The notes under the pieces were generated by a model. That model searched no databases and was not told where the DNA came from. It was given only the letters and a program-made list of their open reading frames with translations. From NCBI GenBank assembly GCA_030704615.1, contig CM060734.1, positions 23,684,001-23,748,000 on the forward strand: 64,000 nucleotides of DNA, read 5' to 3'. Shown in pieces: positions 1 to 64,000 of this stretch. Each line of letters begins with the position of its first letter. Position 1 is the first letter of the stretch. This DNA is from Takakia lepidozioides. Lineage: Eukaryota; Plantae; Bryophyta. The translations under genes and the position numbers were made by a program.

Positions 1-600
1 ATTTCGGGAGGACTTCGGATGAATTTCGGCGCCGAAATTCATTGCTCGCGAAGAAAAATAATAATCGGGAGGACTTCGGATGAATTTCGGCGCCGAAGTT
101 CATCTGTCGCAAAGAAAAAAAAAAAAAAAAAAAAACTTCAGATGAATTTCGGCACCGAAATCCATCCGCAGGGCAGCAGAATTAGGGTCGGAAAAGGAGA
201 TGAAGAATGAATTTCGGCGCCGAAATACATCCATTCTGCCGATTCAGGATTACTGTCATTCCGATGTCGGCAGCGATATCCGGACACGTGGTGAATCACG
301 ACTGTAATCAGGAACACATTCATCTGTATTTTGGCATCCAAATTCAACCCTCATGTGCAGAAACAATTTGATGAAGAAGATGTTCATCCGAATTTCGGCA
401 CTGAAATCCATCCGTTGGATGCTTGGTCAGTTTCATGAGGTGAACAAATTACTATTTCTGTCGCCGGAATTCATCCCCTGGCTTCCAAAGTTGTTACATG
501 ACAGAGATGTTCATCCAGATTTCGGTGCCGAAATTCATGGGAAGGCCTGATTTATTGTAGCCCAAGTGGTTGTACATTACAATTCAGGCACCAAATATCC
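1..600. repeat. Array of palindromic GATGAATTTCGGCGCCGAAATTCATC-like motifs
   Basis: About 10 degenerate copies, e.g. at 18, 79, 141, 207, 514. Confidence 0.85.
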
Positions 601-913
601 GATGTGAACTTGCTGTTGTCGTCCGTTTTTGTAACGTACGTTACATACCTTCATCTTTACGTGCACTGATCACCCATCCTGTTGGATACGGAATCCTCCA
701 GAAAATCATTTGTGTTATTAGGTAGGACACACTCTTCTCACTGCAGGACTTCGCTGCGGAGTGTACCGAGAGGTCCTGTCTTCAACATGGACTCCCGTGT
801 TTGGGTAAACGTGTACTTCCATCCTGATTCTCTGAAAGCTAAAATACGTTCCACGAAATCCAATTCCCAGTCGTCATCCTCCTCCCACGAGAAGCTCTTC
901 GCCCCGCATACCG

Positions 914-1333
914 GTGGGTGACCCCGCAGCTTGGCCCACCCATCGGTGGGGGAAACTGAAAAGACGGCGGCCACCAACAAAGGCGAACGACACCAGGATG
1001 GCCAACGCTCTTGCAATGCCCTGCATAGTGCAAGGTTGCAGGGATGTTCCTCACCCCGGGATGGGGCGCATATTTCAGTTGTCAACAGCCGGGTCTGCTG
1101 CGCGCAGTGTCGTGTATACAATCACGGTTTCACAGTATCCAGCTTGCAACTGTGAGGACTTCCTTGTTATGGAATCAAAGAATGCAGCATACGTCCCCTG
1201 CAAACACCTTTATTACATTTTTCTGAAGCGCATGAGTTGCATATCCGCAGTGGACGTCTTCATCCATGCTCCAACACTGAGTTTCAACGAGCTGCACAAG
1301 GCCCTACGGCAGGACACTGGTCGGACTGCTTGA
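914..1333 (+). CDS. SWIM zinc-finger protein, probably the last exon of a degraded gene
   Basis: VYTITVSQYPACNCEDF...PCKHLYYI matches CxC-Xn-CxH. Possible splice acceptor CTGCAG near 746. Confidence 0.7.
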   Translation: MGDPAAWPTHRWGKLKRRRPPTKANDTRMANALAMPCIVQGCRDVPHPGMGRIFQLSTAGSAARSVVYTITVSQYPACNCEDFLVMESKNAAYVPCKHLYYIFLKRMSCISAVDVFIHAPTLSFNELHKALRQDTGRTA

Positions 1334-2015
1334 CATTCCACATTCGGGAAGGAGAAAGTGGCAATTATATTACATTCATCTTCTTGCACCCTATTTTTTT
1401 TGGAGGAATTATACACTTGGTGGTGCCGCATCGCCATGGCTACATGTGAATTTTGGTGCCGCAATACATGAGAATGTGGTTTTTGGCCATGAATGGCATG
1501 CGCATGCTTTTTTATTTTGGTTGTCTACAAATGGATCCGAGTAAAGCATACATTGTGTGGAGATTAACGGGCATTGAGGCCTATTTCAGCGCCGTTTATG
1601 GTCTATGTACTGCATAGTGCTTCCTTGTTACTGCTCTTCATTCAATTTGTAGTGATTTCGCAGCCCATCCTGGCGTTTTCGTCCACCTCTATGAGAAGAC
1701 TCCAATTTGCTACAAATACATTGTTACTGTTCTGCAAATGTGATGTCTTTACAAGATTGCTAGTTCTGTGTCCCAGTGGGAAGGGTCCTACTGCACATTC
1801 CAGCATTTGCATACTGCACTTTGTGCAAACAGCAATCCATACGACAAAGGACACGTCCCAGCATACTGGCAGTGAATTGCAAAAAACCTTAACAGAAGAT
1901 TATCCAAGCATGTATATTCCCCATATGGCACAGGGAAGCTGCTTGATTTCTGAATGAAAATGTATGTGCCATGAGTGTCGGCGAGTCGAAACATGTCTAC
2001 TCTAGCATGCAAGAC

Positions 2016-2615
2016 CTATGGTCCCCTTGCCCAAGAAGAAGGAACTCTAACTGGCCTCTCAAGGACCTCCTGAGTGACCGGGTGCCTATATTTGAACAAA
2101 ATGTCAGTGGTTTCTGTCGCCCGGTTGAAACTAACGAGGATGTCGTGTTTATCGATAGCGCCCCCTTGGTAGAAGGACATTTTCACAGTGGGCCCTGTGT
2201 TCCCCTCCTCCTCATCCTCATAACTGAAGAGAATGTCCCCACTTTCCGAGCCAGTCCGTCCACGCGTAAAGTTTTCACCTATGCACTCATCATACGTCCA
2301 CTCGCAACAATTCCAGCGATACAGCAACGCTGTGCGTGATCTGTTCGGCTCCCACTCATGCGGAAAGTCCAGGTCCATGATGCGTAGGAACCACCTGCTC
2401 CCCAGCCGGGGTCCAGGAGAATCGTGCAATCCTGGAAGAAACTCCATTGCTCTCAGCTGGACAAGTCGAGGATCGTCCCTAAAAACATCCAGGAAAACAA
2501 TGATGTCGTCTGCTTTCGGGAAAATGACTCCCGTCTGGCGTCGATAGATGTGATTCGGGCACGACATGGCCTCACGACATAGCACGAACTCAAAGCAGGG
2601 AGGAGATGGGCACAA
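2016..2615 (-). CDS. Hypothetical 199-aa protein, possible transposon accessory gene
   Basis: Long open frame with protein-like composition, convergent with the SWIM gene. No recognisable motif. Confidence 0.4.
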   Translation of the reverse strand: MCPSPPCFEFVLCREAMSCPNHIYRRQTGVIFPKADDIIVFLDVFRDDPRLVQLRAMEFLPGLHDSPGPRLGSRWFLRIMDLDFPHEWEPNRSRTALLYRWNCCEWTYDECIGENFTRGRTGSESGDILFSYEDEEEGNTGPTVKMSFYQGGAIDKHDILVSFNRATETTDILFKYRHPVTQEVLERPVRVPSSWARGP

Positions 2616-2684
2616 CAGAGAAGAGTGAAGAGCAAAATGAGAGCAAGGCCTCCCTTACCGTAAGGCGGGTATTTGCTCTCCGGA

Positions 2685-3160
2685 GCCCAATTTTGGCGCC
2701 GTTATTGGATGGAGTGCGGAAGCTTCAGCCGAGAATTTTGTTTCCGCAGGTCAATTTCGGCGCCGTTATTGGTTGCAATCCCTAGCCTTCAGCCGGGTAT
2801 TTGGTTTCCGGACCCAATTTCGGCGCCGTTATCGGTTGCACTCCGGTGGCTTCAACCGAGTATTTGATTTTCGGCGCCCATTTCGGCGCCGTTATCGCCT
2901 GCACTCCGGAGGATGCAGCCGGGTATTTGGTTGGCGGAGCCCAATTACTTTCACCGTTGTTGGCTTCACTCCCGAGCCTTCAGCCGGCTATTTCTTTTCC
3001 TGTGCCCAATTACGGCGCCGTTATACCCAACCATCATGCACTTCTGCAACAGTACTATCCACGGTTATAGGTCGCCATTGCGTTTTCGGAGTCTGCAAAC
3101 CCGGATCCTAATTCCGCTTGCGTCTCTGCCTCTGGGATAATTTCGGTGCCGTTATTGCCC
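2685..3160. repeat. About 60-bp tandem repeat built on AATTTCGGCGCCGTTAT
   Basis: Copies near 2690, 2753, 2816, 2880, 3008 and 3139. Shares the TTTCGGCGCCG core with the 1-600 array. Confidence 0.8.
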
Positions 3161-3394
3161 AGAATTCAGTTTTTCTATGACCTGGCCTAGCGGTCCATGA
3201 GCCTGGGCTCCAAGTCATGAGCGTACACTGGTACTCATGAGCGGAGTGCTTCCAGCATGAGCGCGGAAATCTTCGATTTTTGATTATTTTATAGTTTTGG
3301 GCCCGAAAAAAATCTGCCGAAATTCGAAGTGTGTTACTTTGCGGCTCATGGGTGAGCCATGCCCGCTCATGAGCTCATGGAATAGCAACCCCCC

Positions 3395-4001
3395 TTTCCC
3401 TCATCTTACTTTGTGAGATGAAAGTTTCAATCTGTCCTTGTACTTCATTTTCCTCCCACTCTGATAGGCGGGTGGGACGACTTCTGCAAGGTGGAAAGCC
3501 TTGTGTATCAATTGTATGTTCCACCTCACTGCAATAACCCAAGTCAGCCTTGCTAAGAGCAAAACACTCCTGATTTTCTCTCAGCTCTTGCTCCAATTCC
3601 ATCCTATGTTCCTGGGCTAGCTCTGGATTGATGTGAAGTCTGGATTTCAGACTTCTCCAGCGACTCTCCATTTTTTCTTCATGGCTGGGATCCCAACTCT
3701 TTCCCTCCACCTTGTGCATGGAGTTAGCTACCCTATGCCCTTCTTCCTGTGTCACAATCTGATTCCAATCATGGAAATCATCCTCTATTTCCATGTTGTT
3801 GTTCCCTAGTTCACCATTCCAAGCTTTCTGGTAAGCTTCTTGTATGATAGAGGCAGCCATGCTACGATGGGTCTCTTCCTGAAGTAGTTCAGACATCCCT
3901 TGGTCTTCGAACAAATCCTCCCCTAGGTTGACATCATCTATTATCTCTTCAACATCTCTTAGGGCTGCATCTACCCTTTCACTCTGATCAGATCCTCCCA
4001 T
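3395..4001 (-). pseudogene. pol: Pol linker and N-terminus of reverse transcriptase, truncated
   Basis: CFALSKADLGYCSEVEHTIDTQGFPPCRSRPTRLSEWE is a typical Gypsy pre-RT sequence. Cut at about 3395. Confidence 0.85.
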
Positions 4002-4005
4002 CTCC

Positions 4006-5943
4006 TCATCTATCAGATTCAGAAATGTCAGAGTCTGGAGATTCTTCCTCTGTGTCCATAAACTCTTCCTCGGGCTTTTTTTCTTCTTCCCACAAGCCTA
4101 GGTACTGTTCATCTGAGGTAAGGGTTAAGACATTACCTACTGACGTAGTACTTGCATACCTTACCCTGCCTTCAACCCCTCTCTGGTAGGCTGTTCTAGT
4201 GACTGCAGGCTCATTATAATTTATGGTGTGCAAAGGGAAGTGAGAAAAATCCTTTCCTGGCCCATAGCGTACACAAATCGTTTCAGCTTTGGTGTCAACT
4301 ACCGCGCCAAACTTTTTGAGAAAGTCCAAGCCCAGAAGCATGTGATACGTATCCGTGTTCACCACCATAAAGGACAAGCGATTGGTCAACTCTCCTACTT
4401 TGACCTTGATGTCCTCAAGTCTGCCCATTGCAGTCTCAAGAGCACCTGAAGCTACTCTGTAATTTACATCCTTATCAGTAACAACAGATCCCATCAAGCC
4501 AAGATCCCTGACTGTACTTGCGGATATTACAAAAAGCATGGCACCGGTGTCAATCTGGCCTAAGACTTGGTAATCTCCCATTGTAATCATCACATGAAGC
4601 ACTTTGACCTTACCAGTATAAGCATAAGAGATCGTGGGCTCAGCGTGTGCTGAGTACAACGGCCTTGGAACATCCCTCACAGTTTCCACACTGTGAGTTG
4701 TCTCCTTTTGTTGTACCATTTCCCTTTCTACCACTTTGACCAGACCCTTCAATTTGTCTAACTCTCCAAGCACAGTCATGATCAGGTCCATGGGAGACAA
4801 GGATATTCTCTCCTTGTAGAAGTGGTTCAGGATTCTGGATTTAGTACCTCCTTCTACGGCAGCCTTGAAATTGTTCTTTGGGTAAATCTCACTTTTGGTC
4901 TTGCTTGGCTGTTCACTGCTCTCACCACTCTTCTCTGGTAACTCTGTAGGTTCAACAATAGGCCTCTGGACAGGGATGCGGTTCCTTGGAAGCCTGACTT
5001 CATTGATACTGTTTTGTGACATCAGATATGTCATTTCTGCGAGTATATCATCCTCATCATCATAGAACACGTCTACAAAGTTAGTTCCAGGAGCTCCCAT
5101 CATAGTCTGGTCGAGTTTTCTACTGCACTCATTCTCAGTATGCCCTAGTACCTTGCAAAAGTTGCATCTCACACCACACATTTTCGTGGAATGCCCAAAC
5201 CGGTGACATTTGTCACACTTAGCTTGGGTTCTTCCTTCAGGACAATATGCAGCTATGTGACCCTCTTTATGACAAGTGTTACAAAGGCGAACACGAGGTG
5301 GAGTCCTAGATCCCGAGCTTTCTCCTATGACTGGTCCCCTATCGAAGTACTTCTGTAGGGTAGTGTTTAGCTGATCAAGTCTTCTGTCCACAGGGTTGAC
5401 AAACACAACTGACTCATCTGTATCATCTCCTTCCAAGGGCTCTAGAGGTATTTCTCCCAATTTTCCCAGGCCCCTCTCAATCTCAATGGCTGTTTCAAGT
5501 GCTTCCTCTACATCAGAGAAGTACCTGCCCAGCATTACTCTTGCTATTTCTGGTCTCAAACCTGCTGCAAATCTACGCCTCTGTTCCAAATCAGACGCCC
5601 CACTTCTTATAAACAGCCGGTTCAACCTATCAAAGTATGTCTGAACCCTCTGTCTACTTTCTTGTTTGATGGTATCCATCCTCAGCCTGATTTCTGCCAA
5701 GTCAATGACACCAAACTTGGCTGATATGGCTGCCCTGAAATCCTCCCAGTTGTCTGGTCTAGGGTTTTGTTTACGGTAACATTCATCAGCCTTGGCTCTC
5801 AGGTTGAGCCTTGCTACCTTGAAGGTTTTATCCTCATTTAAATCCCTGACATCTGCCTCCATCTGAATCCTCTCTAACCAGTCATTCACATCTTCACTAT
5901 TCCTACCATGGTAAGGTACATCTATGCTAGTTGGACTGGTCAT
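4006..5943 (-). CDS. gag: Gag with three CCHC zinc knuckles, plus aspartic protease
   Basis: Retrotransposon gag core, CNTCHKEGHIAAYC, CDKCHRFGHSTKMC, CNFCKVLGHTENEC, and protease motifs IDTGA and LLGLDFL. Confidence 0.95.
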   Translation of the reverse strand: MTSPTSIDVPYHGRNSEDVNDWLERIQMEADVRDLNEDKTFKVARLNLRAKADECYRKQNPRPDNWEDFRAAISAKFGVIDLAEIRLRMDTIKQESRQRVQTYFDRLNRLFIRSGASDLEQRRRFAAGLRPEIARVMLGRYFSDVEEALETAIEIERGLGKLGEIPLEPLEGDDTDESVVFVNPVDRRLDQLNTTLQKYFDRGPVIGESSGSRTPPRVRLCNTCHKEGHIAAYCPEGRTQAKCDKCHRFGHSTKMCGVRCNFCKVLGHTENECSRKLDQTMMGAPGTNFVDVFYDDEDDILAEMTYLMSQNSINEVRLPRNRIPVQRPIVEPTELPEKSGESSEQPSKTKSEIYPKNNFKAAVEGGTKSRILNHFYKERISLSPMDLIMTVLGELDKLKGLVKVVEREMVQQKETTHSVETVRDVPRPLYSAHAEPTISYAYTGKVKVLHVMITMGDYQVLGQIDTGAMLFVISASTVRDLGLMGSVVTDKDVNYRVASGALETAMGRLEDIKVKVGELTNRLSFMVVNTDTYHMLLGLDFLKKFGAVVDTKAETICVRYGPGKDFSHFPLHTINYNEPAVTRTAYQRGVEGRVRYASTTSVGNVLTLTSDEQYLGLWEEEKKPEEEFMDTEEESPDSDISESDR

Positions 5944-6016
5944 TCTTCTACACTCTAGTCTGAGTTCAAAGCTGGTTTAACACCTAATTCTGATCTTAAA
6001 TTTTCCTGCAACACCC

Positions 6017-6346
6017 CTAATGCTGACCTCTATACCACTCCCACTGTCCATTTCTCAACATTTCTACTCTACCTCCCCATGTCACCTCTCGTGCCATGGT
6101 GTTTATCTTCTCCCACCTTCCTAACTCTCTTATCCAAAGCACAATGGTTGTTCTACCTCCAGCATGTATCACCCTAAGACATAAATCACCATCAGCTATT
6201 CTCCAAGCAGGGTTGAAGAAGTACAAATGAGGCTCTGAATAGGCATTTGCTGAGCGTCGGCTAAAGCAAATCAGCACATCTCCAATGCTTGGTTCATCAG
6301 GAATCAGTGTGTGGTCTCTGCCTGCCATCAAACCAGCCAATCCCAA
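6017..6346 (-). CDS. Extra small ORF between PBS and gag (about 109 aa)
   Basis: Open frame in sense orientation. A degenerate homolog (HLLFTSKWKK/ADGE versus HLYFFNPAWRIADGD) lies at the same place in element 2. Confidence 0.5.
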   Translation of the reverse strand: MGLAGLMAGRDHTLIPDEPSIGDVLICFSRRSANAYSEPHLYFFNPAWRIADGDLCLRVIHAGGRTTIVLWIRELGRWEKINTMAREVTWGGRVEMLRNGQWEWYRGQH

Positions 6347-6383
6347 TCAAGATCCCTAGCTAATAGTTTCAAGATTCAGCGCA

Positions 6384-6395
6384 GCTCTGATACCA
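6384..6395 (-). promoter_or_regulatory. Primer-binding site (tRNA-iMet)
   Basis: TGGTATCAGAGC on the minus strand. Confidence 0.9.
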
Positions 6396-8380
6396 AAAGA
6401 AGGGGACATAAATCCCCTTCTGTGTAATTCTAACTATACTTCTTCCAGTAAAAAGAACAACCTAGCAATCTACCAGCGGCACACGGTTATGGGTTTCCCT
6501 CCTATCGTTCATGAATAGAGTTCATAAATCCTCATCCATGCCGCAACGGAAGAGAAAACATGGATGGGGATCCTTCTTGTTCAATCTTTATACAATTGCA
6601 GCACCAATGGTGCTGCTGTGATATTTTCAGTGATACAACCAGCCCTATGACGGAGCTAAATGCGACCCATGTGGGCATCACCCTTGAGCAACACACGTCG
6701 AAACCCCTTTTGTAATGAGATCACTGATAAGAGGAAGGCAACTCAGATTTGCCATCAATTACAGGCCTAGTGATTCTCTGCAGATGTCATGGTTTTTCCT
6801 CTATCTCCCAGTTGTTACCCCTTTTACTGAGCAGCTCTCTCCCTTCCCAAACCTTTTCTCTCTCCTTCCTGCTGTAAAATTCCCTGGCTCATTTTCTTCC
6901 AACCAGCAGCCTATCTACATGCAATGCAAACAAATTCAGCCATGTATCCAGTGAATTCAGCCTTGAAATCAAACCTTGGTCACACAAGACATGATCAGCT
7001 CTTCCATCAGTCTTTCTCTCACCCAAAACAGACCCTTCACACTGTTTGCCTCTAGGGACAACCCAGTTTGTCAGTCAGTTCCCAACCCTTCTACAGATCT
7101 GCATCTAAACACCCCAACAGCTCATTTTTGCCCTTTCAGATTTGAACCACAGAGTTCAAATGCTGAGTCCACTCTGAACCAGTTCTAAACTCCACATCAG
7201 TGTCAGTTTGCAGCCCCATCCACCTCTTCCTCTTTCTGATTTCAAAGAGGTTACAGCTAACCCTCACTAGTGCTCACATCTACACTGGATTGTATTACAT
7301 CTAATCATCAAAATCCTAGAGCCGCATTGTATGCAGATTCATGATACTGAAGCCAAAGGAACAAAAACAAAACAAACAGTTAGCATTTTGTCACTGTGGA
7401 TGAACTACATCTGCCCTGAATCAACACTCCTACAGACATGTGCATCAGATCCATTCATCTCCACCCCATCCTGGTTTGAAGTCCAGAGTCCCCATTCCAT
7501 TTCTCAAAGTCTTTTTCTTGTCCTCATCACGCTCTCAGTTTGAGAGTCTTTACCAAAATTTCACAACAACGATTCCTAAGTGCCAAAAAGAAGAAGCCTG
7601 GTATCTACGAACTTATCTGTCTTATACTCCAGGTGAAGCAGTGGGTCTGCCTGCCCAAAATGGCACCTCACCATCTCCATCAGCAGCTACCTTAACTCCT
7701 CTTCTCGTCTGGATTTGATGATTCCAGCGTTCATTAAGTCGTGACGGCCGTGCTTTAGCCTATGGCAACACCCCTGTAGCTTGCCAACTAACTACCCTAT
7801 CTCACTATCTAAGCAAATCTACCCTAAGATCTGATATGATCTTATAACAAGAAGATAGTGATCATCTGAAAGCTTCATGCATCTGTACATTCCACTCTTT
7901 ACCTCCTTATTTACAGATAACCTGAGTCACCATCCACAAGCCAATCCCTCATTTGCTTTGGCAGATGCTCGTTATGTCGAGCTGCTCTTCATCCTAACTC
8001 TCCATTGATTGTGCCAGCAACTCCACCTCCCTATTCTCTGGCAGCTGGCCGTTTCCCTTGCATGCTCATCCTCCCATGATCATGTTCATCAAGGCAATGG
8101 CGGCTCTGGTGGTTGCACAAGATTCGTGACAAAAACGCCTCCCTTCACCTGGCTTGAGCACAACTCTTCCAAGCTGTTCCCTGCACGATTATCCTCTAGC
8201 AAGCCCTAAGCTACCCATTCACCATAGCAGCGACTGCACCACCTGTTAACTGATTGCTCCATCGCATGCCACACTGATCTCCCTGTAAGCATATCCTCTA
8301 GAAATTGATCATTACCAAGAAGATGGCGGCACCGCTTCCCCTGCTGCACAGATTACCAAGGTGTGCCCTTATACTCTACA
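6396..8380 (-). repeat. 5' LTR of element 1 (outer boundary tentative)
   Basis: Ends CCCCTTCTTT directly at the PBS. Candidate start TGTAGAG at 8380 resembles TGTAGGG of element 2. Confidence 0.55.
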
Positions 8381-9049
8381 TTAACGCTTCTCTTAATGCA
8401 AGCCAGAATGCCCCAGTGTAGATGCAATCGCCCTTGACACAATGCCGTGCCAATTCCACTATTCGCAGCATCTGCTCAAAGCGCCCGTCATCTTCCCCTT
8501 CGTCTTCCTTGTCCCGCGTTTCTAGGGTAATCACCAGTGATGAAAGTCATCCATTTTCACGAACGGAAAACGTGCTAGGTTTCATTAACAGAGTTAATTA
8601 CAAATTCATTGCATCCTTGGCATTGGATCCTTCGTCCTTGTTCCTGGGAGTCATCCAGAGAGCATGGATGTAATCCATTCATCCTCCGGATGAAAATACG
8701 TATGGTCATGACTTAGCCACTTTCATCCTGGCAAAGTATCAGCATAGTGTGCCCATGAAATAACCTATAGGCAGGGATGAATTCCGCCCATAGCATGTAT
8801 GAAATAATTTGAGCATCTTCATCCTGGCCAATAGTCCCCCATCGTTCCCATGATGTAACCAAGAAACATGTATGGAATAAATTGTAGGGACAACTCAACC
8901 TATTTTCACATTGGTACCAGGGCCCTTCCTTTGTAGCAATGCAGAATCTCAGTGGGTAAAACAAAAATTTAATGTCACTCCCCTGCATTCACACTACAGA
9001 GCATGGAATAAGAGGTGTGAATATTACTCTACCCTGTCATTGAAATTAC

Positions 9050-11837
9050 ACACCAGCCCCAGATCTAAAACAGATCATGGGGCAAAAAACATGGTGTCAA
9101 TAAGTGACTCGATGTGCAAAATAGGGCAGCTGATTATACCCTGTTGTATGAGCTGCCAAATATCAGTCTGTAACCCTGCTTTGGTGATGTTCTTTATGTA
9201 AAGAAATGCTCTTATTTTGTTCTTAAGCCTTCTATGATCATAAATGGCTTCTTTAAGACAAACAGACATTTCCAGCCATGAACAGTGATCAATGGATCTT
9301 TATTTGGACATGGATACTTACTGCTCAGTCACTTTGGTATGTCCAATGATACAAAGAACCCAAAAACTATACTAGTTTTTGAGCCAACAATAAATTAGGA
9401 TGGTTGGTTATGCCTCGGTATGTAAGCTGACCAAAAAATACAGACTGAATGACATGGCATGTCATGAATGGCACTTTTTAGCATGCTGAACAATGGTTTC
9501 ATTCTATGAACAGTGGTAATTGAGTCTCTAATTTTTCCCACCCCCCCCACCCAGAGACTTCATTGACTTTGAAGTCTCGGATTTGTCATAAAGTTGACTT
9601 GTGAATGAAGAATGGTTGATAATGAGGCTGATTTGTCGTTAATTTTACAATGACCTTGTCAGGTCTTTGTCCATGTCTCGACAAGACATAAGTATCTTCC
9701 CTCTCTGATTTAGACCAGTGTACTTGGTGGTTCTTGTACACATTATCAACCACTCTCCCTTCTGTTTTTAGTTTTATGTTTGATTTACTGACACCTTGGT
9801 CTGAGCATGACAAAAGGTTATCAAATATGTTCCTGATTGAAGTGATGAACCCAAGGCAATGGGAAGGCCAAAGCCATGAGATATCAGCCTCCTCTCCCGC
9901 CATGACCATGGTGTGGAGCAAGCAAGTCCTTCATAAGGTAAGATCTCCAGCAAAAATATGCTGGCTAGTTGGGCATGGAGAGTAAGGCATCCTTGAAGGT
10001 ACCTGAGATAAGCATAGAACATCTATAGGGCTTCTGAATGCTGAAATTTTGAGCTAGGCCTTGGTAAGACAGCTTGTTGGAGTAGACGTGTACACCTTAT
10101 ACATGATCCGGTCAATGCACATTACTCTTGTTTGCCGGTCCCCTGTAGCCGATGCCTTATGTCAGATTTAGATACCTTATGATAAGAATGAGTTCCATTT
10201 CTTTGGCTCAAATGTTTCTATGTTTCTCCTGGTTATGGCTTTGCTCTTTATAGCAACATAAAAAATACCCAATTCTGATATGCTGCTGGTAGATGTTTTG
10301 TCTGAATACCAGGTGGTAAACCCCTACCAGACTTCATCACCTAAGTCCCAATACCTGCCCCCTTTGGTTTTGTACACATGTTTTACCCAAAACAAGGGGT
10401 GGGTAAACACTAAAAGTCTGATTCCGGATTGTTACTTTATGACCTTGGGAATTGAGGGTTCTTTCACTGGCCTCTTCTTCCGGTCACCAGAGCTTATATA
10501 TAAACTAAAAGGTAAAACTCTACATTTTGATGTATGTGTTGATGTACCTTCGTTTGTCACAACTTGCCAACTTGGAACATGCCAATGGCAGAAAATTTAT
10601 TACCTAAACCTGCCCCCATTGGTTTTGTACACATGTGGTACCCAAAAACATGGGCTAGGTAAACACTAAAGGGTTGATAAAAGTTTCTTTCCTGTTTGTT
10701 GCTTGATGAATTTCGGAGTTAAGGTCCCTTCATTGGCCTCATCTTTCCATTACCAGAGCTTATGTGTAGCTAAAAGGCAAAACTCTACATTCTGATGTAA
10801 GTGTTGATGTACCTTTGCTTGTCACGGCTTGTTTTGTTTTTTTACCTTGGAGAGTTGAGATTGTAGGCATGTTTATTTCTATGGTTCCTTTGTAACCAGA
10901 AGTAAAAGCTACAAAGAAGAGGGAGGTCATTTATGTGATGGGGTCTGGTATGCACTCCCTTACGGGGTGAGTGCATACCACACTCACTCCATAAGGAGCT
11001 GCCATACCAGGGGATGGTTGGTGGGTTCCCTCTCTCTCCCTCTCTCTCCCTCCCTCCTTGGATCTGGCTGGTTCTTTTAAAACTTGATAGTTTAAGACCA
11101 GTGGTATATTACCTAACCCCTAATTAACCTTATTGGAATTTGGTTAATTTCGGTTATTTACATCACCAGGATTTTTGGTAAAAGGTCGGGATCCTAATGG
11201 AGCCATCCTATTTTTTAATTTTTTCATCCATAAATGGATGTCATCCTCAGAGGATGACACAGATGAAAAATCGAGAGACAATTTCATCCAACGCGGATGA
11301 GATCACGATAGATTTCATCATGTGCGGTAGAGTTCATCCCGTGTGATGGATTTCATCCCGAATGGATGAAATCGTGGGAAATCATGTGGATGAAATCGCG
11401 GGAAATCACGCTTCATCTCTTCCCTGCCCTAACCCTCTGCACGACGATCGTGCTTAAGGGATGGCTGGAGCTGAGAGATGGTGGCGGGGGGCGCATGGAG
11501 CTCGATTCAGGCGCCCTTGAATGCTATGGAGCTGCGCCTTTCAGGCATTTAGGTGTTCTGGCAAGATTCAGTACCTTCTTCCCCTCTTGGGGTGCGCAAT
11601 GGCGGCAGTACCTGCAATTTCCCTGTGGCGGTTGTCTCTAATGCTTGGCGGGTGATCTACCCGTGCTGTGGTTGCTTGCTGTGACCTTCATTGATCATTA
11701 AGATACAAGCGGCGATCTTAAGGCCTCAAGGAAGTGTTTGAACTCTTTAAGTTTGGGCGATTCACTTTCTTTGTGCATGCTTTGTACATTTTGTTGTGCA
11801 TTCTTGTTTGCTGGTCTTGAGAGCTATGGCGCAGGCT
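9050..11837 (-). repeat. Inverted, diverged copy of the 3.45-kb unit (matches about 33990-36550)
   Basis: Near-identical ORF translations on opposite strands, e.g. 9586-9921 versus 35712-36182 and 11366-11641 versus 34113-34463. Confidence 0.9.
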
Positions 11838-12114
11838 GGAAGTCAGCCATGTTTGGTTAGTCGCCATAGGGATCAATGGCGCTATTTTGTGAGTTAAAAT
11901 GAAGCTTGTGCAATTAGTTTTGGTTGCAAACATCTTCCTTTGGAATTAGAGCTACTATTGGTGGTGTGTGGGAGCCATAAAGAGCAAGAATACCTTGCTG
12001 ATTTCCTCACAGCCGCCACAGCTCAGTGCAAAGAAGCCTAGAGTCCAAGAGACACAAACCCTAGCTTGGCGTGGCTAAACCCTTTGGAGAAATGGCTAAA
12101 CTGCCATGAACGGC

Positions 12115-12650
12115 CATGGATGGGGCTGTGACAGGCTGTGATGGGCTGTGCCATGTGGCCTTTGGGGCTGTGATGGGCTGTGACAGGCTGTGACTTGTGG
12201 CCTGTGGGGCTGTGATGGGCTGTGACAGGCTATGCCCTGTGGCCTTTGGGGCTGTGATAGACTGTGACAGATGGCCTGTGGGGTTGTGACCGGCTTTGAC
12301 AGGTGGCCAGTGGGGCTGTGACGGGCTGTGACTTGTGGCCTGTGGGGCTGTGATGGGCTGTGACAGGCTGTGACAGGCTGTGGCCTGTGATGCTGTGACC
12401 CTGTCACCTGTGTAGTCTTGTGACAGTATGTGACCTGTGGCGTGTGTGGCTGTGATGGGTTGTGACGGACTGTGACAGGCTGTGCCCTGTGGCCTTTGGG
12501 GCTGTGATGGGTTGTGGGGCTGTGGCCTGTGTAGGGTTGTGATGGCTGTGACCAGTGATCTGTGTGGGCCTGTGCTGGTCTGTGGTGGCCCGTGTTGACC
12601 TGTGGACGGCCTGTGCTGACTCGTGGAGGCACTGGTGGACAGCCTGAGGA
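12115..12650. repeat. GGCTGTGA-rich minisatellite
   Basis: Dozens of GGCTGTGA/GGCCTGTG units. A related tract lies at 32975-33150. Confidence 0.9.
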
Positions 12651-13034
12651 CTGACATATGGTCTTGAAGGCCAAATTTCGAAGCTCGTGGAGGGCGGTTT
12701 GAGGAGTATCTTCATGATATTCCCATGGTCATACAAGTGAGAGAAGAGAGGAGAGGAAGAGTGTTGGGATGAGGGCATGCTGGGGTTAGGCTTTGGTTTA
12801 GCTTCTCTTCCTCGTAGTTTTCCACCCTCTCATTAGGCCAAGACCTTTCCGTAGGTGGAGACAAGAGTCAGTCCAGGTTTGGGCTGGGGTGTCATTGCAG
12901 GAGCAACACCGTGGAGTTGTTTTTGGTGTGGGGGAGTTGTCGTTCTGATTTCTTGTGTTTGGATCCCCTCCATACCTGCATGCTTGACTGTGCACCATGT
13001 TAGTTTTGTGTGGGCGCTTGTTTTTATAGGTGAT

Positions 13035-14822
13035 TGATCACCGGCTAGTCCTAGAGCATGCTATCGATGGTGAGGCTGGGGTGATGACCAGTCAGACCAT
13101 CTCCTCTAGAAATCCCTTCACACGAGCATCAATCTGCTGTGTGTGACTTGCTAAAAAACTAGGCCTCAGGAGGGCTTGGGCTTTTGGCTCAGCCTCAAGA
13201 CTTTCAAAGTTGGTAAATAGAGGTACAGGCACAATTCCCTTGATAGATTTGAAGAGAGCGTCTCTTTGGTGAGAGAACCCCGGACAGTGTATCAGAAAAT
13301 GAATATTGTCTTCAGGTTGCCCACACAACGGGCAATTGCACTCTCCCTTTCCTCTCTGCTTCTGTTTGCTGTTCAAAGGTAGGTTTCCTGCCCTGAGTTT
13401 AAATTTCAGTCTAGTGCCGAGAGTGGGTAGACCCTTGAGGTCATCCAAGATGTCCTCCCCCATGTCACAGACTGGAAACAAGTTCAGGGAAGTTTTCTGC
13501 CTAACTTCATTTTCATCAGACAATTTCATGGCAACAGACATGGCTTTGGACACTACAGCCTCTAAGTTAGATTTATCCAGTAGGGTCAAGACTTGCGGAT
13601 CCAGATCCAGGTCCTTGAGAATCTCTTCTACTCTCTTCTGCCAGGACTGCCTGTTTGACAGGGCGGTCCTGTTTCCAAGATATAGAGTCGATTAATAACT
13701 TAGGATATCTGGTGTTGGACATTTGTTGCAGCTGACCCCACCATCTAACCTTGAATTCATCTCGTCGGGAGCTTAAGGACGGAATGCCAAACTCACCCCG
13801 AACAGCCACATTGGCTGTTTTGGAGCATGCTGACATACACTCCTTAAGCACCCCCACTTGAATGGATTCTAGATACTTAGCCTGGTTGGAGTTATCAACC
13901 CATATTGCAGATCCATACTCCAAGGCAGGTCTAATATCGCGACAAAACGTGGTTTTCTTAACCTCAGAGTTGACCCCTCTGCTGTGGAAGAATTTAGTGA
14001 GCCCCAAAGCTTTGCCCTTGCCAGTAACTTTCAGGATATGTGCATCCCAATTACAATTGGAGGAAAACTCAATGCCCAGGTAAGTGTAGGAAGGGAGGAC
14101 CGGGATCTCTTGGCTACCCCACTGCCACTTAAGATCACTTCCTCCCTCTCCTCTGTCGTTGAATGCTACCACTGCACATTTGCTGACGTTAGCCTCTAGC
14201 CCCCAAAGATCAAAGTATCTCTTCGCTCAATCAATCAACTCCTGGAGATTGGTTGGAGTCTCCCCTATGCCTGCTAAGTCATCCGCAAACATAAGGGCTG
14301 GTATGGTGGTATCACCCACCCTTAACCCAAATACCTCATTTTCCATATCCTCGAGGAGTTGATTGATGAGAACATTGAAGAGCAAAGGGGAGAGAGTACA
14401 TCCTTGAGCTACACCTTGGTCTATGTCAAAGAAGTTGGACTTCTGTCCATTAACAGTGACACAGCTTTTGGTGTGAGCATATAAGTTGTGGACAACTCTC
14501 CACATCTTTCCCTTGATCCCACAAGACCAGAGGCGGAGCCATAGGCCATCTCTCCACATTGTGTCATAAGCCTTTTTGACATCCAAGAAAAAAACAAAAG
14601 TGGATTTCCCTTCTTTTTTTCCTTCCCTGTATAATATGGCTTAGAGCAAAGATATGATCCACACAGCCCCTGTTTTGCCGAAAGCCAGCTTGGCCTTCGT
14701 GGAAACAACCTCTAGATTCCAGATCAACCTCGAGACGAGTACTTATAACTCCGCAAAATGTCTTGCCAACAGCATTGAGGAGCGTGATGCCACGGTAGTT
14801 CCCCAGTTCTTCTCTGTCACCC
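13035..14822 (-). mobile_element. Non-LTR retrotransposon (LINE) 3' part: RT and C-terminal CCHC, frameshifted and 5'-truncated
   Basis: DVKKAYD, GVAQGCTLSPLLFN, LMFADD, YTYLG and CPLCGQPEDNIHFLIHC, followed by a short 3' UTR. Confidence 0.92.
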
Positions 14823-14825
14823 TTC

Positions 14826-17545
14826 TTGTATAGATTGACAAGCCCAAGGAGAAAGAAGTCGGAATATGGAGATTCTTACAAGCGTGGTTGCCAATGCTGT
14901 TTCAAGGTCCAGCAATGCTATCTCGCCCCCGACATTTGTGTCCTCAAGTACTACAACAACATGGAGCATACAGACGCGAAAGGGAACATCTGTCATGGGA
15001 AGTCCGCTGAGTTCAGGAAGACTCGCCACTCCTATGCACCACACATTAGCAAGGAATTGAAAGCATGGGTCATGGAGTGTTTGTGCCAAGGCTTGTCAGT
15101 CGCCCAAATCATGATGGAATATAAAGAGCACGTCATGAACAACACCGGGTTGGGGGATGCATGGACACGGGACGATTTTTTGTTGGAGTAGGATGTGCGC
15201 AACCTGGCCGAGAAACGGGCGTGGCAAATGTTCAAAAAACATGCCAACGATGCGGAGAGTGTCCGCATGTGGAAAGACCAAAACCCGAAATCGGTCTTCT
15301 TCTATCAAGAAGAGAAATTGGTGCCAACATTCAAGCACTACGATGGCGACTTAACATTCACAATCGGCATACAGACTGAGTGGCAGAAGAAGCAAATGCT
15401 TCAATTAGGCCATGCCCGTATCGTTGCATGCGATGCAACCTTCAGGACAAATCACCACAAGGTACTCTTCATCCCTTTCACAATTTATCCGCTTGCACAA
15501 CTAGTGGATGTGCGCACACTGGCAGCATCTGACATTGTGCATCTGAGCAGTTCCCATTGTACACGTTGATGGTCTTCAACGAGTGGCTTAATGGTATACC
15601 AGTTGCGTACATCATATCCACGCGTGAGCGGACAACAGACCTGGTGCCATGGATGGCAGCTTTGTGGGACTCACTCCTCGCAAAAATGCCGGACTGGCGA
15701 CCCAATGCCTTCATTGTGGACGATGCCGACGCCGAAATAAACGCCATTACGTAAGTTTCACATACCCTCCTGTGCACTCGCGTGCAAGTCCGCTGCGTGC
15801 GTCCATTGTCAGTCTCTTTGGCAAGTCCCCTGCCATACAACGCAGTCCTTTGTGCAAGTCCGGCCCATTCATTTCTGCAAGTTTGCTGGCAAACTAGTCC
15901 GCTGATAAATGTCCTCTGGCGAGGTCCGCTGGAAGACTCACTTGCGCAAGTCTACTGCAAGGTCAGTCTGGTCGGGTCTGCTACCAGCAAAGTATGGGTA
16001 AGTCTGCTGCCACTAAAGTCTGGGTAAGTCTGCTACCGGCCTCTTAAGGGCAAGTCCGCAGGCTAGTCCGCTGGAGCGGTCTGTTCGCAAGCAGTCCACT
16101 GCAAGAATCACTTGCGCCAGTCTGCTCCGACGTCGGTCTGGTCCAGCAAGTCCGCTGGCAGGCGAGTCCGCCGGAGGGGACTGTTCGGAAGTCTGTTGGC
16201 AACCCATGCCGCTTGGAATGCCCTCTGGCCAAGTCCGTCGCAAGACTCACTTACGCAAGTCCGCTGCGTGGTCAGGCTACTGGTGGTGTCGTGTGGGCAA
16301 GACTCATGGCAGGTCAGAGAGGGCGAGTCTGCTGGCTAAATCCGTTTGGCAAGTCCACTGGAACAGATGGGCAGACCGGTCCACCAGAGAGTCTACTGGG
16401 TTAGTGCCCAAGTCCACCGGCAAAGTCCTCTTTGAAGTCTCTCATGTGAGCATGTGTACTTTGCAGGGCTGTTTTTGGAGGTGCTCATTTTCCTGTGCCT
16501 TTGGCATGTCCGGCGGGCTTGGATGAAGCAATTATGCGCGAAAACCAAAGATCCTATCACTGCCGCAAACTTGCTGAAGGATATGGGAGACCTCATGTAC
16601 TGTAGAGGTGGACCAAGCGATCCCAAAGAAGGTCTTGCGTGGGTAGCAAAAACGCTCCGAGGCATGAGAAAGAAATATCCGAATGGGCATGAATTTTTGG
16701 ACTACATCAATAAGGAATGGCGCCCTAAAATAGCAATGTGGTGTACAGCCGCTCGCCATGTTCCGCATGCCAGTCAGGACACAAACGCTAGCATTGAGGC
16801 ATACCATGGAAACTTGAAGGCAAGACTGAGGATGAGGAAAGGCAAAATGACTGGGCATAGAGTGAATTGGCTTATATAGGAACTCACAGGCCGTGTGCTA
16901 ACACACTACTGGTATGCAATTCACCTGAAGACGCACGGATTCATAAGGAATGACAAACATGAGAAGTACATGTCCAATTCTGTGCTTGCGGCATGCGACA
17001 TCCCAGCATGCAATGTCACTCTTCCATTCCATCCTAGGCAACCAGCCTATGTTCTAAGCACCAATCACCCAAACACAACTTACATTGTTTACAACCTCGG
17101 ATGCGAATGGGCTTCTTGCACTTGCCCATGGGCAATGAAGGGCAATTTGTGCAAGCATCAAGTCCGAGTCCTGAAGTTGCTTCATCCACACTTGCAGGAT
17201 GGACTCATAGTGTGCGCTTGTGGCACGGCGCTGGGAACCATTCATGGAGGATTGCATAATGTGTTCAGGGTTCGTGCAAGTGGCGGCGACGAAGACGGTT
17301 TGGCAAATGCAACAGACGGCCCTTCCACAGATGACTTCCCCTATGATGTGGAGCCTGTCCTCGTACCATCCTCCATGGACGAAGAATTTGCAGACATACT
17401 TCGCATTGTTGGTGACGACAAATACCTGGAGAAACATCTGTTGTCTTCTCTTCAAATTTGTAGGGGGCAGCTTGTTGATATTCTCGCCAAGAGTGTTGCA
17501 AGAATGTTGCACCCTGGCAGCAAAGAGCTTCCGTTCTGTAAATGA
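14826..17545 (+). pseudogene. MULE-type DDE transposase with C-terminal SWIM finger; two introns, stops and frameshifts; 5'-truncated
   Basis: CDATF, FIVDD, CLWH, TNASIEAYH and CTCPWAMKGNLCKH. GT-AG introns at 15462-15550 and 15751-16466. Confidence 0.88.
15780..16440. repeat. Intronic array of GCAAGTC(C/T)GCTG motifs
   Basis: More than 20 degenerate copies filling intron 2. Related AGTCTGCTG/CAGACTG motifs occur at 17710-18520, 18780-19010, 19640-20040 and 21275-21360. Confidence 0.75.
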
Positions 17546-18538
17546 CAACAACAATATGTCGCTGAAAAGGAAACGGGATTTCGTTGAGGCATGGAAAACG
17601 CGACCCAGAGTCTTGCGCAAAATGCTACGCGATAATTCTCCCGATGAAATAAATAAAAATTCTGCAGTACGATTGCATGTGCAGTACAAGACTTTCAACC
17701 TATCTCTAAACCAGTCTGCTAAACCAGTCGGGATTTCGTCTGAACCAGTCTTGTGACGTCTGAACCAGTCTGAAGACGCATGAACCAGTCTGCTGAACCA
17801 GGCTTCTGCTCAGTCTGCTGCCACTCTTCCAACCATTGTGCTCATAGGCTGGTAAACAATCTGACCTGTCCATCAGCAAGAAAACAAAGTATTCAAGGTG
17901 TGGAGTATCATGTCTCTTGAGTAGACCAGTCTCTTGGTTTTGAACTGGCCTGCACTCGGCTGACTAGTGACCCTCAAGCAGTCTGCCCATCAGACTCGCC
18001 ATTCTGAGTACGCTGGACCCTCACTTACTCTGCTGACCAGACTTGACAAACTACTGGCCAATGCCATCCGCCTGTACTCTAGCACTCCGGTGACTCTCGG
18101 CAGTCTGCTGAGCAGTGGACTCTCACCACACATGCTGTTCAGACTAGGACTCATGGTTCCCTGCCAATCTGCCAGACTCTGCCAGGCTGGAGGACTCTCC
18201 TCAGTCTGTCGGACTCTCCTCTTCCAATGAGTCTTCCCAGCAGCCTGCTGTCAGTCTTCCTAGCCATCTACTGACGGTTTTGTAACATGTCGGCTCAAAC
18301 TAGAGTATCCATCAGCAGACTGACATTGCAGGTGGATACATTCACATGTACTTACTGAGCCGACACCCTCATCAGTCTTATGTCCAGTCCACTCACGCCC
18401 AGTACACTGGGTCTTCTATACAGTCCAGGAGACTGAGGGGACTGACGAGACTGAGCGGACTGGGCGGACAGAGCAGACTAAGCGGACTGAGCAGAATGAG
18501 CCAACAGAGCAGATAGAACAGACGGCATAGGGGAATCC

Positions 18539-20320
18539 TTACTCTTCACCAATCGGAGCCAAAATAAACTCACAGTCTTTTAGGTACTTGCCATGCCGCT
18601 CGCTGCTGAAGGCAGCATGAAGGTTATCCAGTAGTCTTTCGCGTGGCCCCTCCCAGTGGATGTTCATCACCGCCCACGTCCACGTTGGCAGAAGAGCTAC
18701 CATATAGAAGTGCAACATGGAACCACCGGCATCCACTACATTACGATGTAATTTATCAAACCGAGAAGTCAATTTGCACATACTAGAGCAGACTGAGGTA
18801 AAGCCCCTGTACTTGTCAGACAGACGAGAAGACCGAGCAGACTGACTGACCAGACTATGTCAAGAGTATGTGAAGACTCTCCAAGACCGACAGCAACATG
18901 AGACTGTGTAAAGGAGATGGGACTGAGCAGACTAACATGACTGAGCAGACCGAAAAGTATGAGAAGATAGATCAGCAGAGAATAGCAGGAGACTGGGCTG
19001 AGCAGACTCAGTATCTTCACAAAAAAAAAAAAAAAAAAAAAACAGACCAACAGATGCTACTCACTGCTGGATCTCGCGGCAAAGAATGACTTCCTTGTCC
19101 ATCTCAAAAACCAGTTTACGGTCCTTGTTCATAAACACACCGGACTTTTTCTTGGGGCCACTTTTCTTGGGAGCAGGACCCTCCCCAACCTCTTCGGCGA
19201 GGTCCAGCACATCCCGCTTCTTTGCTTTGCCTCTACTTTGCGGAGCAGAAGGTGTTGCCGACAGGTTGGATTGAGTAGACTGTCGCAGGATGGCCGTCCG
19301 GCTTCTCAACACAACAACGTCAGGAGGCTTGTTGACACTTCCTGGACCGATCCTCGCAGCCTCACGCGTGGCATGCGTGGAACTCACCCGCACACCCGGC
19401 GGCGTTTCGTCTATGGTACCCATCTTTGTTGTCGACCCGACGTTGGGTGCATTGGTAGGTCCATGGGCATGGGTTGAGTCCACTGCGGACGATGGCGATG
19501 TCGCAACGTGCACATCCCTCATGAGACAAACATCCTGCAAGTTCAATAATACGTTCAATAATATAATGAAGGTGCAACATCAGTAAGTAAAATGCTCTCA
19601 CAGTGCAGGAACAACCTGAGTGGGTGGGGCTGGGTCGTCCATTGTGCCGTTATGAGCAGTGTCCTCTCCAGTCTCCTTTGCAGTCTGCCGGGAAGTCTCT
19701 TGGACAGACTGCTGGGCAGTCTCCTGCACAGGTTGGTCAGGCTCCATGGTAGTTTCCTGTGCATTGGCAGTCTCGGCAATGGCATGGGCAGTCTGCTGGA
19801 CTGCGTCCAAGTCAGTCTCCTATTGGGCAGGCTCCTGGGCAGCGTCCTGGGGAGGCTCCTGGCAGACAGGTTGCACATCAGAGTCAGTCTGCTGGACAGT
19901 CTACTGGACTCCTTCCAAGTCCCTCTCTTGAGCAGTCTGCTGGACTCTCTCCAAGTCAGTCACCTGGGCAGTCTGTTGAACAGTCTCCTGGACAATCAGT
20001 GCAGTCTCCTGGGAAGTCTTCTCGAGTTCAGCCTCCTAGGAAGTCCTTTCGGCGTGGTCTTCCAGGCCGACGATGAGTCTATCAACTTCGCCGTCAACCT
20101 TGTTGTGAGGATCTTCGTCCATAGCTGACAATGGCTTCACAGAGGGGGATTCCACATCGGATTCTGTAGTAAGGTCTATTATGCAGGGTATTGGGCCGGA
20201 CATTGGTCCGATCACGTCAAGATCATCGATGGCTTTCGCCAGTGAACGAACTAGAACCGGACTAAGCTCAATGGAAATAGGACGTAGGCCACGGGGCGAC
20301 GGATAAGAGGGGTTTACCAA
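18539..20320 (-). CDS. Spliced accessory gene of the MULE, convergent with the transposase; function unknown
   Basis: Exon-like ORFs at 20036-20320, 19598-19810, 19061-19558 and 18539-18781, with GTGAG/GTAAG donors near 19063 and 18540. Basic NLS-like patches (KAKKR, PKKK). Confidence 0.55.
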
Positions 20321-20486
20321 TGTCCTGGCTACATCATCTGTAGACGCAAAAAAATTGGTTCTCCAAAATTTCTAAGCTTAAATTGGGGTCCACCGCACCA
20401 GTCCAATGCAGGTCAGGACGTTGAAAATTCCACTGTGGCCTCATGAAAGAGTGTTGGACACCTGCTGTCGGCAGGTTTTCCAGTCC

Positions 20487-20616
20487 ATAATGGATGACAG
20501 AAAGGTGAGGGCGATCTTGGACTAGGAGCCTCCGACTTCAGTCCCGGGAGTGCGATCCTTCCTAGGACTTGCCTCCTATTACCGAAAGTATGTGAGAAAT
20601 TTCGCCAAGATCGCAG
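20487..20616 (+). pseudogene. pol: Chromovirus RT-RNase H connection fragment, inverted relative to its RT
   Basis: IMDDRKVRAILD*EPPTSVPGVRSFLGLASYYRKYVRNFAKIA. Confidence 0.85.
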
Positions 20617-21374
20617 GTTGTTCAGCTAATTCTCTGGATCGCATGACATCGTCCGTCCTTCGGCATCAATGGATGCAATTTGGTAATTTCACCTCGTACA
20701 AGAAATTGAGAAAGGACTTGCATAACCTTCGCATGGATCTACTACATGGAGAACCGCAGGCAAGGAAGGCGGTTTTGGATGACGCTTTGGTATGGTTGTC
20801 AATTGTCCAGGAGCGAGCTGTAATTGACATTGTCTTGCACAAACCAGATGTCTTCAGAGTCCTCTGGTTTGGAACTCCGTATGAAGACCGCATATCGGCC
20901 ATTGGCCAGCTTGATTCCGCACTGTTGGATCGCCAAATTGAAGATATTGGGCTCATCGGAAATCGCCTTGAAGGTATGCACTGTTCTCCGTCATTTACAA
21001 GTCCTAAAATTTCCCATGGATCAATGTCGAGTACTAAACATGTGGTATGTTTCAGGGTGGGGCGATTTCGAAGAAGAAGCCATGAACAAGACATTCGACT
21101 CGCTTGTCAGAGCTACAAGAGACGTTCTCCTCGCAGTACAGGGCCATCCTAATTCCGATGGCACTGTCCAGAAGACTACCGAGGTTCATGTCCAGCAGAT
21201 TAGCGAGGAGTGTGCTTAGCAACACACCTACTCACCGGAACCTTTTCCCATCCAATGACAATGACTGTTTCTTCCGGGAGACTGGAAGGACTAGGCAGAC
21301 TCGACAGACTGGGCAGAGCGAGCAGATTGGGCAGACTGCCCAGCCGACCGGGCAGCAGTATGGAGAACAACCTC

Positions 21375-22551
21375 ACCATGTTATCACATGCCCTAGGAAC
21401 TCCACTTTTGTGACCCCGAATTCGCACTTTGAAGCCTTGGCATACAGCTTCCCTTCCCGCAGTTTCTGGAACACCCTTTTGAGGTGCTCCAGGTGCTCTT
21501 CCTTTGTTTTCGAGTACACCAAGATGTTGTCGATGTACATGATCACAAAGTCATCCAACCACTCCTGGAAAAGGCTGCTCATTAGCGTGCTAAAGGTCGC
21601 GGGTGCATTGGTGAGCCCAAAAGGCATCACCAAGAACTCATATGAACCATATCTTGTCCTGCACGCGGTCTTCTCCTTATCTCCTTCCGCCACTCGGATT
21701 TGATGGTAGCCGGAGTGCAAATCGATCCGGCTGAAATACTTTGCTCCTGCCAACCGATCGAAGAGGTCGTTGATCCTTGGCAAAGGGTACCAGTTTTTTA
21801 TAGTCACCTTATTCAGAGCCCTATAATCGACATATATCCGCAACGTCCCATCCTTCTTGTCTGTGAATAGCACCGGGGCTCCGTAAGGTGACTTACACGG
21901 CCGGAGGTACCCCTTTGACATTAGATCCTTGAGTTGGGCCTTCAGCTTGACCAACTCTCTGTGGCTCAACCGGTAGGGCGCCTTGGCAGGCGGCTCCGAT
22001 CCCGGTATCACCTCTATCTTGTGGTCAACTCCTCTTTGCGGTGGCAAGCCGCTTGGTAAATCCTGCGGCATTACATCCTGGTATTTCTCCAAGATCCCTT
22101 TGATCCAATCTGGGCTTGGCTCCCTATCGACTTCTCCTTCCACTTGTCTTGCGTAAAGCAAAAACTGGGGTTTTTGTGGCTCCTCCACGGCCCACTCCCT
22201 TGCTGTCAGCATGTTTATTTGCCCTCCCACTCGGTTGGGCGTTTCCGACACTCGTAAAACTTTGCCACCATCCCCACACGGTAGCGTGACTACTCTCTTG
22301 CGGCCATCTATGACCGCTCCGGATTTGCTCAAAAAAATCATCCCCCAAATGAGATCCACTCCATCGATCTCGCAAATGGTGAAGTTCTCACATCCCTCCC
22401 AACTCCCGAGCTGAAGAGGAACATCGAATGTCAACCTCGTCGCCAATTGTGGTTCTCATTTGGCCGAACGCACTTCAATGGAGGCCTCCACATCACTTGT
22501 CGGGAGCCCCAGCTTCCGTGCCGTTGCCGGTGTCATGAAGGAGTGCGACGC
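21375..22551 (-). pseudogene. pol: Chromovirus (Galadriel-like) protease C-part and reverse transcriptase
   Basis: [47 protein letters not shown] (mutated YIDD) and FLGHVI. Confidence 0.95.
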
Positions 22552-23290
22552 TTCCTGTGAGCGGAACAGGAGCAGTTACTCGTTTGTTCACAACAAGATT
22601 CGCAACAAGTTGAATCCTGCCAGGGCTGACAAATTGGTTTATGTCTACACGAATTGTAGGCTACTGCGAGAGAGGAGAGCAAGTGACGCATCTGCATGGT
22701 ACAAGAAGAATCTGTTGTCTGAAGAATCTGCCTCAGAGGTCCAATCTAGCAGCAATGATGACACTGACGCCGCGAGGGACTCCGACTCCGACGGTTGGGA
22801 TGGGTCCGATGATGTGGGCAATCCTCCACATGACCCATATGAATTTAATGACGATGATGCTGCAATGCATCCATCCTTCGATGACCTTGTTGTTGATGAA
22901 CTGCGACATGGTGTCATCCCAATTGCGGACCCCCTTCCCCCAGTGGAGCACACTCTCAACAATGAAATTGAGGTCAACTCTCCCCCACCACGAGTTCCAC
23001 GGACTGCGGGAGATGTGCAGGTCGAATCGTCAGATGATGACAACTGGCCGTTGTCATTCCTTCACCGACATCGTGCCCCTGTGAACCGTGCTTCATCTCA
23101 CCCCGCTCCATCTCATGTTTCTCTTTCTCAAGCCGGTCCATCCCATGCTGGTCCATCTAGTCTCTCTCCCCCTCATGTAATTCCTTCCATTGCTACTCCG
23201 ATCCTGGGAGATGGTTCTTCTGCTGCGGGACTTCTGCAAGTCGAACCATTGGATGACGACGACCGGCCATTGTCGTTTCATCTGGCCTGA
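22552..23290 (+). pseudogene. hAT transposase C-terminal part (dimerisation domain from SCERN onward, plus acidic tail)
   Basis: SCERNRSSYSFVHNKIRNKLNPARADKLVYVYTN continues the frame that is cut at 55487. Confidence 0.88.
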
Positions 23291-24039
23291 CGACGTCCGC
23301 ATGTGAACCATGCTCCCTCGACCCTCGCTGGTCCATCTCATGCCCCTTCCTCTCATGTCGGCCCCTCTGATGTACGTGCGAGTAGCCTTCCTCATACGAG
23401 ACCTGCTCCAAGGCCACCACGAAATCCAGGACAAGCCCAGAAACGGCAGAGAATTGTGCAACCTTTTGTTGGTGACCGACTTGTGAACAGGCCTGATACC
23501 ATAGATGGTATTCATGATAGGAGTGGAAATCGACCAGAGAGACAACTGAACGTACTCCGAGGACGACTACAGGTCCAACGGCTAGTTGCATCTGGAAACG
23601 AAAGAACAGATGAAGATCGCGATTCTAGCACTGATCATTGGAACGGGGGTGAAGTGAGTGGGGACAAAGATTTTGTACTAGACGTGAGATCATACCATCG
23701 TCGTCGTGCCAGACGGAATTAGGTACAACTATAACTTCTGTGACCTGTCACATGATGTGTAGTATGTTTCCATGGATATCCATGTTTCAGTTTGGGTACA
23801 TGCATACGTGTACGGAAATAAAAATGGTGGAATATGTGTACCCAAGAAAGGGTTTGGTGGTTGTGCGTGTGTTTGTGTTTCGTCATTACCTTTACATTGT
23901 TGATTTCCTATTATGGTTTCGAAAGCCACAAAAGCCAGGTGCAGCTCCCAACATTCATCTTCCCCTTCACAAATCCATGGGGAGTCGATACATGTGCTTT
24001 TCATCTGCCTCTCCAAACATACATACAGGTGCAAGGGGA

Positions 24040-24750
24040 CCAACCTCCTGGTGGTCGCACCTATTTAAAAAAAAACAATTGTGTGACCACCAGTAGCGGT
24101 CGTCGCAACTGTTAAAATAAAAGAAAAATGTTGCGACCACCCCCTGCTGGTAGTCGCACCTATTTACTGATTTACTGATTACCCCTGCTGGTGGTCGCAG
24201 ATTTTATTTTATTTTATTTTGGGAAACACCTGGGAGCGACAGCTCACAAATCACGCCCCTTAGTAGTGAGAGGAGAAAATAACCTCTTTCATTTATGCGC
24301 CAAGAGGCGTATGAATGGGGCACCACACACAAACCATACCACACCCATCAAGTAGCAAGATTTGACCCCAGAATCGTCCGGGTCGCACTCAGTGCACTTA
24401 ACCAACTGAGCTACTGACTGTTGGTAGATATTAAAAAATCGGAAAATTATGCGACCACCCCCCTACAACCACCCCCCTGCTGGTGGTCGCATCTATTAAA
24501 GAAAAAGAAAATAGTGCGACCACCAGCAGGTGGTGGTCGTACCTATTTGTTTTAAACAAAATTTCTGCGACCACCCCCTACTGGTGGTCGCACCCATTAA
24601 AAAACATAAACAAATCTGCGACCACCCCCCTGCTGGTGGTCGCACATATTAAAAAAAAAAAAAAATCTGCGACCACCCCCCTGCTGGTGGTCGCACATAA
24701 TAAAGAAAATAAAAAAAGATGCGACCACCACTGCTGGCGGTCGCAGCTAT
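24040..24750. repeat. Array of TGCGACCACC-N-GGTGGTCGCA palindromes with A/T-rich spacers
   Basis: About 12 copies. Same motif as 52598-53340. Confidence 0.92.
24201..24422 (-). mobile_element. tRNA-derived SINE inserted in the palindrome array
   Basis: Minus strand has A-box TAGCTCAGTTGG, B-box-like GGGTCAAATC, a body of about 130 bp and an (AAAAT)n tail. Confidence 0.65.
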
Positions 24751-25173
24751 TACTAGCGTGCGCAATCATGATGACAACGCGCGCCCCGAGTGTGGAGGGG
24801 GGGCTTATAAGGCCTTGGAGGCCATTCTCTCCCTCACTTTTTTCCACACCGGGACTTGGTGGGCGATGGGATGTTGCATTCCTTGTCATTGAGTCCAAGT
24901 GGAGAGGGGTGCTATTGGTTGGGTGGGGGGTATTCTGGGCCATTGGATTCTACGAAATCAATGCTGAGTACCTCCCGAGAAGCCCTCTTCTAGCTCCCAC
25001 GTTTTTTTCATTGCACATTGCGTCATATCACTTAGAACTGTCGAGGGAGTGACATGTGCCTCTAGTACTTGGGGAGGATTCATTAGGGAGTATGATTAGG
25101 TACGATTTAGGAGGGTTGGGAGAGCATTTTTCTTAGGAAATACCTGTCGAGTAGGGGTAAGCCAAAACCATAA

Positions 25174-27740
25174 ATGGCGGAGGAGGAAGACAGAGGAGGT
25201 CATCCCAGGGATGACGATAATGAACCTGGACCTCCCAAAAAAAAACCAAAAAGGGCCAGGCGCGAACTTCGTTGGGACATATACAATGATCCCAACATTC
25301 TTGTGGAACCAGGTTGGGAAGTTTGGAAGTTGGGGCAGCGGTGGTCACTTGGTGACTGCAAGAAATTTGTGGACTGGTGTCACATAAATCGTTTGTGGCC
25401 CAGAGATAGGCATGATCCACAAACCAAACAAAATCAAGCTAGCTTGCATTCCTGCGCCAACCGCATTTCCGCCCACAAGGCAGAGGAGGTACATACAACA
25501 TTGTGGGGTCAACCGCTCGTCAACAACAAGGTCTCGTATTTATTTGCGGCCATGTTGTACACAGAGTTGATTTTATTGCGACCAGTGGATTGGCAAACTG
25601 CCACTACGAGATAGCGTACTAGACTATACATGTTCTCTGATATCCCAGACTTGTATATACGTCAGGGGCAGGACATCATACGATTCGATAGAAATGACGA
25701 GGTGGAAGAAAGAGGAAAGGCGGATGGAAACGACGATGTGGAAGAAGGAGGAAATGCAGACCAACCTCCAGATTATACGCCGCAACAAGTCTCCGCAGCC
25801 GGGCCTTCAACATCTGAGGTGGAGGGGGGCGAGGTATGCTCTCCGTTGGAGGAACAGTTGGCCGCACATGAACAGCACATCAAAGACCTGCAAGACATTG
25901 TTCATTTGCAACGATGGCAAATAGCGAAGTTGCTGGAAAGAATGGGGTTGGGGACTTTCGACAGCGTACGCGGTGTGCTTCAGGACCCGAGGCCAATCAC
26001 CAACGAGCAAGACATATTGGCGCGTTTGAATATGCCACCAATGGACATTGATCGCGTCATCGACGGGGTTGACTCAATCGGGCATGGGAATGAATTGCAA
26101 ACGTCTGAACTGGACCCGGTGAGGGTTGAGGAAGAAAGACTTGCGGCGGATAGGGCAAGAAAAGGGAAGGACCCCATAGTGGAAACTGGGGAATGTTCAG
26201 CCGTGCAAATTACATCGGCCCATTAACAGGAATTAAGCAGCTTGTGGGGGAACGCGAGCAAGCTAGGGTTGTTGCATATCGGTACTCAAATGCCATGCAA
26301 ATCCAATCGTGGCCATGGTTGAAGGGGAATTGGCGGAATTGGGTGACATGGGCGGGCCATCTAGCATCGCGGGAAACACGGATAGAAGAAGCGTTGTCCT
26401 CCCTCCAACGTGTAGCACGTTTGTCGAATCGAAGCGTAGATAGCATCTATGCTAATTTGCAAAGGCACGACACTGTGCGTGATGTATTCACGTTGAAGTA
26501 CACTGGATTCACCACATGGGGTGATGTGCATGCCATGTTTGAGCACTATGTGCATACAATTTCTCATACCAATAACAGCATAAACTGGGATTTGGAAGTA
26601 GAGGAGGAGTGGGATACCAGGCCGAGGATGTCATCCTACATTAATGAGGATAAACGGACGTGGATACCACAGAGCAATCCAGCGTCATGGGTAATAGATG
26701 GTACGGTGTGCACAATGTGCCTAAACCCTTATGGACCGGAGGGAGGCTATATGCTTGGTTCATGTGGCCATTTGTTGCATCCCACATGTCTCATATCGGC
26801 AGCCATGCGAGCCAGCCAATGCCCTGACTGCCGTGGACCAATCCATCGACGTTTCTACGAGTTGTTTGGGTTGCAAGACAATATGCCCACGAGATACGAG
26901 TACAACTGGTACAACATGCCATTGGATGTATCGCCTTACAATTTTTTAAATTGGCAGCACTGGGGGGAGACAATGACATGGGATGCTCCAAGAGAGATGC
27001 ACGCCTTGGATGCGAAGACGTTAACTAGGGTTCAAGATCCGGTGACCTTTTGGGTGATATCCAACTGGGAAATAACCGTGCGTGCTAGAGGCTTATGGGA
27101 CCCAATCCAAATGGAGCTTTTTTGCCGGAACTTGGGAGGGCATTGGAGCTGTACCAGACAAAGATTCTTCCGACTGCCTGAGGATCCGTGGGTGCCAGCG
27201 GAAAACGACCCATACAATCGCGAACCGATTGGGAGAGACCTATTTCTGAGGGAGTTGGAGGCCGCTAGCATCCGTTGGGAGGATATGAATGAGACGTATT
27301 GGGTGCCTCGTCGGGATGATGGGCCATTTCTTCTAGAGTTGCGCAGAGACCCCCAGCAGGAGGAGGTGTTGGACAATTTCAAGGCTGTCATTACAAGTGT
27401 GGAAAAGTATTGGCAGAACACAAGGCGTGACCAAGTTGCCCCTATTCCAGGGGTGTTCTTGCCACTTCCAAATATATCGGATTTAATTGAAAAATTGCAT
27501 GCCGCCGTAGCAAGAGTGACACACCCGGCTCTGGCAAATGTGGAAGAGAGTCAGCACTCGCCTAGAACGCTACGCATGATGGCAAGGGTGGACCACACAA
27601 CACTGGGTCCCTCTTTGACCACTCGAGCCCAGGCTCGAGCTCTCCACACTGGTGGAGGCACGTCCTCTACACCCGGAGCATCTTCATCAACATCTGGAGA
27701 TGACGACAACGAAGTAATAAATCTAGATGAAGATGACTAG
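25174..27740 (+). pseudogene. About 850-aa protein with NLS, coiled coil and RING-H2 finger; one in-frame stop and one frameshift
   Basis: PKKKPKRARR, and CTMC...CGHLLHPTC...CPDC. TATAA-like box near 24806, just after the motif array. Confidence 0.8.
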
Positions 27741-27829
27741 AAATGCTAGAAACGTATGGAGTAGGCCAAAAGTCTCAGGTTGCGAAAACTTAAATGTGCA
27801 ACCCACTGTATAGTCTACGTAATTTTTGG

Positions 27830-30800
27830 AAATACGAGGTTCATCCTTTGAACCATTTTTAAATGACCTCATACTTGTTCGGTACCTGTTTGACGGCATG
27901 TACAATATACTGGCAATGTTTCAAAACAATAAAAAATTGTTGAATGAAGATACCATTGGTTCACCCATTGCAATATTTTAAATCGAACTCATACTTGTCC
28001 GGTACCTTTAAGAGGGCATGTACAATGCAATGGCAAAGTTTGAAAGCATTCAGAAATCGGCACATCAAATAACCATTGGTTCCTCCTGTGAACCATTTTT
28101 TATTGATCTCATACTTCTCCGGTCCATGTAAGAGGCATGTAGAACATACTGGCAAAATTTCAAATCATTCAATTTTTTTTTTATCAATGAACATTTGATT
28201 TATCCTTTTCACCATTAACGATTAATCACAAATAAATGAACAGACACATAAATCATTTGCCTCCAAATGATTTTGGTTCACTTTGAGACTGGGCCAATAT
28301 CTTCAATGTACCATGGAAGAGGCCCCAGAGTAATATGAGATCAATCAAAATTCGTTCGATGGGCCAATGAGGCGTTCAGTTGTCATCTGGTTTTTGTTCA
28401 TTGCGAAAAAGAAATCCTGCAATGCGTGCACGGCTATTGCACCCATTGAACGGATGTGGTTGAAGCCCCTCTTTTGCCCGCATGTGCTTGAACATGTGTG
28501 CAACACATGTGTGGAGACACAACAGACGAATAAATCATTTGCCTCCCCATCGACACCAAGCCATTCCATAAAGTAATTGAATTTAAATTAATTTTAAGAC
28601 AATAAATAGGTTTGCACTGCCTTTCATTGGGGGTTTCTGGCACGTATCGATTTTGTTCTTGGCTCAATTTTGTTCTGCGGCTTCCAGCATCCTACCACTA
28701 CTCCCCCACCAAAATTTGGACCAATCAAAAATGCCCCCAAAAAACAAATGTTCTCTTCGCTCACTATTGCAGAACTCTCTATGAAGAGTGCATGAAGTTG
28801 AACACAAATCAAGTTTGGAGTACAAAATAGGGAAGAAACTGTGGTTTTGGGTCCAAATGAATTATGTTCGTTCCCAAATTTGGCACGCACGTTGCATATG
28901 GCTACATTACACACCCCATTCAAAAACAAAAAAAATAAAAAATTGTGAGCATGCGAAACACAGTCCAACAGGTCCCAAAGCAATATTAGATCCAGTGGAA
29001 TACATTCAACGGGTGAACGGATGGTTGCCCATCCAAATCATTTTTGTTTGCTTCCAAACTTTGCCAGTACGTTTGAGACACCATCTACAGGTCCCGGACT
29101 AATATCAAATCAATCAAAATTCATTCGATGGCTCAACGGATGGCTGGCCATCGAGATGATTTTGGTTTGCTTTGAGACTTGGCCAGTATGTTCAATGTGC
29201 CATGGAAGAGGCCTTAGAGTAATATGAGATCAATCAAAATTCGTTCAATGGGCCGACGGATGGTTGCCCATCCAAATGATTTTCGTTCGTTTTGAGACTT
29301 GGCGAGTGTGTTCAATGTACCCTCTTATAGGTCCCAGTGTAATATGAGATCAATCGTTAACGATTAATCATGAATCATCCAACAGGGAACTATTGGTTCA
29401 CCCTTTGAACCATTTAACATTGACATCATACTTGTCCAGTAACTTTAAGAGGGCATGTACAAGACACTCGCAAAGTTTCAAATGAATCCAAAATCATTTG
29501 GCAGGGGAATGATTGGTTCACCCATAGCCAATTTCAGGGGCTGAAATTGCCATTTATGGGGCTCGAATTGCCAATTTGAGGGGCTGGACTTGCAATTTGA
29601 TGGGCTAAAACTGCCAATCCAGGGGCTTCAATTGCCAATTTCAGGGGCTGCACTAGCAATTGCCATTTCATAAGCTACAGTTGCAATTTGAGGGGCGGAA
29701 ATTGTCATTTCAGGGGCTAGAAGTGCAATTTGAGGGGTTGGAATTGACAATTTCAAGGGCTCAAATTACAATTTGAGAGGCGGCCGGGGTTGGTCATTTT
29801 AGGGACTGGCAGTACCAATTTTAAGGGCTTGAATTGCATTTTGAATTGTAATTCAAGGGTTACAATGGGCCATTGGGGGGCTAGAATTACCAAAGCAATG
29901 ACATCCAAAGCAATATAAAATCATTTGATAGCGGAATGATTGGTTCACCCTTTCAAACCATTTTTTATTCACGTCATACTTGTCCAGTACTTGTAGGAGG
30001 GCATGTGGCTGACACTTGCAAAGCTTCAAAGCAATGTAAAATCATTTGATAGGGGAACAATTGGTTCACCCTTTCAACCATATTTTACTAACCTCATACT
30101 TGTCCGGTACCTTTAAAATGGCATGTGAAAGACACTTGCAAAGCTTTAAAGCACTCCAAAATCATTTGATATGTTCATGATTGATTCACCCTTTTAACCA
30201 TTTTAGATTGATTTGAAACTTGTGAAAGACCTATAAGAGGGCATGTATAAGACACTTGCAAAGTTTCAAATCAATTTAAAATCATTTGGTAGGGGGACGA
30301 TTGGTTCACCCTTTACACCATTTTAGATTGATGTCATACTTCTCAAAGACGTGTAAGAGGGCATGTAGAAGACACTTGCAAAGTTTCGGAGCAATAAAAT
30401 ATCATTTCATCGGGGAAGTTTCCGTTCACCCTTTCATCCAGTTTTGAATTGAACTGCATTTTTACTAAATAAAATGATTTAGAGGGCATAGGATTGTGGG
30501 GCGCAATGAGTGTGGGGCGCAATGATTTTGTTTTTGGCTTGATTTTGTTCTGTGAGTTGAACCCTCATACCACCACATCCTTGCCAAAAAATGTACCAAA
30601 GAAAAATGTTTGGAAAAAAACGTTCATCCTTTGCTCTATGCTCACTATTGCAGAACTCTCTATGAAGAGTGCATGAAGTTGAAGATAACTTCACCTTGGA
30701 GTGCAAATGAGGGAATAAAATGTGTTTTGGATGCAGACGATGTCTGTTCATGGTGACATTATGCATGCAATTCTTCATGTTGTTATCAAGCATATGACTT

Positions 30801-31165
30801 CAGAATGGAATTAAAAACAATTCATGTGCAGGCGAAAGGTTGTTTCTCCTTATGAATTTGAATAACCGATTCAAACAACTTTGTTGAAGTTCAACTTTGG
30901 TCCATATGTGCTTAAGTACGTACAAATCACGTACACAAAGTTGCAAGCGAAGAAATAATCATTTGCCTCCCGAACGACTCGTTAAACCTTTCAACCAATT
31001 TTCAATCATGAATCATTTAATAGGGGAACTATTGGTTTACCCTTAGAACCATTTTAGATTGACCTCATACTTGTCAGGTAACTTAAAGAGGGCATGTACA
31101 ACACACTCCCAAAGTTTCAAATCAATCTAAAATCATTTGGCAGGAGAACGATTGGTTCATCCATT
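27830..31165. repeat. About 120-bp satellite-like tandem repeat, in direct and inverted copies
   Basis: Unit TTGGTTCACCC...CTCATACTTGTCCGGTACCTTTAAGAGGGCATGT...AAATCATTTG, clearest at 29940-30440. Confidence 0.85.
29525..29890. repeat. About 21-22-bp minisatellite CCAATTTCAGGGGCTGAAATTG
   Basis: About 16 degenerate, partly self-complementary units embedded in the 120-bp array. Confidence 0.8.
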
Positions 31166-31332
31166 GACCCGGTGTACACTGTCACTCTTCAAGATTCGTG
31201 GGTGTGGTGCTTGATTATCCCATATGATGGACCCAGGTGCCATGGCCAAGTAACAAACCATTAAAATATTATGGTACGAGACAAACACAATTGAAAACAA
31301 CATTTATTCAAACATGATGTACAGTCAGAGGT

Positions 31333-32715
31333 CTACAAGTTTCTATCCATCCTCCAGCAATTTTTGGGCTCAGGCCAATTGAATAGCCCCGTCATGAAAC
31401 GCTTCACAACATTTTCTAGTTTGTACCGCAACTCTACTGTGTCTACACACAAGTCTTCCAGGGCGGAAGCAAAACAAATTCTAGTAGACATATCGTTGAA
31501 CAGACTTGCATCGAACGTGTTACCTCCATTTATTGCCTGGGCTATCTTTCCAATTGCAAAGGTCTCTGATGGCACGGTTAGAGGGGGCCTACGAGGTGTA
31601 CCATCTGACTGGTTGTTGGCTACATTATGAACAATTGCAATTTCAGGTGCAATCCACCATCTATGTACGAGAGTCTTTATCTTGTCTTTGCTTTCGAAAA
31701 TGTACAACGTGGTTTTTGGGTCATCCGTCGTGGAGGCCATCCCCCAATCGCATACCCCGATGTACACATCTTCAGACCCTTGTGGAAAATGCAACAAGAT
31801 GTTGTTGGGGGACATGTCGTTGTGCAAGAGGTGGTGATTATGGACGTTGAGCATGATGTGCAAAAACGCCCATGCCAATTGGGTGCGATTCTGTCGGAAT
31901 CGAACCAGTCGGTTGACCTCCTACATTTCCTGCTTCGTCCCCCGTCGTTCCATTAATTCCCTGTTATCCCGATCATTCCCCCATTTCCTGTTAATACTCA
32001 ACCATGATCGTATGGTCCCCCCATTCCACCAATGTGTGTAACATTTATTTCGACGTGGATGCAACGCAAAATACTTTATGATGCCGAAATGATGGAACTT
32101 TACAGCCAACGCCTCATTGTTATGTTGGACTTTGGCAAGTTCAGCATTTGTTTCCCTGGGCGTTTTCCCTGCTAGCTCCCAAGATGAAGGAATGAATTGA
32201 TCCCCAACAATTCTAACCCTCCGAATTGTACTATACCCTCCCTGTTTGGGCGAGTCGAGTTGTTGTACTTGTGCGTTTGTGGATATGTATCTCATGTTCA
32301 ATGCCGCATCCGCGGACGAGGACCCTGCCTTCCATGGGAGTGGTTTTGTCCGTCGTTTGGCATGGGCTTTTGCTATGTCAGACCACCAATCCACAAGCAC
32401 AAACAACTCCTCCTCCGAAGTTGGCATGCGACCTTCAGCTACAGGTGTTCTCATAACAAACTTGTCCATGGTTTGCCTCAGATTCCATGTGGCATCATGG
32501 GCCCGGTCCTCCATCCATTTCGTGAACTGGAACTTCGCCCTGTCCTCCTCCCATTCATCCCCGGCCAAAGCCTCCCTCATTCTCATCTCCATATTGTGCT
32601 GGAATCTAAGGAACCCCTCATTCCCATGTCGGACATACAAAAGATTCAAACACATTATGTCATTGTCCTTCAAATAATCCAGCACTACTTGCTTCACCAC
32701 CTTCGCGGCCTCCGG
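31333..32715 (-). pseudogene. Atypical protein-kinase-like gene; intronless, one in-frame stop, 5'-truncated
   Basis: GGYSTIRRV, LAGK, HNDMSPNNILL, CDWG and WIAPE. ORFs 31921-32769 and 31333-31878 are in the same frame. Confidence 0.82.
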
Positions 32716-32719
32716 AAAA

Positions 32720-32794
32720 TAGTTCTGCTCATGTTTTTTTCGACACTTACGACTCTGCTCATGGCTCATGGCTCATGAAATAGCAGCCCCCCCC
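32720..32794. mobile_element. Short transposon-terminus-like segment related to 3357-3394
   Basis: GCTCATGAAATAGCAGCCCC versus GCTCATGGAATAGCAACCCC, both preceded by CTCATG repeats. Confidence 0.55.
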
Positions 32795-32974
32795 AGACCA
32801 AGTTGCACTCCCCCCAAGAAGTCCTCTCCTTCCTGTTGCCGCCCTGCCTAATCTACCCGCAAGCTGTTCTAACCACCTAACTAACTAACTGTCACCCTGA
32901 AGTAACACGTTCCCACACAGTCGTTCCTTGTCAATGATAACCGTTCCTTGTCAATGATAACCGTTCCCTATGTA

Positions 32975-33150
32975 CGCTGTGACGGGCTGTGCCAAGCTGT
33001 GTCGAGCTGTGACTGTGCCGAGCTGCGACTGGCTGTGTAAAACTGTGTCGGGCTGTGTCGGGCTGTGAAGCTGCGTTGGGCTGTGTCAGATTGAGTCGGC
33101 TGTGATAGACTGTGACGGGCTGTGATTGACTGTGTGAGGCTGTGTCGGGT
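32975..33150. repeat. GGCTGTG-rich minisatellite
   Basis: Same motif family as 12115-12650. Confidence 0.75.
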
Positions 33151-36100
33151 TGTCTACCCCCCCTAAAGCCTGCGCCTGTCACCCCTAAGACTTCTGTTGG
33201 TCTCAGTCCACCATCCGTAAGTCTGCGCAGGGTACCCCACAGAACTCGTAAAAGCGTCTAAGTCTCAAACAACCCTCTAACAGCAACCTAAACATCCGGG
33301 TCTGAATCAGCTTCTTAACAAACAATAAAGGCTTATCATCATGGACATTGTCCATTACAAAAGCCGAGCAACCAAGGGCTTGTAACCAAGGATATTATCT
33401 GGCCAAAGAAGAGCCATCCTACAAGATTACATGGCACCAGATATCCTGAAGCAGCCTGCTCGTAAAAAGAGACCAGGCTTACAAGTGTTTACAATAAAGG
33501 ACACTGTCTGGTTTAAAAAAAAAAAAAAAAACCCAGATCTGCCCCACTTTGCTGCTTGGCACCAGACATCTTAAAGCCACCACCTTGTCACACAAATGCT
33601 CCACCGTCACAACAAGATGCCAAAGGGAACAAGAGAGAAGCACCCAAATGACTGAGTGTCCACCATACCAGGTTAAGAACAAGAGCCATCAAGATCAAGG
33701 GAAAGAGGAAGAAAGGTTTATTCTCCCCCAAAGATACAGATGTCATGGCATCGCTTCTTCAACTCGATTCCAATCATCTTCAAGCTTTGAAATTCATGTT
33801 AAGTGATGACCCTCACTTGGTCCCATCGGAAGCAATCAGAAACAGTTAAGTTAGTGAAGATGTGGAACCCTAGGTGAATCGCAGGTTTCACGCTTGTTAT
33901 CGCTGTACATACAACATGCATTACAAAGCAGGGGCAGAAAGGAAACAGAGCATATACAGGCCAATACCTCGATGGCTTGTGGAAGAGAGGCCTGCGCCAT
34001 AGCTCCCAAGACCAGTAAACAAGAATGCACAAAGCATGTACAAAGAAAGTGAATCGTCCAAACTTAAAGAGTTCAGTCACTTCCCTGAGGTCTTAAGATG
34101 CGCCGCTGTATCTTAATGATCAATGAAGGTCACAGCAGGCAAACACAGCATAGGTAGATTGCCCGCCAAACATGAGAGACAACCGCCACAGGGAAATTGC
34201 AGGTACTGCCGCCATTGCGCACCCCAAGATGGAAAGAAGGTACTGAATCTTGCCAGAAAACCTACAGGCCTTAATGGCGCAGCTCCATAGCATTCAAGGG
34301 CGCCAGCATCGAGCTCCATGCGCACACCGCCACCATCTCGCAGCTCCCGCCATGCCTTAAGCACGATCGCCGTGCAGAGGTTTAGGGCAGGGAGGAGATG
34401 AAACGCAATTTCCTGCGATTTCATCCACGCGGGATGAAATCCTCCACGCAGGATGAAATCCATTGCGCGGGATGAAATTCACTGCGATTTAATTATTGTC
34501 TAGTAACATATCACTGGCCTTAAACTGTCAAGTTTTAAAAGAACCAGCCAGATCCAAGGAAGGAGGGAGAGAGAGGGAGAGAGAGGGAACCCACCAACCA
34601 TCCCCTGGTATGGCAGCTCCTTATGGAGTGAGCGTGGTATGCACTCACCCCGTAAGGGAGTGCATACCAGACCCCATCACATAAATGACCTCCCTCTTCT
34701 TTGTAGCTTTTACTTCTGGTTGCAAAGGAACCATAGAAATAAACATGCCTACAATCTCAACTCTCCAAGGTCAAAAAACAAAACAAGCTGTGACAAGCAA
34801 AGGTACATCAACACTTCCATCAGAATGTAGAGTTTTACCTTTTAGCAATACATAAGATCTGGTAATGGAAAGATGAGGCCAATGAAAGGACCTTAACTCC
34901 GAAATTCATGAAGCAACAAACAGGAAAGAAACTTTTATCAACCCTTTAGTGTTGACCTAGCCCATGTTTTTGGGTACCACATGTGTACAAACCCAATGGG
35001 GGCAGGTTTAGGTAATGAATTTTCTGCCATTGGTACGTTCCAAGTTGGCAAGTTGTGACAAACGAAGGTACGTCAACACATACATCAAAATTTAGAGTTT
35101 TACCTTTTAGCTTATATATAAGCTTTGGTGACCGGAAGAAGAGGCCAGTGAAAGAACCCTCAATTCCCAAGGTCATAAAATAACAATCAGGAAAGAATCT
35201 TATATCAGACTTTTAGTGTTTACCCACCCCTTGTTTTGGGTACAACATGTGTACAAAACCAAAGGGGGCAGATATTGGGACTTAGGTAAGGAAGTCTGGC
35301 AGGGGTTTACCCCCTGGTATTCAGACAAAACATCTACTGGTCAGCAACATATCAGAATTGGGTATTTTTTATGGTGCTATAAAGAGCAAAGCCATAACCA
35401 GGAGAAACATAGAAACATTTGAGCCAAAGAAATGGAACTCATTCTTATCATAAGGTATCTAAATCTGACATAAGGCATCGGCTACAGGGGACCGGCAAAC
35501 AAGAGTAATGTGCATTGACCGGATCATGTATAAGGTGTACATGTCTACTCCAGCAAGTTGTCTTACCAAGGCCTAGCTCAAAATTTCAGCATTCAGAAGC
35601 CCTATAGATGTTCTATGCTTATCTCAGGTACCTTCAAGGATGCCTTACTCTCCATGCCCAATTAGCCAACATATTTTTGCTGGAGAAGATCTTACCTTAT
35701 GAAGGACTTGCTTGCTCCACACCATGGTCATGGCGGGAGAGGAGGCTGATATCTCATGGCTTTGGCCTTCCCATTGCATTGGGTTCATCACTTCAATCAG
35801 GAACATATTTGATAAACTTTTGTCATGCTCAGACCAAGGTGTCAGTAAATCAAACATAAAACTGAAAACAGAAGGGAGATTGGTTGATAATGTGTACAAG
35901 AACCACCAAGTACACTGGTCTAAATCAGAGAGGGAAGATACTTATGTCTTGTCGAGACATGGACAAAGACCTGACAAGGTCATTGTAAAATTAACGACAA
36001 ATCAGCCTCATAACAAGGCATTATCAACCTTCTTCATTCACAAGTCAGCTTTACGACAAATCCGAGACTTCAAAGTCAATGAAATCTCTGGGTCGGGGGG

Positions 36101-37050
36101 GGTGGGAACATATAGATATCCATTTACCACTGCACATAGCAAGAAAATCTTGTTTCAAGTTGCTAAACTGTGCCACATATGATTGAAAAGAGGGTCTAGA
36201 AGCCAGATTCCAGTTTTCCTTTGTTTATCATCATCACCACTTCAATGCTACAACCTATTTATATTGGCATCTTACACACCGTGTCTTAACCAGATCCACT
36301 ATACTTTTTTGGCCCATAACCTAGTTCAGGTTTGGGTTCTTTGTATAATGCCATATCAGGGTGATTGATCAGCAAGTGTCAATGTCCAAATAAGGAACCA
36401 TTGACCACTTTTCATAGCAAGAAATATCTGTTCAGCTTAGGAAAGCCATTCATGATCACATAGAACCAGTCTTACCTAAAATAAACATCAAGTCAGTTCC
36501 TGACACCATGCTTCTTGCCCTATGATCTGGTTCAGATCTGGGGCAGGTGTGTAAGCGCATTGGTGGTGCTCCCACATCATGTTATCAGCCCCAAGACCAG
36601 GTTCAAGGTCTGGGGCAATGATATCATTACCATAATAGGTTGTGATCAAATTTACAGGCCATCAACCCATTCATAGTGTCTGAATTGCTCATTCCAACAG
36701 GTCAGTAAGTTGCCATGGTATCATTTATCCTAAGGCAACCTGAACATCCGGGTCTGAATCAGCTTCTTAACAAACAACAAAGCTTACCATCATGGACATT
36801 GTCCATTACAAAAGCCGAGCAACCAAGGGCTTGTAACCAAGGATATTATCTGGCCAAAGAAGAGCCATCCTACAAGATTACATGGCACCAGATATCCTAA
36901 AGCAGCCTGCTCGTAAAAAGAAACCAGGCTTACAAGTGTTTACAATAAAGGACACTGTCTGGTAAAAAAAAAAAAAAAAAACCAGATCTGCCCCACTTTG
37001 CTGCTTGGCATCAGATATCTTAAAGCCACCAGCTTGTCACACAAATGCTC

Positions 37051-38001
37051 TGTAGGGCGAAAGCAGGTAATAGAAAACAATGGCAGGAGCAAAGCAAGAA
37101 GCAGTGAACGATGGCATGGTGCGGGACCTGGAAAGCGAAATTGACTAAAGTATAAAGATGATGCAGCGAGTATTTAGGGTAAAGGGATGGATGCAGGATG
37201 ATCAGAGTTTTTCATTCCAATGGTCAGTGATGGATGAAAATGGAGAACAGATGGAGAAACAAGAGAAATTCATACGATGGAGAAGAGGTCAAGATGTTGA
37301 AATACATTCATCTGTTTGTCAACGGACGGAAGTAAGGGATGAAAAGTGAAATCATGGATGAAAATTTGACAAAGGAATTTAATAGGCAGGTTGACTATTT
37401 GAATCCTAAAAATGGCGAATTAAGTTCTGATCGGCGCACCGTATGGGCAAAGGGATGGTCTGAGACCAAACTAAGATCGAGGAGATGATGATGAAATTAA
37501 TGTAGCCGAAATTTTATGTTTAGGTGGGGGGATAAGGCAAAGGGGGATAATACCCGGCCTTGTCGTGACATTCCACAATGAAGAATCTGATTTAAACTCT
37601 GTTTGTAGTATATTATGAGCCCATGTGGGCAGTCAGTGGTGTTGTGTGGTGAAGGAGAGTGAGCACGTATAAATGAGAGCTCTAGGAAGAAGATAGCACC
37701 AGTTTACATATGACACTTGGAGTGGATTGAGAAGGAAGGAAGGTGTAAGCATGTAGTGTGCCTTGTTGCTTTCATAACCACAAATGGAATGCCAGGATAT
37801 TGAAGTGCAGGAAACGAGACGACATATGAACTCCAAAGGGATGATATTTCCTACTGTGCTTGGGCAAAATCAACACTAGAATACAATAAGTTTCATGCAC
37901 AAATTTTACTGTCTATTCTTGGTTTTCTCTTCCGCTGCAGCCTAGGATAGACAGAGTACTAACGGGTGATCAAGATGATGTTTGGGTAGGTCCCCTCTTT
38001 T
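37051..38001 (+). repeat. 5' LTR of element 2 (no terminal CA)
   Basis: TGTAGGGCG...TCCCCTCTTTT followed directly by the PBS. Confidence 0.95.
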
Positions 38002-38013
38002 TGGTATCAGAGC
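38002..38013 (+). promoter_or_regulatory. Primer-binding site (tRNA-iMet)
   Basis: TGGTATCAGAGC. Confidence 0.93.
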
Positions 38014-38265
38014 AGGTCGTTCACGGACCAAGAAAGCAAACAGGCTGGCTTCTCATCAGCAAATTTCGAGTTCAACGAGATGGAACACAAGATGGTCAAG
38101 CTTGCAAGGGCGATGGTGTTGAAGGACTGCATCTACTATTCACATCAAAATGGAAAAAGGGCTGATGGCGAGCATAACAAATCGAGACAGGGGCTAGAAG
38201 ATTACGAGAATGATGGAAGGAAGGGTTCAATGAAATTGAATCACTGATTTAACAAGAACATCAGG

Positions 38266-39486
38266 ATGACAATCCTCCCTGGAGTTGCCGATGCACCATT
38301 TCACGGATGGGAGAGGGAAGATGTAAGAGATTGGATCGAAAGGCTACAGATGATTGGAGATATCAAGGACCTAAGCAAGGATAAATTGTTCAAGGTGGCT
38401 AGGCTGAACCTACATGGGACAGCGGAGAACTGGTACCTGAGACAAGAACCGAGACCTTCAAACTGGATCGATTTTCAAGCTGCAATCATTGGAAAGTTTG
38501 ATCGAATGGACTCCACCGAGCATGACCTGAAATTACAGAAGTCACATGAAGGAAGAAGGTTACTGGAACATTTGGAAACTACCTTATGGGAGGAGAAAGA
38601 CAGTCAAAACATCTTCAACTCTGACTGTTATATTGACACATCAGACATCAAGGTCCATGAGAAGTACATCGCAAGAAGAGCTGAGATACCTGCAAACACG
38701 ACATTGCTACTTGAAACCAGACACAATCACTGCCAAGAAGAACACATGGCTGCCGTCTGTCCCACAACAAGAACCATTTCTGAGTGTGAGAAAGATCACC
38801 AGGAAGGGCACGAGATAGAAAAGTGTGGTATTATGTGTCCCTCTTGCAAGATGCATGGACATTTTGAGTTGGAATGCGAAATCAAACAGGAGCAACAGGG
38901 TGAATCAGTGACCTCTGCGAACTCTTATGGGGTAGATGATGAAGAAACAATAATAGCTGAGTTTGAAGAGTGGATTGCACAACATTCTACTAGAGAAGAG
39001 AAGGAAGATGATACTGTACAGGTCAAGGCGGAGACGATGAGAGATGGGAAGTGGTCACATGCTCCACTTGTTGCAATAAAAAAAAGGGATGATTCAGCTG
39101 CACCACCTGCAACCCCAACAACACCAGCAGCAAAGGAGATCATATCATCGCTGTTGCTTAGCAAAAGACAAGGGGTGATAGCGGAAGGAGTGCAAGTAAA
39201 GAAAACAGAAGAAGATCACTTGGAAGGGATTTACAATGAAGAACAACAGAAGACGCAGGCTGAAGGGGGAGTTGTGCAGCCACCTACTACTGGCACCAAA
39301 AGAAAATGGGTGAGGTACAACTGGCACCCTGGCGCTGAGCAAGTCAGGTGTGAACTGCCAAGAGTGAATGTACTTGAGTTTTTCTTTAAAGGTAGTGACA
39401 GCAAAAGGGATAGACTGCCACATTGCATTTCAGAACCAAAACAGCATAGGACCAGTTGTCATCACAAACAGAAGAGTCAAGTTTGA
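38266..39486 (+). pseudogene. gag: Degenerate Gag homologous to that of element 1
   Basis: PFHGWEREDVRDWIERLQM...KVARLNL, with eroded knuckles including CPSCKMHGHFELEC. Confidence 0.85.
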
Positions 39487-41461
39487 GCCACTGCCTGGGA
39501 TCAACACAGTTGGGCAATCTGCCAGTTTCAGTTACAGCATTGGGGATGGACTGTTTCCTAGTACTTCATTCCAGCGACGACAACATAGTGTGTGGTCTCT
39601 TGAGCAGATGAGAGAAGAGGCAAGGACATTGGAGAGACTGAGTGATGAGAGCACAAAGGAAAAGAAAGAGGGGAGTGAAACTGTGAGTGAGGACTTAGCT
39701 GATGTGTTGTTGAAAGAAGAAGAGATGAACCAGCATCACCAGCAGTTGGCAACCATGGAGAACGGGCCTGCACAGGCATCAAAACAAAGGGAGAATTTTA
39801 CTGAGAAAGGTGTGACACCATCAAACTTGAAGCCAGCATTAGAGAAAATCCAGTGCAGTCTGAATCTGCCACAGAGAGAGAAAATTAGAATGAGTAAAAT
39901 GTCATATGGATTACCTGAGGAAGAAGGCATTAGTGAGCAGAGATTTCACCAAAGGAGCTGTTTTGAGAGTTTAATCTGTGAGGAAAAACCAGCATGTCAG
40001 CTTGAGATGAGAGACAGAGAGCAATTCAAAGTGAATTTTTTTGAACAGCAAAAATGTGAAGAAAAGGGCAGGTCAAGTCAGTTACTCATAGAACAAGAGA
40101 AAGGCCAGCTGAGAGGTGATCATGGAAAGAAAGACCTTGAGAGCTCGATCTGTAGAAGAAGGACACCGGATCACTATGAAAAAAGGGAAAGAGAGAATAA
40201 TCTGATTGGACAGCAAAAGTGTGAGAGATCATGCAAAACTAGTGACATACCTGCAGGCCGAGAGAAAAGAGAGCTAGGTAATAAACATGATGGGGTAAGC
40301 CTTGAAAATTTGACCTGTGGGAAACGAGAAAATCACAGTGAGAAAAGAGAGGAGAGTTTGGCAAAACCGCAAGACGAGACCATAAAAAACAATGACTGCA
40401 AAAAGGGAGGAAGCTTCAGCAAGGGAAAACAAGGAAGGATGAGAAGCTGGAAGGCAAGGGCACTCATCTTCAGGAAACACTTCAGGAAGGCAGTGAAAGA
40501 TCTGGCGAGGACGAAGCAACATGGATGTCTCGGTCAGTTTTTGCAAGATCATCAACGGGAGAACTTGACTATGTGTTCGCTTGGATATCTGGAAGGAGAA
40601 CAGCTGGACCAGAACTGGTGACAGCAGGTCAGAATAACACCTGTGCAAAGAAAGCAGAGCTGGAGGACAAAATTTGGGAGTTGGGAGCAAAACAACATGG
40701 TCCCAACAAATGGAAACCTACTGGAGGAGAAAGGGCACAAGCTGAACAAGAAAAGAAGAAAGAAGGATTACCTCTTTGCGGGCTGATAAGGAGCAGTAAC
40801 AGAGTGCAAGACCTGCACACCAACAAGGGAAATCAGCATGAAGGAAAAGGAAAACAAGACAAACAGACGTGGAGTAAAGCTGGAAAATAGGGAAGGTCAA
40901 CGTCAACGAAAGCCGACTGATGAAAAAGGAGAACAGATCAGAAGGGAGTCCTTATCCTTTTTTGGACTGATACGGAGCATTACAGGCATCATTAACCTAC
41001 ACACCAACAAAGGATATCAGAAGAGAGACAGATGGGAAAACAAAGAACCAAGTCAGCCAAATGGGGAAGCAAGGATGGAGCAAGAAGACAAAATTTGGGA
41101 GTTGAAAACTGAACAGCAAAGTCTTGACAAAGGGAGACCTACTGATGGATTACGAGAGGCACAAGCTGAAGGAAAAAGAGAAGAACGAGACTTATCTTTG
41201 ACTGGCGGACAGATAAGGAGCGATACTGAAAATTATGATCTGCACACAAAGGGATTGCAGCAGAAAACAGAGGTAGATTTGGGGTCAAAAAGGGACCAGT
41301 CAGGAAGGGATGAAGCAATAGCAAGGGAGGTTCAGTCTTCCTGTCAGAAGTCACATCACAATGAAGAACAAACAGATCCTGAACTAGTGTCTTACAATGG
41401 TACAAATGAAGAAGCAAAAAGGATCAGATTTGGGAGTCTTCAGCAGGCCCGCATCAAATAA
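39368..41461 (+). other. E/K/Q-rich, internally duplicated sense-strand ORFs occupying the position of PR-RT-RH
   Basis: ORFs of 417, 121 and 207 aa. The blocks EDKIWEL and GLIRS..LHTNKG are repeated. No DTG or YxDD motif. Confidence 0.5.
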
Positions 41462-41523
41462 CTAAATGGAGACCTGCATACGGAGATCAAAACACACCAA
41501 AGGGGTTCAAGTGGGTTGTCACC

Positions 41524-43251
41524 ATGGCAGGAGAGGATGGAGATGGTCAGAAGGACTCGCGTGATGAGAGGGAGATAGCCAGGATAAGAAGAAATGAAGA
41601 ACTGAAAGACCAGGCCGGTACTGAAGACCGACATCCACCACCAAGAAAGAAGGCACCTGCTGATACTGTCACCAATAAATTGTGCATATTTTGCAGGAGA
41701 CAACCAGCATGTGGAAGAAAGAGAAGCATACCAGTAGCCCGGAGCTCACTTGACTTCATTCCAACCATAAACATGGTCTTTACCAGGAGCCAAGGGGCTG
41801 GAACCCAGGAAGGGAAGGAAGCAGAAGTCGATGACACCTCTGAAACTGAGTCAAATGAACTGAACTCGAAGGAAACACCATCAGCAAACATAAACCTGTC
41901 ACCCGCCTCCTATGATGAAGAAACTACAAATGCCTTGAGTCATGAAGGGACCAGCAATGAAGAAAAGCATGAGCAGTTGCGTATTGAGCCTCTGGCGATT
42001 CAAATCAGCAGAAAGAAGGGGCTGATCACAAAACACATGCAGCTGGAGTTGTTAATGGCAGCTGAAGGTGAACAGAAGGAGGAAGAGGGCTGGAACAGCC
42101 TCAGTGATGAAGAACAAGAGGAGGAGACAATTTCTGATATTCTGGATGACATACAGGTCATGCACATGCTTACATTTGGTGAAGTAAATGAATATTTGGA
42201 TTCCAAAGAAGCAAAAAGAGTGAGGAAGAGGGCCAAATCATACAAACTGATGGAAGGGAGACTTGTGTTTCAAGGTAAGTTGGTACCAGAGAAGAAGGAG
42301 CGAGAAGCCATAGTCCAACAAATTCATGAAGAAATGGGACATTTTGGAGTTCGCCGAATCCATCACGAGGTCTGCAAGCGTTTCTTTTGGCACAACAGAA
42401 CCAAAACGTCAGTAAAGGTATTGAAATCATGCCTCAAGTGTCAGTTGGCCAAGACAACTACACCTCTGCGATCTGGAGCAAAGCAGATGAGAAGTATTCC
42501 TGTAAGAGACATTTTCTACAGAATAGCTTTGGATACTGCCGGTCCATTACCTCTGTCCACAACTGGAAATAAATACGCCCTAATCGCTGTGGACCACTTC
42601 TCTAAGTGGGTAGAAGTTTGCCCTGTCAACAAACACACTTCATTGCTCACCGCAAGGTTCTTGGAGGAGGAAGTGATTTACCGCTATGGAGTGCCAAACA
42701 CTGTACTTACAGATCATGGAGCAGAATGGACGAAGGATTTTGCTCTGGTCTGTCAACGCTTTGGGATTAAACATGAGCATTCCGCACCTTATTGGCCCCA
42801 GTGCAACGGGATGGTGGAGCGGTTAATACGATCAATGAAAGAATGCATGGTCACCATGGGAAAGGAAGGAAACAAAGAATGGGACAGGGACATATACAAG
42901 GCAGCATTCGGATACAGAATAGGGATTCAAGCCTCCACGAACTTGTCACCTTTCAAAGTACTTACTGGCAGGGAAACGCGATTGGGAATAGACAATGAAT
43001 TACCTGGCATTACTGAGCTAGTTGAACTAAGTGATGACATTGGAGCTATGCAGAACATGATCGCAGAGAAGGTGCGAATCATCCGCGAGCTAGAGGCAAA
43101 ACTGAGAGCCAACGTACAAGTTGCACAAAGGGCACAAAGGAAGGCTTATGCTCAACGTAAATCAAGAGGGAAGTCGTTACCTGAGCTGGCCGAGGGGACA
43201 CTTGTGATGATGATCAAACCTGGTAAGAAGAGAAATCTGGAATCCTCATGA
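41524..43251 (+). CDS. Retroviral-type DDE integrase with N-terminal extension
   Basis: HHCC (HEEMGH...CLKC), IALDTAGP, LTDHG and NGMVER. The stop at 43249 falls in a GPY/F-like motif. Confidence 0.93.
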   Translation: MAGEDGDGQKDSRDEREIARIRRNEELKDQAGTEDRHPPPRKKAPADTVTNKLCIFCRRQPACGRKRSIPVARSSLDFIPTINMVFTRSQGAGTQEGKEAEVDDTSETESNELNSKETPSANINLSPASYDEETTNALSHEGTSNEEKHEQLRIEPLAIQISRKKGLITKHMQLELLMAAEGEQKEEEGWNSLSDEEQEEETISDILDDIQVMHMLTFGEVNEYLDSKEAKRVRKRAKSYKLMEGRLVFQGKLVPEKKEREAIVQQIHEEMGHFGVRRIHHEVCKRFFWHNRTKTSVKVLKSCLKCQLAKTTTPLRSGAKQMRSIPVRDIFYRIALDTAGPLPLSTTGNKYALIAVDHFSKWVEVCPVNKHTSLLTARFLEEEVIYRYGVPNTVLTDHGAEWTKDFALVCQRFGIKHEHSAPYWPQCNGMVERLIRSMKECMVTMGKEGNKEWDRDIYKAAFGYRIGIQASTNLSPFKVLTGRETRLGIDNELPGITELVELSDDIGAMQNMIAEKVRIIRELEAKLRANVQVAQRAQRKAYAQRKSRGKSLPELAEGTLVMMIKPGKKRNLESS

Positions 43252-43449
43252 GAAGACCCTTACACTTTTGTGGGGTATGTCGACAAGCATCACGATGAAG
43301 CGATGGGAGAAGGAGAGCGAATCTGCAGGCTGGTGGATGGAGCAGGAAAAAGTTGGAACAGATCACGAAGAGACCTCAAATCAATTCATGTCAAGTAGCT
43401 GACGCGTTTGGCCGGGGACCTGCCAATCCAATTTGGGAGTACTTACAGC

Positions 43450-44294
43450 TGTAGGGCGAAAGCAGGTAATAGAAAACAATGGCAGGAGCAAAGCAAGAAG
43501 CAGTGAACGATGGCATGGAGCGGGACCTGGAAAGCGAAATTGACTAAGTATAAAGATGATGCAGCGAGAATTTAGGGTAAAGGGATGGATGCAGGATGAT
43601 CAGTGTTTTTCATTCCAATGGTCAGTGATGGATGAAAATGGAGAACAGATGGAGAAACAAGAGAAATTCATACGATGGAGAAGAGGTCAAGATGTTGAAA
43701 TACATTCATCTGTTTGTCAACGGATGGAAGTAGGGGATGAAAAGTGAAATCATGGATGAAAATTTGACAAAGGAATTTAATTGGCAGGTTGACTATTTGA
43801 ATCCTAAAAATGGCGAATTAAGTTCTGATCGGCGCACCGTATGGGTAAAGGGATGGTCTGAGACCAAACTAAGATGAGGAGATGATGATGAATTAATGTA
43901 GCCGCAATTTTATGTTTAGGTGGGGATAAGGCAAAGGGGGATAATACCCGGCCTTGTCGTGACATTCCACGATGAAGAATCTGATTTAAATTCTCTGTTT
44001 GTAATATATTATGAGCCCATGTGGGCAGTCAGTGGTGTTGGTGTGCCTTGTTGCTTTCATAACCACAAATAGAATGCCAGGATATTGAAGTGCAGGAAAC
44101 GAGACGACATATGAACTCCAAAGGGATGATATTTCCTACTGTGCTTGGGCAAAATCAACACTAGAATACAATAAGTTTCATGCACAAATTTTACTGTCTA
44201 TTCTTGGTTTTCTCTTCCGCTGCAGCCTAGGGTAGACAGAGTACTAACGGGTGATCAAGATGATGTTTGGGTAGGTCCCCTCTTTTTACTTACA
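43450..44294 (+). repeat. 3' LTR of element 2 (about 110-bp internal deletion; extra ACTTACA end)
   Basis: Direct repeat of 37051-38001, ending TCTTTTTACTTACA. Confidence 0.95.
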
Positions 44295-46302
44295 GCTCCA
44301 CCGTCACGACAAGATGCCACAGGGAACAAGAGAGAAGCACCCAAATGACTAAGTGTCCACCATACCAGGTTAAGAACAAGAGCCATCAAGATCAAGGGAA
44401 AGAGGAAGAAAGGTTTATTCTCCCCCAAAGATACAGATGTCATGGCATCGCTTCTTCAGCTCGATTCCAATCACCTTCAAGCTTTGAAATTCATATTAAG
44501 TGAGCACCCTCACCTGGTCCCATCACATGCAATCAGAAACAGTTAAGTTAGAGAAGATGTGGAACCCCAGGTAAATTGTAGGTCTCACGCTTGTTATCGT
44601 TGTACATACAACATGCATTACAAAGCAGGGGCAGAAAGGAAACAGAGCATATACAGGCCAATACCTCGATGGCTTGTGGAAGAGAGGCCTGCGCCATAGC
44701 TCCCAAGACCAGTAAACAAGAATGCACAAAGCATGTACAAAAAAGTGAATCGTCCAAACTTAAAGAGTTCAGTCACTTTCCTGAGGTCTAAAGATGCGCC
44801 GCTGTATCTTAATGATCAATGAAGGTCACAGCAGGCAAACACAGCATAGGTAGACTGCCCGCCAAACATGAGAGACAACCGCCACAGGGAAATTGCAGGT
44901 ACTGCCGCCATTGCGCACCCCAAGATGGAAAGAAGGTACTGAATCTTGCCAGAAAACCTATAGGCCTTAATGGCGCAGCTCCATAGCATTCAAGGGCGCC
45001 AGCATCGAGCTCCATGCACACACCGCCACCATCTCGCAGCTCCCGCCATGCCTTAAGCACGATCGTCGTGCAGAGGTTTAGGGCAGGGAGGAGATGAAGT
45101 GCAATTTCCTGCGATTTCATCCACGCGGGATGAAATCCTCCACGTAGGATGAAATCCATTGCGCGGGATGAAATTCACCGCGATTTAATTATTGGCTAGT
45201 AACATATCACTGGCCTTAAACTGTAAAGTTTTAAAAGAACCAGCCAGATCCAAGGAGGGATGGAGAGAGAGGGAGAGAGAGGGAACCCACCAACCATCCC
45301 CTGGTATGGCAGCTCCTTATGGAGTGAGCGTGGTATGCACTCACCCCGTAAGGGAGTGCATACCAGACCCCATCACATAAATGACCTCCCTCTTCTTTGT
45401 AGCTTTTACTTCTGGTTGCAAAGGAACCATAGAAATAAACATGCCTACAATCTCAACTCTCCAAGGTCAAAAAACAAAACAAGCTGTGACAAGCAAAGGT
45501 ACATCAACACTTCCATCAGAATGTAGAGTTTTACCTTTTAGCTACACATAAGCTCTGGTAATGGAAAGATGAGGCCAATGAAAGGACCTTAACTCCGAAA
45601 TTCATGAAGCAACAAACAGGAAAGAAACTTTTATCAACCCTTTAGTGTTGACCTAGCCCATGTTTTTGGGTACCACATGTGTACAAAACCAATGGGGGCA
45701 GGTTTAGGTAATGAATTTTCTGCCATGGGTACGTTCCAAGTTGGCAAGTTGTGACAAACGAAGGTACGTCAACACATACATCAAAATTTAGAGTTTTACC
45801 TTTTAGCTTATATATAAGCTTTGGTGACCGGAAGAAGAGGTCAGTGAAAGAACCCTCAATTCCCAAGGTCATAAAGTAACAATCAGGAAATAATCTTATA
45901 TCAGACTTTTAGTGTTTACCCACCCCTTGTTTTGGGTACAACATGTGTACAAAACCAAAAGGGGTAGGTATTGGGACTTAGGTAATGAAGTCTGGCAGGG
46001 GTTTACCCCCTGGTATTCAGACAAAACATCTACTGGTCAGCAACATATCAGAATTGGGTATTTTTTATGGTGCTATAAAGAGCAAAGCCATAACCAGGAG
46101 AAACATAGAAACATTTGAGCCAAAGAAATGGAACTCATTCTTATCATAAGGTATCTAAATCTGACATAAGGCATCGGCTACAGGGGACCGGCAACAAGAG
46201 TAATGTGCATTGATCGGATCATGTATAAGGTGTATACGTCTACTCCAGCAAGTTGTCTTACCAAGGCCTATGTCTTCTTAAATGTACCGGACAAGTATGA
46301 GT

Positions 46303-46955
46303 TTCTCCAGAGTTGCGTAGAGACCCCCAGCAGGAGGAGGTGTTGGACAATTTCAAGGCTGCCATCACGAGTGTTGTAAAATATTGGCAGAACACATGAC
46401 GTGACCAAGTTGTCCCTATTCTAGGGGTGTTCTTGCCACTTCCAAACATATCGGATTTAATTGAAAAATTGCATGAAGCCAGAGCAAGAGCGACAAACCC
46501 AGCTCTGGCAAATGTGGAAGAGAGTCAACACTCCTAGAACGCTACGCATGATGGCAAGGGTGGACCACACAACACTGTGCCCCTCTTTGACCAATCGAGC
46601 CCGGGCTCGAGCTCTCCGTACCGGTGGAGGCACGTCCTCTACACCCAGAGCATCTTCATCAACATCTGGAGATGACGACAACGAAGTAATAAATCTAAAT
46701 GAAGATGACTAGAAAGGCTAGAAACGTAGGGAATAGGCCAAAGGTCTCAGGTTGCGAAAACTTAAATGTGCAACCCATTGTATAGTCTACGTAAATTTTG
46801 GAAATACGAGGTTCATCATTTGAACCATTTTTTAATGACCTCATACTTGTTCGGTACCTGTTTGACGGCATGTACAATATACTGGCAAAGTTTCAAAACA
46901 ATAAAAAATTGCTGAATGAAGATACCATTGGTTCATCCATTGCAATATTTTAAAT
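46303..46955 (+). repeat. Second copy of the 3' end of the RING gene and its flank (27328-27985)
   Basis: Shared PRTLRMMARVDHTT...DDDNEVINL text. Preceded by about 30 bp of inverted 120-bp-repeat filler. Confidence 0.92.
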
Positions 46956-47374
46956 TGTCCTTAAATTCAGATCCTTTGAATAGAGGGAACAAACTAGCCT
47001 GGATTTAAATTCGGTTTCGGTTTATTTACCGTGTACATGTAGTCAAGAAATGCCTCTCTTGTCAGGCTATACCAAGTGACGAGCTTCTTATCCCTTCATC
47101 TCTTCGTTTGACTTGGACTCAATACGTTCGCAAACAATTCCAGTGGCATCATACCGATCTTCTGGACCCGGAAAAAGGGTGTGGCAGAGGTTGGTTGTTA
47201 CGTGGGAGGTTTCGTTTGATCTGCATTGGACAGTCACTTTGTCATTTAAGAAGAAAACAAACACAAACAGAGCATGGCAATCACATAATGCACAACAACT
47301 TCGGAAAACTTATTTGTTGATGTCGTGCATGGCAGTCAGTAGCTGTGTGATTCGTCCTTTGTGATCCAGGACTA

Positions 47375-47830
47375 TAGAATGAATGCTCCAGTGCCACTCT
47401 TTTTCATCAGAGTGCAATTCGGATATGTAGTCCATCTAGGCAAGCAAGCGGTGATTGCCATCCCACACAAAAAACATCTTCCCCATGAAAACTTTCGTGG
47501 AAGCCTTCTTGGATAGTTTGGCCTCGAACTCCATGTTTACTTCACGCCAACATGGATCCCAACTTTGCTCAATCTCTACTGATACAGGGCACTCTTCTCC
47601 CTTCGTGTCAGTTGTGGAAACATAGAACACCGCAGAGCCCTTCACATACCCATGCAAAAAATCATTTTTGAGTTCCTTTGTCGTTTCTGAGTGTCGGCCG
47701 GACAGCGGGCATTGATATCATTATGCACAGTGGGATAAGGAGATCTCCACCAGGAATTTCCATTGACAGGATGACCTTCAAAGAGTTCACCTTCTGTCCC
47801 CCGATAACAGCCTCTGCTATATCTGCGTAA
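47375..47830 (-). pseudogene. ParB/sulfiredoxin-like domain gene fragment
   Basis: HGYVKGSAVFYVS...MFFVWDGNHRLLA* carries a DGxHR motif. An AVRPT-like upstream segment lies near 47700. A possible upstream exon lies at 49053-49450. Confidence 0.55.
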
Positions 47831-48009
47831 TGTTCGTCAACGCAATCTTCATCATCTTCATACTCTGCCTCTGCTCCGTCTCTGGCAGGGTCTTTCCTTT
47901 TCCTTTTCCTCTGCTAAAAACCGGAAGCTTCATCAGTCACGAAGTCTTGTATTAAACTTTGAGGGCTTCAACCAACGAGTATGACCTCAACAATATACAG
48001 TGAACGGAG

Positions 48010-49030
48010 TCCCACTCCAACCTTGTGTTAACGCAATGTCGTTTCGTGGGCTTGCAAAGATAGACAACAAAGATAGACAGTGGGAATGGAGGCAAAGAGA
48101 GATATTGGCAGGACTCCCAAAACAACCTTGCGTCAACGCAAGGTTGTTTTGGGAGCTTCAAACGTTCAAAAAAAGTAGAACAAATCGACACTGGAATCTA
48201 GCCCAAATGAACCTTGCGTTGACGCAGGGTTGTTTGTTGGGCTTGCAACGGTGGGAATAGAGGCAAAGAGAGACAGCGACATGACTCCCAAACTACCTTG
48301 CGTCAACGCAAGGTTGTTTTGTGAGCTTCATACAATCAAAAAGTAAATCAAAACGACACTGGACTGTAGCCCAAATCAACCTTGCGTTGACACAAGGTTG
48401 TTTATGGGGCTTGCAACAGTGGGAATGGAGGCAAAGAGAGACAGCGACAGGACTCCCAAACTGACGCATGGTTGTTTTGTGAGCTTCATACGTTCAAAAA
48501 AGTAGATCAAAACGACACTGGACTGTAGCCCAAATTAACCTTGCGTTGACGCGAGGTTGTTTGTGGGGCTTGCAACGGTGGGAATGGAGGCAAAGAGAGA
48601 CATTGACAGGACTCCCAAACTACCTTGCGTCAACGCAAGGTTGTTTTGTGAGCTTCAAACGTTCAAAAAAAATAGAACAACGACACTCAAGTTGGGCCAA
48701 AATCAACCTTGCGTTGACGCAAGGTTCATTCTTGGGCATGCAAGTGTGGGAACGGCAACAAAAACAGGCATTGACATGACTTGCAAACAACCTTGCGTCA
48801 ACGCAAGGTTGTTTTTCGGGCTTCAATACTTGGTGACAATCATTCAAAGGGCACTCCATTCAAAAGGCACTCCATTTTGTGTGTCTGTATCTGTCATCTG
48901 AATCAACCTTGCGTTGACGCAAGGTTGATTGAGGGGTTGCACAAGACAACCATCTTATTGTCCATCATTCATGACTCGGGCATTCCCGCTAGCAGCAAAT
49001 CGACCTTGCGTTGACGCAAGGTTGATTGGG
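48010..49030. repeat. Array of AACCTTGCGT(C/T)(A/G)ACGCAAGGTT palindromes, spaced about 80-90 bp
   Basis: About 12 copies in alternating orientation, giving a higher-order unit of about 170 bp. Confidence 0.92.
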
Positions 49031-49857
49031 ATCTACCATACAAACTAAATCACTACTGTCGTTGAAAAACTAAGGCAAATGGAACGACAAACATACCTCG
49101 GCTTGCTTCTTCGCAGCGCTCAAAGATGCATCTCCCACCTGACTCGTCTCCTTCACTTCGTGTGGGAGGACAGGTCCCAGAAGATCGGGCTGGTGGGTGA
49201 CAACCACGAACTTCGTCCGGCGGTGTCTCTTCCATTATGCGGACTACCTGAGATTGTTGCTGGAGGCAGGTCCAGGCGTCCTCCTCTCCGCCCTCAAAAG
49301 ATTGTAGCTCGCTGGGCTCCTCCTGCACCGCGCCTAAACCCTCTGGAGACTGCCGCTCTCCCTCTCCTCCGACCTCTCCCTCTCCGGTGTCCTCCCCCAA
49401 CATGAGCTCCCTTCGGATCTTTTTCATTCTCTCCTTCGCCCGTAACCTTTGTTTGTTAGATGTGAAGTACAGAGTTCGGCGGCGCCTTCTTCTAGCTCGA
49501 GAGGGAGTCTCGCTATCGACAGGATCCAGGATTGCAGCTAGCGATGAAAAATGTGGTGCGAGAAAGAGGGAGTGCACTTGCCTCTCCGCCGCCCCTACAA
49601 CGCCAAGATGCCAGCTCCGTCGAGAAGCGGCGGGGTGGTGTGGAGCATTTGCATGCAAGACACGTCATCCCTGGGCGGTTCAGAGTCGCGCTAAAATAAT
49701 GATGTATAAAATTGGCGTACGCGCCTACTATCATCAACCGTACACAAGTGGAATTTTTGGTTGTCACTTCAATGGTGGAGTCTTCTCCACATCCCTAATC
49801 ATTCAAAATATTGACGAGCAAAACAATTTCATCCTAGCTGTTTTTCATCTTCAGTTA

Positions 49858-50515
49858 TGACACATCACAACTTAAGATAGAATGAACGGGTGGTGTCAAG
49901 GACGAGAACATGACTGAACACAAACAAGAGATCAGACTAGAGGTACAAGACTAGACAAGAAGTCAAGGTCGGCGTGGCCGTATGCACGATGAGTAAATAG
50001 GAATCAAGATGATCTTTATAACAATGAACAAGAGTACAAGATATTGGAACACGACTTGAATACTGGAATGCTGGAAACTAGACTGGAGTACCATATACTA
50101 AAAACTGGGCTAGAGTACTGGGAAATGGAAACAAGAGTAGCTTGAACTGGTGTTGGCAAGACTGAAGAGTGTCCAGTCTCGCCTCCTATATATACTGGCT
50201 ACTAAAAAGCTTCCCTAAGAAGCTTCTCCTATGGAGGTTTCTTGCTGGAGAAGTTTCCAAGATTAAACAAAGGTTTCTTGATGGAGAAGCTTCTTTAAAC
50301 AAAGGAGGTATCTTGATGGAGAAGTTTCATCCAAATGAAGCTTCCTGAGCAGTTTCCCAAGTTACTCTTGGTAATTTGGTAAACTCCCGGTAACTTGGTG
50401 AGTAGTGATAAATCATGGTAAATCATGGTAAATCATGGTAACTTCCGGTAACATGGTAATTTGGTAACTTTCGGTATTTATTCCTGGTAAGTTCATTTGG
50501 GCTATGTCCGTGACA
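49858..50515 (-). repeat. 3' LTR of the chromovirus
   Basis: TGTCACGG...TGTGTCA on the minus strand, with a TATA box near 50190. Confidence 0.8.
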
Positions 50516-50569
50516 TCACCCCTCCTCTAGCGTCGAGTTCCTCGAGGAGCGGTAAAATCTTGGACTTGC

Positions 50570-50854
50570 TTAGAGTTGGAGAAATTCCAAAATCCGGCGA
50601 ATGGTACTTGTCAAGTATTCGGCTCTTCGTTCTTGACTCAAATGATTTATAGGTCCCTGCAACCATCGATCGTGTCCAACACCTTGAACTTGGGACCACG
50701 CAGTGATTTGAGCATTCTGATTTTCGAAGTTGCCTTCAAACATGATTTCGTTGTCATCTGGGTCCAAAGCCTCAACCTCCAACAGAATTATCAGACTTCG
50801 AGTAGACTCCACTTGCCGTCGTACGGGGTTCAGACGAGGAAGTATGCGTCGCAT
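50570..50854 (-). CDS. Possible extra ORF between pol and the PPT (94 aa)
   Basis: Sense-strand ATG-initiated ORF with no recognisable motif. Confidence 0.3.
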   Translation of the reverse strand: MRRILPRLNPVRRQVESTRSLIILLEVEALDPDDNEIMFEGNFENQNAQITAWSQVQGVGHDRWLQGPINHLSQERRAEYLTSTIRRILEFLQL

Positions 50855-52597
50855 TGGTGGTCCATCGTCTCGAGAGCGTCGGCGTGATGTTGAAGGTCGT
50901 GAGAGTCAGAAAGGCTGATCTGGTAGTTGGGTAAGCGACAACTCGAATGTATCTGGTTCCTGTGACTCCATACTGCCAATACAAGATGCAAAAGTGCTGG
51001 AAGTGCTGGAAGTGTAGCTATATACTGATGTGTGGTGCTCCTCCCTCCTTAGCGTGTATCAGGTACATTGAATGTGGAGTTTTCACCTTGAAGCTAACTT
51101 GGCTGACATCATCGTTATAACGTCTTATTGACGTGTAGCTCGAGGCTTAGCTGGATATCGTTGATGAAACTCTTGGATTTTGTCAGATGCATTGGCGAGG
51201 TTGGATGAAGGTTCTCATGTTCGTTCGCTGATGTCGTAGTCTTTCCAATGTACGAAATAATCAAGACGTTTATACTTGATGCGAGAGTCTAGGACTCGTC
51301 GACTTCATACTCAATTTCCTGATTGACTTCGACTGGTGGAGGTGGTACGGAGACTCTCCCTGGAATATTTGATGGATGATACAACTCCAATAATGAAACA
51401 TGAAAGACTGGATGGATGCGCATACTTCGTGGGAGTTCAAGCCTAAAACTCACCGGATTTATTTGTCGAATAATTTTGAATGGTCCCAGGCGTTGATAAT
51501 ACAACTTCTTTGATGGTCGCGAGGTTTGTATGTCTTGTCGAAGAAGCCATACACGATCTCCGACCTTGAACTGGGGTTGGAGTTGGCGACGTTGATCTGC
51601 ATACTCCTTATTTTTGAGCTTCTGCGAGGTGGAATGTAAGCTCCTTGTGAATTGTAGCAAAATGAATAGCAAGCTTTTCTATAGCAGGGCTTCCAACAGT
51701 CTTCATGTGGAAAGGGTTTGCTCAAGGATGATGACCATAATTGGAGAAAAATGGAGTTTGTTTGGTCGAAGAATGTATAGTGTTGTTGTAGGCAAACTCA
51801 GCCAATGACAGAAGGTCTGTCCAATTATCTTGGTGATAATTTATCGTACAGCGAAGATACTGCTCCAAAATCTAGTTTACGCGTTCGGTTTGACCATCAG
51901 TCTGTGGATGTTTAGCTGTAGAGAGGTTGATCTTAGTATCCAATATGTGAAATAATCCCCTCCATAAATTTGATATGAACTGTGGTCATCGATCATATAC
52001 GATGTGCTTCGGGAGTCCATGAATGCGGTAGATATTATTGAGGAAGAGTCTTGCAGTTTCCTCGCCGGTAACCGTCTTATTACATGGAATGAAATGTGTC
52101 ATCTTCGTAAAACGATCTACAATAACAATGATTGAATCGGTGGTCTTGGAAATTGGAAGGTCCGTAATAAAGTCCATAGACACGGACGACCATGGACCCT
52201 TGGGAATGGGTAATGGTTGAAGAAGGCCGTAAGGTCGATGTCGTGGTCCCTTCGCTCTAGCACATATGTCGCAAGATTTTATAAATTCTTTCACGAGTTT
52301 CCACATTTGCGGCCACCAATAGTCCCTGGATATCAATTCCATTGTTTTGTTGAAGCCGAAATGTCCTCAAGGTTGCACACGTCAGTGACGTCACATCACG
52401 TCGGACCTGACGCTGACGCGACCAACGTCACGTCAGTTTTGCCGGAAAATCAGTAAAACATGAATTAGATGAAAAATATGCCACGTAGGTGGACACGTTG
52501 TATTCCAAACGACACATTGGCAAGTGAATGAATTGTTTTATAAATTACTCCATCCGCCAATAGTTGAGGTCATTTTTAAATCATTATTGTTAAATTG

Positions 52598-53340
52598 GTG
52601 CGACCTCCAAATGGTGGTGGTCGCAGAATTTATCTTATTTTTTAATAGTTGCGACCACCAGCAAAGGGGTTGTCGCAGCATTTTTTATTTTTTTAAAATA
52701 GATGCGACCACCAGCGGGGGTGGTCGCATTTTTTTCGTTTCTTAAACAGTTGTGACCACCGCTACTGGTGGTCGCACAATTTTTATTTTATTTGTAATAG
52801 ATGCGACCACCATCAGGGGGGTGGTAGCAACATTTTTCTATTTTTTAATATCTACGACCACCAGCATGGGGGTGGTCGCAGCATTTTTCTGTTTTTTTAA
52901 TAGGTGCGACCACCAGCAGGGGGGTGGTCGCAATTTTTTTTATTATTTTATTTTATTTTTATTTTTAAATATTCTTTGTGACCACGAGCATGGGGATGGT
53001 CGCAACATTTTTTTTAATAGGTGCGACCACCAGCATGGGGGTGGTCGCAGAATTTTTTTATTTGTTTAATAGGTGCGACCACCAGCAGGGGGGTGGTCGC
53101 AGAAATTTTTTGTTTTTTTAATAGGTGCGACCACCAGCACGGGGGTGGTCACAACAATTTATTTATTTTTATTTATTTATTTTATTTTTAAATAATCTCT
53201 GTGACCACGAACATGGGGGTGGTCGCAGCATTTTTTTTTTTTTTTAATAGGTGCGACCACCAGCATGAGGGTGGTCGCAACAGTTTTTTTTTTTAAAAAA
53301 ACATGCGACTTCCTCGTGCGACCTGGAGCGGTCGCAGCAT
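52598..53340. repeat. Subterminal TGCGACCACC-N-GGTGGTCGCA palindrome array
   Basis: About 14 copies with T-rich spacers. Confidence 0.93.
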
Positions 53341-53678
53341 TGGATCTGATTCATCGAGCGTGTGAGGCTTGGAGGCTGGAGGGTATATAAGGTGGTCCCA
53401 ATGCCCCTCAGTTCTTTTGTGGCAAATACTTTTGTGGCGAGTGAATGTTCTCTATTCCTTGAGCTAGAGTGTAAGCCCAAGAGGAGGGTGCGGACTTTTT
53501 GTTGTTGTGGCTTCCACCAGAGCCACTGCAGCAAATTGTCGATAAGCACAATATTACATGGTGCATTGATCAACTTGGATTGATGCCGTAGTGTTGGGCC
53601 ATCGCATTCTGTTCTAACTTCTATTGCTCTTGGCAAATCTACCAAGTACACTAGTGTTCTTCGTTCAACCTTAAGTCT

Positions 53679-55487
53679 GTGGTTAGGGTTTTGGGTGTGA
53701 GGATGAGGGAGGAGTGGATCATTTGGTTCACCATAGACCCGCACAAAAATGACGGTGTTCAATGCAATCTTTGTGCATTGAAGCTGGCAGGTCGCAAAGG
53801 TCGCATGTTATATCACCTCGGCTACAGAGATGGAAAGAATGCAGGGGTTAGTTTGTGCCCAAAAGCCTCCATACGAGTGAAAACCCACTTTGCCCAATGT
53901 GGAGGCAATATCCTACTGTCTCTTGATGTGGCCGCGGCTTCTAAGCCAAACACTCCAGGTTCGAATCAAACTATCCCTCAGAGTTGTACCCAGGGGGATT
54001 CTTGCGAGGCGTCTACTGTTCGTGGAGAAGCCAGTGGGTCAGGAGCAACACCCAATTGTACGCTAGTACTTGTACGGACCAGACCATTAAGGCAACAATC
54101 AATGCAAGAAGGCTTAAATTTGTCGCACAGGAGGACTCTGGATAAGAAGTGGGCCCAATTTTTCTACGAGGCCAATATTCCGTTCAATGTCTCAAGGTTT
54201 CCTGCGTTTGTGGCTGTTGTCAAAGCCACGTCCGATTTCAAGTCCACATACACACCTCCGAGTTATCGCGATCTCCGCACATGATTGCTAGAAGAGGCTA
54301 TGTCCGACCTCACCCAAAAGGTGAATGAAAAGACAGGTGATTCTCTCCGGAAATATGGAAGCACTATATGTGCGGACGGTTGGAGTTCTGTTACTAATCG
54401 ACCACTGTTCAATGTCATGCTGGTCTGTCCTGCGGGGTAACAATTTTTGGGATCCGTTGACACAAGTGGGGAGAGAAAAGATGCACGTTATCAAGCAGGT
54501 TGTTGACGAGTTACATCAATAAAATTGGAGCTGATAAAATTGTCCAAGTGTGCACGGACAATGCATCTAACATGGTTAATATGGCCGATATTTTGATTGT
54601 ACGATATCCCATCTATATTACAAGGGTGTGCTACTCATATCTTTGATCTCCTTTTGGAGGATTGGGAAAAAGAATCATGGATGAAACAACTAGTAAAAAG
54701 GGCAAAGTCAGTTGTGACGTTCATTCGTACACATCACATCCCTCTGGCATTGTTTAGAAAGCATGAACCCAAATACAGCCTTAGGAACCCGGGTGAAACC
54801 CGCTTTGCCACAAACTTTTTGATAGTGGATCGACTGGTGACTGTGAGGGCGGGTCTGGAGCAGGTGATCATTGACCCTCAATGGGATGTGTATGTGGGCA
54901 CCTTACGCGACTCTCGTAAGTCCAAGTCTTTGAGCAAAAGTCGGAGGGTCCGCGCAATCATTCGCTCCGACGATTTTTGGGCGAAATGTGCAAATTTTGT
55001 GTACATGGTGGAGCCGGTGTTGATTGTTTTGCGGGAGTTTGATGGAAAACAACCAATAATGGGTAAAGCATGGTTGATATTGGAAAACCTTGAGAAGCAC
55101 GTGCAATCCTTGAGGCGTCCTCCATTTTCTATGGACGATGATTTGGCGGCAAGGACCGAGGATGCATTTTACGACCGCAAACGGATGGTTCGCACGGACT
55201 TGCATTATGCGGGGGCCTTGCTGAATCCATTCTTGCTGGACAATACGGATTTGAGAGACGATGTGGATGCCAAAGCCGGGCTTGTACAGGTCATTATGCA
55301 ACTTGCGCCCTTGAACATGGCAGAGCGAGCGTTGTCCGAGTACCAGTGCTTCTCGGATCGGCAGAATCCTTTCCATGACATGTCGTATCCAAAAACAATG
55401 AACATGTTGCCACATGAATGGTGGGATCTAATTGGAGCTGGAGCAAGAACGTTAGCTCCCATCGCAAAGCGTATTCTTGCTCAAGTA
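53679..55487 (+). pseudogene. hAT transposase (BED-like finger, DUF659-type core, start of dimerisation domain), disrupted
   Basis: CNLC..H, FFYEANIPFN, CADGWS, VCTDNA, CATH, ETRFAT and EWWDLIG...KRILAQV. Confidence 0.92.
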
Positions 55488-56709
55488 GAGTAGTTGCCTA
55501 CCTTGCAAGTCTTGGCGACTACCGCTTTCACCAAGCGGCTGATGGAATCTTCAGACAGCTCCGTGGTCGCCCGAATCATGTTTAATTGACGAGGCTTCAC
55601 GCACTTCTTAGCCATGTGCCCGGGCTCCCCGCAATTAAAGCACTCCATCGAAGGTCGCCTTCTGTCCGCCACAAGCCGTCGCATCTGATTTTCTTTTCGG
55701 AGCACCGGGTGCCGCCTTGACATGTGAAGGCCCTCCCTTTGATTTCCATGTGCCATTGTTGCCGCATGGCCTATCCCACTTCTTTTCCGGTCGGAAGGAG
55801 TCACCCTCCCACCAAGTTTTCTTGTGGTTCAGCTCCGTACGGCCTTGTCTTTCGCCCCTAGGGACATCCGAGAAACATTCAGCCCTTTCAATTGCCTCGT
55901 TCAAAGTCTTAGGTGGCTTCTCCTCCAACTTCCGCCTGGCCCATGGGGCCAGTCCCGCCACAAAATTGAAGACCATTTCTGGTTCCGAAATATCCGCAAC
56001 TTTGAGCAACAGCACATTGAAAGCCTGAACATATCCCCGAATGTCATCCGTTTGCTTCAAATTCTTCATCTTGTCTCGGACGAGCCAAGACGCATTGAGG
56101 GGAACAAACTGTCTTTTCATAAGTTTCTTGAACCCACTCCAGTTCAAGGTTTCCGGGTTTGGACCTTGGTCATGAAGGCGTTTCTGCCACCATTGTTGAG
56201 CATAGCCCCTCAAATAGGTGGGAGCCAATTCCACCCGATCCTCGTCACTCAACTTGGCCGCCCGGAAGTACTGCTCTAGCTCCAAGAGCCAGGTGTTGAG
56301 TGCCTTCCAATTTTCGGATGCCCTCAAAGGTGCCGGGTTCCTTAGGCTTCACCTTAAATTTTGCCTTTGTGGAAGTGGCATTAGCCGCCCTCAACACGTC
56401 TTTCAACGTCCCGCCAAACTGCGCCAACAACCCTTTCCAAAAGGCTGCTGGCATGGGAGGCATCTGTTGGTCTGCCGAAACCTCCGGGAAGTCCTCAGGC
56501 TCCGACTCCCCAGATTCCTCCCGTTCTTGAGCGGCCTCGCTTTCAAAAGCATGAATCGCCTCCTCAAATTGTCGCCTCGGTGACACGTCGCCTCCACCGG
56601 GCTGACCAGGATCATCATCTTTCGGGCCGTTCCGCTTTCGCTTTGGCTTGCCCGACCCTATGATGAGGCCGATCTCAAGGATGATCGCGTACTGAACTCT
56701 AAGCTCTGA
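55488..56709 (-). pseudogene. gag: Chromovirus (Galadriel-like) PBS remnant, gag and start of protease; frameshifted
   Basis: WLLELEQYF, YLRGYAQQWW, LKQTDDIRGYVQAF and CFNCGEPGHMAKKC. TCAGAGC PBS remnant at 56703-56709. Confidence 0.9.
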
Positions 56710-57045
56710 CCTCTTCACCGTCTGAACAACTCTCTCTGCCAAGCCGTTAGCCTCAGGATGATCCCGAGAAGTGGTGTGGTGGTCTATCAAGGCTTTATCA
56801 CACAAAGCCTAAAACTCCCCGAAGAACTCTCTCCCTTGGTCCGTGAGTACCTCAGCTGGAGCACCGAATCAGCTAAGCACACGATCCAAGAATGCATACA
56901 CAACCCCCTCACTAGCCTTATCAGGCAATGGAACCAACTCAATCCACTTGGAGAAGTGCTCCACCATCACCAACATATATCTGTGGTCAAGACTCCCGTA
57001 GCCTAATCCCATGATCGGAAGAGGATGCAACTGATGTCGCACACC
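56710..57045 (-). pseudogene. Non-chromoviral Gypsy integrase core fragment
   Basis: GAPAEVLTDQGREF and HHTTSRDHPEANGLAERVVQTVK. Confidence 0.85.
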
Positions 57046-57112
57046 TCACTTCGGTAAGCTCCGCTTCAAGTCATAGTTACTCGCTTTGATGCGCGCGCCT
57101 AACTAACATCTT

Positions 57113-57285
57113 GGCCGCCCTCACCACCGACAGCATACTCTAGGATTGACCGGTGATCAAATCCGGCCTAATCCCTATGAAAGCAAGCGCCCACACAAAA
57201 CCAACATAGCGCACAGTCACGCATGCAGGTGTTGGGGGGGATCCAAACACAAGAAATCAAAACATCAATACCCCCACACCAAAAT
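57113..57285 (+). repeat. Inverted homolog of the LINE 3' tail and its flank (12940-13085)
   Basis: Shared CCTCACCA.CGA.AGCAT.CTCTAGGA...CCGGTGATCAA...AAGCGCCCACACAAAAC...GGATCCAAACACAAGAAATCA. Confidence 0.8.
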
Positions 57286-60200
57286 CCATCTGCAATGCTG
57301 ATCCTGCAGAATATCCCTGCCCAAAACCCCGGACTGACTGGCCTCCACCAAGAGAGGCTTTGGCAACTACAAGTACAAAGTAATAAAAATGGTAAAAAGA
57401 GGGAGGGGAAGAATAGAAGCCCAACCAAGCAAGATCTAATCCTGATCTATGCTATCAACTGCCAGACTTCTCTCAAAGTGCCTCGCTCTGCATGATGGTA
57501 AGGTGTAGGAGGTATATCTATGTCCAGAAACCTGCCACTAACCTTGTCCCAAGCTACAGTAGCTCGCTCTAACCAACCCTCCTCCTCTTTCTGCCAGGTA
57601 GAGACAAAGCAATACTCCCCTATCTCCCGCTCACTGAACACTAAAGAAAATAAAGGTAGGATCTGACAGTCTCTCAACTCGAAAGCTTTGAGACGGTTGC
57701 GGGTGTCCTCATTGCGAATGACTGCATCTCCTTCAAGCAGAACAAACTTGTCATTGCTAATGAACCCCCGCTCGTGGTTGCCTTGTGCAGAGCATGTCCG
57801 GCTGCAACCATGTCTGATTGCACAAACTTGTGTAGCTCCTGCTCTTCTGCTCCAGTACACCACGGCCTTGTGGCTGAACACCTTGGTCCCCAGGGCTGTC
57901 TTTGGCTGTGTTCCAAGCCTAGCTTTCACCCACTTTGGTATTTCACCTACAGCTGCAGAACTGCTGGCTCCAACAGAGTTCTGACTGTGTTGAGGCCCTC
58001 AACGCCAACTACAGCAGTTTGTTATCTACTGCTAATGCCTGACTCCCAGTATGCAATCAACTCGTCCAACTGCTCTCCACTCACATCAGTCTGAGTTCCT
58101 TGAGAAACATAAATCTTGTCCCCTTGTATGCACAGGCTAAGAGAAGAGACCTGCCTTTCAATCACGTCCTCATTTCCCCCAGCCATACAAGGAAGACATC
58201 CCCATATTTGTCTCTCATATAGACCACAACAGGTTGTAGAAACAAAATTGTGGATCTTTCATAGCACACTCACACTCAAAAAATTCCATAGATTTTTAGC
58301 AGAGTCTAGATAGGTAGATTTCCCCTTTCTGAAGCTATCCCCCCAAAAACTGAGTCAAACAGAGTCCATTTGACAAAGATATGACCAATTAGGCTCTAAA
58401 TCATTGAAATTAGATCAAAAAGGTTTTTTTTTTAAATTTATTTATTTAAATAATTAAATTTTTTAACACCAAAACGTTCTCGCCATTAAACGCTGTTCCC
58501 ACGTTATCTTAACAGGTTCCAAACGTGTTCATGTAGTTCTCACCACAGACTCCCTGGCAGCGTGACCTATATTTCCCAGGATTTCAATTGTGTTTACAAA
58601 TGCACCACAACAGCTCTTGGTTCCCAGTGACCTGCTCTCCTCCAGTCGAGATCCGTAGCTATGCCGACTCCCGAGCTTCGATCCTCCGCCTCCACTCCAT
58701 CTTGCAGCTTCTTACCTCCTAGCTCCCACCGAACTGCTATCCGCAGATGCTGTCATCTCCAGCCGAGACCTATGGCTATGTCGAGCCTTAATCATTTGCA
58801 CCAATATTCCCAACAAAAGCAGGAGCACTTACAATGCAACCCCGGAAAGCACCAGAGCTTAATAACTTGATCAAGAACGCTTACAGCCCTTCATGCGTGC
58901 TGATTATTCAAGGTGGCAGCAACAGATCCGCTATCACTGATTGTGTAAGCCTTTACATGGAATTGACATAGGCTGCCCTCAAGTTCTAGATTGTTAACAT
59001 AGGCCGAGCAGGTCGTGTAGTGAGCTGGGCCCCTTCTGTCTTCAAGGGACCGGCAGTTTCAGATGACACCACATTAATGCCTAAATTGTCATCCTTCCCT
59101 GCTCCCTTTTATCTGACCCCTCCACGGTCAGATTCTTCAAGCCGCATCAGATTCCAGCTTACAAGCCTTTCAATTGACGTTCAAAGTGCCACAGCTACAC
59201 TCGCTTGGTTATTCGGCAGAACTGATGTCGATAATGCAGGAAGGAAAATTTCTGGATCAGACCAGTGCATTGATCATTTCCCAAGACCATGTATGCTGCT
59301 TCTTCCGTTGGTTTTACCAAGATTGTACAATCTATGGCACCGTCAATTCATGCAGCCGCAATGTTTGAAACATGCACCATCTTGGCCGAGACTGGTTTGA
59401 TCCGCCAACAAAACACATATGCAGCCCAGGGTAGAATACATCCAAATCAAATAGGGGTATTTCCTGCCAACGCTTTACCTTCGGTGGAACAACCCATCTC
59501 ACAAAGAATTCATACCAGTTCCCAACGTATATGGAGCGACCTTGGAAATTAGATTCTCGCACGGTACATTTGAGAGCAGTTGTTAACCCAACTGGCTGGC
59601 TTCCTTGGTCGGGTACCTTTGCATTCAAGACCCTTTTCTATGCAGAGTATCAAGCAGGGGGTCTCATGTGGTCTCATGCAATCAGGTATGAAGACATAGC
59701 CGCCCACGCACATGCGAGACCAGCGATTAGGCCTGGAATCAGGCTCAAATGCTTCGGATTCCTGCACCTAGCAGCCACCATTCACACCAGCAGAAGCTCA
59801 TGCAGTCAGGTATGAAGACATAGCCGCCCCCTGGGAACTGTCTTGTACAATCCAATCACGGCATTCACAAAACATAGAAACAAGATGTGGTATGGGATCC
59901 TCAAAATCGAACTGCTACACCCTACGACTGATGGCATCGCGCTCTTGAAAGGCAACATGGCGTTCGTCATGGAGATGGCCTCCGGGACCCTAGTGCAAGG
60001 AAAAGTAAAGAAAGCATACGACCTCCTCGCCACTACCGACTACCTCTCCCTGTACATGACAAGCGAATCTCCAATGGTGCAATAAGCCTCCATCCCTTGT
60101 CATTGATCGATTGGTAAAGTTCGGCCCGCACATCCACAGTCTGAACGGACCTGCTCCACCTCGCCAACTTCTACAATCACACCAATGTGGTTCTTGCTAA

Positions 60201-60856
60201 GCTTCCCCCTCCCAACAGCTCGGCCACTCATCCCTTAGTGCTGGGAGATGCAAGCATGATACCGGAAGCAACGACGGGTGGATACAACCCACTTGCCCTG
60301 CTGGAATTCCATCACGCTGATCCCCTCGTCTGGGAATCACGAGCTCTGCAGCAAAACCATCCGCCGCGGCCACGCTGATCCTCCTACCACCGCAGCAGCC
60401 TGGTTTTGACACCAGGGACCCCACCGCAACAGGATTACCTGTAGCGCACACTCCAAAATGAGAATGTGTAGGCAACCCTTGCGAATGCTTCCACCAGCCT
60501 CAAACAAACGGGCATCCCCAGCAACACTTCAAATGGTTTCCGCCTTCCTGTTCTACTCCACTCAGCACACATAGCTAGTCTAACCGCAGGCTCCCCGTGA
60601 CCAAGCTATATTCTAATAGTGCTTAAAAACAAAAACATCATATCTAGCTTAGCACTAGAAAACTAGATCGGCTCATCTCTCTCGAGTGATAGAAAACTAA
60701 GAACACACTGTTCACACGAGAAACATGAAATCCAACACCATCACTCTTTAAAAATAGTAGTCAAGCCAGGGGCACCCCAAGCTATGGGGACTCCACCCCA
60801 CAACAACCTATCCTCCCTTCATAAGCACACTCAGATTTTGAACGATGAAGGAGCTC

Positions 60857-63800
60857 GGTCGTGTAGGCTCAACTCGAGAGAGATGAGCCGCACGACTGAC
60901 GCTCTCGTGAAGATAAGACGGTTCAGGTGTCAAACTAAACTTGACACCTGACTTAACACTTGAACTAAATCCAAGTGTTAAATACAAATAACTAGCTTTA
61001 TTCTAGTTAGTTTCACACTGTGTTTATTTAACTTGACAGCAGCTTTCGAAGGGCGACCTCAAAAGCGGAAGAAGCGTTGATGGGGACATCAACCTTGGAG
61101 CGTGGGGAAGGAAATGCATGCTTAGCCCGGCTTAGCTAGCTCAGGAATCCGATTGCAAAAACTTGTATTGTACAAATTTTGTTATAAATGAAATGGTTTC
61201 CAAATGTTGTGCGTCCTATTTTATTGGGAATGATGATGCATGGTATGGTTGGCTAGTGTGTAGAATGCATGCTAGCTTATAAAAGTGGGAGAGGTAAATT
61301 GGGTTAATCGTGTGTTTGCGCACTGTCAAAATCGGGTGACTTCCACCCAAGGGGCAAGGAAACTTGCGCCTTCTTTGGGAGTTCACGCGCTAGTGCGCAC
61401 CTGACGCATGCGCATACTATAACTGTGCTACCGAGGGGGTTGCCTTGTAGTGCGGGCTAACGCGGAAGCTACGTGCTTCCATTCACATACTATAATCGTG
61501 TAGCCTCGGGACGAAGTCGTAGTGCGGCTTCGACGTGTTCCCGTACCTTAGGCCAGCATTCCAAGGCGGACCCAATTGTAGTGATTGGGGCGCACGGTTG
61601 GTTCAAGGTTATCTTCCTAGTCAAAAAGGGTTCAAGGTGAACCCTTGCTCAAGGTGATGCCAAAAAAGTGGCATCACGAGCGGTCGCAAGCAAATGTTGT
61701 TGCAGTAAGGCGATTCAATCCTTGAGGAGGATCGTTCCTTGGCCTTGAAGTGGGCCAAGAAGAGTACACTGGGAGGAGCTTGAGAGGCTCCACCCTTGGC
61801 CGGGACTTGGAGGAAGTCGCCCAAACTAGCTAGTGGAGAGTAGAGTCAAGTGTGGGGTTTGGTTCTTTGCCATGGGACGCCATGGTGCGGAAACAAACTC
61901 CTTGATGTGGGACGCCACAACTTGGATGTTCGTTTCTACAAAATGGACAAGTCGATGAGGACATCGACTCCCTGTTGGTAGGGGTGTGTGTCGCGGTCCT
62001 TTGCCTTGAGGGCAGGGGGTCGAGACACGAGAGGGGCTACCCTTGTGGTGGGGGTGGTGGCAACAATAGATGCGGGGGCTGAAGCACCCTTGAGTGCCCA
62101 AAGCACCCTTGAGTGCCCAAGGCACTCAAGGAGGCGGAGGCGCTCACTAGGTGGAGCCCCGCACACCGGGTTGCGGTGGGGGTGGTTCCACGAGGGGTGG
62201 TGGTAGTTTAGCGGGACTTAGTGGGGGTGGCATAGGACTCACCATCCTCCACCCTCAACTAGTGCAGAGTAAGACACAGACTCGGAGGCTTCATCAACAT
62301 GTGTGCAGTTTCATTCGCCATTGTTGTGGGACGACATGGAGGAGATGTATGGAGCTATCAAGGGGCCTCGTAGGTACTCTGGAGCTATGGGCACAATTGA
62401 GTTGGATGACTTTATCCAGGAGTTCGACAGCTGGTGTGATTTTGTAGCAGATGCACAATCCACAGCTGTTCACCCCATTCATGGCGTGGAAGGGACTGTT
62501 CCAGCATTTGGAAGGCCCGCCTATGGACGATTACCACGAGTTCAGGCGAGGACATGAAGCAGAGATTGAGGAGTGGAGGATGTATTGGTCACCTGACTAC
62601 GTCTCCATTACTCGAGGCACGACGCGACCAATAGCTGCATCAGCACTAATATCTCCCACTGCCAGCACTAGTAATGGAACAAGTAGTGCCGGTACTTCTG
62701 CAGGTGGTACCAGTTCAAAAGGTGCTATTACTCCTCCTGCCACGACTACAACACATGTGCCTAGATTCAACCCGGTGGTGGAGTTCTTCCAGGAGTTGCG
62801 GAGGAACTACCAAGGTGTACGGACAGAGAAGCTGCGAAGTTTGCAAGACTTCCAGCGCAAACCCAGTGAGAGCCTGCGAGAGGCGTACACTCGTATGAGG
62901 CGCTTGATAAGTGTGATCCAAGGGGTTATTGAAGCTCAGGCAATCCAGTTCTGGTATGGAATTTTGGACAAGGAGCTCAGGAGAAGGGTGCAGGATGCAA
63001 CCCTGTTACAAGCAGCCCAACCCACATTAGCAGATGTGTTTCTGCTGGCTGAGCGGATTGAGCTCAACATGGTGGAGGAGCGAGTTGTTACCATTGGATT
63101 TGGCAAAGACATGCCTGTACGAGGCGCAGCTGCCAGCCCACAGGCACAAGGGACTGCCCAACAGCGTGGTCAAGGGGGCAAGGTTTCCCAACCCAAATTT
63201 CATGGAGCTTACAGGGGACCTCAGGTGCAGAGGCCAGTAGCATCTTTTGCAAGCCAACAGCAACCAGGGGTAATATGTTGGACATGTGGAGGACCCCATG
63301 TCAAGAGAGATTGCCCAGAGAGTGGCAAAAGGCCGGCACAAGCACAGCCTGCACAGTTGCAGTGTGGGCATTGTGGCAAGTATGGGCATGGAGATGCCCA
63401 GTGTTATGACTTGCATCCTGAGTTGCGCCCAGGCCAGTTCCAAGGGAACAATGGTGGCCGGGGGCAAGCTGGACCAGCCCAGAGAGGACGAGGTGGCCGG
63501 GCACGAGGTGCAGGCCAAGGGCAAGCTCAACATGGCCAAGGACGCGGAGGTCAGGGTGTTGACCAAGGCATGGCCAACCGGCTTCAGCAGCTAGAGTAGA
63601 GGCTCGCTGCCATGGCTACACCTCAGGTGGTACCGGCTCCCCGACGGGATGGTCCACCTCTTGCTCCTGAGGGAGGAGATATGGGAGGCATGGGATTCAT
63701 GTGCGGAACAACACTACCACTAGAGCAGGTGGAGTCTGTTGCAGCCGTGACTCGAGGAGCAGCACGAGTTCCTCAGCCACGAGGTGCAGAGGTGGAGTTG

Positions 63801-64000
63801 GATCCACAGCATGGGGAGGCAAGCCGTCAGGCGAGGCTTCCTCAGTCATTCACATTGGCGGAGACAGTGTCGACGCCATCCATGGCACCTAGTTCTTGCC
63901 CGACTGTTACCGAGGCGGAGGTTACTATGCCATTGGGGAGAGCTACACGTGCATCACTGACACCTGCTACCAATGCTAGTGCAGCCGGTGTGTTATTGGG
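60857..64000 (+). mobile_element. 5' part of a third Ty3/Gypsy element (putative LTR/leader and gag); left boundary uncertain
   Basis: TATAAAA near 61278, PBS-like TGGCATCACGAGC at 61669, and gag downstream. Confidence 0.65.
62303..63599 (+). pseudogene. gag: Gag with two zinc knuckles; frameshift near 62450
   Basis: FQRKPSESLREAYTRMRRL, CWTCGGPHVKRDC, CGHCGKYGHGDAQC and an RGG-rich tail. Confidence 0.9.

Follow-up and report, generated by a model that had tools for sequence, protein, structure and literature searches.

The window, that is the whole stretch of 64,000 nucleotides that was analysed, carries on its forward strand an LTR retrotransposon flanked by the target site duplication (TSD) GCTC (37047..37050 on the left, 44295..44298 on the right). 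The 5′ LTR (37051..38001, 951 nt) starts with TGTAGG and ends with CCCCTCTTTT, without a CA. It is directly abutted by the primer binding site (PBS) TGGTATCAGAGC (38002..38013), which we take to be of the initiator-Met tRNA type. A gag-like ORF without a Pfam match (38248..39486) shows 40% identity over 86 aa to the N-terminus of the Gag protein of a relative. Charged and partly repetitive ORFs without a Pfam family (39368..41461) occupy the region where protease, reverse transcriptase (RT) and RNase H are expected, and are followed by a DDE integrase ORF (41410..43398) with the Pfam domains Integrase_H2C2 and rve and a D-34-E spacing, the C-terminal part of which is broken by a stop (43249-43251). 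Neither Pfam nor tblastn with the polyprotein of a relative detected a protease, an RT or an RNase H in the window element, which is therefore non-autonomous.

Downstream of the integrase gene, a short stem with a GGA loop (43408..43426) is located upstream of the purine run GGGAG (43435..43439), a remnant of a polypurine tract that is weak in the window copy and longer at the same place in relatives. The relatives carry another stem before this tract with the GGA loop in common; the hairpin exceeded shuffled sequences in three of four relatives, and the z-score of the window copy was not significant. The purine run is followed by the sequence (T)ACTTACA and a 2-nt spacer, GC (43440..43449), which form CA-GC-TG together with the start of the LTR and represent a displaced att half-site. 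Of 835 bases aligned between the body of the 3′ LTR (43450..44286, 837 nt) and the 5′ LTR, 823 agree; one block of approximately 111 nt is missing from the 3′ LTR. Its body is extended by a tail, TACTTACA (44287..44294), which forms the right integration end and is absent from the 5′ LTR. The 8-mer TACTTACA thus occurs twice, in the tail and at 43440-43447 between GGGAG and GC-TGTAGG; the probability of a random occurrence at a given position is about 2e-5. A sequence-only reading of this DNA had reported a 5′ LTR lying on the PBS without CA, an additional terminus on the 3′ LTR and a second copy of that terminus behind GGGAG. All three were confirmed to the base, and the tail is now given as 8 nt.

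The TSD reported in that reading was verified as well: tandem copy A of the host repeat contains a single GCTC as empty target site (33598..33601), and contigs from all four runs compared join position 37046 directly to 44295. The joint between the 5′ LTR and the PBS is also covered, with zero differences, by a contig from another study. Among the matches listed, the contigs on the window element showed no loose ends at 37051 or 44294. A second element, on the reverse strand, belongs to another family of the same lineage. Its 5′ LTR of 2.6 kb (6396..8998) starts with TGTAGT and ends with CCCCTTCTTT on the PBS, again without CA; the PBS (6395-6384), a gag-protease ORF (5976-4006) and the start of an RT follow within 3399..6395. 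The element is truncated and its 3′ LTR is absent within the window. Contigs matching its LTR showed only the empty target and no 3′ LTR ends among the matches listed.

To the window copies we compared metagenome loci with an integrase 40-46% identical, 84 in total, 74 of which include sequence after the integrase gene. It had been considered that other copies might carry ACTTACA before the PBS or lack a junction of the ACTTACA-GC type upstream of the 3′ LTR; neither was borne out in the relatives. At all 28 LTR/PBS sites of the relatives (25 of them distinct, after one spurious regex match had been dropped) the LTR ends with a T run, with neither a CA nor a tail before the PBS, and 72 of the 74 loci contain a junction NNNNACA-NN-TG between the purine tract and the 3′ LTR. 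Its spacer has a constant length of 2 nt (TA in 71 loci, GA in one, GC in the window), and both TA and GC leave the CA-NN-TG site palindromic. At the outer ends of the insertions this spacer is lost. In the 11 complete copies, 4-bp TSDs lie outside the tail (seven exact, four with one transition). TSD sequences vary among the relatives and the PBS is of the Met type. Canonical co-terminal LTRs ending with CA were not found, since a CA precedes the PBS at 0 of 28 sites and the tails of the 3′ LTRs are 8-10 nt long. The permuted layout, A1-internal-B1-A2-B2, is constant across the lineage, in which the right integration end is specified by sequence upstream of the 3′ LTR and not beside the PBS.

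A private deletion, rearrangement or assembly error in the window copy could appeal to the deletion of about 111 nt in its 3′ LTR and to four metagenome loci in which an LTR lies between purine tract and PBS. This explanation, to which we assign virtually no chance, is refuted by the recurrence of the layout in the second window family, in the contigs of another study and in 72 relatives, and the TSDs match in the 11 complete copies. For the four loci, a collapse of the assembly is probable. Solo LTRs were not found in the metagenome loci. A GTDB search yielded two distant matches only (28%), and searches for distant PHD-bearing D-34-E relatives and for RT in viral contigs returned nothing. 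The 26 matches obtained in a scan of viral contigs lay nowhere near a retroelement protein and were taken as chance.

The autonomous relatives L075, L039 and L079 show the order Gag-PR-RT-RH-INT, of which the window copy has only the gag-like ORF and the integrase. The RT is nearest to that of Ty3 among solved structures, and the best fold matches of the integrase model were the foamy virus and Ty3 integrases; at its moderate quality (pLDDT 65), only the expected fold was visible in this model. In 46 ORFs of at least 90 aa on both strands of the window element, L075 and L039, neither a chromodomain nor, by Pfam, a tyrosine recombinase was detected. In domain order, PBS, purine tract, outer TG...CA, short TSD and a DDE integrase with H2C2, the lineage resembles Ty3/gypsy elements (Metaviridae) outside the chromoviruses, whose integrases carry the C-terminal chromodomain absent here. 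Unlike in the usual members, the right ends of its two LTRs differ, the PBS is not preceded by CA, one att half-site has been moved to a position upstream of the 3′ LTR, and the spacing is D-34-E instead of D-35-E. Phygy and Selgy, in the available text of PMC6317226, are likewise non-chromoviruses with a compact internal region and a 4-bp TSD. There, the dominant PBS is tRNA-Trp with an NCGN target preference for Phygy and tRNA-Ala for Selgy, in contrast to the Met-type PBS and varied TSDs found here; the comparison covers PBS and TSD as described there.

The origin of the tail was examined by its variation. In 32 of 33 insertions, the two variable positions of the tail read as in the copy on the purine-tract side; the tail of L036 differs from that copy at one position. 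The shared label changed at least four to five times on the tree, as forced by well-supported branches, and in the window both copies changed together to ACTTACA. Among 17 insertions with both U5 ends the tail measured 8 nt in ten, 9 nt in six and 10 nt in one, so that extra bases were present in 7/17 and no tail was shorter (sign test, p=0.016). In these insertions the extra base was T or C; loci lacking a 5′ LTR apparently had A or G there. The copied unit is likely to consist of 7 nt to which the primer adds one T, a refinement of the sequence-only reading, and the displaced half-site at 43440..43449 is likely to be the true start of the cDNA LTR. The agreement of the tail with the purine-tract-side copy, together with the frequent extra bases at the joint, favours joining of ends in each cycle: the right end is likely made anew each time by joining the ends of the cDNA.

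The PBS of most relatives begins with an 8-mer (TGGTATCA) that resembles the tail (TGGTTACA); the two have the same length and both end with CA. In a canonical linear pathway whose primer or boundary was unusual, the tail might be templated by the PBS, by the primer or, through self-priming, by the LTR start in inverted copy. In L072, the same G-to-C change is present in PBS and tail. Copying from the purine-tract side leaves this change unexplained, and it counts, as does the deviation in L036, against the circle model described below. However, in 13 of 33 insertions position 4 of the tail is not that of the mirrored LTR start, yet the tail follows the purine-tract side in all but one, and in the window the tail and the PBS 8-mer match only at the first T and the last CA. 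This co-variation largely refutes an unusual primer or boundary, which we regard as highly improbable.

With the right integration end not encoded beside the PBS, it is likely that the cDNA must be joined end to end before the integrase could cut CA-NN-TG and insert it. The best model, and in our judgement a fairly probable one, is a 2-LTR circle cut with a 2-nt stagger. Minus-strand synthesis would be primed by the tRNA and plus-strand synthesis about 9 nt upstream of TG, giving a linear cDNA that would start with 7-mer-NN-TG and end with CTCTTTT and one T left from the terminal A of the tRNA. The cDNA ends would then be joined, at times with an extra untemplated base; candidates for the joining enzyme are a host end-joining ligase, RT or the integrase. 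The join would place the U5 pyrimidine run beside the 7-mer and thereby complete a right att site mirroring the left one, and the copy on the purine-tract side, without that subterminal signal, would be skipped. Cutting after CA on both strands would produce 5′ overhangs of 2 nt, with the same geometry as processed ends of retroviruses, and the 4-bp TSD would result from ordinary strand transfer. The original proposal of integration through a 2-LTR circle is supported: the displaced end stands for the whole lineage and joining in each cycle is favoured, and it is the circle, as opposed to a linear cDNA with a jumped end, that we infer.

Such a circle holds two CA-NN-TG sites, and the choice of site therefore needs a subterminal signal, a refinement of the earlier proposal. 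The left end matched the joined right end at 6.6 of 13 subterminal positions and the purine-tract-side copy at 3.2 of 13; the joined end was the better match in 31 of 34 cases and the worse in one. This likeness would explain why cutting occurs solely at the joined end, an explanation that partly reflects purine richness in related sequences. None of the 74 loci ends at the 7-mer on the purine-tract side, which weighs against the circle model, since the second site is present on the circle and one such site on 1-LTR circles.

The main rival of the circle model gives this absence a direct reason. On linear DNA, RT at the end of the minus strand would add an untemplated base, jump to the LTR start as template and extend the plus strand through the 7-mer, and the integrase would trim long overhangs at both ends of the linear cDNA; the junction would be made in each cycle, with no circle. 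A provirus identical to that of the circle model is predicted, the varied single extra bases and the lack of deletions fit terminal addition by RT, and a GGT common to the PBS start and the 7-mer in most relatives could aid the jump. On the other hand, the fixed palindromic 2-nt spacer stays unexplained, because CA would function at one end and TG at the other. In addition, the window family shares at most one base at the joint, and the extra base of the 9-nt tails falls within the would-be overlap. We consider a jump of RT possible but rather unlikely.

For the circle model, it has to be noted that most extra bases are a T that adjoins a T run and could stem from slippage. Host end-joining often causes loss of bases and no joint with lost U5 bases was observed, although such losses could go unseen if only usable ends are selected. 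Neither a circle nor an intact tandem junction (U5-tail-NN-TG) was found in the 84 loci or among the contig matches listed; the eight regex matches comprised two ordinary junctions on the reverse strand, three 3′ ends with a TSD ending in TG and three unrelated sequences. The missing multimer junction also speaks against a junction made by the integrase itself. Here, the 3′-OH of U5 would attack 9 nt upstream of the left TG (figure-eight-like), or cDNAs would join head to tail between molecules, and the junction would be cut as in the circle model, predicting the same provirus. Integrases normally need CA on the attacking end, which U5 lacks, and extra bases matching neither side would require a prior polymerase step. 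DDE transposases do make such junctions, with slightly variable length, according to the available text of PMC7780238; for the present lineage we judge this route quite improbable.

Parts of the circle model have precedents in the accessible portions of the literature. Retroviral integrases, those of foamy virus and HIV-1, can cut a palindromic LTR-LTR junction to processed ends (PMC1180852, PMC4372172), as the circle-junction model of 1984 supposed (PMC11054761). There, the circle is a side route, both att sites are present on linear DNA and the provirus bears no trace, whereas here the provirus is permuted, one att site would arise only after joining and the cut would lie within U3. The elements PAT, TOC1, Ngaro and Viper share the split direct repeats A1-internal-B1-A2-B2 but encode a tyrosine recombinase (PMC4157794), in contrast to the DDE integrase, tRNA PBS, TSD and B repeat of only 7-8 nt of the present lineage. 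The copy-out/paste-in elements IS3/IS911, IS30 and IS256 have a DDE enzyme, a circle with abutted ends and a short spacer that is lost; they are, however, DNA transposons without reverse transcription, their transposase makes the junction from donor DNA and the insert is not permuted (PMC7780238). Troyka, with CG...CG ends, a 3-bp TSD and animal hosts, is unrelated as far as described in PMC12440569. The sequence-only reading knew of no description of this pathway as the normal one of a plant LTR lineage. No account of the permuted layout was found in the literature searched, to which the supplements of PMC6317226 belonged in part, Repbase reports and subscription papers lying outside its scope.

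The 2-LTR circle route has long been seen as a dead end. Whether circles serve as integration precursors has been disputed since 1984; in retroviruses, the accepted and established precursor is linear DNA (PMC11054761, PMC3148978, in the text available). Retroviral circle and linear routes leave the same provirus and hence cannot be distinguished in genomes. In the present lineage the provirus is permuted, and therefore every insertion records its route; the joint retains variation per copy and offers a natural system of several families for a direct test of the circle question. Since TGGTATCA mimics TGGTTACA in most relatives, the PBS would likely be counted as part of the 5′ LTR by LTR finders that require TG...CA, and such elements would probably be called canonical, a blind spot of annotation. 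With a probability that we place slightly above even, the whole lineage integrates only via the 2-LTR circle: one part of the right att site would lie in U5 and the other at the start of U3, so that the site would exist only once the finished cDNA is closed, circularisation would be an obligatory checkpoint, and the D-34-E integrase would be specialised for an internal CA-NN-TG. Such an integrase would accept a circular donor with a junction of about 40 bp. If this is true, circles in the mobilomes of such lineages are intermediates rather than by-products.

The features that the sequence-only reading had ascribed to the Ty3/gypsy copy of the window were all present on checking of the sequence. 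The element starts with TGTAGG at position 37051 (+ strand) and its right end is formed by a short tail, TACTTACA (44287–44294, +); GCTC flanks the element on both sides, outside the TGTAGG start and the tail. A tandem copy of the host repeat at 33598 represents the unoccupied site with a single GCTC, as had been claimed, and the empty form also occurs in contigs from four of four runs. The 5′ LTR ends with CCCCTCTTTT and the PBS begins directly at 38002, with no CA at the joint. A displaced copy of the tail, in the order GGGAG-TACTTACA-GC, directly precedes the 3′ LTR body. The two LTRs are 98.6% identical (823/835), besides a deletion of approximately 111 nt in the 3′ LTR body. Pfam detected integrase domains only, and tblastn with the polyprotein of a relative found the Gag N-terminus and integrase and no other part; thus, the window copy is non-autonomous.

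A private deletion is unlikely to be the cause of the missing CA, since the same arrangement was observed elsewhere in this host. The LTR of a second family of the lineage (window, minus strand, 8998 to 6396; 2.6 kb; 3′ end of the element lost) begins with TGTAG and terminates with CCCCTTCTTT directly on TGGTATCAGAGC, again without CA. In the first family, 37858–38075 is covered with zero differences by a contig from a separate study, and 42382–43478 is covered without gaps and with nine differences (positions listed in part) by another contig, whose depth is about that of the internal region. Both lineage elements in the window follow ATGCTC (37043–37050, +; 9004–8999, −) within high-copy host repeats. 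As the target site duplications (TSDs) of the metagenome relatives described below vary, any target preference would be host- or family-specific (n = 2).

Using an alignment of 28 integrases as query, the best 80 of at least 558 confirmed metagenome loci were taken and two loci from viral contigs were added (82 loci; integrase identity 40–46%). The three loci examined for genes (L079, L075 and L039) are gag-PR-RT-RH-INT elements, and the host is presumably a plant, judging from the PBS type and the run labels. Five loci had no integrase C-terminus and three ended too early, leaving 74 to be scored for the junction between the 7-mer (the purine-tract-side copy of the tail) and the LTR start. 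The sequence-only reading had made its case dependent on such ACTTACA-like junctions, and 72 of the 74 loci contain one, in the order purine tract, GG(T/C)(T/G/C)ACA, two bases and TG; the spacer measures 2 nt in 72/72 (TA in 71, GA in 1) and the other two loci have no 7-mer at all. A tail before the PBS, which would have spoken for a deletion, did not appear: 28/28 LTR/PBS sites (25 distinct, one spurious match removed) end with a pyrimidine-and-T run that abuts the PBS. The tail is present in 34 of the 47 loci whose sequence continues for 620 nt or more past the junction; among the other 13, four enter a PBS and are probably collapsed assemblies, seven stop near the contig end and two are unresolved. 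In L024, L049, L062 and L067 the purine-tract junction and a PBS are separated by an LTR and the tail is missing, for which assembly collapse, a shared-LTR tandem and a 1-LTR circle are candidates. Eleven complete elements have 4-bp TSDs outside the tail (seven exact, four with one transition), unique flanks and diverged LTRs (70–86% alike where aligning), and the 7-mer or spacer precedes the 5′ LTR in 0/11. These data show that the permuted structure extends over many families. L083 and L084, which encode Gypsy polyproteins and lie on short contigs assigned to a bacterial MAG, are likely eukaryotic contamination.

When reverse transcription follows the canonical course, the right end of the cDNA is set by the base adjoining the PBS. 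Because the tail is absent there, it needs some other template. The tail and the purine-tract-side 7-mer agree at both variable positions in 32/33 distinct insertions (TT in 20, TG in 11, CT in 1), with L036 as the sole mismatch and L021 left out as a duplicate of L020. These labels change 5–6 times on the integrase DNA tree, at least 4–5 of the changes being forced by well-supported branches; some of them may be due to LTRs swapped between families. The integrase of L010 clusters with L016/L079 and its LTR is like that of L041, which suggests such swapping. In 13/33 insertions the tail and the mirrored LTR start are not alike, so that a self-primed inverted copy of the LTR start was rejected as its origin. 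The PBS was ruled out as source because both copies in the window family read ACTTACA. The textbook pathway does not easily account for this structure, and an explanation by canonical routes or artefact is highly improbable.

Tail length was determined for the 17 distinct insertions in which the U5 ends of both LTRs are present (L068 and L058 excluded, L053 a duplicate, L069 set by hand from 7 to 8 nt for a 1-nt deletion upstream). It was 8 nt in 10, 9 nt in six and 10 nt in one, and below 8 nt in 0/17, a 7:0 bias toward longer tails (p = 0.016). The extra base at the joint is T in five of these insertions and C in one; in loci without a 5′ LTR its place is held by A (L020, L060) or G (L025). 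Compared with its close relatives L003 and L075, L040 is alike on the PBS side but unlike at the joint. The joint is probably made in each cycle. The simplest reading is that it consists of U5, one T, zero or one untemplated base and the 7 nt with which the plus strand begins, where the T would stem from a retained terminal A of the tRNA, as is known from retroviruses. However, the extras are mostly T and adjoin a T run, and in L072 both PBS and tail have TCG, which this reading can accommodate only by gene conversion or coincidence. This G-to-C change common to PBS and 3′ tail (L072:1836 and L072:8879–8894) might also be a hint of the joining step. Taking all routes together, we regard it as very probable that an end-to-end junction is made anew.

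A two-LTR circle would hold two CA-NN-TG sites, and insertions ending at the purine-tract-side site were found in 0/74 loci. In the inward direction, the joined right end has a purine-rich subterminal stretch in common with the left end, whereas the purine-tract-side copy is pyrimidine-rich. Of 13 subterminal positions, the left end is matched at 6.6 by the joined right end and at 3.2 by the purine-tract-side copy; the joined right end is the better match in 31/34 loci and the worse in 1/34, in a comparison of related loci to which base composition contributes. We thus infer that a complete right att site would arise only once the ends had been joined. Cutting after CA on both strands would leave 2-nt 5′ overhangs, which processed retroviral ends likewise have. 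The fixed 2-nt spacer and the TA-to-GC change, which preserves the palindrome, agree better with a single symmetric cut of the junction than with trimming of two linear ends separately. A jump of reverse transcriptase on linear DNA is a rather unlikely source of the junction, and its formation by integrase or between molecules is less likely still. We moderately favour cutting of an inferred two-LTR circle at the junction; no circle was seen among the listed contigs matching the window element or in the metagenome loci.

The spacing between the second D and the E of the integrase is 34 residues in 22/22 near homologues matching the pattern and 35 residues in 32/35 distant homologues. D-34-E (integrase ORF 41410–43251; homologues P0046–P0078, P0001 and P0002) marks the lineage and two PHD-bearing distant relatives. 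The predicted integrase fold is most like those of the integrases of foamy virus and Ty3. Before the purine tract there is a stem with a GGA loop, in the window (43408–43426) and, right after the integrase stop, in L003, L027, L039 and L079. Its stem sequence is not the same in the two hosts; it may help to place plus-strand priming, especially in the window copy with its weak purine tract.

Elsewhere in the window, a P0001-like integrase fragment (HHTTSRDHPEANGLAER; 56760–57024, −) adjoins a Ty3 capsid ORF (55635–56348), fragments of another Gypsy reverse transcriptase lie at 20493–22455, and TGGTATCAGG at 23494 (−) is preceded by inverted TACCA. A RING-finger ORF (26154–27740, +) and kinase-like ORFs (31333–32772, −) beside 120-nt tandem repeats (27815–31181) are possibly cargo of a large transposon. 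Unrelated minisatellite-like arrays (48012–48848, 24098–24752, 52572–53313, 2651–3024 and 12121–12594; units of about 84, 52, 63 and 10 nt) in part contain internal inverted repeats.

By its genes the lineage agrees with Ty3/gypsy, but it lacks the co-terminal LTRs of that group. Its PBS type or target preference sets it apart from Phygy and Selgy (PMC6317226). It shares its layout with split-direct-repeat elements (PMC4157794), but not their recombinase, and its chemistry would run parallel to that of copy-out/paste-in insertion sequences (PMC7780238). A search of openly accessible papers found no published description of the permuted layout. The proposed working resembles the circle-junction route; that route was proposed in 1984, then displaced by linear-DNA data (PMC11054761, PMC3148978) and later taken up again, as a side route, in foamy virus and HIV-1 (PMC1180852, PMC4372172). 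The lineage makes this old question of the integration route testable.
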